This document shows positions 1 through 64,000 of a stretch of 64,000 nt of DNA, piece after piece. Position numbers and translations under genes: made by a program. The notes beneath the pieces were generated by a model. That model was given only the letters and a program-made list of their open reading frames with translations, was not told the origin of the DNA and did no database searches. Origin of the DNA: Antedon mediterranea (taxonomy: Eukaryota > Animalia > Echinodermata); the NCBI RefSeq assembly GCF_964355755.1, contig NC_092671.1, positions 13,950,001-14,014,000 on the forward strand, in the 5' to 3' direction. Numbering within the stretch: position 1 is the first letter of the stretch; every line of letters starts with the position of its first letter.

Positions 1-3000
1 TGATACTTGGTATAAATGTTCAATATAGGTTGCTCCATCCATATTGCAAAAAAAAAAATGACTATCGAGCCATATTACTGATTTTTTAAATTTACGTTTT
101 TACAAAATGTACACTTATGAAAGACCATACAATTCCAATGCATTTTTTAAACCTAATAACGATTTTGAAAAAAACAACCAACAAAATACGTTCATGAATG
201 AAATTTTGTTTCTGTGAATAGAGCAACCTATATTGAACATATAAAAGAAGTTTCAAATGTTTTTAAATTCGGAAAGTATTTTTTATCGATGTTTTTTGTA
301 TATGTTTTTAAGCAAAATTCTATCCATAACCCTAATTTTTAATGTTCAATGTGATATTTATTGAAGTGCTTTGAATACGTTGACGAAATTGGGAGGTATG
401 ACACCTTGTTAGGAGTAGTATCAGCTTCCAGCATTAAATGTTAAAAATAAGTTTATATTACTCATTAATTAATAATAATTATTAATAAATTAATAGAAAA
501 CTAGAGAGGGCGCATTTCGACAAGGAAATGAATGATTTTTTATGTGTGTTATTTTTCCGCTCGAGTTTATTCAATGTAGTGTAACACTGTTACATACTAT
601 TTTATTGGGAATTATTTTTGTGTGAGTCTTCTTGGAGTTGTTTGAAAGCCTATCCACTTACTTCTTTTCTTCAGAAAACATCTAATTTAGGTCTTAAAGT
701 GACAAAAATACACCTCACATCACCAACCTCCAACACACCAGATTCTCCCAACACACACTTCATCTCCTGAACTAACATAGTACAGTATAAGTCAAATTAA
801 TTGTTTAAAATGTTTTTATTGAAATCAATCTGCCTCAAAAAATATTATAATAGTAACAATAACAGAAAGGTAGATAGGTATTTTAATAATTATTTTTAAA
901 CTTAAAAATGTAAAAAAAACTGAATAAAAGTTTATACATACATTATAAATGAAATAAAATAACTACTATTTTAGTAATGCATACACAAGTACAGAATATC
1001 AGAAATCAATGAATTATGTTTCTAAATATGGCATTATTAGGCTAATTTGATTTGAGAAAACATTAATGCCATTGGCCTATACAAAAAATCAATGCAATTA
1101 GACAAAATAGTTACATAAACAATTAATACTAATATTGGTAGGCATAAAATAATAGTGTATATAAACTTTCCTTAAATATAAACAGTATAGGGCCTTACCA
1201 ATTTATTTAATACATAATAATGAACTATATTACACAAAAGAAATATAAATGAATTTATAAGGACATGATGATTATCAAAAATAGTCAATATAATTTAATA
1301 TTATGTTCATATTATTATAATTATATCAATCATAGAGATTTTCAAAAACATAGTTTGGTAACATTTAGTTTCTTTTTCAGACCTTCAATATTTGGAAATA
1401 ACATAATAATTATAAAACATTCTTTTTTTTTAATGCCATTATGCGGTTAAAAACAAGTACAGCAGTATGCATATGTAGATACAGTACACATATATTGTGA
1501 GAACACAATTTCAATAATTTCTTTGTTAGTTATCAACCTAGGGGTTAAATTTTTAGGAAAACATTGGTTTATTTTTTATATAAATTATACATATGTGCAG
1601 AAATTCGTTCTTCTAGCCTCAGATCATTCCTGAAGTTAGACATAAATCACCCAAATTAGTATTAAGTAATTAAATGAATAGTAGATGAAGTAAGTACAAA
1701 TACATGTTTCAGGAGGATACTTTATGTTAAAGGTGATAATTTTACCCCGATGAAATGTATTCAATTACCAGGTCGAAGTATGGTGGAAACACTACTATAT
1801 GGCAAATTAAATGTACTCATATAGAACACAGTCAGTTCTACCAAGGTTAGAGGTGTGCCACAATTTGAGATAAGTGGACACATGACTTTTTCAATAGTAA
1901 ATTCATTACCAGCATTATAAATAAACTTTTAAAAAGATGAGAATGTAAGTAAATATCAGATTCATAGTCCTCATTATACACAATGATTTTCTACTATCAC
2001 ATATTAAAATATAAAACAATCATATAGCCTTTAACGAATTTACATGGAGGTCTATCCAAATAAATTTAAATAAAAGGGTCGTAATATGTCTTCGTCTCCA
2101 GTTCGTGGAATTGAAGTTAGGATTCCATCATTTCAACAACAAAAAATATTAAAAATTTTCCTGCCAGTTTGCGTTCAAGAGTACAACCTGCTTAGTTTTA
2201 AATATGAGTACTGCTTTCTATACACATAACTTTGATTTCTGAAAAAAAAAAAAAAAATCCCTGTAATAATGTACTTTAATTACTGTAATAATCTAGGCGT
2301 AGATTATGTTGACCAGACCAGTGAGAGGACGATCGACTGTACAGTACTAACATAAGTCCTGTAGGTGGATACAACTTATTTCTTGTCTAAAAAGTGTACA
2401 GTAGTATGCTAATAGTACTATTATTAGATTAGGTAGTTGGAGTAGTTTGGAGAGATACATCTATTTATAAGAGAGTACTTTATTATTATAGATATAATAC
2501 CAATAGGTACCATGTATTGGGATGCAATTCAACAGTTATGAATAAAAAAAACTCTGTATGCTTTTTTCTGGCTGTGAAATATAAAATTGTTAAATGAAAA
2601 AGAAAATTTAGGGTGATCATCCCAGTATTTACAGTCTAAATTTGATCTTTATGCAACAATAGGCATAAACTATTTTTTAATTAACAGGTATAAAAGCAAA
2701 TTAAAAGCCTTACGTACTCTGTATGTTGGAGGAAATAAGCATAAGTGCAAATAAATCCTTGACCACAGGATGTAATTCACTATTTGGAATCAGTGGTACA
2801 CGACTGTGTTGGACCATAATGTGGTCCAGGTTGACGGGCCAGGAATGATGGTAGTGCCCAGTATACTGTGTAGTTTAGCCTCAAGGCAATACCATGTACT
2901 GTAGCTGGATTAGCTTGGAGAAATACACTAGAGATTTCATGAGATTTGGTGTGTGATGATTCAGTTGATAATTAGCTGTGAAAAAAAAGTGTTGAATTAT

Positions 3001-3250
3001 GAAGAAAATATTGTAAAATATAACAAGGAAGTTATACTATAGTATAATTAAGGGGTAACCGTAAAATATATTATAATAATAAATGCAATGGGAATTACTA
3101 TTACTACTAATATTATGTATACAATAAAATATTACAGTTAAATTCATAGGTCGATATTATTTTATTATTATAAGGAAATCTGTTTTAGAATGAGAAAAAA
3201 CCGTCCCAACCTAGATTTGAACCCAGCTATCAATAAAGCTATAAAGCTAT

Positions 3251-3810
3251 TGGTACGAGTTGACCAATTATTTGGGTACGAGTTAGCCAAGTTTGGTACG
3301 AGTTGACATGGGTACGTTACGGGTTGACCAGCACCCTAGAATACGGATAAAGATCAACCCGTACCCCCATGCCGACTCATTCCCATCCCATGGTAGAATA
3401 CTACTTACATGTTAGTTTAGCCTAGCTGGGCTAACCTACCTCACCTCTCACATGCCCTCCTGAAAAAACGCGACCGAAATTACTGGAAACCCTACTACCC
3501 TACCCTACCAGACCTAGTACCATGGAACTATAATAAATGGTAGACGTACTAGTACTGTGTAGTATATGTTAACATGTCTGGCTCTACGAGGCCTTTTTAT
3601 GCTCATAGGATGGCTTTTTTGGGCGTCCCAATGTAGGCCTATGCCTATAACTAGGACAGATTTCCCATTCCTGCAGGCCTGTAGCCTATGCTCTAGTAGG
3701 GCGCCCGGGTGTACCCTGGTCGATTCACCCCTGGTCGACTCGTACCCATGCCAACTCGTACTTAACTTCCTACCCTAAACTCGTATCCAACCAAATAATT
3801 GGTTGATTTC
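3251..3810. repeat. Remnant terminal arrays (GGTACGAGTTGAC units) of a foldback-type element
   Basis: 3251-3336 ends GGTTGACCAGCACCC, and a diverged inverted copy lies at ~3707-3805. The orientation suggests a right end followed by a left end. Confidence 0.6.
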
Positions 3811-4042
3811 CCGCTAGACTAGTAGGCCTAGCCTAGCTACAATATTCATTATGCCCTGCTAAAAAGGTAGATGAGCTACTAGACTAATTACGTAATTCGT
3901 ATAATAATAACAATAATTGACTAGAAGGCCTAAATAAAAGCGGCGGAAAACACCTAGGCCTATCCATTCTTGCATGGCAGTACGAAAACCTGCCTATGGT
4001 TGTACATCATTGTAAATTGTCAACAGACACTGTGCTACAGAC

Positions 4043-6202
4043 GGGATCCAGTCAAGTCGCCCCATCGCAAAGTCGCCCCATACAAAGTCGCCCAATACAA
4101 AGTCGCCCCATCGCAAAGTCGCCCCAAAACAAAGTCGCCCCGGCACAGTCGCCCCATTACAAAGTCGCCCCATCGCAAAGTCGCCCCAACGCAAAGTCGC
4201 CCCATCGCAAAGTCGCCCCAACGCAAAGTCGCCCCATCGCAAAGTCGCCCACGGTTTTATTTCGGAAGTGCCGCCGCTAGTAGTACGCTGTTTTAATCAT
4301 ATAGCGGTTGCGTTTGATATCGATTGCGTTGTTACTTTGGTCGCGCTAAATGTCGTATACATTATAATGTTTATCCAGCTATTATACATAATTTGTGTTT
4401 TAATTTTTATTTTACAGGTTATAATGGAGTGATGTGCTTTTTAAAAATCATTAAAAAATAGTCCCTTGTTTGAAAGTTCTAAAAAGATTTCGAAAAGATT
4501 ATCCCTGATTTATAGTTTCGAAAATGTTAATTTAATATGATTTTAAAATTAGTTACCAGAGCCACAATTACGAATCTTTCTTCAACCTACGCGTGGATAC
4601 CAGCTCATTTTTTAGGATAATATAATAAGTGTATAAATAGTAGGCCTTCGTATATTTACAGTAGTTAAAACAATAACAGCGTTGTAAGACAATAAATGTT
4701 ATATAGGCTACTTATTGATCATTTTGCATTTATTGACAAGTTATGTGTCTATAGTTATTTAATTTTAATTATGACTTTTCAAAATGAAGAAATAAAAAAA
4801 AGGGGATTTCTTCGCCGATATGATCGTTTTACACATGCAGGTATTTTAGTAAAATTAAAACGCTACATTTTGACCATGGAAAAACCATCGTACAGTATGA
4901 TTATCGTGTGCGTGTTTTTTAAAAAGGGGAATCCCCGACGGGCAGCAGAAAGACGTAGCAGCTGTGAGAAGGAAACAGATACCAGAAGGAGCAGCTCCGA
5001 TTGGTTTCAGAGAATGTTTCAGATTGCGAGTCGCTTTTTATTCAACAGCAGAATGATCATTTTACTGAAGAAATTCTTTTCAACCCTTTTGGTTATAGAA
5101 CATTCTAATTATCATGCCTAATAAATATCCTCATATCGGGTGTTTATTTAATTTTAATAAACAAGACAGTGAAGAGGCACGGAATAATACGTACACGGAC
5201 GTACGACGAATACACACATGCACGTCACCATTTACGACATAATAGTGGCGATATCATGATGCAATTTTATAATGGATATAATGATGGGATTGCATTTCCA
5301 GGCTTATAATCAATGTTCATTGTAATACTATGTATATAATAGTAAACTGAATGTTTATAAATAAATTGTTTTACCTAATTTGTTGCATATAAAAAATAAA
5401 AGACACAGACGTAGCCTGCGTTCCCTATAAAATATTTCACATTTAAATTTATGTACTGTTAAATGACATTATGCTGAATAATAGGCTTACTATAATCTTA
5501 AACTATGTTTACAAATTGTCATTTTTAAGGCACACATCTTTCTCTCATCATAGACCTCAGTGTAAAATAAAAACAAAAATCAATTATTAATATAGGCCTA
5601 ATAATAATAAATATTCATCGACCAAAGTAAAAATAATCTAGATCGTATAGGCCTAACATCAATTTATCGCGACCAAAATTAAACGCCACCGATTTCGAAC
5701 GCGACTGATATCATCGTAAAACTCCGACGGGGTTTCCCCATCTTCAGATATGGTGCGTTGTAGTGCGACAACGGCGGAGTAATTACGGGGGTTTCCCTCT
5801 GGTGAAAGCTAGAGCACGTTAGAGCGACCGCGGAGTGATTAGTTGGGGGCTTCCTCTCTGATGATTGGGGAGCGTGCCGATCGTGTGACCTGAGACTACA
5901 TGGAGGGGCTTCCCCTTTTATGCCTACACGTTCCGTGTTATTTTGTGTATCATTGCGACATTTTACGCACTTTTAAACTATTTTTTAACGTTTGGGGCGA
6001 CTTTGCGATGGGGCGACTTTGCGATGGGGCGACTTTGCGTTGGGGCGACTTTGCGATGGGGCGACTTTGCGTTGGGGCGACTTTGTAATGGGGCGACTGT
6101 GTCAGGGCGACTTTGTTTTGGGGCGACTTTGCGATGGGGCGACTGTGTATGGGGCGACTTTGTATGGGGCGACTTTGCGATGGGGCGACTTGACTAGCAT
6201 CC
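4043..6202. mobile_element. Non-autonomous foldback (Mutator/TU-like) DNA transposon with tandem-repeat TIRs
   Basis: About 13 copies of a 15-16-bp AAAGTCGCCCCATCGC unit at 4050-4250 are mirrored at 5990-6195. Both ends read GG.....AGTCAAGTCGCC. An 8-bp TSD CTACAGAC lies at 4035-4042 and 6203-6210. A degenerate inner inverted repeat (IR) lies at ~4290-4352/5662-5722. No transposase was seen. Confidence 0.9.
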
Positions 6203-6218
6203 CTACAGACAGTGTACC

Positions 6219-8297
6219 GGGTAGTAACAAAGTGCGAGGCAGCGAGGCACGCGAGGCAGGGAAGGCATGCGAGGCAAGTCAGAAATTTATGCGAGGCATC
6301 GTTTTACCATCATCAAAAAATGCGAGGCATCATTTTATCATTTCTCAAAATTGCAAGGCAGGAAATCACCGAAATTGAAGTAGCCTAGGCTAGGCCTAGG
6401 CCCGCTAGGCTAGTTTCCTTTTGCACCTGCCTTGTATTTTAACCAACTTTATCCTGAATACCACAGCTTAGAATTAGTAGGCCTACTTTAATGAAGAAAA
6501 ATCACATAAAAGTAACAATAAATCCATTAAATTGGTGATTTTACAGACGTTGTTTTTCTCGCATTTCGCACACTCAATGTTCAATATTTTGGTTTCTATG
6601 GAACGCCAAAAGAGCAAAATTAATTAGAGGGCTAAAAACTCTGTGGAATCCATTTATATTTAACGCATTATTTGGTGAAAATCAAGTACAATTTCAATAG
6701 ATTTTGTCACTGTCAGTAAGGAAAAATGTTACTGTTCACCGGTGTACTGTTGATAATGTACACGGTTTCGGTAACCTTTTAAAGAATAAAATAGAAAAAT
6801 TCATCATAATATCCTTAGTAGGATGTCCTAGGTCTAGACTAGGTAGTGATGTTGATTTAGGATCGATTATTATTCTTTGAAAACAGAACAGTATCAGCAG
6901 TAGCATATTACAGCATTTTTATTGACAAATTAACAAATATATTGAAATAAAACGTGTTTTTCACCAATAAATGCATGAGAAATTGACGCATTCCACTGAG
7001 TTTTAGTCCTCTATTATCGTTGCTCTTTTGGCGCTCCATAGAAACAAAAATATTGAACATTGAATAAGTGAAATTCGCGAACAGTGTACGAGAAACACGC
7101 CTGTAAAATCATTAATTTAAGGATTTATTTGTTACTTTTTATGTGATTCTTTCATTAAAGTACTCATGAGGTATACTTCTATGGTGTGGTATTCACACGA
7201 TAAAGTTAGTTATCAAATTTGGAGTAAAAATACAAGCGAAGGAAACTAGCGCCAGGTTTATTAGTACGTACATGGACAACAATAAATAAAAATCGTTCGT
7301 AATATACCTAGCTTACTAAAACAGGAATAGTGTATCATTATTAAATATTACACCAATTATTATTATATCAAAATTCATTAATTATTTTCTACATAGGCCT
7401 CTTACCTAGGTTAGGGCTAAGCATATTAGCTAAAGTTTAATTTTAGGCCTAGTATTACAATTGTCGGACGTAAGTCTTTTTTCACACGCGCTCCAGAATT
7501 CTGTCGCAATTTTTTTCTTTGCGGCATGTTATTGGATCGCCATATCAGTTACCGTTTATTCACCGCCAGTTATTGAACTTGTCCTGGCAATCGCTGTTCA
7601 CCTTATTTGCGAGAGAGGTACACGTGTTGTTCCTAGAGAATGGAATGTCAAAAATGTCTTTGGCACGCCGCTCAGAGAGAAGTCTGTGCGTTGCTGCTGA
7701 AACCACGTGCTATAGGAGGGGATCAATGCACCACAATCCTCAGAGCTGAGGGCTGAATCATTCCGCTACCTGCTAAATAGTACAGAGGGATTTTCCATCT
7801 CTCGGGTCTACCGGATCTAGGCGCAGGGGTGTGACAAAATATTATTTTCACTCTGCTATGTTCGAGAGACATGTGAGTGAACACGCTCGAAATGCCAACA
7901 AACATTGCAGTCATTTGATGAGTGTGTCGCTATAACAATTATTGTTTATCGAAAGTTGAAGACTGTCGTTCAGATTTTTGAACCGTAGTTTGGGCACTTT
8001 TGTAAAAGTAAAATTTGACACGATATGACTTGAATGAAAAAACAATCGTTACATAAAAATAAACAACATGATGAGTGTATACACGAATCTATTTAGATAC
8101 GCTTGTATCGATTGATTATTAGGCCTATAATATAGCATAATAGCACGTTAAGATATGCCTCGCACCTTTTTGAAATTGTAAACTATATGCCTCGCATGCC
8201 TCGCACTTTTGGAAATGATAAAATGATGCCTCGCACAAATATTTGGCATGCCCCGCTTGCCTCGCGTGCCTCGCTGCCTCGCACTTTGTCAACACTC
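6219..8297. mobile_element. Non-autonomous Mutator-like foldback element with GCGAGGCA subterminal repeats
   Basis: TIRs ACAAAGTGCGAGGCAGCGAGGCACGCGAGGCA at 6227-6360 are mirrored at 8155-8289. A 9-bp TSD CAGTGTACC lies at 6210-6218 and 8298-8306. Confidence 0.9.
6408..7253. mobile_element. Older palindromic MITE nested in the 6219-8297 element (same family as 62214-62592)
   Basis: Diverged ~280-bp inverted arms at ~6409-6682 and ~6958-7253. They share GCTAGTTTCC, ACTTTATC.TGA.TACCACA and GTTTCTATGGA.CGCCAAAAGAGCA with the 62.2-kb copy. Confidence 0.8.
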
Positions 8298-9245
8298 CAG
8301 TGTACCGTGTGTTAAAATTACAGCATTTATAGCAGACAACAACGTGTATAACTAGCTATAGTTTTACAGGTAGCACCTGTGGACAGTAGCAGAATCGGGT
8401 GTTCCACAAACAATAGGCAAATTATATGCTCGCCGAACTGTGTCGCCTCATAAGGGGACGCATGCTAAGGGCACAAAACATTTTCACAAACCCAATCATT
8501 TTCACAAACCCGCCTCGCCACCGGGGTTAAAATTGTGAATTAAATCGAGAAAACTGTGCATTATTTTGCGAGGCCTGTCAAATGCTCTTGTGACCGAATT
8601 GTTTTAGATATATAAATAAAGATGGCGGAAAATGTTAAAATTTCATAACTTTCACAGTAAAATTGTTTACCGAATGTGTAGAAATTAGAAATTTGGGTAT
8701 TGACAAACTGCAAGCCATGAGTACGAAGTGTAACTGCACTATTGTACCAAAAGTGCGAGGCACCATAAAACATATTAAATAATTTTAATATAAATTAGTA
8801 TGTTCATATCAAACATTAGAGGGGATTAATTAAAAAATAAAATCATTATTTTATGTTATGTTGTTCTAAACATACCCTACTACTACTGTACTACTAAAAT
8901 AAAGTCAAGCCTGCCTGCTGCTCCCTTCTTGTTGGTCAGTCTCGCTTGTAGTTATTTTTTCCAAAATGTCCCCCGCCGGTGTAAGATTGAATTGTGTCCA
9001 CCATTCAAAAGTGTCCGGGCGGACACTTTTCAGCATTGGATAGTGTCCAGTTGCATGTTTCAACGGGTTCGTGGGCGTTTTTCAACAATTTAATGGTGTC
9101 CGGCCCATTTAATAATGTCTGACCCATGGATTGAAATGCGTCCACTATTAAATACTGTATCATACGTTTTATGATAGCTGGTTGTTTTTATCACACCTGC
9201 ACTTGTCTTGTCTTTACTTAATGATGCCAAACTCATTTTTTTTTC

Positions 9246-10812
9246 TAATTAAAGATCGCTTTGCCTAAACACCTCCAATTAGGGACCATTATATTATTTG
9301 GTATGTGAAAAGACAAGAATAAATAATTGTTAAGTATTTGACAAAAACAAGTAAATGAAGTGGTCCTCTTCCAATTAAAAATCACTTTACCTAAAACACC
9401 TCCAATTAGCGACCATTATATTATTTAGTATTAATAAAGCAAGAAGAATATATAGTTATTAATTATGTGACAAAAAACAAGTAATTGTACTGGTCCTCTT
9501 TCAATAAAGGACCACTTTACTTAAAACACCTCCAATTAGCGACCATTTTATTAATTGGTATGAGTAAAGACAAAATTAAGTAACTGTACTGACTGGTCCG
9601 CTTCCAATTAAAGCTCACTTTACTTTAAGACACCTCTAATTAGTGACCATTTTTATTAATTGGTACGAGTAAAGGCAAGAATAATTAATAGTTTAATTAT
9701 GTGACAAAATTAAGTAAATGTACTGGTCCGCTTCCAATTAAAGGTCACTTTACTTTAAGACGCCTCTAATTAGCGACCATTTTATTAATTGGTAGGAGTA
9801 AATACAAGAAGAATACATAGTTTTAATTATGATTGTGACAAAATTAAGTAACTGTACTAGTCCTCTTCCAGTTATAGATCACTTTACTTAAAGAAACCTC
9901 CAATTAGCGACCATTATATTATTTAGTATGAATAAAGACAAAAAGAATACATAGTTTTAATTTTGTGACAAAAACAAGTAATATTGTACTGGTCCTCTTC
10001 CATTAAAAAACACTTTACTTATAGACACCTCCAATTAGCGACCATTTTATTAATTGGTATGAGTAAAGACAATAATAATTAATAGTTTTAATTATGTGAC
10101 AAAATTAAGTAACTGTACTGGTCCGCTTCCAATTAAAGATCACTTTACTTTAAGACACCTCTAATTAGTGACCATTTTTATTAATTGGTATGAGTAAAGG
10201 CAAGAATAATTAATAGTTTAATTATGTCACAAAATTAAGTAAATGTGCTGGTCCTCTTCCAATTAAAGATCACTTCAGTTTAAGACACTTCCAATTAGCG
10301 ACCGTTATATTATTTTGTATGAATAAAGACAAGAAGAAGAAATAGTTTATAATCATGTGATAAAAAACAAGTAATTGTACTGGTCCTCTTCCAATTAAAG
10401 ATCACTTCAATTTAAACACTTCCATTTAGCGACCGTTTTATTATTTTGTATGAATAAAGACAAGAAGAAGAAATAGTTTATAATCATGTGATAAAAAACA
10501 AGTAATTGTACTGGTCCTCTTCCAATTAAAGATCACTTCAATTTAAACACTTCCAATTAGCGACCGTTTTATTATTTTGTATGAGCACAGACAAGAGGAA
10601 TAAATAGTTTATAATCATGTGATAAAAAAACAAGTAATTGTACTGGTCCTCTTCCAATTAAAGATCACTTTACTTTAAGACACTTCCAATTAGCGACGGT
10701 TTTATTATTTTGTATGAGTAAAGACAAGAAGTTTAAATAGTTTATAATCATGTGACAAAAAACAAGTAATTGTACTGGTCCTCTTCCAATTAAAGATCAC
10801 TTTACTGTAAGA
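9246..10812. repeat. Minisatellite, ~130-bp unit, ~12 copies
   Basis: GTACTGGTCCTCTTCCAATTAAAGATCACTTTAC...CACCTCCAATTAGCGACCATT recurs at ~9361, 9491, 9594, 9724, 9858, 9990, 10119, 10249, 10381, 10512, 10644 and 10776. Confidence 0.95.
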
Positions 10813-11289
10813 CAGACAGATGACAGTTAACACGACTAAAAGGTGAAATATCTCCCGAGAGCCGCTGTTTTGAGGTTGACCTGACAATTGTGGCCATTAC
10901 CAATTGGGACATTACCCTTGCTGGACATCTGGTAAAAATAAATACTGATTATGCTGCCACTTTAGTACACAAAACGATAAATTAAAAAAAATAATACAAC
11001 TTGTAGCATTCCCTTTAAACTTACAGTAGGCCCTGTTCAAAACTGCTAGTGTAGAAAAGTCAAATCCACCCATGTAATAAAACCTAGAACTAGCTAATGA
11101 TGTAGAAACACCAACAGCTTATTTATTAAATAAAAATCAACATTATACTAATGTACAACTCAACATGTAATGTAGTAACGAAAATTGCCTCACAGCTAAT
11201 GTAGTTAATATCGCCAGCTAATAAAATATTATATATTTTACAAACCTAAATGTCTAAATCATGTGCAAATGTATTTCTCTACTTGCTGT

Positions 11290-11617
11290 CAGTCTATCCA
11301 CCTCTCGTAAGTGATCGGCTTTCAAAACTTAGCACTCTGATCGTAAGCAACCACCCTTGTTAGCGACCACCTTTAATATTTAAAAGGGACTACCTCTGTT
11401 AAGGGACCGCTTCTCACAATGGACAACCTCCTGAAGGGGTAACCACCTCTCATAACGGACTGCTTTTCATAAACTACCACCGCTCGTAGACGACCACTTC
11501 TTTTACCGACTACACCTCCCGTAAGTGACCACCTCAATAGAGGTGGTCATTTGCGAAAGGTGGTCGTTACGGAAAGTAGTCGATTATGAGAAGTGGTCCC
11601 ATAGTAGAGGTGGACGG
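11290..11617. mobile_element. Degenerate Tc1/pogo-like MITE with TAAGCGACCACCTC-type subterminal repeats
   Basis: Starts CAGT..TCCACCTCTCGTAAG, with repeated GACCACC motifs that switch to GGTGGTC after ~11540, and ends AGAGGTGGAC. Confidence 0.6.
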
Positions 11618-12871
11618 TTTTTTTTTTTTAGATTATTCGAAAGAAACAAAAAACCGAATACCCTTGAGTGAACGAATAATTATGATGCGCAATTAAGGTG
11701 TTTAATTTGCCATATAAAATATAAAAAAATAAATATTTTTTGGTAATATGCATCAACAATATTTTTCAAATGTATTTTAGATAAATAAATAAATAAATAA
11801 TGTAAAATCTCTAGAAACAAAAAAAAATATTGTGACTAACCAATTCAATATTTTATTAAATAAAACCAAAAATCAGGCATCTGTGAAAAAAAATATAATG
11901 AAAAAGAACTCACTTTAGCAATGACGAACTTACTTGTTTAAAGTACTTTTGTTATCAGTTAATATTACAGTATTAAATTAGTAACAGTATTATGAATATT
12001 ACAAAATAATATTTTGAGAACTGAAAAATATTTTGAGGGAACAAATATATTTAGGGAGAACAAAATAAGATTTCAAGAACTGAACAATATAAAAAACGAA
12101 TTACTACTTCGAGACAAGGAATGATCGAGAATTTCCCTCGAAATTATTTCGTTCTCTCGCGAATTAGTAATTCGAATTCCAATGAAATAATATTTCGAGA
12201 GAACGAAAATAGGTAGGCCCTATGCCTATATGATTTAGTGATATTCATTCCCTAGAAATAATAATACAGTACCGGTAGGCTATATATTTTTTCAAGTTGT
12301 CGATTTACTTCAAATTGACCACAGGTTGTATATACTCAATCAAAAACAAACAATTTAATTTGATTAGACTATATGTCTCCAGATATAATAATAGTAATAT
12401 TTATTTCAATCGACTTGATATTTTGCGATTCAAGTTGGTATTCTAAGGAATTGTAATTACCCTAACGGGAGTTGGTGACCGTCCAGTGCCCTAGTTTTTA
12501 TGGGGTTAATAATTATGAAGTCGATGTCGATGGTCCTACTTTTTTATCGATGAAAGCTGCCCGGGTGGTTGCAGCCATTTTCAACAGCTGGTATTACACT
12601 ATTCAATGCTGAAAATTGTCCAGTGGACACTTTCAAACACACCGGCCCACCACACAGCCCACCCAGGCCTAGGCCTAGTAATTTTAATATAATATAGGGC
12701 TTCCTATACTAGATGATATTTTGTTTAAAAAAATACATTTCACAAGACTTAGATTTAAAATATCCGTAATCCACTGTATTCGTCCATTGTTGACAGCGTT
12801 GATAAAGAAGCTACTGCCAGGCAGACTGTACTAAGCATACAGCGAATAGCCGTCTCTCCGGCGGGCGGGCT

Positions 12872-13894
12872 GCGATTTTTTTTTTCGTACATAAGTTGGG
12901 GACCCCCTCATGAAACGTCACAAAATAAACACAAGTGCGGTACGATTCTAGGCCTATCTCCGCTGTTGAAGAATAGCGGCGTTTTGTGTGGATTGTCGAA
13001 ATAATCGGCCTTTAGTTTATGGTGTTTTTTAATATAATTTATTACTAAAGAATTACGTGTTAAAATTATAGTTTCTATTGATACTATTAGGCCTAATTAT
13101 TAGTCTCTAAACCCATGTCTATTCTAGTAGTAGCTGTGTGGATGTGTGTGACGTGTGTGTGTGTGTTAGGTATGACCAAAGATAGTTACACTATCTTTGG
13201 TATGACACAATCCGAGTAATAAGTCAGCAAAATTAAACAATAAACATTACACAAAAATACATTTTTTTATTCTCGTGGGTCAAATCTTCCCATCTCATGT
13301 GTTCATATACGCGCATTTTTAAAGTTCCTTTGAGTACATTGCATATTGTTTGATAATTGATAGCAGAATTTAAAAAATACAGTACACAAATTATACACAT
13401 TCTTTATTCTTGTGGGTCTAAGCTTTCTTTGGGCTATGTCCAAGAACGCTTGGGTGCACACGGAACAACAACTGCGATACGATTCTTTCTACAATAATAG
13501 GACTAGTATAGGATTCTAGGTCAATTCACGTGATTGCCTTCGCGCACTCTTCTTCACACACACGTCCACTATGCAAAATGTGTCGAGGCTAATCGACAGC
13601 TAGGCAAAACATTAAACTAAGTAGTAATTGGACATAGCCCAAAGACACAAGTCACACACACCCACACAGCTACTACTAGAATATACAGGGGTTTAGAGAC
13701 ACACAAAACTCCGCTATTCTATTATGAAATCAGCGGAGATAGGCCTAGAATCGTACCGCACTTGTGTAATCACTTCTTGTTGCTATACGCTTGGGTGCAC
13801 ACGGAACAAGAAAATTTAACTGATGAATTATTCATGTTTATTTTGTGACGTTTCACGATGGGGTCCCCAACTTATGTACGAAAAAAAAAATCGC
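12872..13894. mobile_element. Mutator-like foldback MITE with modular inverted arms
   Basis: 60-bp TIRs at 12872-12931 and 13835-13894, with a 9-bp TSD GGGCGGGCT at 12863-12871 and 13895-13903. Further inverted blocks: 12931-12965/13731-13766, 13103-13152/13651-13700 and 13427-13443/13628-13644. Confidence 0.9.
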
Positions 13895-16537
13895 GGGCGG
13901 GCTACCGTGCTATAGGGCCTAGGCTAGCTAGCTAGGCTTAGCTAGCTAGGCTTCTTAGACGGTGACCAGGCATCATCTAAAACTAACTGTAAACATCGAA
14001 GTTGCATCTGGATATTCACAATTGTTAACATAATTACATTAACGGTAGGTGATTCATAAATGTTTATGAATTGTACACAAATATTAACGAAGGCTTATTA
14101 TTATTATTCGAAGGCTTGCACTTGTTGGTATTTTTTTCCGTTGAATTACCGTCGTGGATTGCATGCATTGCGTGGATTGCGTGCATTATTCCTGCATTGC
14201 GTGCCTCGTTGACTCGCACTTTGGCAACACTCGAGAAATTTGACCTCGAGGCTCTCTCTATATACAGTATTACTTTTTTTTTTGTCTTGTGTGGGTTCGT
14301 CCCACTTTTATTATAGTTCTATAAATATAAATAATATATGTATATATGCACATTTATATAATTCTCTTATTTATAAGGTACATTGTTAAAAAAATACATA
14401 TCTTTTGAACAGTATATACATAAGACTAAGATTATTTTGATGTTAAGAAGTAACCACATTTACATTCATATACATTTTTAAAAATACAATTAATTAAAAT
14501 ATGTCGATGGCAGTATTACTTTTTGATATTTTTACTATGCTAGACAAAGAAATCGTAAATAAAAATTGCGAGCACACAATTTAAGAGAAATGTAACTTAC
14601 TTTTTTTTTTATGAATACACACAGGATGCCCCGGCCTGTAAGACTCCTTGAACTCCGGCTTACGTGTGTCACAAAACAATTCACTCAACAGGATTGAACC
14701 AATAAAAAAAAGTAATACCAGCACTATTGTAACGGTTTTGTTGTTTCCGTTACTATATACTATAGTCTCAGTGGCAGGATGTCATCAGTCACAGAATATA
14801 CGAACAGTAAATATGGTTTTGTCCAGTGACAACAGTTTTATTTCAATACTCAATATAATGCAGTCTGTACTGGCTATATCATGTTGTGATGTGATGTTCC
14901 TATTAAAACGTTTTCTTCTCTCTTTATCAGTTTGTTAACTCTCTCTATTATAAACTCTCTCCCTCTTGGCCAGTACATCCATATTTAAGGAACAGTCCTA
15001 ATTAATATGCATGTACTGGGAGGGGACTATTTGGAACAAAGGAACATTCTTTGATGATGAGGAATAATCATATCACCTTCATCTCAGTGAAGGTTAGGGC
15101 AAATTGGACCACTGGACATCAACAAGTATTTATAGTAACTCCCATTAGAGCAATTATACATTTCACAAAATACCAACTTGTACACAGTTAATAGATTTAT
15201 ATTCTCTCGTGTGTTACATCATTCCCCATCTATCAAAGAAGTGTCCCACTTCTCAATCTTTAAGAGAATCAAATCCAAAAAAAATAATATTGATAACATA
15301 AAATTAACGTTGAAAATACAAGGATTCATATGATATAGTTAATACTGTATTAACTACCAACTAAAACGATAACTATAATTAATAATTGACTATATAATTA
15401 TGATAATATATATGATAATATAAATTAAGTAATATTAATGAAAAAAAACAAAACAATAAAAAACAAGACCATCATACAGTCACTGATTTAATTAATGTAA
15501 AACCATGGTTGACCTGTAAAGTTGATGTAGTATCCATAAAATATTCAAATGAATAAATTCATATTGTACCTCTAGAAAAAAAAATTCACATTCAAATTCC
15601 AAATATTAATCAGCCTTGAATCACATATATAGCAATACAATTTGTTGTAAAAAAAAATAGTGAACCACCACAGAATAGTTAGAGAAATTAAGAATCAGAA
15701 TAAGATAGTTCGAAATAGAAGTATGTTTAATGTATGCTGGTGTAAGACAAATTGGCACAATGTCTATGATGTTCAAAGGCATAAACACGAGGGATTACCA
15801 TGAGGGATAAAGTAACATATACAAATTCTACAAAAAAAAATTATTTAAAAATAAAAACATTCAACCGCAAAACGTTAATTGTTCCTCTTGTCGCCGGTTA
15901 TTTAAACCCATAGACTCAATATGGCCATGATCAGGTACGACATTATATTAGGAATAAACATCAAATATGTGGAAAATAACATAAAATTACAAACACAGGA
16001 CATAACACTATCATAATATCAGACATGCGATATCTCTAGTCGCAGGTTATTTAATCCCATAGACACAAGTCATGATCAGGAACGACGCTTTGCGAAATAA
16101 CGTATGTTTATTTAAACTGGGCATGATGTGTATTACATACCAAACAACACAAATTATTTAAACAAAAAAATACAATGAAGGAAATTATCACCATGGAAAT
16201 CTAGTGTCACCTGGCACAGTGCAAATGTACTACTCAATATCAGCATAACAGTAAACCAATTGGTAGGTCATGAAAAATGTAAAGAAAGATGAAGAAATCA
16301 GAAACAATTGTGGCAGTCCTACTACGAATCACAAGAGAGCAAATCTCTCACTTTTGCTCTTAGGTGAAATAATCACTAAATAATATGAAACAAAAGTTAA
16401 TCGAATATAAGAAAATTATTACTGTCAGAAATACTGTAATAGGAATCTATCTAAATAAAATACAACATGCATAGTCGTAATATCTAAGGAAAAAAAACTG
16501 AACTATTTATGCATAAAAAATAAGTATATACAAAAAA

Positions 16538-18185
16538 CTAATTATCATATTTTGCTGGGGTTTTAATAATTCGTCCATATCTTGAAGTGATTGTAGGTTT
16601 GATATAAGGTTTTAATCTATCATAGTGTACTCGTCTAGTATAGGGTAGGTTTGTCTTTTGATTGTGCAATTTATATGTTTTACCACTATCGTCAACCTTT
16701 ACAATTTGATAAGGGCCAATCCATTTTGGTGCTAGTTTAACTCGGGCATTAACTGGATCATTTAACCAAACTTGATCTCAAATTTTATAAGGGGCAGGTT
16801 CGATACCATTTTGGGAAATAACATGTCCCAAGTATGTGACTTTTTCCTGAAAGAATTTGCATTTGTCGGGCCGAAGTTCTAAACCAGCCTGCTTAAGGCG
16901 AGAGAACACTTCATTAATATTTGAAAGTTTCTCCTCAAAGGTTTTACCAAAAATAATTAAATCGTCCAAATATACCATAACTGTTTTCCATAGAAGACCT
17001 TTAAGTACATTTTGCATTAATCTTTGGAATGTAGATGGTGCATTAGTTAAACCCATTGGCATAACATTAAAATGGTATAAGGCATCGCCTGTTGTAAAGG
17101 CAGTTTTGTGTTTGCTAGCTGGGTCCATAGCAACTTGCCAATACCCGGATGATAAATCAAGGGTAGTAAAGTATTTATTTCCAGCTAGGGCATCTAACAT
17201 ATCCTCAATACGAGGTAATGGATGAGAATCACGGACAGTATTTTGTTTCAACTTCCTATAATCAACGCAGAAACGGTATGATTTGTCTTTCTTTTTAACC
17301 ATGACTGAAGGTGAACTCCAAGGACTATTACTGGGTTCAATAACACCTTTATGTAATAATTCTTCAATTTGGTTATTAATTTCATCTCTCATTTTTGGGG
17401 ATGTTCGATATGCCCTTTGGGTTAGGATGTTGGGTTTCGATAAAATGCTGAATAACTGTGCGGCCATAATCAGATTTATCTTTACTGAAAATAGAGTCAA
17501 ATTTTTCAATTAAATCATTAACATTGTCAGATTGCTGTTGAGATAAAGCATTAGGCAGGGTGATACTAAATTTCTTATCACTACGAGTGCAGTCATCAGA
17601 TATATTCGTACAAATAGCTGTAAATTCAGAAGCATCTTTAACGTTAACAGAACTATTAACATGTGAATGAATGGCGTCATCTATGAAAGTATTGGGGCAT
17701 ACAAATTCCTGATGAGGGGGCATGACTATACAATTGTGGGTAGGAAATGAAATAGAAAATAATTTGGTACTTAAATCAATATTTGCAGAGTATTTATCCA
17801 AAAAATCAAGTCCTAGTATAACAGACTTAACTACTGCCTTAGTTACTAGAAATGTGTGTAAATAAGGAGAATCATTAATAAAAAATGTGATGTCTAGGGT
17901 GCCTACTATGTTCAATGGTGAGCCGTTGACTGATCGGGCTGTACATAAACCTATCCCTGAATCAGAGTTAAAGGTATGGCTGGATTTAAGATAGTTATCA
18001 TAAAACGTATAATTGATAATAGATATTTGAGCACCTGTGTCGATAAGGGCAATAGTAGAATGTGTATCAATAGATATTGGAATTTCAGATTTGGAATTTA
18101 ATTGAACATGGAGCGTCTGTGAAACATTATGAGGAAGGGACTTTTCATGAGCTGGGAATTGCTCCATCTTCCCAGCTCGGGCTAG
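16538..18185 (-). pseudogene. Gypsy pol remnant (protease, RT, integrase C-terminus; RNase H and integrase core missing)
   Basis: ORFs 17382-18167 and 16778-17509 are linked by a frameshift near 17420. The RT frame continues past TGA at 16778 to TAG at 16538. Confidence 0.9.
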
Positions 18186-18191
18186 TTTTCC
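18108..18191 (-). promoter_or_regulatory. Programmed -1 ribosomal frameshift signal (slippery site plus stem-loop/pseudoknot)
   Basis: G GAA AAC directly before the gag stop, a 6-nt spacer, and a perfect 10-bp stem (18149-18158/18169-18178). Loop ATGGAGC is complementary to GCTCCAT at 18108-18114. pol lies in the -1 frame. Confidence 0.8.
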
Positions 18192-19170
18192 TTCTGGTCA
18201 GCAAAAGATACATGTCTATCACGGCCTGGACTGAATGGTCGACGATTAGGGTAAGGGCTAGAGGGTCTCCTATTACGATTTTGGTGATAGGGACTAGAAT
18301 TTCGAAAATGCTGATCACGACGATAAGGACTAGGACTGCGCCTATTTCTCTGAAACTGGTCGGAGCGATTATAAGGGCTGGGACTTCTATATCGATTGGG
18401 GCGGTAAGGACTGGAGTTACGATTCTGATGTGGGCTAGGGTGTCGATCATTATAAGGACGGGGTGTTTGGTAATGTCGGTAAGGATGGGGACTATGGTTT
18501 CTGGGACTAAAGGAACGAGCTGAATAATTTGGAGAATGAGAATCTGATTCAAATGAATCCTTACGGCTTTTTGGGTCTGTCAGAAGCTGGGCTACTGTCA
18601 ATTTTAACTCACTAATTTCTTTACGTAATACATCAGTCTCTAAACCTACAGAATTAATGGGGATTGAGGCGGGTGGGTATAATTTACTAGCTTCTTGGGA
18701 ATACTCAATGTTTTGAGCGACCTTTAAAGCTTCAATAATATTGGAAACACCATGCTCATGGCACTTGACTCGCAGTGTTGCATCAAGTCCCGCCAGGAAT
18801 CGCCTAAATATTTCCCCTTCCTGAGCATGTCTACCGTACTCAGGAAAAACTTCTCGGACCAAGCGAGCGGAGTATCTGCTGCATAAACCTGCAGAGTTTC
18901 GCCCACCAGTCGAGGTCTGGCTGTAAGGGACGTTCTAAATGCCACATCATGTTGATACGTGTTATGGTCAAAAGCCTTGGTCATTTGACGTTTGACCTCA
19001 GTAAAGGTGCACTTTGTTGAGACGGGAGATTATCCCAGAAGGTGAAAGCAGCGCCAGCAAGACGGGATGGCAATATCCGCGCTTTTTTCCAATAGGGTAG
19101 CTGGAGGGTTGTGGCGTCTAAAGCAACTTCAAGGCGGCGGCACCAAATAGTGGGGAACCTAATGTAATTC
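18182..19170 (-). pseudogene. Frameshifted Gypsy gag
   Basis: Consecutive frames give WCRRLEVA...LAGAAFTFWDNL, RPRLVGETLQVYAAD and FRRFLAGLD...EALKVAQNIE, then an Arg/Ser/Pro-rich tail ending QKEN*. Confidence 0.85.
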
Positions 19171-19244
19171 TGTGAGATTTTAATGCTCAAGTTGAGTTCT
19201 TGGCAGTTTTGGAATCCTTGGGACCAGCAGAATTCATTGCAACT

Positions 19245-19935
19245 GGGGGCCAATTTTTCCCGACCCCATTTTGGCCGCCATCTTGGATTTCAAAATGGCC
19301 CCCATTTTTTACTCAAAACTGATAGTAGCTCCTATTATAAACCACGTACGAACGTAATTTGTGTGATAAATCTTACAATATGATGATAAATCAGTCCAAT
19401 GGTACAATTTATAATAATAGCATATGGCAGCCATATTGAATTCCAAGATGGCCGCCATTAAAAACGTATATAATGTATGCATTTTATAGTCAGGGTCCTC
19501 GTGTATTTCCGTAGGATTTTAATGCCCAAAGTAAGATTTCACTTCTTTAATATGGTGGTAGGATACCAAAAATGCTAGGTAACCAATTTTCACGATCCCG
19601 TAACCATGGTAACAGCCCCAAGATCAAAATGGCTCCCAATTGGCCCTATCTCCGTATCCCTTTGGTCTATCAACAAGATATTGGTATAAAAATACTCGGA
19701 GCGTATATATTTATATTCATTGTAATGGAACATTTTGACGAAATGTAATAGGAAATGCTATTTTTCTGCACTATTGACCTTTGACCTTGACTTTCATTGT
19801 ATCTAAAAAACGGCTGGTCATTGAAATTTAAAAATGGTCTCAAATTGCTGAGACCATACATATTCATATTTATTGTAATGCAACATTTTGTTAGAAAATG
19901 ACCGGAAGTAAAGTTATTGACCTTTGACCTAATAA
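19245..19935. repeat. Unclassified interspersed repeat rich in CAAGATGGCCGCC and TGACCTTTGACCT motifs, abutting the Gypsy 5' end
   Basis: GGCCGCCATCTTGGATTTCAAAATGGC at ~19273, CAAGATGGCCGCCAT at ~19444, and TGACCTTTGACCT at ~19775 and ~19918. gag homology stops just before it. Confidence 0.55.
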
Positions 19936-20689
19936 ACATGAACTTGATGTATACAATAATCGGCAATTATTTGTGGTAGGTATTAAACAATGGATTTATA
20001 CATATTATTATCATTTGAATAGCTAATTTTTAATTCACATACTTAATAACTGCCGCTAACATTAAGTGATTGACAACATTTTTTGACAATAGGACTACAT
20101 GATAAATAATAATAAAAGTAATAGGCATAATATAATAAGGGTAAAGTTTGATTACATGGAAAAAAAAATGAAGAATGCAAGTAAAAATTTCAATAATGAT
20201 AAAGGATCGATTAGCAATGTTTATAAAGAAAGTTAATAAGGTTCAACAAAGTTTCAAAGTGTCCTGCAAAATAAGAAGTCAACGTTTGAAAGTCAGTATG
20301 GAGTGATAGTTAACTTTGTCCAATAGGCTAGTTAGTGGATATAATAAAGAGTACTTAGCTGTCGGTTCTCAATATTAATAGAGTACTACGTCTAAAGGCG
20401 TCGGATGTCAGATTCAGACCAGATGATCACTTTTTTCTGGTTCTTCTAGAAAAGTACAGCTTACTTTTTTTTAAAATGTATACACACAGGATGCCCGGCC
20501 TGTAAGAAGCAGACTCCTAATTGAGAACTCTGGCTTACGTGTCACAAAACAATTCACTCAACATGGATTGAACCAATGAACACATATTATACCAGCACTA
20601 ACAGCAGGTTTGTTTGTAAGTCGCTTATGAAAGTGAAAACACAAATCACGACATGGACTGGAAAATTGACCTAATTGCTTTGGTTATAA

Positions 20690-21035
20690 ATGACAAATTT
20701 ATCACAATAAACAACAATTTTTCAAAAACATGAAAAATGAAGATTAATTAAATCAAATTTTGAATAGGTTATTTTGTAGTTTTAATACAGTCAATCACCT
20801 TCGTAGAAAAAAAAACCAAAAAAAATCAAGTTTTCACAAAATAACATAATAAATGGTAAATTCAACCAAAAATCCATTGGCTGGCAGCCAATTTGACCAT
20901 TTTTTGCTTTAAATTCCAGTTTTTCAGGTAAGTAAATTTTTTATCTAATTTTTGATCGAAGTCAATAACTATTATGTGACATTAAAATGGCATATTCAAC
21001 AAAAAAAAATTATTTTCAGGGGGACAACATCTTTA
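20690..21035. mobile_element. Partial TTAA-targeting (Kolobok-like) MITE
   Basis: Ends GGGGACAACATCTTTAA. The body matches copies at 55768-56445 and a fragment at ~23846-23912. Confidence 0.7.
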
Positions 21036-21105
21036 AGCTTAACCGCCAGTCCGCTAAGAAATATTATAGATTATTATTATAGATTCTATATTTGTGTTAC
21101 CGTAA

Positions 21106-21293
21106 AGCGTGGTTCCCACTAGAACACAACGCAGTGACGTATCGACGCAAAGTGCTGAATTGCGTAATCACAAGTGGGAACCGACGACGCAATAGTGCTG
21201 CAAACATCGCAGGTTTGATTTCACGCAGGCGGGGGCAAACACAATTATTAGAAGGGCATTTGGTTACGTTGCGTAGCTGGTAGGAACCACGCT
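21106..21293. mobile_element. PIF/Harbinger-like MITE
   Basis: TIRs AGCGTGGTTCC / GGAACCACGCT flanked by TAA and TTA. Confidence 0.75.
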
Positions 21294-21934
21294 TTATCGT
21301 GTAAACACGAATTTAACTAAGCTGTTGGTCAAACCATCTAAACCCTAAATAGATACTCCAGGTAATGTTAAACACAGCATTGTTTCCTTCAGAAATTTAC
21401 CTTTGTATTTATAATACATTCATTTATTTTACAATTTTCCCATTAAATTAAAACTTGTTCTTTTGTTGCACAGTACCTCAAACTGGTACAAAATTAGATT
21501 AGGTTCCAGTAAAGATAAATAATATAAAAAAACACAATAGTACAAAATATTCATAGTCATTATTCAGCTTTGATAGCATGTGAAACATATTTATATCAAA
21601 TTATATCATTCATAATCCATAATTAAGAACGTTATCTCAATTCCATATTGATATCAATTTATACTGTAGATATTATTATTGTTCCTTCAATATATAATTA
21701 TGTATTAAATTGAAAACTAAGCTTAGTGTATTTTAAACTCGGTCTACACCATCAAACTTTGTGACAAAAAATGCCTATATAGACACGATGATGCCATATC
21801 ACTACCATATTTGGGCATATCACTACCATATTTAGACACTTTGAATAACCAGAAAAAAATAAAAATCTCTGAAAAGAATAACTGACCTCTCGGTTACTCT
21901 TTATTAAAAATATATTATTAAATATAATTAATTT

Positions 21935-23615
21935 TCACAATCCTAAAGATTTCCTAACAATTTCTTGCGCTTTTTCTTCAAACCTTTCTCGATCATCACG
22001 CCACATTTTTGATGCATCAACGTTTGCGCCACTTTCATCATTTGGTTCTGAAATGGAAAAGATGGACTATATTTTTACTAACAGTATAATACTGACAAGA
22101 TTCGATCATATTCTTTTTTTTTCCCCAATTGATTTCTTGTCTAATATTATGACAGAGCCCAATATTTATTATTTATATCCTAGTATAGCAAATAATGATT
22201 TATTATAGTTACAGTTTGATTATCAAAGTTCATGAAAAATTATCACTTTCATATCAGAGGTAGCTAAAAATGAAATCAACAAGTCTATACAGTATTTGTT
22301 ACCTGCTAACATGCTTACTACCGACAATAAAATCTTTTCAACACTTTGTACAGGACTCCACCTTTCAGCACTTGTTTCATACCCCATAGGATCATCGCCA
22401 GGTGCGTGAAGTATTGATATACATACACGGCCATCTGAATAAACTATAAAGACAAATTATTCATCAATGTCATTATTTAAACAATAGGACATAATTGTGT
22501 TTTCAGTGATCTGGTTTAGTAGAGTGGACTATAAAAACAGTATTTTTTTTCCACCATTAATCATTTTAAGTTGATTAAGCACGATTTCCACTAAGCGAGT
22601 TTATTTGCACAAATCAGTTTCCCCGAACTAAACTAAAGACATTTGCTGACCGTTCCTTCGCCGTAGCAGGACCCAAAATTTGGAACAGATTACCAAGTCA
22701 CATTAAACACTTAGACGACTATAATCAGTTTAAAAAACATTTAAAAGCACTATATTTCAAACAATGTTACGATACTAATTGATGTGAAGCGCCGCTGATT
22801 ATAATTAAATGTTGTATAAATGTGCGCTATACAAGTAATAATATAATAAATGTGTGCTATACAATAATAATAATAATGGATATAAGCCAGCGTTAAAACA
22901 TTGTTTTCCCCAGTGTAATTCAAGGGAATGTATCCCCTGAAAAGGATAAGTTCTATAATAGTACACCCTAATACAGCAGCAGTACTTACAAACTGACCAA
23001 TAATCATACTTACTATTAGGGTGAAACATTTCACATGTGAACTGCATTTTAGGTGGATTTAAAGGGTAGTCATGTGGAAAATTAATAACTGCTTGAAACA
23101 CACCACCTTCAAAACAAGTGTCTTCTGGGCCACTAATATAAAGTAATACGGTATTAGAAGGAACTATTATTTTTACAAATACAACTTAGCATATATAGCC
23201 TATATAGAGTTAATAAATATACTTTTAAATATCCATGGTTGTTTAATTCAATACTTACGTTATGAGAGCTTCCCATTCAAAAAAATTATCTTCATTTTTT
23301 GGACCAGCTATGATACCTTCAGGCGGATTAACACTAAGTTCTGAAAACAAACATTTGGTTCACTGATATTTAACTGTAACTGTAGTTCCGACTAACCTAG
23401 GGCCGGCTATATTAATCTACTAGGCCAAACAGTTGGGACGAAGCAACCACACTACAGCAATACAAGGGACAAGAACAGTTAAGAGGACTATATTGACGAC
23501 AAGCCAGCCTCTGCCTAGAAAAGTACATTAGTTGCAACTCAGCAATAACTTAAAATAATCATTATAAATTACGTTTATACTCAGCCATAAGTCTTTTTAA
23601 AGCATTGCCAGCCAT
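21935..23615 (-). CDS. UBE2G2: Ubiquitin-conjugating enzyme E2 G2 (Ubc7-like), 165 aa
   Basis: Exons 23573-23615, 23259-23340, 23014-23132, 22303-22443 and 21935-22047 total 498 nt. Protein: [28 protein letters not shown]...[63 protein letters not shown]...KSLGL. It has the HPN motif, the active-site Cys and the acidic loop of the Ubc7/G2 family. AATAAA on the minus strand at ~21900. Confidence 0.97.
22621..22877 (+). mobile_element. 5'-truncated L2/CR1-group LINE (ORF2 C-terminus plus 3' tail) in UBE2G2 intron 3
   Basis: 22621-22782 translates [50 protein letters not shown], followed by GCGCTATACAA and an (AAT)n tail. Confidence 0.85.
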
Positions 23616-25499
23616 TTTCAGTCGCAATATTCATAAACCTATTACTTAATGGTATTTTTCTAGCACACACGGGGGAAAGCTAAGCCTCTTGTCTTGATCC
23701 ATCGACGATGTCGACGAAAAGCTAGTTAAAGAGAGAGCAGTCGGTCGATCGCCGCGAGAGGGAGCAATTGAGTTCGAGAGTTTTTATAGTCGAGTCTGCT
23801 CATGTTTTAAAAGTATATTACGTCATAAATGGATTACGTAATCGAAAGATGTATTGAAGATTAATTAATAAATCAGACTTTGAATAGGTTATTTTGTAGT
23901 TTTAATAAAGTTATTAATTTCATGCTACATTTATAATGCAAACAAATTATTTTTTACATGAAAAAGGAGGAAATTATAGGTTTAGTAATTTGGGTTTTAA
24001 TGTACTGAGATTCATCATGGATTCCATGTCGTTTATAACGTAATTATAGACCTATAAATCATGCGGTTATATTGCATTTTTTATAAAAACGTTAAATTGT
24101 AGTAACATTTTAAAATGGCGTAATTAATGGCAGCTAGACGGCATGGACTGGGGCAATTGTGGTATTTTTATGCAATTCCTGGACCCTACTTGCCTCAACC
24201 AATGTATCGTCACCTCGGTCCATGCTGTTTATAATGTAATTATAGCCCTATAAATCATAGCCCTAGTTAGTCCAAGCCGTAAGTATAAAATCATTTAATT
24301 AAATTATTACATATTTTGCGCCCCATACAAATTTGAATATCGAATCAGGAATAAGTAACCAACTTCACGCCGGTAAAGTAAAGATTCAATCAATTGTATT
24401 GTCCCAAGCACTGCTACTACTGTACTATTTACAAACAATTTTGTATATGTTGGTACTGAAATAATAATACAGAATCATTTTTTATAGGCTCTTATAATTA
24501 GGTGGAATACAGTGGAGGAACTGCAGATTAAATAAAGTTTCAGAGACTAGCTGAGCTATGATTTTATTCAGTAATAAACATATAAACATCTATGTGGCTG
24601 CCTGGATGCAAAATTGTAAACGATAAAACAGGACCAAGATCGAGAGCAAAAATAACTGATACACACACACAAATCATAACATTTGAGGCTTTATATTAAT
24701 AAATAACAGAACTGGAACAGTTTGGCTCATCCAAATCACTTAATTATTATTCTAATCCGCAATACAATTCTAATTTTAAAACAATTGCTTAATGTTGTGT
24801 TTACAAAAATGAAAATAAAATTTCACTTTGCGATGCCAGATTTGCTGTCCAGATGCGCAAAGTTCCCTAATTTCTAACTATTTTGTCTACAATTTAGCAG
24901 GTCATAAAAGGCCAAGTTCTGATTGGCTAATCTTAAGACAGTTGAGGCCTGTGTCATCCATCCAGTTTTACTGCTGCTTAGTTTATTATTAGTCTACTGT
25001 AGGCCTACCAAGAAAATTTAAAGAAAATTAAATTCAAGGGAAGAGGAAGGTGGGAGGACCTATGATGAAAGTAGCTCCAAAAAGACACAGGCTACAACCA
25101 GAGATCTTGAGACCATTATGTAAAACATAAAAAAACCCATGGAGAACCATCATTGGTGTCACAGATGTCGCTTGTAGGCCTACCTGTTGCATTTTAACCT
25201 TTGGTATTTTTATTATGTTTATTATGGGGAAGCCAGAATAGTACTGTCACTGAACCAGGTGCGCCCATTTGAGCTTCTCCTTACTTTTATAGCAGTCAAT
25301 CTGGTCATGAATTATCCTCTTATTCTTAGAATGATTACAGGGTGTGGGACGCGACCAGTGGTCCATAAGCTCCTTGTAAAAATTGATTAATAACAATAGG
25401 CTGGGCTCTAATTCTGTAAATTAAAAAAAAATACTCGCAATATACTTTCCTAAATAATACAATGAATGTCAGCAGAAATGTTATGCAACCATGAAGGAA

Positions 25500-28250
25500 C
25501 AAGATGTATTGTTATCAATACATCAAATCACAAAAATAGATAACATTTATAAAAAAATAAAATATCAAAATAATATATTGTTAAAAATAGAACATTTATA
25601 TAATTTAAGAATCTGTAATGGTAATGCTAGTACAAAAAAATACATAAAACAGTAATCCATTATAAAGAATTGCATAGTAAACATTAATTATTAAGATATT
25701 TATAAAACATATGTACATACAGATTAATATAGGAAAACAAATCGTAATTAAAAAATCATAAAAATAATTATACATAAAATACCACTGATTGATATATAAA
25801 AAACATAACGCTGTGGGTATCAGTGGCTGGATCTCAATGGAGATACTAAAAAAAAAGCGAAAAGCTAAATCATCATCAGTGCAATAAATATATATATATA
25901 TTTATTTAAAAATACCTAGGAAAAAATATGTATTAGTATTTAAAAAACAAAAATATTAAGATATTATAAACATAGAAAAATATACACACACAAGTTAAGA
26001 TACATATAATACTGCCCCCGTATGGCAAGCCTCAGCTGTCTGAAGTATTCAAAATATTATATTATTATATCATTTTGCCATACCCCCGTATCTATTTAAG
26101 GACAATTACTTTCTTATACACTTTCCTTTTGTCCTGAACCTAACATTTTGTCTTTGATTATGGAGAACATGGGTAAAAATATCATTAAAGGTGATCAAAC
26201 AATACATAAAATTAATATATCTATTTAAAAAAAACTTCAATAAACATATTTAATATTAAAGAATATAGCATAGATAAATACAGTTATAGTAAAAATACGT
26301 AAATTTATATAGATTAATATAAAAATTACAAAACACTTAAAAATGCATAATGGTAGACAAACAGTAAATAATGCTGGAGAAAAAAAAGGTTACTTTACTC
26401 ATTTAATACATTTTAAAAACAATACATTCCTTTAAAAAAATACCTGCAATATATTTAACATATTAACAAATATAAATAAACATATATAATATTAATAATA
26501 ATACTAATAGTTTAACAATACAAACTATTTAAAATTCATAATACCTCAATAAAATTACCAGAAAGAAAAGGTTACTATACCCATTTAATACATCTTAAAA
26601 ACCACCATAACATAAACATAAGCAATATATTTACTGTATTAAAACATACATAGAAAACAAGTGATTAATATGAATCAAACAATAGAAAAATGCATAATAA
26701 TGAAAAAATAAATAAATCTGAAAAACAATGGCACTGGAAAAACAAGTTACTATATCCATTTATAAAACACTCATTCATACAAATACATAAACACAAGCAA
26801 TGTTAGAAATAAAAGTATCTGAAAAAAAAAGTACTATACCAATGTTACGCATTAAAAAACATCCATAACAATACATAAACACAAGCAATATTTTTACTGT
26901 AAATACATAGAAATCTATGAATCAATATGAATCATTACAAAAAATACATGCAATATATATAAATAATAAACAATACCAAATATTAAACTGCATAATAGTA
27001 GCATATACAAACCTAAAAAAATTACCTGAAAAACTGTGCTGGAAAAAGGGTTACTATAATACCCATTTTATGCAATTTAAAAAACATCCATAAGCAATTA
27101 TTATTTACATACATAGAAAACAACTGATTAATATGAATCAAACAATACAAAAAATGCATAATAAAAAAATAAGTAAATGTATTTGAAAAATAATGGCACT
27201 GGAAAAAAAGTTACTATACCCATTTAATGCATTTTATAAAACAATCATTCATAAAAGTACATTAACACAAGTAATATATTTACTGTATAAAATACAATAC
27301 ATAAAAAATAAAGGTTTCTGAAAAAAAGTGGCACTGGAAAAAAGGTACTACAGTATACCCATTTTATGAATTAAACATATTAACAAATATAAAGAAAATA
27401 TATAGAAGTAATACAAACCTCAACAAAAAAAAGATTACAACATCCATTTTATGCATTTTACAAAAACACACATACACATATCAAATACATAAACACATGC
27501 AATATATTTACTGTAGTTAAAAATACATAGAAAACAACTGATTAATATGAATTAAAGAATACAGAAAATAATTTTTTTTTAAATAAAGCAATCTGAAAAA
27601 TAATGACACTGGAAAAAAGGGTTACTCATTTAATGCATTTTAAAAACTATTCATAACAAAATACATAATATATTAGCTGTATAAAAATACAAATTGCATA
27701 AACAATAAAGATATCTAAAAAAAGGTACTATACAGATTGAATGCATTTAAAAAACATTCATAAAAATACATAAACACAAGCATATCTACTGTATTAACAT
27801 GTAATTTATTAAATAAATAGATGCAATATATTAAACGTATTAACAAATATAAAGAAATATATTAAATTTAAATTCAAAACAGTACAAAATATTTAAAATG
27901 CATGATAGTAGTGTATACAAATCTAACAAAATTACTAGAAAAAATGCGCAGGATAAAAGGTTAATATACACATTTTATGCATTTAATAGACATTTATAAA
28001 AATACATCAACACAATCAAAATATACCCATTTAATGCACCTTAAAAACAATTCATACAAAAAAAACATAAACACATGAAATTTATTTACTGTATAAAACA
28101 CAATACATAGAAAAGGTATCTCAAAAAATTGGCACTGAAAAAAAAGCTACACATGTAGTAAAAAAAACATTCATAAACAAATACATAAACACAAATAGAT
28201 TTTAAAAATATAGACATATTCATTAACAAAATATAACTATATTACAGACA
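25500..28250. repeat. Degenerate, A-skewed complex tandem repeat
   Basis: The module GCACTGGAAAAAAGGTTACTATACCCATTTAATGCATTTAAAAAAC...AATACATAAACACAAGCAATAT recurs about 10 times at irregular spacing (~26370 to ~28130). Confidence 0.75.
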
Positions 28251-28449
28251 TATCTACAGGATTTCTGTAAAATTCCTTTGCTTCCAGTAACTTGTCGAAA
28301 GTTTGGTCCACACTGAAAAGATAGAATTATGATTAGTAAAACTGACATTTGTCTTGTTTAAAACTGCACATAAGATGAGTTGGTCCTGCTTTGCTTGTTT
28401 GTCAGACCATAGTGAGAACATCTTATTTGAATACATGAATGTTTAAAGA

Positions 28450-31400
28450 TCTTGTTATGCAGTGGGTACAGCTTTACTTGAAGATGAGTTTAATCTTGAA
28501 ATTGTCTGGTCATGAGATGGCTACATCTTTACTTGAAGATGAGTTGAGACTTGAAATTGTCTTGTCGTGAGATGGGTGCCACTTTACTTGAAGATGAGTT
28601 GAAACTTGAAATTATCTCGTCATGAGATGGGTACATCTTTACTTGAAGATTAGTTAAATCTTGAAATTGTCTTGTTATGAGATGGGTACATCTTTACTTG
28701 AATTTGAAGATGAGATGAATCTTGAAATTGTCTTGTTATGAGATGGGTACATCTTTACTTGAATTTGAAGATGAGATGAATCTTGAAATTATCTTGTCAA
28801 GAGATGGGTACATCTGTACTTAAAAAAGAGTTGAAACTTGAAATTATCTTGTCATGAGATGGGTACATCTTTACTTGAAGATGAGTTGAGACTTGAAATT
28901 GTCTTGTTATGAGATGGGTACATCTTTACTTGAAGATGAGTTGAGACTTGAAATTGTCTTGTCATGAGATGGGTACATCTTTACTTGAAGATGAGTTGAG
29001 ACTTGAAATTGTCTGGTCATGAGATGGGTACATCTTTACTTGAAGATGAGTTGAGACTTGAAATTGTCTTATTATGAAATGGCTACATCTTTACTTGAAG
29101 ATGAGTTGAAACTTGAAATTGTCTTGTCATGAGATAGGTGCCGCTTTACTTGAAGATGAGTTGAGACTTGAAATTGTCTTGTCGTGAGATGGGTACATCT
29201 TTACTTGAAGATGAGTTGAGATTTGAAATTGTCTTATTATGAAATGGCTACATCTTTTCTTGAAGATGAGTTGAGACTTGAAATTGTCTTGTCATGAGAT
29301 GGGTACCTCTTTACTTGAAGATGAGTTGAGACTTGAAATTGTCTTGTCGTGAGATGGGTACATCTTTACTTGAAGATGAGTTGAGACTTGAAATTGTCTT
29401 GTTATGAGATGGCTACATCTTTACTTGAAGATGAGTTGAGTCTTGAAATTGTCTTGTCATGAGATGGGTACATCTTTACTTGAATTTGAAGATGAGTTGA
29501 AACTTGAAAATATCTTGTCATGAGATGGGTACATCTTTACTTGAAGATGAGTTGAGACTTGAAATTGTCTTGTTATGAGATGGGTACATCTTTACTTTAA
29601 GAAGAGTTTAATCTTTAAATTGTCTTGTCGTGAGATGGCTACATCTTTACTTGAAGATGAGTTGAAACTTGAAATTGCCTTGTTATGAGATATGTACATC
29701 TGTACTTGAAGATGAGTTGAAACTTAAAATTGTCTTTTTGTTAGATGGGTACATCTTTACTTGAAGATGAGTTGAAACTTAACATTGTCTTGTCATAAAG
29801 ATGAGTTCAGACTTGAAATTGTCTTGTCATGAGATGGGTACATCTTTACTTGAAGACGAGTTGAGATTAGAAATTGAATTGTTATGAGACGGGTACATCT
29901 TCACTTGAAGATGAGTTGAGACTTGAAATTGTCTTGTTATGAGATGGGTACATCTTTACTTGAAGACGAGTTGAGACTTGAAATTGAATTGTTATTAGAC
30001 GGGTACATCTTTACTTGAAGACGAGTTGAGATTTGAAATTGAATTGTTATGAGACGGGTACATCTTTACTTGAAGATGAGTTGATACTTGAAATTGTCTT
30101 GTTATGAGATGGGTACACCTTCACTTGAAGATTTAATCTTGAAATTGTCTGGTCGTGAGATTTACTTGAAAATGAGTTGAGACTTTAAATTGTCTTGTCA
30201 TGAGATGGGTACATCTTTACTTAAAGAAGAGTTAAAACTTGAAATTGTCTTGTTATGAGATGGGTAAATCTTTACATGAAGAAGAGTTGAAACTTGAAAT
30301 TATCTTGTCATGAGATGGGTACATCTTTACTTGAAGACGAGTTGAGACTTGAAATTTTCTTATGAGATGGGTACACCTTCACTTGAAGAAGATTTAATCT
30401 TGAAATTGTCTTGTCGTGAGATGGCTACATCTTTACTTGAAAATGAGTTGAGACTTTAAATTGTCTTGTCATGAGATGGGTACATCTTTACTTGAATACG
30501 AGTTGAGACTTGAAATTTTCTTATGAGATGGGTACACCTTCACTTGAAGAAGATTTAATCTTGAAATTGTCTTGTCGTGAGATGGCTACATCTTTACTTG
30601 AAGATGAGTTGAGACTTGAAATTGTCTTGTCAAGAGATGAGTGCATCTTTACTTGAAGATGTGTTGAATCTTAAAATTGTCTTATGAGATGGGACATCTG
30701 TATTGAAGATGAGTTGAATCTTGAAATTGTCTTGTCATGAGATGGGTACCTATTTACTTGAAGATGAGTTGAAACTTGAAATTGTCTTATGAGATGGGTA
30801 CATCTGTACTTGAAGATGAGTTTAGACTTAAAATTGTCTTGTCATGAGATGGGTCCCTCTTTACTTGAAGATGAGTTGAAATATGGTGGCTATACATCAG
30901 ACTGTACTTCTTGGTACTTAACATCTGGAGTCCAAATCTCTTAAACCTGAAAAATTAAGGTGATATAATACATACCTGAAATGTCTTTTGTGTGGTAGGC
31001 ACACCTTTAGGCCTACTTGAAGATGAGTTGGAAATTGAAATTGTCTTGTAATGAGATGTGTACATCTACACTTGAGGATGAGTTGAATCTTAAAATTGTC
31101 TTGTATGAGATGGGTCCCTCTTTACTTGAAGATAAGTTGAAACTTGAAATTGCCTTCATGAGATGGGTACATCTGTACTTGAAGATAAGTTGAAACTTGA
31201 AAGTGCCTTTATGAGACGGGTACCTCTTTACTCGAAGATGAGTTGAAACTTGAAATTGTCGTCATAAGATGGGTACCTCTTTACTTGAAAATGAGTTGAA
31301 ACTTGAAATTGTCTTATGAGATGGGTACGTGCTTGAAGATGAGTTGAAACTTGAAATTGTCTTGTAATGAGATGTGTACATCTACACTTGAGGATGAGTT

Positions 31401-34400
31401 GAATCTTAAAATTGTCTTGTATGAGATGGGTCCCTCTTTACTTGAAGATAAGTTGAAACTTGAAATTGTCTTGTTATGAGATGGGTACATCTGTACTTGA
31501 AGATGAGTTGAAACTTGAAATTGTCTTGTTATGAGATGGGTACATCTTTACTTGAAGATGAGTTGAGACTTGAAATTGTCTTGTTATGAGATGGGTACAT
31601 CTTTACTTGAAGATGAGTTGAGACTTGAAATTGTCTTGTCATGAGATGGATACACCTGTACTTAAAGAATAGTTAAAACTTGAAATTGTCTCATTATGAG
31701 ACGTGTAAATCTTTACTTGAAGAAGAGTTGAAACTTGAAATTATCTTGTCATGAGATGGGTACATCTTTACTTGAAGAAGAGTTGAAACTTGAAATTATC
31801 TTGTCATGAGATGGGTACATCTTTACTTGAAGACGAGTTGAGACTTGAAATTTTCTTGTGAGATGGGTACACCTTCACTTGAAGAAGATTTAATCTTGAA
31901 ATTGTCTTGTCGTGAGATGGCTACATCTTTACTTGAAAATGAGTTGAGACTTTAAATTGTCTTTTCATGAGATGGGTACATCTTTACTTGAATACGACTT
32001 AAAACTTGAAAATGTCGTCATGAGATGGGTACCTCTTTACTTGAAGATGAGTTGAGACTTGAAATTGTCTTGTCAAGAGATGAGTGCATCTTTACTTGAA
32101 GATGTGTTGAATCTTAAAATTGTCTTATGAGATGGGACATCTGTATTGAAGATGAGTTGAATCTTGAAATTGTCTTGTCATGAGATGGGTACCTATTTAC
32201 TTGAAGATGAGTTGAAACTTGAAATTGTCTTATGAGATGGGTACATCTGTACTTGAAGATGAGTTTAGACTTTAAATTGTCTTGTCATGAGATGGGTCCC
32301 TCTTTACTTGAAGATGAGTTGAAATATGGTGGCTATACATCAGACTGTACTTCTTGGTACTTAACATCTGGAGTCCAAGTCTCTTAAACCTGAAAAATTA
32401 AGGTGATATAATACATACCTGAAATGTCTTTTGTGTGGTGGGCACACCTTTAGGCCTACTTGAAGATGAGTTGGAAATTGAAATTGTCTTGTAATGAGAT
32501 GTGTACATCTACACTTGAGGATGAGTTGAATCTTAAAATTGTCTTGTATGAGATGGGTCCCTCTTTACTTGAAGATAAGTTGAAACTTGAAATTGCCTTC
32601 ATGAGATGGGTACATCTGTACTTGAAGATAAGTTGAAACTTGAAAGTGCCTTTATGAGACGGGTACCTCTTTACTCGAAGATGAGTTGAAACTTGAAATT
32701 GTCGTCATAAGATGGGTACCTCTTTACTTGAAAATGAGTTGAAACTTGAAATTGTCTTATGAGATGGGTATGTACTTGAAGATGAGTTGAAACTTGAAAT
32801 TGCCTTGTTATAAGATGGGTACATCTGTACTTGAAGATGAGTTGAAACTTGAAATTGTCTTGTTATGAGATGGGTACATCTTTACTTAAAGATGAGATGA
32901 AACTTGAAATTGTCTTGTTATGAGATGAGTACATCTTTACTTGAAGATGAGTTGAAACTTGATATTGAATTGTTATGAGACGGGTACATCTTTACTTGAA
33001 GATGAGTTGAGACTTGAAATTGTCTTGTTATGAGATTGGTACATCTTTACTTGAAGATGAGTTGAGACTTGAAATTGTCTTGTCATGAGATGGACACATC
33101 TGTACTTAAAGAAGAGTTAAAATTTGAAATTGTCTCGTTATGAGATGTGTAAATCTTTACTTGAAGAAGAGTTGAAACTTGAAATTATCTTGTCATGAGA
33201 TGGGTACATCTTTACTTGAAGACGAGTTGAGACTTGAAATGTTCTTATGAGATGGGTACACCTTCACTTGAAGAAGATTTAATCTTGAAATTGTCTTGTC
33301 GTGAGATGGCTACATCTTTACTTGAAAATGAGTTGAGACTTTAAATTGTCTTGTCATGAGATGGGTACATCTTTACTTGAATACGACTTAAAACTTGAAA
33401 ATGTTGTCATGAGATGGGTACCTCTTTACTTGAAGATGAGTTGAGATTTGAAATTGTCTTGTCAAGAGATGAGTGCATCTTTACTTGAAGATGTGTTGAA
33501 TCTTAAAATTGTCTTATGAGATTCAGAGATGGGACATCTGTATTGAAGATGAGTTGAAACTTGAAATTGTCTTGTCATGAGATGGGTACCTATTTACTTG
33601 AAGATGAGTTGAAACTGGAAATTGTCTTATGAGATGGGTACATCTGTACTTGAAGATGAGTTTAGACTTAAAATTGTCTTGTCATGAGATGGGTCCCTCT
33701 TTACTTGAAGATGAGTTGAAATACGGTGGCTATACATCAGACTGTACTTCTTGGTTCTTAACATCTGGAGTCCAAATCTCTTAAACCTGAAAAATTAAGG
33801 TGATATAATACATACCTGAAATGTCTTTTGTGTGGTGAACACACCTTTAGGCCTACTTGAAGATGAGTTGGAAATTGAAATTGTCTTGTAATGAGATGTG
33901 TACATCTACACTTGAGGATGAGTTGAATCTTAAAATTGTCTTGTCATGAGATGGGTCCCTCTTACTTGAAGATAAGTGGAAACTTGAAATTGCCTTCATG
34001 AGCTGGGTACATCTGTACTTGAAGATGAGTTAAAACTTGAAATTGTCTTGTTATGAGATGGGTGCATCTTTACTTGAAGATGAGTTGAATCTTGGAATTG
34101 TCGTGTTATGAGATGGGTACATCTGTACTTGAAGATTAGTTAAAATTTGAAGTTGCCTTCATGAGATGGGTACCTCTTTACTTGAAGATAAGTTGAGACT
34201 GTATATTGTCTGGTCATGTGATGGGCCCCTCCTTACTTGAAGATGAGTTGAGACTTGAAATTTTCTTGTCATCAGACGGGTCCCTCTTTACTTGAAGATG
34301 AGCTGAAACTTGAAATTGTCTTGTTATGAGATGGGTACATCTGTACTTAAAGATGAGTTGAAATTTGAAATTGTTGTCATGAGATGGGTGCTGCTTTACT

Positions 34401-37400
34401 TGAAGATGAGTTGAAACTTGAAATTATCTTGTCATGAGATGGGTACATCTGTACTTGAAGATGAGTTGAAACTTGAAATTGTCTTGTTATGAGATGGGTA
34501 TCTTTACTTGAAGATGAGTTGAAACTTGAAATTGTCTTATTATGAGATTGGTACACCTTCACTTTAAGAAGAGTTTAATCTTTAAATTGTCTTGTCGTGA
34601 GATGGCTACATCTTTACTTGAATACGACTTAAAACTTGAAAATGTCGTCATGAGATGGGTACCTCTTTACTTGAAGATGAGTTGAGACTTGAAATTGTCT
34701 TGTCAAGAGATGAGTGCATCTTTACTTGAAGATGAGTTGAAACTTAAAATTGTCTTGTCATGAGATGGGTACATCTGTACTTAAAGATGAGTTGAAATTT
34801 GAAATTGTCGTCATGAGATGGGTGCCGCTTTACTTGAAGATGAGTTGAAACTTTAAATTGTCTTGTTATGAGATGGGTACATCTTTACTTGAATTTGAAG
34901 ATGAGATGAATCTTGAAATTATCTTGTCATGAGATGGGTACATCTGTACTTAAAAAAGAGTTGAAACTTAAAATTATCTTGTCATGAGATGGGTACATCT
35001 TTACTTGAAGATGAGTTGAGACTTGAAATTGTCTTGCTATGAGATGGGTACATCTTTACTTGAAGATGAGTTGAAACTTGAAGATGAGTTGAGACTTGAA
35101 ATTGTCTTGTTATGAGATGGGTACATCTTTACTTAAAGATGAGTTGAGACTTGAAATTGTCTTGTCATGAGATGGGTCCTCTTTACTTGAAGATGAGTTG
35201 AAACTTGATAATGAGTTGAGACTTGAAGATGAGTTGAGACTTGAAATTGTCTTGTTATGAGATGGGAACAACTTTACTTGAAAATGAGTTGAGACTTGAA
35301 ATTGTCTTGTTATGAGATGGGTACATCTTTACTTGAAGATGAGTTGAGACTTGAAATTATCTCGTCATGAGATGGGTACATCTTTACTTGAAGATTAGTT
35401 AAATCTTGAAATTGTCTTGTTATGAGATGGGTACATCTTTACTTGAATTTGAAGATGAGATGAATCTTGAAATTATCTTGTGATGAGATGGGTGCATCTT
35501 TACTTAAAGATGAGTTGAGACTTGAAATTGTCTTGTTATGAGATGGGTACATCTTTACTTGAAGATGAGTTGAGACTTGAAATTGTCATGAGATGGGTAC
35601 ATCTTTACTTGAAGATGAGTTGAAACTTGAAATTGTCTTATTATGAAATGACTACATCTTTACTTGAAAATGAGTTGAGACTTTAAATTGTCTTGTCATG
35701 AGATGGGTACATCTTTACTTGAATACGACTTAAAACTTGAAAATGTCGACATGAATGATGAAGTACATCTGTACTTGAAGATGAGTTGAAACTTGAAATT
35801 GTTTTGTCATGAGATGGATACTGCTTTACTTGAAGATGAGTTGAAACTTGAAATTGTCTTACGAGATTGATATATCTTTACTTCAAGATGAGATGAATCT
35901 TGAAATTGTCATGTTATGAGAATGAGATGGGTACATCTGTACTTGAAGAAAAGTTAAAACTAGTGAAATTGTCTTGTTATGAGATGGGTATACATCTTTA
36001 CTTGAATTGAAGAGGAGTGAAAATATCTTGAGATAGGTACCTCTTTACTTGAGGATTAGTTGAAACTTGCAATTGTCTTGTTATGAGATGGGTACGTACT
36101 TGAAGATGAGTTGAAACTTGAAATTGCCTTCATGAGATGGGTACATCTTCACTTGAAGAAGATTTAATCTTGAAATTATCTCGTCATGAGATGGGTACAT
36201 CTTTACTTGAAGATTAGTTAAATCTTGAAATTGTGAGATGGGTACACCTTTACTTAAAGAAAAGTTTAATCTTGAAATTGTCTTGTTATGAGATGGGTAT
36301 ATCTTTACTTGAAGATGAGTTGAGACTTGAAATTGTCTTGTTATGAGATGGGTACAACTTTACTTGAAAATTAGTTGAGACTTGAAATGGTCTTGTTATG
36401 AGATGGGTATATCTTTACTTGAAGATGAGTTGAAACTTGAAATTGTCTTATTATGAGATGGGTACACCTTCACTTTAAGAAGAGTTTAATCTTTAAATTG
36501 TCTTGTCGTGAGATGGCTACATCTTTACTTGAAGATGAGTTGAAACTTGAAATTGCCTTGTTATGAGATATGTACATCTGTACTTGAAGATGAGTTGAAA
36601 CTTAAAATTGTCTTGTTGTTAGATGGGTCCCTCTTTACTTGAAGATAAGTTGAAACTTAAAATTGCCTTCATGAGATGGGTACATCTGTACTTGAAGATG
36701 AGTTGAAACTTGAAATTGTCTTGTTATGAGATGGGTACCTCTTTACTCGAAGATGAGTTGAAACTTGAAATTGCCTTCATGAGACGGGTACCTCTTTACT
36801 CGAAGATGAGTTGAAACTTGAAATTGTCGTCATAAGATGGGTACCTCTTTACTTGACAATGAGTTGAAACTTGAAATTGTCTTTTGAGATGGGTACGTAC
36901 TTGAAGATGAGTTGAAACTTGAAATTGTCTTTTGAGATGGGTACGTACTTGAAGATGAGTTGAAACTTGAAATTGTCTTTTAATGAGATGGGTACATCTG
37001 TACTTGAAGATGAGTTGAAACTTGAAATTGTCTTGTTATGAGATGGGTACATCTTTACTTAAAGATGAGATGAAACTTGAAATTGTCTTGTTATGAGATG
37101 GGTACATCTTTACTTGAAGATGAGTTGAAACTTGATATTGTCTTGTCATGAAAATGAGTTGAGACTTGAAATTGTCTTGTTATGAGATGGGTATATCTTT
37201 GCTTGAAGATAAGTTGAAACTTGAAATTGCCTTCATGAGATGGGTACATCTGTACTTGAAGATGAGTTGAAACTTGAAATTGTCTTGTTATGAGATGGGT
37301 ACCTCTTTACTTGAAGATGAGTTGAAACTTGAAATTGTCTTATTATGAGATGGCTACATCTTTACTTGAAGATGAGTTGAAACTTAAAATTGTCTTGTTG

Positions 37401-40400
37401 TTAGATGGGTACATCTTTACTTGAAGATGAGTTGAGACTTGAAATTGTCTTGTCAAGAGATGGGTGCATCTTTACTTGAAGATGAGTTGGAAATTGAAAT
37501 TGTCTTGTAATGAGATGTGTACATCTACACTGGAGGATGAGTTGAATTTTAACATTGTCTTGTCATGAGATGGGTATACATCTTTACTTAAATTATGGAT
37601 GAGTTGAAAATATCTTGAGATGGTACCTCTTTACTTGAAGATGAGTTGAAACTTGAAATTGTCTTGTCATGAGATGGGTACACCTTCACTTGAAGAAGAG
37701 TTTAATCTTGAAATTGTCTTGTCATGAGATGGGTTCCTCTTTACTTGAAGATGCGCTGAAACTTGAAATTGTCTTGTCATGAGATGGGTGCCGCTTTACT
37801 TGAAGATGAGCTGAAACTTGAAATTGTTTTGTTATGAGATCGGTACATCTATACTTAAAGATGAGTTGAAACTTGAAATTGCCTTCATGAAGATGATTGC
37901 ATCTTTACTTGAAGATGAGATGAATCTTGAAATTATCTTGTCATGAGATGGGTACCTATTTACTTGAAGATGAGTTGAATCTTGGAATTTTCTCGTTATG
38001 AGATGGGTACATCTGTACTTGAAGATGAGTTGAAATTTGAAATTGTCATCATGAGATGGGTGCCTCTTTACTTGAAGATGAGTTGAGACTTTACATTGTC
38101 TGTCATGTGATGGGTCCCTCTTTACTTGAAGATGAGTTGAAACTTGAAATTGTCTGGTTATGAGATTGGTCCCTCTTTACTTGAAGATGAGCTTAAACTT
38201 GAAATTGTCTAGTCATGAGATGGATACATCTTTACTTGAGGATGAGTTGAAACTTGAAATTGTCTTGTCATGAGATGGGTGCCGCTTTACTTGAAGATGA
38301 GTTGAAACTTGAAATTTTCTTGTCAAGAGATGAGTGCATCTTTACCTGAAGATGAGTTTAATCTTGAAATTGTCTTGTCATGAGATGGGTACCTATTTAC
38401 TTGAAGATGAGTTGAGACTTTATATTGTCTGTCATGTGATGGGTCCCTCTTTACTTGAAGATGAGTTGAAACTTGACAATTTCTGGTCATGAGATTGGTC
38501 CCTCTTTACTTAAAGATGAGTTGAGACTTGAAATTGTCTAGTCATGAGATGGGTACATCTTTACTTGAAGATGAGCTGAAACTTGAAATTGTCTTGTCAT
38601 GAGATGGGTGCCGCTTTACTTGAAGATGAGTTGAAACTTGAAATTGCCTTCATGAGATGGGTACATCTGTACTTGAAGATGAGTTGAAACTTGACATTGT
38701 CTTGTCATGAAGATGAGTTAAAACTTGAAATTGTCTTGTTATGAGATGGGTACACCTTCACTTTAAGAAGAGTTTAATCTTTAAATTGTCTTGTCGTGAG
38801 ATGGCTACATCTTTACTTGAAGATGAGTTGAAACTTGAAATTGCCTTGTTATGAGATATGTACATCTGTACTTGAAGATGAGTTGAAACTTAAAATTGTC
38901 TTGTTGTTCGATGGGTACATCTTTACTTGAAGATGAGTTGAAACTTAACATTGTCTTGTCATAAAGATGAGTTGAGACTTGAAATTGTCTTGTCATGAGA
39001 TGGGTCCCTCTTTACTTGAAGATAAGTTTAAACTTAAAATTGCCATCATGAGATGGGTACATCTGTACTTGAAGATGAGTTGAAACTTGAAATTGTCTTG
39101 TTATGAGATGGGTACCTCTTTACTCGAAGATGAGTTGAAACTTGAAATTGCCTTCATGAGACGGGTACCTCTTTACTCGAAGATGAGTTGAAACTTGAAA
39201 TTGTCGTCATAAGATGGGTACCTCTTTACTTGAAAATGAGTTGAAACTTGAAATTGTCTTTTGAGATGGGTACGTACTTGAAGATGAGTTGAAACTTGAA
39301 ATTGTCTTTTGAGATGGGTACGTACTTGAAGATGAGTTGAAACTTGAAATTGTCTTTTAATGAGATGGGTACATCTGTACTTGAAGATGAGTTGAAACTT
39401 GAAATTGTCTTGTTATGAGATGGGTACATCTTTACTTAAAGATGAGATGAAACTTGAAATTGTCTTGTTATGAGATGGGTACATCTTTACTTGAAGATGA
39501 GTTGAAACTTGATATTGTCTTGTCATGAAAATGAGTTGAGACTTGAAATTGTCTTGTTATGAGATGGGTATATCTTTACTTGAAGATAAGTTGAAACTTG
39601 AAATTGCCTTCATGAGATGGGTACATCTGTACTTGAAGATGAGTTGAAACTTGAAATTGTCTTGTTATGAGATGGGTACCTCTTTACTTGAAGATGAGTT
39701 GAAACTTGAAATTGTCTTATTATGAGATGGGTACACCTTCACTTTAAGAAGAGTTTAATCTTTAAATTGTCTTGTCGTGAGATGGCTACATCTTTACTTG
39801 AAGATGAGTTGAAACTTGAAATTGCCTTGTTATGAGATATGTACATCTGTACTTGAAGATGAGTTGAAACTTAAAATTGTCTTGTTGTTAGATGGGTACA
39901 TCTTTACTTGAAGATGAGTTGAGACTTGAAATTGTCTTGTCAAGAGATGGGTGCATCTTTACTTGAAGATGAGTTGGAAATTGAAATTGTCTTGTAATGA
40001 GATGTGTACATCTACACTGGAGGATGATTTGAATTTTAACATTGTCTTGTCATGAGATGGGTATACATCTTTACTTAAATTATAGATGAGTTGAAAATAT
40101 CTTGAGATGGTACCTCTTTACTTGAAGATGAGTTGAAACTTGAAATTGTCTTGTCATGAGATGGGTACACCTTCACTTGAAGAAGAGTTTAATCTTGAAA
40201 TTGTCTTGTCATGAGATGGGTTCCTCTTTACTTGAAGATGCGCTGAAACTTGAAATTGTCTTGTCATGAGATGGGTGCCGCTTTACTTGAAGATGAGCTG
40301 AAACTTGAAATTGTTTTGTTATGAGATCGGTACATCTATACTTAAAGATGAGTTGAAACTTGAAATTGCCTTCATGAAGATGAGTGCATCTTTACTTGAA

Positions 40401-41272
40401 GATGAGATGAATCTTGAAATTATCTTGTCATGAGATGGGTACCTATTTACTTGAAGATGAGTTGAATCTTGGAATTTTCTCGTTATGAGATGGGTACATC
40501 TGTACTTGAAGATGAGTTGAAATTTGAAATTGTCATCATGAGATGGGTGCCTCTTTACTTGAAGATGAGTTGAGACTTTACATTGTCTGTCATGTGATGG
40601 GTCCCTCTTTACTTGAAGATGAGTTGAAACTTGAAATTGTCTGGTTATGAGATTGGTCCCTCTTTACTTGAAGATGAGCTTAAACTTGAAATTGTCTAGT
40701 CATGAGATGGATACATCTTTACTTGAGGATGAGTTGAAACTTGAAATTGTCTTGTCATGAGATGGGTGCCGCTTTACTTGAAGATGAGTTGAAACTTGAA
40801 ATTGTCTTGTCAAGAGATGAGTGCATCTTTACCTGAAGATGAGTTTAATCTTGAAATTGTCTTGTCATGAGATGGGTACCTATTTACTTGAAGATGAGTT
40901 GAGACTTTATATTGTCTGTCATGTGATGGGTCCCTCTTTACTTGAAGATGAGTTGAAACTTGAAAATGTCTGGTCATGAGATTGGTCCCTCTTTACTTAA
41001 AGATGAGTTGAGACTTGAAATTGTCTAGTCATGAGATGGGTACATCTTTACTTGAAGATGAGCTGAAACTTGAAATTGTCTTGTCATGAGATGGGTGCCG
41101 CTTTACTTGAAGATGAGTTGAAACTTGAAATTGCCTTCATGAGATGGGTACATCTGTACTTGAAGATGAGTTGAAACTTGGCATTGTCTTGTCATGAAGA
41201 TGAGTTAAAACTTGAAATTGTCTTGTTATGAGATGTGTAAATCTTTACTTGAAGAGTTGAACCTTGAAATTG
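28450..41272. repeat. Satellite array, 55-bp monomer, ~220 copies, with higher-order duplications
   Basis: Consensus GAGATGGGTACATCTTTACTTGAAGATGAGTTGAAACTTGAAATTGTCTTGTCAT (for example, starts at 28856 and 28911). A ~134-bp spacer occurs at 30881, 32324 and 33721. Confidence 0.98.
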
Positions 41273-41519
41273 AATCATGTTGCAAGAACATCTAGGTCTA
41301 GTTTTGATGCTAAATCCAAGACTCAGACCTGAAAAATAACTACTAGGAGATTGCAATGAAAGCATTGTTTTTAATTAGAACCTTAAAGAGCATTACAACT
41401 GTCAACACTGCAAAAACAACTGTTCACAATTTATGAGTAATGAATTGTGCAAAAACCTTGAAATGTAATGTCAATGTTTTATTTTAAATTTTTAAAAATA
41501 CAAAAACAGTCATTATATC

Positions 41520-42846
41520 GACAACACTGTTCAAATGAGCAGGGAGGGTTTCATCCTATACTGCTCACATGAACTGACGTGAATTTATTTTTTCTGAATT
41601 TAATGAAAATCATGAAATACAGACAATACTTATTCAACATTTATTTTAAATGACTTTTTCCTAAATGTATTGAATTGAATATTTTATATAAATACAAAAA
41701 CAAGGCAGAAACATTTAATTGAAATTTTATTTGAAAACGGTTTATGATATGAAAACAAAATGACACAATGACTATTTAAAAAATTAAAAAGTATTTATGA
41801 TCAGAGTAAACAACCACGCATTATATAGAGAACACAGTTCGCATGAGCAGTGTAGGTTTTCAACCTACACTGCTCACATGAACTGTGAATTAACTGGAAA
41901 TGATAGCTTGCGAAAAACGACTAGAGCAAACCATGAACATGAAAGGACATGGACGATAGTAAAAAGATTTAAGTTTTTCAGGATTAAATGTTAAAAAAGT
42001 AATTTTTTTTAAAGTAATGAAATAGACAGACAATATTTATTCAACGTTTATGGAAAATTTGTTTTTTCTTTTTCCCTAAATGTATTTTCCTTAAATACAA
42101 AAATAAGACACAGAAACATTGTAAGGTTGAAATTTTATTTGAAAACTAGGCAAAAAAATTGGCAATTATGATATGAAGTGAAAGAAAAACAACACAAAGA
42201 CTATTTTCAAAATGTCATTTTATTTATGAGCAGAGTGAACAACAACGCATTATATAGACAACACAGTTCACATGAGCAGTCAACCTATACTGCTCACATG
42301 AACTGTGAATTAGCAGAAAATGATAGCGAACTTGCGAAAAAACAACTAGAGCAAACCATGAACATGAAAGGACATGGACAATAGTAACAAGATTATGATT
42401 TTAGTTTTTCCGAATTAAATGTTAAAAATATTAATGTTTTCTTTTTTAAAGTAATGAAATAAATAGACAGACAATATTTTTTCAACATTTATTGAAATTT
42501 TTTAAATTTTTTTCCTAAATGTATTGTGAATATTTTCCTTAAATACAAAATTAAGACACAAAAACATTTTAAGTGTTGAAATTTTATTTGAAAACTAGAG
42601 AAAATGCGGCAATTATGTTATGATGTGAAAGAAAAACGACACAAAGACTATTTTCTTAATGTCAATTTATTTATGATCAGAGTAAACAACCACGCATTAT
42701 ATAGACGACACAGTTCACATTAGCAGTGTAGGCTGTCAACCTATACTGCTCAAATGAACTGTGAATTACCAGAAAATTATAGCATACTTGCGAAAAAACG
42801 ACTAGAGCAAACCATGAACATGAAAGGACATGGACGATAGTAAAAA
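41520..42846. repeat. ~430-bp tandem repeat (3+ copies), each with a strong hairpin
   Basis: ACACAGTTCACATGAGCAG...CTGCTCACATGAACTG at ~41524, 41832, 42261 and 42708. Confidence 0.88.
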
Positions 42847-44749
42847 GAGACTACAAATTGATACCACAAGATGCCATTAAACACCATGGCAAAACCTTAA
42901 GTAACAAGCCTAGCAGCTAAATCTTACTTGTTTTGAAGCTTTGGTGCTCGAAGCGATGTCTTGCTGCGTTAGTAACTTACCTTTGTGCTTCCGTTTTTTT
43001 TAAACAAAAATAGGGCTAGAAATAAACCAGTGTGCAAGGAATAGGGGATTGCACTCTGGGTGTTGTATCATGCATTATCTAAAGAGTTAGTAAAAATCAA
43101 ATAACACAATATTATTGTGTTATCTTAATTACCTTACAATTGTAAAAATATGACATGTATGTTTAAATAAAAAGCTCATTAACCTGTTATGGTCATATAA
43201 TACTAAAAATAATCATTTAAGTTTATAATTATAACAAAAATCAGAATAGTGAAAATATTTGTAAATTGGTTTCTTTCTTGGCTTGATACTTCTTGTGTGT
43301 TAGTAACTGAAAACAAAATGCACTATAACACAAGTACAGATTGTATAAATTTATAAAAACATAAGCAATATATAATCTTTTTTTATTATAAATAACGTAT
43401 TTTCTATCATTGTAATAACTATTTAAAAAATCATATCAATGCATGATACAACATTAGGATACACAAATACCTATTTTATATTATATAGATTATAATATTA
43501 TATAGTATTTGTGTGTGGATGATGTGAAGAGGACAAATTCAGGAACAGTTCATTGACCTATAAAAATAAAAAATTAACTTATTCTAAAATGTTAGTATAC
43601 CTGTAAAATAATAAACCATAAACTAACATATATATATATTCTAACTTTTGTAATTATATATATGTTAGTTTAAATTGGTTTTGCTGATTAGATCTTACTA
43701 TGTTTTGAGGTCTTCATGTCATCAAGGAAAAAAACACAATGTTTCATCTAGGCCAGAACACAAATCTTGTAAAACATTGAGGATGGACACATGAACAAGG
43801 TGAACGTTGCACGACCATGAATGTTTTATAGAGGAGTTGGACAAAGAACGGCATCAAGAGACTTGTGTAGGCAGACAAAAAATACCAAATTTTGTAGTTT
43901 TAAAGCAGGTGAACATCCTGTAAATTAAATTAAAAGTCAGACCTGCAAAAAAATGTTAAACCATTAGTTAATAGCATCCTATCCTGTAAATACCAACATT
44001 AAATGATGTGGTACTATTAATATACTAATCAACTTGCATCACCTCTATAAAAACTAGGGCTGGCAAATGAACAAAACAATTTAAAAATACAAGAAATTAT
44101 TATATGAGACATACATAATAATTAGTAAGACAGTAATAATGAGTCTTCTAATTCAACAGTTTTAAATAAAATCTATTTTACAAATAGGGTGACAAGGTAT
44201 ATTATAATAAACCATGTTTCATTGTATTAAATGTTTTCCTGTTATATCATATATGTATTACAATGTAATGGAGTACTATGCATGATTTAATATGGATAAT
44301 TCCCAAACCACAATGTTTGGCTAAACAAAAGATGAGAGGACAGCTATCACCTGACTGGCAAACGATAATAAAACAAAAATGGCTGTATCATTTTTCTTTA
44401 CAAAATATGCAGTTTATAGGAACGATTTTGATTAAATAAAGATGATTAAGTAAAGATGATTAAGTAAAGATGATGAACACTGAATGTGATGAAAATTAAT
44501 TATAGGTAGGCCTGTGTGGTTAGGGTAGCCCGGTCAACAATTCGGAATGAAAGATCAACGACCTGCCTGTGGTATGCAAGGAAGGTGATAAAGTAGGCTA
44601 GGCTACGACACAGTCAGTTATGTTAAATAATAGATTTAAAGGCAATGAGGTTCCAGAATTGTTTTAAATTATGAGTAATTACATTTCCGTTTATGTTGTG
44701 TCAGCAGCTCATACGTATGAATTAGTGTACATTTTTAAACAAATAAAAC

Positions 44750-44990
44750 ACCTACCTACTAACAAGTCCTCTCCTAGCTGTCTCCTCGGCGCTGTCCGCA
44801 TACCAAAAGACAGGAATTTAGGCCAGACGAAGTAAAACTTAGTATGCAAATTAGACGATGGACCTTATTATTACTTTGATTGGCTGAGAGAATGACGCAT
44901 TGGCTGTTGATTGGCTTATTTAGCAATCACTGTTGCCGCGTACTCTGAATATTCTGGTACATTACGATTGGACGACGTTTTGACTTTACG
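44750..44990 (-). promoter_or_regulatory. Promoter-like segment (four CCAAT boxes, octamer) with a candidate first exon
   Basis: ATTGG at 44879, 44899, 44910 and 44967, and ATGCAAAT at 44844-44851. A GC-rich stretch ends in a minus-strand AG|GTAGGT donor near 44755. Confidence 0.4.
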
Positions 44991-46407
44991 TCTGCTGGCT
45001 GCTCACTCCCCCTGATAGAAACTCCACTATATTGTATGTTGACTTCTCTCACTCCCTCTGTTGGGAATTAAGCCCACTTTCTCCGCGCTCCCAGTGTGGG
45101 TAAATTACTATTAGCCTAGTTGGTTTCAATGTTTCTAAGCCTAATCAAACTAATATTATTGCAACAGTTTCTGTTTATTATTTATACATACACATTTACG
45201 CATCTGCGTTAATATGACTTTAGAAACTTTTACCAACTATAGAGGGCGCTAGACATTTTTCAATGCCATCACAGTCCACAATGGCAGAAAGTCTAGATCT
45301 GTATTTTCAATTCTCATGACATCTACAAACGACCACCAGACAAGCGTTTTTTTTTAATTAGTGAAGTGAAAGTAGAACACAATAAAAATTCTATTCCAGA
45401 GGTATACTTTTTTATACTATAATTTTGATTAAATTTAATTGGAATTTATATATAGCATTCTGTATTCCATACAAGATCTAGATAGCATTGTGAGTTAACA
45501 TAACCTAATATTTATAACAACACTGCAGTAAAAAAAACACAATAGTCTATTATCTTCAAAACATTTGAAATTATATTTACAGGATTCCACGCAGAACATG
45601 TGATTATTATACCACAATTTATTATTAAAGCTTACGGAAATTACACTGTATCCTAAATGCTGTCATTAGATTACATTTGGTCATGGTTAAAAACTCCCAC
45701 ATGCTTCAAGTGTTAAAAATGTATGTAGTTACACTCTGAATAACAACATTTAACTTAAGCGATTTAAAATATTACACTTGCTGGATCCATTTAAATACAC
45801 TACTGCCAGGGTTTTTTTTTATTTCTATATTTCTAAGAATCTGTTATCATTTTAAATATTTAAGAAAACTAAACAATTTACGGATACAAGTTATGTTTTG
45901 CTGCACTATATGTATTACAAAATTTTAAAATATTTTTTTTAGAAAGAAGCGCATAGCAAATTTTTATACTCAAACTTCAATTACTGCATTTTTACTTCAT
46001 TTTCTATTAACAAAAAAACCCATTGGAAAGTACAGAATTTAAAACGAGCAAGTGATCATCGCATAAAAGGATTCATCATCACACTAAAAAAGTGGACTAT
46101 TTACATGAAAATTAGACTGTTTTAGTACAGAAAGTATGTGACATTAAATTAAATTATACACAATTAAATATATAGATTCCTAAATGAGATCATTCATGGA
46201 AAGAAAACAGGTTGGCTAATATTATTATCATTACATTCCCTAGTTGATTTCAACCAGAAAGTAACTTAAAGTTTAAACCAATCTAAACTGAATTTGTGTA
46301 CAAAGTTTATTCAGTGGTTCTGTTTTGGCCCAAAGGAAAATAACTTGTTCATACTAGTACATGAACAAAATAAAAGTGTTTACAGTGTCAATTAGGTAGA
46401 AAGGGAC

Positions 46408-46700
46408 AGTGCCCTTTGCCCTTACTTAAGTAACAAGTTATAGTATGCCTCAACTTAAGCAGCAAGGTAAAGTACCCTTACTTAAGGGACATGTTATACA
46501 GTAGTATGCTCTGACTTAAACAGCTGGGTAAAGTGCCCTTACTTAAGTAACAATTTATAGTATGCTCTGACTTAAACAGCTGGGTAAAGTACCCTTACTT
46601 AAGGGACATGTTATACAATAGCATGCCCTTACTTAAGCAACAAGTTATAAAGTAGTATGCCCTTACTTTAAACAGCAGGGTAACAACAGGTAAAGTGCCC
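46408..46700. repeat. Short tandem array of GCCCTTACTTAAG units downstream of the TOP2 stop
   Basis: About 9 units of 28-35 bp containing CCCTTACTTAAG or CTGACTTAAAC. Confidence 0.75.
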
Positions 46701-46948
46701 TAAATCAAGAACTAAATTTTCATTATTCTACACTTTTATTTTAACAAAAAACATACAAATATTAACTTTTAAACACTAAAAGTTGAAATAGAATTGTTTT
46801 ACTTAACTCTATTTTAAAAGCACAATAAATTACAATTTGTTTACAGTTTTATATTAAACCAAAATACTGGCACTACTAACATAATATTTTATGTTAAACC
46901 AGCTCAACTGGTTGAAGTCAATTTGACAAGTATATAAATATACTTTCC

Positions 46949-49900
46949 TTAAAAATCGCTGTCTTCGTCTATGACCTCCTGTTTCTCTTCCTCCTCCTCC
47001 TCATCATCATAAGTGTACTTGACAGTGGTACGTGCTCTTCCTCCAGCACGTACTGGAACGACAGGACTGCTAAGCTCATCATCATCATCATTAAATGATA
47101 AGTCGCTCTCACCTGATGACCACTGCATCTTCTTTTTCTTGGGCTGTTAGGAAAAAGGTCCAATTTTTAATTATTATTATCCATAATAATATAAGAATAA
47201 TTATTGTCTATTAAAAATGCTTAAAATATTATGAGAAGTGTTTTTAAACACAATACTACGGGTAAATAAGGCGTTGATTTTTACCTTGCATAGATCTGCA
47301 ATACGCAGAGCACAGATCTTTAAGCTAGGCGTATCTAAATTAGACTGGGTGGATTAAATTTATAGACACTGAGATGACAGCTTATTTAAGAAACTGTGCT
47401 CAAGATATAATTCTCTCATTTACTGTTAGCCAAGTGTGGGATTTTGGTAACCTGTAACTTCTCAATCATTTCTCTATTTACCTTGGAAGCTTTCTTTGCT
47501 GCTTGTTTCTTGACCGGCTTCTTTGTTACTTCCTCATCAGAATCAGAATCAAGTAATATTGGCTTCTTTTGCTTCTTAACCGGTTTGGCATCATCTATTA
47601 AATAGAACAGTTGTTAGTAGACTTCATTATTACATAACGACAACAAAATAATTGACAAATGGTAATAAGGTATAGCTTATCAAAGCCTATAAATGAACGT
47701 AATTTCTTGAAAAAATGAGAAAACTAATAAGCAGGATTAAATGGCATTGAAAAACCATCACCGTAACTTCAACGGGTTTGTAGTTAAACAGTCATGGTAA
47801 ATCAAGGTCTGTCAATATGTTTTTAATTCTTAATGAACAGATTGGACAATAAAGTGTTTGAACTGAAGCGTATACAATGCTTGTTTGTGAAAACAATATC
47901 TACCTGAATTGCTAGATGCTTTTTTGGGAGCTGCTGCCTTCTTAGGGGCAGCCTTCTTCTTAGGCTTGCTTGTCTCCGCTGTGCTGGATGACTTTCCAGT
48001 TGCTGAACAAACATAAAGTAGGTAAATGTTTATTTAAAAAATAAATGTTAACTTTTTGGTTAAACCAGTTGACAAGTACTTACTTGCTACGTTAACATTT
48101 TTTTTTAAATATCCATTTGAAACCAGATGAAATTTTTTGAACGTGTAAATGTTTAATTGTTCATAGTTCTAGTATAGTTTCATTTAGGCAACATACATCT
48201 CAAGACGAATAAACTGTTTATTATATTTTAAGATTCCTGGTACCACAACAGTATTTTTGTTGTTTTGTTGTGGTTACTGTACACATTATTTAAAATTCTG
48301 TAATAGGCTTATTATACCCATAACATTTGACAACTAAGACAATTTCCAGATTCAGATTTATAGGTCATTTCGGAAATTCATTAGCTTGTTCTCACTCATA
48401 CAAAGGGTAAACATTGACAACATTATAGGTAACTTCCAAAACATCCAGTACCATTATATCCTCATTATACCTTTTTTCTTTTCTGCTTTCATCATCTCAT
48501 CAAACGCATCAATCTTATCAGAAGCACCATCAGACTTCTTATCAGAAGCACTATCGGACTTCTTATCAGAAGCGCTATCAGACTTCTTATCAGATTTCTT
48601 ATCATCAAAATCGTCATCATCATCATCTGACCAATTGTCCAATCTTGGTTTTTTTGTTGGTTGAAATCCTAACTTGCTTTGTTTCATTTTGTCACCTACT
48701 AAAAGAGGTTTAAAAATGTTACTGAATCATGTTTTGTAGCAAGCTGACCAAAATAAGAATAAGAACTAATGCTATCGCACAGCTATGTAAATCTCAATTC
48801 AAAGTCTCAATTTCATAATCAAAAGAAAATTAATTAATGTAATTATGTAGTTAATGTTAAAAGCCTCATTGATTAAATTTTATACATCATATTCCTCTCA
48901 TGTATTTATCAAAATAGAACCAAAATAAAACAAATGCAGCAGAATACTTTCTTAAATATCATTTATTCATAAATTGCCTTTAAAATCTATCATAACTATG
49001 AAAAAATGAATAATGAAAGGTTCTATCACCTTATGATAATTTTTAAACTTTTCCATAACGCTGGTAAAAAATTATGGTTCAGTTCTAAGCCGTTCCGTAG
49101 TGAATTTACCCAACAACTACTGGCTTGACCATTTGCAAATGTAGTTCTATAATTTGTACTTAGGAATTTATCTGTGGTCAGTTTTGAAAATGGTAATAAT
49201 CTAAAATTATAATTCTGCATTGCATTTGTTTTATAGTATTTTGGAATAGATGCTAGGGTGGAAAATTCTCTGAGTGGTGGGTTGTAGAAAAGTGGCAAGT
49301 TTGTACCATTAGATGCTTTGGACTTGTCTTTAGCAGCCAGTCGTTCAGCTAGTGACAACACGGCTGTTTCATCTGTTGGTTCATCCTTTATAAACAGTTC
49401 TTTCTTGATGTTGTCTTCTTTTGGTTTCTATTAAAGAAATATGAAACCAACTAAGTATGAGTGAGTGGCTGAGCAGTAGAAGGTAGAGAAACTGTAATCC
49501 ACAGCCTTATGACAAGGGTTTGAGGCTCACTTGCTTCATGATTCTGGTGGTAGAATGAGTCTTCTCAGATAAGGACTATAAACTGTAGGCCCAGTGTACA
49601 CAAAATGCTTGTGTGCACTTAAAAGAACCTAAGTACATCTTTTGAGTAAGTTAAGATGGACTAGCTCACAGTCACTGTTATGGACATACGCTGTAGTTGG
49701 CAACAGTGACATGACAAGAATACAAGACATGATCACTAAATACCTCTAGCTGCTGCTTTGTGTTGTATAGAATTATCCATTGCACATAAATACTAGACAA
49801 TAACCTATGAATATTCATTAATGGCCATTATGACACCTATTTACTAGAGTATAGAGTATCTCTTTATATAGGCATATCCATTGAATTGAGTCTCTTCACC

Positions 49901-52900
49901 TTTTGTTCATTGGCTACAATAGTAATTGCACAATAAATGTATTGGTAACCAAATAGTTATGAGATTTATTTAAATACAAAAGTACTAAAATAGTTAAAAT
50001 GTACATGACATAATTTTGTATAACAAATTATGGAGCTACAAGGCTACTACAAAAAACTCACCCTTTTCCTGGAAATTTTGGCCTTCAAAGCTTCATCAAT
50101 TCTAGGTACAACACGACGTCCCATAGGAGATGGCCTAGTTTCAGCAAGTACTACGCGTTTCTTTAGCTTGCCACCTCCAAGTTTATTTTTGGCTTTTGTG
50201 GCAGCTTTTTCCGCAATTTTGTCTCCTGCAATTAAATCATCTCTTTCTTTCTGTTCAACAACCTATTTCAGAGAGCAAAATGAAGTTCATTATGTATAAA
50301 GTTAGAGAATACAAATCAAGTGTTGTGCCCAGAAGAACTGAAAAACAATAGTGTAACATTCAGCAATTACAAGCACATCAAAAGATCTATTTTACACAAT
50401 TCATGCACAAACATGTCAAAGGTATGTAATACCATGTCAAGGTGTTCGTAATTATAATAATGATTTGTTTTCTATTTTAGGAAAATTTAAAACATAATCT
50501 CCTTAAAATAAAATTTACAACAATAATATTTTTCAGTTTTTGAACAAGATAAATGAATTAAATGTAAAGCAAAACTAATAATCTTATAATAAAAAAACAT
50601 TTTCAATAAAAGAAGAAAAGAATTATACCTCCAATTCTTCTAGGAAACCTTTGATGTCCTCTTTCCAGAGTATTATGGGGGTTTTTCTCCTGAGGGTAGC
50701 AAGTTCTTGTGCTTTGCCATCACGATTCTTAAGTAACTCGTCTTTCTTCTCCTTAGTCAAGCTCCACATTGCCATACCAAGTAAATAATTATAATCAGGG
50801 CCAGATCCTGAACTTGCTGATGACACGGTGCTCTCTGTGTCGTCTACATCTTCCTCTGTGTCAGTATCAACACTTGCCAACAGTTCTCGGAGGGCCTTGA
50901 CAGGGTCACTTTCATACCCATTGCGGAGAAGTAAGCTTATCATGTCTTTCTTTGTCTTGTTTTCTATGGTAAAAAAAACACACAAAATAGTAATCAATAA
51001 TCTTGCTAAGCTGTTAAATCATCAACTATAAACAAATCGTTGCAGACAGGGATTTGGAAGATGTAAACATAAATATACATGCGTATAAGCTGGCACTTTT
51101 CATTTGTGCAAACAATTCACCTAGTGGAAAATTGGCTTTGGAGATGGAACCACGCTTTTAATTCCAGTGCCTAAAAGAGTAACCTTTATATAACTACAAT
51201 GACCTACTTCCATGCACATGCATGTTCAATGACAACGCAATGCAACAATAACACAAACATACCGACAACAAGTTTCCCTTCAATTTTCTCTAAGATGAAC
51301 CTAGCCTGGTTGTTCAGTCTGTTGCTTTCCGCTTCCAATAACTTCTCCATATGCACCTTACGCTTGTGGTAGTAACGTAAACGGAGATCGTAGAACTCTC
51401 GCAAGATATCCATGACAGTTTCATAACGTTTGATACAGCCAAACTCATCAAACAGAACCTAGTTAAAGACACAATGTAAAGTTCTGTCTACACTATCAAA
51501 CTAGTGCCCAAATATTGTAGTGATATGATGTCATCGTTCTATATATGGGCACATCACACATTATTGATAGTGTAGAGTTTTAGCTTTGGTTTATATTTCA
51601 CACAACTACTGAAATAACTATAGAATGTTATTATACCATTACACTTGGGCATGGAATAGAATACAGTTTGTAGACTATACATAAATAATGTATGTACCAA
51701 TAACAACATGGTTTTTTATTTGCTAAAATTCGGTACATATTTTTCAAATATAAATACTCACCATATTTTGAACTGATAAATTAGTTTGTAATTTGAAAGC
51801 CTTGTGAAGTCCAGTATGCTCCAACTCAGCCAGCTTAGTCTCTGCCAACTTGACTACAAACCTGACAGTCGTGTCTGTGTGATATTCCTTGTAATCTCTA
51901 ATGTAGTATATAATGATGGCAAATAGTGATTTTCAGGTTTTAACAAGACACTAGTCTTAGGGGCTTTCGATGACAAAAATATGTCATGGTTCTTTACTGT
52001 ATACGCATGCAGGAATATCGGTACGCATTTCGTCACTATAATTCATGACGTAGCAAGTAGTCTTTATTATAGACCATTGCTATACCTCGGTCTAACCTGT
52101 AAGCGGTCTTTAAAATTAATGCCTACTCGAAGGAGTCTTAATAGAATGTTAAACCTCTCTTTTTGTTGCTTATACGTATTATTGATCGTGAAAGACAACC
52201 AATTTAAGAGTTTTAAGTGTTAAATCAAATAATAATGGTGATTTTATTCTTATATAGGACTAGAATAGATTTTCTCGCGTAGTAAAAATGTACGTACTGT
52301 TATGAGTGTAAATTGAACAAGCTTGACGAACATTACCTTATTTGGTATTCTACGCGTACGCGGATTGCCCTCAATTTGTTACTGTACGCGCTCAATTTGT
52401 TACTTTACGCGGTCTTAGTTAAGACTGTTTTATAGCAATGGTCTAACAGGGGTGGCTTTAGTAAGAGCGTCTATCTGATAAAGCCGGTTTTAATCGGGGA
52501 GTTAAGACCATCAGTTAAAATAAGACTGTTTTATAGCAATCAGGTGATGATCGATGATACATAAATTGACCTGACCTAGGTTGGTTATCAGCAAAATTGA
52601 AAGCTCCCTAACCATTTGAAACAATAATGGGTGTTTTGTTGTATATTGTAAAAATATGCTATTCAACAATTTTTATTGGCCTAAAATCACACAATAAATA
52701 GTTGTTACTCACTGTATAACGGAAGGCTGTTTGTCAGTGCCATACAACATGGGCTCCAGCACATTCTCCTTGTAAGTCTGGGTCCATGTTCTGACTGGTA
52801 GTTCAGTAATCTCAATGGTGTTATTGTCAATGATTGATATTTCTCCCATTATTACATACTTGCCTGTTTCAATCTCCTCAATGGTGCCTTTAAAACCTTT

Positions 52901-55900
52901 GTATGATGGCAACTAAAAAAAAAATAAACAGATAATGAAAAATAGTGGCACTATAAGAAATTGCCTTGCATTTAACTCCTACAGTCAGGGTTCAAATCCC
53001 AAAGTTAGCATTATCCTCTAGCAAATTGATCACTGTTGTTAAATGCTTACCATTGGTAGAGGCTCCTCACCATCAATCATCCTAGAAAAATTGGTAATTA
53101 TTTCTCGGATGTCATAGTTTGGAACTTTGGTACTCCAACCGGTACCAATACCGTCTGTGCCGTTTACAAGTACCATTGGAATGATTGGGCAATACCATTC
53201 TGGTTCTATTTTCTGGTTGTCATCATACTGGTGCTTTAGTAGTGCATCATCATTTATGTTGAATAAATGTCTGGACACAGTACTAACGGTAGAGAATAAT
53301 AAAAATAATAAATAAAACTTAATACAGCATAAATTGCAAATAGGACTATATTTAAGTAAATAAAACAATGATCTTCACAACATATGCATCCATTATATAT
53401 TTTTGTATTTTTTATTCAAAACATAGGAGCCAAAGGCTGAATTAAGAATTATATTTTAATATAACTATTCAATTAAATTAAATATTATAAAATTGCTCAT
53501 CATTTTATTGGACGCTAAAGATTTTGTAGTTACCAAGAAACACCTGAACAGTCAGGGGAAAATGAGGTTTTATCAGATAATCTATATTGTTTTGACAACT
53601 CTTGTAACATGACCACAGTGCTGATTTTGCCATTCCAACGAACCCCCACCCCCCCCCCCCCCCCCCAACTGTGAACAGTATTCTCACCTTAGTTGTGTGA
53701 AGATATACCTAGGACTGGCTGCATCCTTACCGCCATGCAGTCTTGTACCAAACTGACCAATTGGAAGAAGCAGATTGAGGTTGTTGCTTCCGATGTAATT
53801 CTGGGCCATGTTAATGATAGTGCTCATTAAGGAAGTCTGTACAGGATAATGATGAAATATTATGTTATATATTGTTCAGTATATGACTTCATCAAACTGG
53901 AAGCAAGAGTTCACATTCATATATATGTACAGCATGGATTTTTCTATGAATACCATTAACCATTGTTTAATCAATTAACATGAATTTCCTAATTAGCTCT
54001 TACCACATACATTTGTTTATTTATGATTTGCAATAATAATAACATACAAATAGTAATTCATTGCTGACTCTTACCTCACCGTGATGGTAAGCTGATATTT
54101 CAGCGACAGAGCCTGCCATCTGTGCCACTTTCACCTCTCTCTTCTCATATTTTTTCATTGCTGCAAACAACACTTTTCTCTGGCCAGGCTTTAGACCTAT
54201 GAATTTAAACAAATGAAACTGTAGCTATTAAAGAGTTATTTATGGATTTTTTTGATGACACAGTATAAGTCAAATTCTTTTGCCATCTTCTCTTATGCTC
54301 TTCACCCTCCAAGTACTATTCTCTTCCAAAATGATTAACTATATTTAGTATCCAATTACAAGCCAAAGTTATGCCTGTGCTATCAACAGTATCTTTAACA
54401 GTAATTTATACTAGAAATGAACTTGGCTACCTACCATCAACCATGCTTGGAATTGAACGCTCATTGTCAGCATTTGAGAACAATACAAGTTCTTTGTTTA
54501 TGAATTCATTGTAAGTGATGTGTCTTGTATCTTTGTTGTACAAATACATCTGAAAAAAGTTTCATTTTTAGAAGATTTATCATTTTAAAATCCATATTAA
54601 TTCAGTGCTTTTGAAATTAAAATGGTTACAAATGTCTAGCAAAAAACACAACATACTATATATCATTACTGATTCAACTTAATTCAAATCATATTAGTTA
54701 TAAATACGAAAGAAACTTACATCTGCAAGTCCGTCTTCTCTTCGTCTTTTACGTTCTTGTAACCATTCTGTTAGCCATTCTTTTCTGTCATCTGCTTTCT
54801 TTTTGCTGAATGCCTACAAATGTATATGAAATTAGACTACTGCATTCAAATGTAATTTTAAAGACTTTATCTGTGTGTTCTTGAGATAGTTGTAAATAAC
54901 AGAACTTAGATGCAGGAAGTGTATACAAACAAACCCCTTCTATTAATATTTTCTGTGGGATTGGAAGCTTACGAGTGACTTTTTTTTTTTAATGTAAAGT
55001 GTACTTAAATAGTTTGCAAACATTATAAGATAAAATAAAGAAAGATAAGAAGATAAGTTTATGTTCTCAAGTACAAAGAGTGCTTTAGATTTTCGTTGAC
55101 TAACCACCAATCAAAGTCAAACCTGTGACGAGGTGAGGAGTCATGTCCTAATATACCTGCATTGACACAATGCACTAAGATGGGGTAAGTTTGGTCAATG
55201 GTCATCGCAAACCGAAAGCTCTGTAATATAATTCCCACGTAAGGACTACTTACCAATTCAATAGCAGCATCATCCTCAGGACCTGCGTATCTGAATGGAA
55301 TACGATGTCTCAACATATCAGAGAAATACTCTTTAGCCTCTTTCATTGTGCTGGTACCCAAACCTATAAGCACATCACAAACAAATTTCACAATTTTGTA
55401 AATTTATTAGTTGCTTCCTGCTGTCTTCAATTCAATACCCAAAAAAAAGATTCTTCTTGAGGTCTAAAAGGTCTCAAGTAGTAAACATTAAAAGGTACAT
55501 CTGGAATACCAGATATACTGCAGTAGGTTAGACAAAGGGTACCTTGTGAGGGTAGAATTTACTGTATACTTGTTTAGCCTAAAAAGAGTTCAAATTGATA
55601 AGCTCATAGGTAGGTATACCAAAAAATTCAAACCTTTGTAGTATTTTATCTTGTAGGTTTTCCAGTTTTCCGTTTCTGACTTCCATTTTTCAAACTCAGG
55701 AAGAGAGAAGAAAGATTTTATATCTTTCGCCTTAGTAACCTGAAAAAATAAATTAAAAAATATTTAAAGATGCATTGTTCCCCCAAAACATGAAAAATAA
55801 AGATTAATAAAATTGGAATTTGAATAGATTATTTTGTAGTTTTGATACTGTTTTTACTTATAAAATGACAATTTGACTGTTTATTGCTTTAAATTTAAGA

Positions 55901-58900
55901 TGTATTGTCCCCCAAAAACATGAAAAATGAAGATTAATTAAATCAGACTTTGACTGTTATTTTGTAGTTTAATCAAGTTAATCACTTCCATAGACAAAAT
56001 AATGAAAATGTTTTCGCTTATAAAATGACAAAATAAATGGTTAAATTCAATCAAAAATAAATCCATTTTGTTTTATAATTAAATTGTTTAAGGTAAATAC
56101 ATTTTTTTTCAATACAAATTTTGGTCAAAGTGGATATCTATTATGTTACATTAAAATGGATTATTCAACAAAATTTGTTTTAAGAATTAATTTGTCCAGG
56201 GGGACACTACTTCTTTAATTTTAAATGTAAATATGTATATGTTTGTATGATGTAATATGTTTAAGCGGATATTAGCCCTTGATGGCATTTGCAGCAATAA
56301 AGAAATTGAATTGAAGAAATTGAATTAGGGTTTCTTTTTTCCGATCCAATTTTTGGTCAAAGTCGATAACTATTAGGCGACATTAAAATGACATATTCAA
56401 CAAAAAAACTTTTAAGAATTATTTGTTCAGGGGGACAATACATCTTTAACACAATCAACTATCACATCAGTTTTTATTAAAAATGCAATCAGAAGCCAGT
56501 CATTGTGGCCAAGCCAATTTCAGAGAATTGATCGTATAAACAAGAAACAAACCTTAACAATAGGAGTAATAAACTCCTCTACAAATTTGTACCGCAATAA
56601 ATGAGGCCAGTTAGTTTGTATGAAGTTGATAAGCAGTCCCTTGATATGAGAACCATCTTGATCCTGATCTGTCATAATCATCACTTTGCCGTAACGTAGT
56701 GACTTGAGGGTAGACTCCTCCGAGTACTTGTTTTTGTATTGAAGACCAAGAATCTTTATGATGTTGTTTATCTCTGCATTCTCCATAATCTACAACATTT
56801 TTAGAAAATATACATTTTTTTTATCAAAACTGTAAATTGTCATAAATGTCCTTATAAGGACCAATAATTTAACATGCTCTTAGTATAAAATAAATAATAC
56901 AAAAAAAACCTTTTTTCATTCCAGTGAAAAGGTCGCTTGGATTGTCTTATTGAGGTGTATGATAGTAAAAATATTTTTTAGCATTATACAATATTGTTTA
57001 CATTACATTAACTTAATACTATGCTTAAGTATAACAATCTTTAAACCAAAAGTCAATTGAACAAAATACATACCTGTTTATGCGACGCCTCACGAACGTT
57101 CAAAAGTTTACCCCTAAGTGGGAATACACCATAGCGATCACGACCTACTACACCTAGACCACTGACAGCCAATGACTTGGCTGAATCTCCCTCTGTTAGA
57201 ATTAGTGTACAATCTAGAGAATGTTTCCCACCGGCGTTGTTGGCATCATCTAGCTTTGGAATACCCTTCAGTTTAGAATGTTTTGTTGTATGGCATTTCT
57301 TGTCAAGTTGACTCTGTAATCAGAAATTCAAGTACAGTATTACTTAATGCTTACAACATACATTTTATATTGATGTATTTACACTGACAACACTTTGTAT
57401 AGCTGCTGCACCTAAGGTATATATTTCTAATTTGGCACACAAAAGATAAAGAAAGTAGAAATCAATTGATACAAGACTAATGAGAGAGACAAGAGTATGC
57501 GTATGCTTTAACATTTAGACATAATTCATTATTGAATACGTACCTGAGCTTTAAATTTCATCCAAGACATTACACTCTCCACAACTCCACATCCCATTGC
57601 CTAAAAGTAGAAATAAATTGAAAACAAAATCATATAGATTGTATTTTCTTAATTCATTTCAAGGTATTCTTCTAACAATATGGAATAGATATTTTTTTTC
57701 AATATAAACTCATATTCAAGATTGACTCAAAATGAATAGATGGTAGACATATTTGAGAATTTAACATATTGTTCTATTTGATAATTTCCAAGAATCCAAC
57801 AAATTCTCAACACGTCTTCTGCCTCTGGAGTAATACATTTGTTTTAGTTCAAGTTCAAGTTCAAAAAACATTTATTTATTCAACAATGGCATTATACAGT
57901 ATAATATAATTATAGGTGTGTACATAAATGAAAACATAGTAATAAGCCATCATTTGGGGTCTTCTCTAGAAGAAAACAAGTTTCTTGTCTCGAGAAAGAC
58001 CCCAGAAACAATTTATTCTATCTGTACAAGGAAGCCACAGTATAGAAGCTTCTTGGATACTAGGTAAAACTAGGTAATGCTAGGTAAAACTAGATAGGTA
58101 AATCTATACAGAACAATGGTATTCATAATGAGCGTATTCTTATCAAATAAAACCTTACCTGCTTGAAGAATTTGTCACTAAGTTCACACTTAGACCCAAA
58201 TTTCTTAGCCTGCAGTGTCATGTTCTCTTTGGTTTGAGAATCAAAAGATGGATTTTCTATCAGGCAGTTTATGAACACCCATAAATGATTTTTGATCTAA
58301 TGGAAAAAACAAAACATTCATTCATTGCAATTAGTATATAATATATAGTATAGTAGTGGAAACTGTAGATTGGTGGTTCCACTTGGTTCCAACTAGAGAT
58401 GTGAATCAAATGCGTAAGGGCAATTATTGTGATTTGATCAATCACAAGTGATGGATGATTCAAACCATTGCTTGTCATTGGTCAACTCGCTTGTGTTGTG
58501 CTTATGTAATTGTGCGTCGGAACAAAGCTTGACAAAGGAGCATCTATAAAATGTTTATACATGTATACAGACAAGCTCAAATATAGAAAAAGAATATAAC
58601 AATCATTAAGCAGTGCCTACCTGAAACGGCTTGATATTAAGGCCACCTTTGTTCTTCTTCTTAATGGTCTCCATTAATTTTGTGACAATTTGGTCAGTGA
58701 CATAATCTGTATGTCGTCCACCCTACAAAAGAAACAAGCAGTTACTAAATAAATAAATTATAATGAACTTCTTAGATCTGGTCTTAAGCTACAATAACAG
58801 TAGAGTGACCTTCAACTGGATGGGAATGACAAGTCAATCCTTGGTGTTTGCCCTATTCTGACATAAATTGTATTTATTGAGAATACTTGGGTGGGATTCG

Positions 58901-61900
58901 AACGCACGACCTCCAGATCAATAGCCTGGCGTTCATACCTCTAGACCATCGAGCTTGCACTGATGGGTCAAGTCAATCCTTGCCAACAAGTGCATTGACG
59001 TTCGAGTGACAGCATCTTAGAGGAAATTTCCAAGTTTTTAATAATTGCTTTTAAAAAATAGCAAAGAACAATAATTAAGAATCACATGCTTATTACTACT
59101 GTCACCATTGACATCATCATCAATTATGAAATATTGCTTACTTTAGTGGTAGCAATACTGTTTACAAAGCTGACTTGCTGGAATCCCTTTTCACTCATAC
59201 AAATGCAGACTTCCCATCTTGGATTAACAACCTCATGTACTACTTTAAGCTTGTTACCCTCTTCATCCACTTTATCCTTGAGGTAAAAGTCAACATAAGA
59301 CTTGAAACCATTTACCTAAAATAAAATTAGAATAGAAAAAATGCCACTTACAATCAAAAGCCCATATTCAGAAGTATTCTATTCTCTTTCTGAAAACAAT
59401 AATTGATTTTAATCATTTTACATTTTTATAAGAATGTTTTACTTACAGGTAATTTCTTTCCATTCAAGAACACCTTAACTCCTTTTGCAGCACCAGCTAT
59501 GTCGTATGCCCTTCTTGTAAGTAGAGCCACCGTGTCTGCATCAAGTGATTCCATATGGAACTTTGGTAAATCTGGCTTGAAGGTGATCTCTGTGAAGTCC
59601 TTGCCATCATAAGGTATAATCTTGTGTGAACCAGCTTTACCCATGTTGTCTGTCCATGTCTGTAGACATTAAGTGTCAATGTACTTAACATAGTAATAAT
59701 GATCAAGCACTCAAGTGATACATTTAGATAACTGGCCTTCCAAATGCTTTTGCCAAATTGGGTAAAAAAAAGTACCTAGTTGTAAATAAAGTCCATCTAG
59801 AAGGTCTGATAAACTAGCCTGGTGCTATTAGCTAGCTCCTTTGATATTATTACATAATATTTTACACAAGGCTAGTACCATGACATCCTCGGCATGCCCA
59901 CTCTTTCGTAAACTATTTTGTCAAACAAAATTGATATAATACTCACTTGACTAAACTTTTTCTTGTATTCTTTGCATGCTGTTACTACTCTAAACTTTTT
60001 ACTGAATATGTTACATAACTTTGCACCATAACCATTACGCCCGCCTAAAGAAATTTAAATATTTCATTATGCACCACCAAAAAACACAGCATAATCCATG
60101 CATGTTGGAATATGTCAATTTTTTTTGTTGAAGTCCATTTAGTTACATACAGTATCGAAGCTTGAATGTTTAGAATTGGATATGTTTGTTAGAAGACACC
60201 CTGCCAGTACAAGTTGGTTTACCTCCTACCATGGCTTTTGGATGAGATGTTTAACTTCTTGTCCCGTATACATAAAAGCATAAAAAAGATCTTGGTACTC
60301 ATTAATTGAAATAAATAATTGAAATATATATTTATACTGGGTAACCTCTTCAGTCAAAGACTAGTCTCCCAGAGGGCCCAGTTGGTGATCAGTGGCTGTG
60401 ATGTACTAGTACACCGGGGTAACCCCCTACTCGTCTCGAAAAATGTACTAGGTTCTTTAAAGTGCACACGAGCTAGATGTGTACACTGGACCTACGGTTT
60501 ATAGTCCTTATCCGAGAAGACTCGTTCTACCACCAGAACCATGGAGTGAGTGAGCCTCGAACCCCTGCCGATGTTATGGCTACGTAATTACGGTTCCACT
60601 GTCTTAACCGCTCGGCCACTCACTCACTTAAGGTATGCAATAATGCCACCGTGATCAAATACTAACCTGTAACTTTACGCTCTTCGTCATCATAATTACT
60701 TGATGTTAACAAATGACCAAAAATCAACTCAGGTACAAACACTTTTTCAGTTTGGTGTTCAACAATTGGGATACCTTTACCATTGTTCCATATAGTGATG
60801 GTATTATTTTCACTGGAAAAAATAAAAATAAATAATTCCTATTAGTTATTAAAAATATAATATATGTGTACATAAAAGAAAGCCATCAGATGACCTAGGC
60901 TTCAGAATTTGAAAAAATCTGCTTAATTCAATTAAAAAAATGCATCAATCCTGTTGACCCTTAATTGTCACAAATAGAACAAAAGGTGATTATTTGTTGG
61001 TTTGTAATAGAGGACAAAAAGAGCATAGAAGACTAAGTAGACTTACGGCTCAATAGTGATCTTAATAGTGTCCATAGATGAATCTCTCTGTTTATTATCA
61101 GCAGCATTCACTGAAATAAAAATAAAATAATAATTAAAATACATTAGATCACTTTTGTAGCTTAGCTTAGGGTGAATATGTATGGAAAGAAAATTGTACT
61201 AGTTTACAATCAGAGTTGAAATTTAAGCTGGACAGAAGGCGTAAAATAAATGTTTTGATCCAGAAGAAATTCTAGCATAGTCACCTCAGCACATCTACAT
61301 TTATGATAAATTAACAAATTGGATCAATAATAAAACAGAAACAACTATTTATTTAATAATTAAAAATCATTAGCCATATTGGACATTCCTTACCTAGGAT
61401 TTCATCAAATATTTTATACAACCCAGGTACAAATGTAACCTCTCTATTTACAAGACCTTCTTCTCCATCATGTACCCACATTTGCTGTGAAGAGAAACAT
61501 GTTTAATTTAACCTTGATTTACTAAGTTGATATTTGACATCTAAAGTTATGCTCTGGTATTCCTAAAATTACTGATTCATTATGGGGCGAATTTTAGTGG
61601 ATGATGAGCTCCAAAACTTCTCTAAAAGGTTTTTAAATTGGTTAACATTTATAGCTTCTAGGGCCAAGTTGTTCCATGATTATGTTTTGATACAGTATAA
61701 ACTCACTGATTAAACCAATTGCATATGAAATATTTAATATTTTTTTTTACCATGAAATGGAAACTGATTACATTATTAATACCTGTTTGACAGGCTCAGT
61801 TGATCCAATGTAGGAGTCTGGTCGAAGCAGTATATGCTCCAACTGTGTCTTCTTTTGGTAGATCCTTTCCACTGACATCCTCTTATTTGATTTCTTCTGG

Positions 61901-63012
61901 TGTGGTTTTGCCTCATCTTCACTATCATTATCAAATATAGTCTATAAAAAAGATACATATCATTAGAAGAAGAAGCAAAATATTGGTAATTGTGTATGTA
62001 ATTGTAATACTGTATTTAATGTATATTGGAAAAAATAACAAGATTAAATTTTATAGAGTTTGTTTTTATTTGGGGCATAAAGCTGAATCATATTATTCAA
62101 CCCCTACTACTGCATTCAGGTTGAGTAAGGAAGACCTAAAAATGTTTAATTAGACGATCAGGATAAACAGGTTACTAATTTCATGAACAATCTGAAATGT
62201 ACGTCCAAAATTCGGCGCTAGTTCCGTTTCGCACCTGTAATTTATTTCGACTCAAAATGTGTTAAGAAACTTTATCGTGAGTACCACACCTTAGAATTAG
62301 GCCTCAAAAATACTTTTACGAAGGAGATCACACAAAAAGTGACAAATAAATGCTTTAAATTGATGAATTTACAGACGCTTTTCTCGCACATCGGTTCGTC
62401 AATTTCGCATACGCCATGTTCAATGTTGTTGTTTCTATGGAGCGCCAAAAGAGCATTTATTTGTCACTTTTTGTGTGATCTCCTTCGTAAAAGTATTTTT
62501 GAGGCCTAATTCTAAGGTGTGGTACTCGCGATAAAGTTTCTGAACCCATTTTGAGTCGAAATAAATGAAAGGTGCGAAACGGAACTAGCGCCCAAAATTC
62601 TCTGGGCATGGTTTCTTTTGCGGTCAAGACACAACATATTGAATTTTGGATCTCCTGAATTTTTATCAAGAAAAATGTGTGAAATGGATGACAAAATTCA
62701 AAATATAAACAAAATTTGCAGTCCTGACCTCTAGGCCTATTTATTTCATCAAGTACTACCTAGGCATAGCCCTACTTTAAAGAGCTAGGCCGTTAACTTT
62801 AGATGGACTAGGCCTAGGCCTAGAGGGTGTTCCATATCAAATCCTACCACATCACATACAGAAGGCCAACACCTACTCTAGACTGAGTGAGGTAGGCTAG
62901 AGGGCCTCAAGGTTAGGTCTAGCCTAGGCTAGCTATATTGAAGGGGACTAGCCTAGATTATTTATGCTAAGTTCTTTATTCATCTTACCCTCAACGGTGT
63001 TGTGGCATCCAT
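46949..63012 (-). CDS. TOP2: DNA topoisomerase II (type IIA), 30 coding exons, ~1496 aa using the proximal first exon
   Basis: GT-AG exons with consistent phases: 62989-63012, 61783-61941, 61394-61484, 61047-61110, 60667-60812, 59947-60044, 59447-59659, 59142-59315, 58621-58722, 58159-58296, 57544-57600, 57074-57313, 56553-56789, 55634-55739, 55254-55363, 54721-54813, 54435-54549, 54075-54196, 53688-53836, 53051-53282, 52713-52912, 51762-51897, 51263-51458, 50629-50963, 50062-50262, 49307-49427, 48471-48695, 47904-48002, 47482-47594, 46949-47143 (sum 4491 nt, no internal stop). Motifs: YQKKTQLEHILLRPD, FDEILVNAADN, GGRNGYGAK (GHKL ATPase), EGDSA, PLRGK, MTDQDQDGSHI (TOPRIM), ASPRYIFT (catalytic Tyr), and a Lys/acidic C-terminal tail. 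Confidence 0.97.
49458..49646 (+). mobile_element. Older, CpG-depleted copy of the same SINE
   Basis: Colinear with the reverse complement of ~60435-60626. Confidence 0.85.
51478..51587. mobile_element. Fragment of a small Harbinger-like MITE (second fragment at ~21735-21840)
   Basis: TCTACACTATCAA...TTGATAGTGTAGA inverted repeat and a shared GTGATATG/GCCCAAATAT core. Confidence 0.55.
52070..52445. mobile_element. MITE-like element in TOP2 intron 21
   Basis: Perfect 15-bp IR TAGACCATTGCTATA / TATAGCAATGGTCTA. An extra copy of the right-end motif lies at ~52521-52543. Confidence 0.6.
55768..56445. mobile_element. Nested pair of TTAA-flanked (Kolobok-like) MITEs plus a LINE-like tail in TOP2 intron 13
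   Basis: Outer element TTAA|AGATGCATTGTTCCCC...GGGGACAATACATCT|TTAA, with an inner copy at ~55898-56214. An AATAAA-(GAAATT/GAATT)n tail lies at ~56296-56326. Confidence 0.8.
57846..58005 (-). mobile_element. LINE-type 3' end (stem-loop plus (TTGAAC)n tail)
   Basis: GGGTCTT...AAGACCC hairpin at ~57957-58002. On the minus strand AATAAA is followed by TTGAAC x3. Confidence 0.5.
58790..58958 (-). mobile_element. tRNA-derived SINE head (different family)
   Basis: On the minus strand, TGGTCTAGAGG (A box) and GTTCGAATCCC (B box) lie within 58885-58958. There is no proper acceptor stem. Confidence 0.6.
60305..60628 (-). mobile_element. tRNA-derived SINE with a Deu/Nin-like central domain (young copy)
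   Basis: A box TGGCCGAGCGG and B box GGTTCGAGGC. Core GGATAAGGACTATAAACCGTAGGTCC...GCACTTTAAAGAACC...GAGTAGGGG..CCCCGGTGT, then an AT-rich tail. The domain assignment is from recalled consensus. Confidence 0.85.
62214..62592. mobile_element. Young palindromic MITE in TOP2 intron 1
   Basis: Near-perfect ~140-bp IRs (GGCGCTAGTTCCGTTTCGCACCT... / ...AGGTGCGAAACGGAACTAGCGCC). An 8-bp TSD CAAAATTC lies at 62206-62213 and 62593-62600. Confidence 0.92.
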
Positions 63013-63154
63013 AATTAACCATAAACTCCAAACTTAAATCAAAACAAAGATATGTTCTATACTTATTAGAAAACTTCCGTCGTTTTTTTAGCTGGATGAC
63101 AACAAACCAGAGAATATCAATATCGCTTGCTCTGCTTCTTGATGAACGTGAAGA

Positions 63155-63210
63155 AAGTTCCCGCGTATAGATAATTATTTAAATTTAAGAATCTGATTGA
63201 CCAATAAGGT
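63155..63210 (-). promoter_or_regulatory. Putative cell-cycle-type proximal promoter of TOP2
   Basis: TTCCCGCG (E2F-like) at 63158-63165, TTTAAA (CHR-like) at 63178-63183 and CCAAT at 63201-63205, about 150-190 bp upstream of the ATG at 63012. Confidence 0.5.
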
Positions 63211-63267
63211 CACACTTTTCATTCTTAAGAGGGCGTAAGTATAAAATAAATAAGAACATAAACTTAC

Positions 63268-63309
63268 CACCCACTTTAGACCTTTTTTTGAGTCTGCTTT
63301 CGATTCCAT
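63268..63309 (-). CDS. TOP2: Putative alternative (distal) first coding exon of TOP2, encoding MESKADSKKGLKWV
   Basis: ATG at 63309 in ataATGg context, 14 open codons, then a consensus GTAAGT donor in phase 0, matching phase 0 of exon 2 (TIFDNDSE...). The joined peptide GLKWV|TIFDN resembles human TOP2B ALTWV|TLFDQ (recalled, not searched). Confidence 0.72.
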
Positions 63310-64000
63310 TATAATCGTAAATATACAATAAAATTCCTAGGTGTCTTTCAGTACCTTTGTATTCGGTATCTGTTTTCTAGTTGGTTTGCTAACGTTTCTG
63401 TCTACTACTTAAAAAAAACACCGGTTGGTGATCTGACGATTTTTTCACTCAGTCAGTAGTCTTTGTCACAGGAGGGAAAAATCTTCATAGATCCTAATTA
63501 AAATTCCACTTACAGTTACAAATAACTTCAATAGGTATATAAAAATAGTCAGATTCTCTTGTTAAACAAAAAAGTGATTGTATAGCCTCTATCATGCCAA
63601 AAATACAATATATATTCTTAACCTTTGCAGTTCAATGGAAGCAGACATCTTGCTCACCGAGTTAAACGTTCACAGACTATTGTGAATGTATATGTTGTCC
63701 CATTGGATAAGAATTAATTGGTATCCTGTCGACTTATAGTAGCTGCTGAATCTTATATGTATTATTATTATTCATAAAATAAGTGTACTGTATATTAAAT
63801 TCCATTTTTTTTTATCAAGCAAGCACACAGTTGAGTTCAAGAAAAAAATCGATTTGGTACACATGTTGGTGGCGGGTCCGGTCATAGTTCAAACATGGAG
63901 TAAAGAATAAGTTACTCCATGGTTCAAACAAAGAACTAATAAAATGATAATGTTCCCGGTCCCTATATAAATCTGTAGTCTTTGGACAACATGACTGCGC

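Follow-up and report, generated by a model that had tools for sequence, protein, structure and literature searches.

Vertebrates carry two TOP2 genes of the same family, TOP2A and TOP2B. TOP2A serves dividing cells and TOP2B non-dividing cells, and both are major drug targets. This division of labour is usually seen as a vertebrate invention and is mostly ascribed to the C-terminal domains. The main study of TOP2 (TOPIIA) evolution in animals is said to be Moreira 2022; the gene structure was reportedly covered by Lang 1998 and Sng 1999, and the splicing by Davies 1993. The two genes also differ at their start: TOP2A has a short exon ending in P-L-x, and TOP2B has an exon ending in L-x-W-V before T-L-F-D. 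Invertebrates are described as having one TOP2 in the accessible text of PMC13213696.

Isoform separation after duplication, in which ancestral alternative exons end up as one per duplicate, has been described in the accessible parts of two studies (Abascal 2015, PMC4494069; Lambert 2015, PMC4417111), with teleost mitf among the cited cases, and TOP2 would follow the same pattern. The cases of PMC4494069 mostly concern homologous exons that were split in fish lineages, whereas the first exons of TOP2 are non-homologous. The accessible main texts of PMC4494069 and PMC4417111 do not mention TOP2. No prior description of a first-exon partition in TOP2 was found among the titles and abstract starts of the open literature, and an earlier mention is possible. 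The type of event is already known, and the TOP2 example is apparently not in print. Automatic isoform models of TOP2 in the crinoid Anneissia japonica (XP_033100509-511) already include both starts. The RefSeq models of Anneissia and of other invertebrates are all named alpha-like, and these names draw no link to TOP2A and TOP2B.

At the same exon 1–exon 2 junction, human TOP2B has two variants, beta-1 and beta-2, which differ by the presence of five residues after valine 23 (PMC9592559, accessible text). These variants depend on where exon 2 of a single paralogue begins, whereas in the crinoid Antedon mediterranea it is a choice of first exon.

Here, we analysed one stretch of A. mediterranea DNA of 64 kb (the window). 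We consider it probable that its TOP2 gene has two mutually exclusive first exons (W and PL), that this pair is as old as the bilaterians and that, after duplication, TOP2B kept the W exon and TOP2A the PL exon. Vertebrates have the two starts on two genes with different C-terminal domains, while in Antedon they belong to one gene in which everything is shared from exon 2 onwards. The exon pair gives a concrete ancestral state for TOP2A and TOP2B.

The TOP2 locus and its two first exons

The window holds a complete TOP2 gene on the minus strand, running from ~63337 to 46952. Its closest homologue is the TOP2 of Anneissia japonica, with 993 of 1158 core residues identical (86%), and Antedon TOP2 was sister to Anneissia TOP2 within the echinoderms in both trees (FastTree and IQ-TREE). 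Residues 1 to 1481 of the Anneissia protein map along the window (tblastn). This protein has all five Pfam domains and the complete chain of a type IIA topoisomerase (GHKL ATPase, transducer, TOPRIM and DNA-cleavage core).

The distal first exon, which is TOP2B-like and is called the W exon here, lies at 63268–63337 (minus strand; limits from letters 1–70 of a spliced contig of run X1, see below). It comprises a 5′ UTR of at least 28 nt and 14 codons (63309–63268) ending in L-K-W-V, with the donor GTAAGT after 63268. The coding part of the proximal, TOP2A-like PL exon lies at 62989–63012 (minus strand; from the sequence and the match to Anneissia isoform X3). It has 8 codons ending in T-P-L-R, and the donor GTAAGA follows after 62989. 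In both mini-exons, the ATG has A at −3 and G at +4. An earlier note, made from the letters alone, had proposed these two ATG mini-exons upstream of exon 2, and their positions, Kozak bases and donors were all confirmed on the minus strand. The shared exon 2 (61783–61941, minus strand) is preceded by a T-rich phase 0 acceptor and leads from the motif T-I-F-D-N into the start of the ATPase domain. The other coding exons (46952–61487, minus strand; located by tblastn with Anneissia TOP2) encode the ATPase, the TOPRIM, the DNA-cleavage core and the C-terminal domain and run to the stop codon.

Both starts have a counterpart in Anneissia. The first eight residues of isoform X3 (XP_033100511.1) are identical to the PL peptide of Antedon (8/8). 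In RefSeq isoforms X1 and X2, exon 1 ends in G-L-K-W-V, and 9 of the 14 residues of the Antedon W exon are identical to their start.

W and PL are the only two mini-exons that lead from an ATG to a phase-0 GTRAG donor within the 2059 nt preceding exon 2. As a chance control, this stretch was simulated 1000 times with a first-order Markov model. The simulations contained a mean of 0.47 ATG-to-phase-0 donors; two with the same Kozak context occurred in 3 of 1000, a peptide with the PL ending in 1 of 1000 and one with the W ending in none (0/1000).

Among the 16 AG dinucleotides between the W and PL donors, two keep the frame of the PL exon, and each of these runs into a stop, so the two exons cannot be chained into one protein. 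This agrees with the earlier note, which had seen no convincing in-frame acceptor. Splicing of the two exons in series was rejected because of these stops and of the contig joining W directly to exon 2. Each mini-exon carries a start codon and a donor of its own and is not chainable in frame with the other, as would be expected of alternative first exons. They do not qualify as homologous (tandem-duplicated) exons, as their ends do not cross-score; for sequences of 14 and 8 codons, a very old common origin is nevertheless conceivable.

Five sequencing runs of one organism were listed, none of them recorded as RNA, and run X1 alone was transcript-like. It yielded a contig of 5850 nt, the pieces of which match successive separate TOP2 exons in order, and which hence is derived from mRNA. 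Letters 1–70 of this contig correspond to 63337–63268 without a mismatch, and letters 71–229 are exon 2. Beyond 63268, the contig continues as 61912–61941 of the window, and the PL exon is skipped. A DNA contig from run X3 covers the same region unspliced. Exon 2 directly follows the W exon in the X1 transcript: the junction 63268→61941, which the earlier note had singled out for mapping, is present in a spliced contig and fits the mutually exclusive first exons proposed there. Neither the PL exon nor the junction 62989→61941 is covered by the contigs of run X1, a single run whose contigs show presence and not absence. We infer its use in Antedon from isoform X3 of Anneissia.

An out-of-frame ATG in weak context (63020–63022, minus strand) precedes the PL start codon by 10 nt. 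Provided that PL transcription begins further upstream, this ATG could reduce translation of the PL form.

Between the PL exon and exon 2, the intron contains a MITE-like inverted repeat (62211–62595) with arms of 144 nt that are 96% complementary. By depth it is a high-copy element, and it has no bearing on the first-exon pair. Other high-copy interspersed repeats are located in TOP2 introns at about 55670–56670 and 60012–60679.

The exon pair among invertebrates

Thirty clusters were looked up, 18 of which are named invertebrate bilaterians; all consist of automatic models, taken as annotated. Both starts were found on one gene in 10 of these 18 clusters. Five of the ten same-gene pairs come from echinoderms and represent four of their classes: Anneissia, Amphiura, Patiria, Acanthaster and Apostichopus (PL weakened to A-L-K). 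The others come from the hemichordate Glandiceps, from amphioxus (Branchiostoma lanceolatum and a B. floridae hybrid) and from the snails Pomacea (P-F-K) and Littorina. In all ten pairs, the two forms part exactly before the motif T-[LI]-[FV]-D and then agree in all of the following 1100 residues. An annotation error would hardly account for ten independent pairs that share the W and PL motifs.

As the pair is present in snails too, it can be assumed for the common ancestor of protostomes and deuterostomes. The pair thus predates the vertebrate duplication, as proposed in the earlier note, and it is older than was proposed there, since gastropods carry both starts.

In the remaining 8 of the 18 clusters, the annotation does not combine the two forms on a single gene. 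PL alone is annotated in four sea-urchin clusters (P0184, P0221, P0270 and P0094), and W alone in the Holothuria and Babylonia clusters. The Octopus/Argonauta cluster has one form per species, PL in Octopus and a W variant in Argonauta. The one Limulus gene has neither start. Neither start was found in three further clusters, which group with arachnids, spiders and flatworms. Of the relatives that the earlier note had suggested for comparison, sea stars, a hemichordate and amphioxus show both starts in their proteins, and sea urchins show PL only; the W exon may have been lost in the echinoid lineage or missed by the annotation. In cephalopods or their relatives by tree (P0297, P0199 and P0211), the W start reads K-W-E instead of K-W-V.

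Corals and a sponge have a PL/PF-type start (A-L-K in Oculina) and, in addition, a model beginning at a Met of exon 2. Both models were seen in the pairs P0138/P0030, P0133/P0061, P0119/P0135 and P0303/P0230. The four clusters of this kind that were looked up lacked the W form. Perhaps these animals reflect a state with two promoters before the W peptide arose.

Isoform X1 of the Bolinopsis TOP2 (P0304) carries an N-terminal extension with many Arg, Lys and Phe residues and few acidic ones. By eye, it resembles a mitochondrial presequence.

Starts of vertebrate TOP2A and TOP2B

Of 334 proteins fetched, the 216 that contained the exon-2 motif and a core of sufficient length were placed in a tree (163 distinct cores). 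Teleosts, squamates and frogs made up most of the vertebrate sample, which included one lamprey paralogue and no TOP2A of a chondrichthyan. In a quick IQ-TREE analysis, the invertebrate genes fell outside a single vertebrate clade (SH-aLRT 100), in which TOP2A (SH-aLRT 99) and TOP2B (SH-aLRT 100) were separated. By this quick tree, Antedon TOP2 lies outside the vertebrate duplication and is a pro-orthologue of both genes.

The TOP2B clade (n=50) contained 42 W starts, no PL start and 8 others. The TOP2A clade (n=58) contained 38 PL starts, one W-like start and 19 others, which were mostly truncated or mis-predicted. The W-like start was discarded, being a fragment without a start Met. When distinct Met-starts were scored against invertebrate exon ends only, 22 of 28 TOP2B starts were W, one was PL and five were neither; the match of the one PL start falls inside exon 2, and it was discarded. 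For TOP2A, the same scoring gave 30 PL starts out of 38, no W start and eight that were neither. A W-type query, which was expected to rank a TOP2A with a W start high, returned none. By these counts, the PL type matches TOP2A and the W type TOP2B, in line with the alpha-like and beta-like N-termini suggested before.

An alignment in the supplement of PMC11172036 shows S-P-L-Q at residues 4–7 of human TOP2A and L-T-W-V before T-L-F in human and elephant-shark TOP2B. A proper first exon is missing from its coelacanth rows, and it has no rows for five other basal fishes that were sought. A splice point of human TOP2B lies after valine 23 (PMC9592559, accessible text). Hence, the human start sequences that the earlier note had given (MEVSPLQ for TOP2A and the start of TOP2B) were right by this alignment and the valine 23 junction. 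For TOP2A, mis-predicted models change their sequence right behind the P-L-x position, which indirectly supports an exon boundary right after P-L-x.

A single pre-duplication gene with both exons is represented by ten outgroup pairs, including amphioxus, and each vertebrate paralogue shows a different one of the two types, and only that type, at the protein level. That TOP2A and TOP2B each received one of two ancestral first exons is thus well supported by the protein sequences, and the split would date to the base of the jawed vertebrates or earlier.

In the lamprey cluster, all eight members are of the W type (8/8). FastTree placed the cluster with TOP2B (0.998), and IQ-TREE left it unplaced. 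In AU tests, neither pairing was rejected (p 0.337 with TOP2B and 0.105 with TOP2A). Cyclostome paralogues have been reported to group apart (PMC10081982, accessible text).

Could the TOP2A start resemble the invertebrate PL exon by convergence, with only the W exon truly inherited? The PL motif consists of three residues only, amniote TOP2A lacks the T-L-F-D motif behind its start, and the vertebrate exon boundaries were taken from proteins and not from DNA. We nevertheless regard convergence as unlikely, as P-L-[KRQE] occupies the same place in fish, frogs and invertebrates (3–9 residues after the Met and directly before the exon-2 motif), the G-P-L-K of fish is also the form of sea urchins, sea stars and the periwinkle, and the mis-predicted TOP2A models switch at that same point. 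Still less probable is that the PL exon is a relic or an annotation artefact and that W is the only transcript made in Antedon. Its Kozak bases and donor are intact, its 8/8 identity with Anneissia compares with 86% in the core and 9/14 in the W exon, and ten independent pairs are annotated; the missing cover in run X1 and the out-of-frame ATG before the PL start speak for a relic.

If the exon pair was divided between TOP2A and TOP2B as we prefer to read it, the following sequence of events can be proposed. In Antedon, the distal W exon is spliced straight to exon 2, and the PL exon would likely be spliced there from a promoter of its own. The common ancestor of protostomes and deuterostomes likely already had the pair. 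After gene duplication, TOP2B likely retained the W exon only and TOP2A the PL exon only. Promoter choice would set the short peptide that caps the flexible N-terminal strap, with the body of the enzyme otherwise identical. Two tiny and very old N-terminal motifs would thereby be singled out in the strap. The strap is called unconserved and unresolved in structures (PMC9592559, accessible text). In the predicted structure of a W-type sea-cucumber protein, residues 1–78 have a pLDDT below 50 (mean 53), which is uninformative on the motif.

A proposed promoter choice and other features of the window

The 255 nt between the two exons (63013–63267, minus strand), which lie within the first intron of the W transcript, are the putative PL promoter and 5′ UTR according to a motif scan. 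Their CpG o/e is 1.19. The scan found an inverted CCAAT (63205–63201), an E2F-like GCGGGAA (63164–63158) and an ETS-like site (63079–63074); E2F-like, ETS-like and inverted CCAAT motifs were all absent from the 291 nt before the W ATG. The E2F-like site occurs seven times in the 64 kb, and 0.03 occurrences would be expected before the PL exon. As diagnostic marks, the CCAAT and CHR-like matches were rejected, as they are at chance level. The end of the PL peptide, T-P-L-R, matches the full CDK consensus S/T-P-x-K/R. In a hand-picked list of PL starts from corals to crocodile (n=30), 17 had S/T-P and 12 the full S/T-P-x-K/R, and the S/T-P site was absent from the other 13. The human TOP2B promoter has two CCAAT boxes (PMC13213696, accessible text); accordingly, CCAAT is uninformative on the PL promoter. 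Human TOP2A is phosphorylated at S4, and the N-terminal strap lowers the ATPase rate of TOP2B (both PMC9592559, accessible text).

On the PL side, the E2F-like site and the CDK-type motif offer weak hints from sequence. Together with the S4 phosphorylation and the effect of the strap, they lead us to an even judgement on PL as the form of cycling cells. On this judgement, the proximal PL promoter would be a cell-cycle promoter and the distal W promoter a housekeeping one, and the PL peptide would carry a proline-directed phosphosite. For the wider claim, the balance is equally level: the bilaterian ancestor would already have switched one TOP2 between a cell-cycle (PL) and a housekeeping or post-mitotic (W) promoter, and the duplication would have frozen this switch. 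Corals and the sponge may show this switch in a state that preceded the gain of the W peptide. If true, the alpha/beta division of labour would be older than the vertebrates.

Somewhat less probable, in our view, is that the exon partition is real and the invertebrate promoters are split along another axis (maternal/germline versus somatic, or by tissue), the proliferative/post-mitotic split having come after the duplication. This would fit the fact that CCAAT is common to both human promoters. Moreover, sea urchins show PL only and some groups show neither start, so not every animal requires the two. Against this weigh, if weakly, the E2F-like site and the CpG-rich stretch, seen before the PL exon only and in one genome, and the CDK-type motif in many PL starts of the hand-picked list.

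Downstream of TOP2 and on the same strand, the window contains exons of a ubiquitin-conjugating enzyme (22226–23185, minus strand; Pfam UQ_con), the first exons of which were not located. We take it to be UBE2G-like. LTR-retroelement-like ORFs in several frames lie in pieces at 16541–18934 (minus strand): gag-like, aspartyl protease (weak) and reverse transcriptase, with no integrase core among the ORFs of ≥70 aa. A satellite array of 12.7 kb (28450–41202) consists of a 55-bp unit with strong GC skew and bears signs of internal higher-order duplication.
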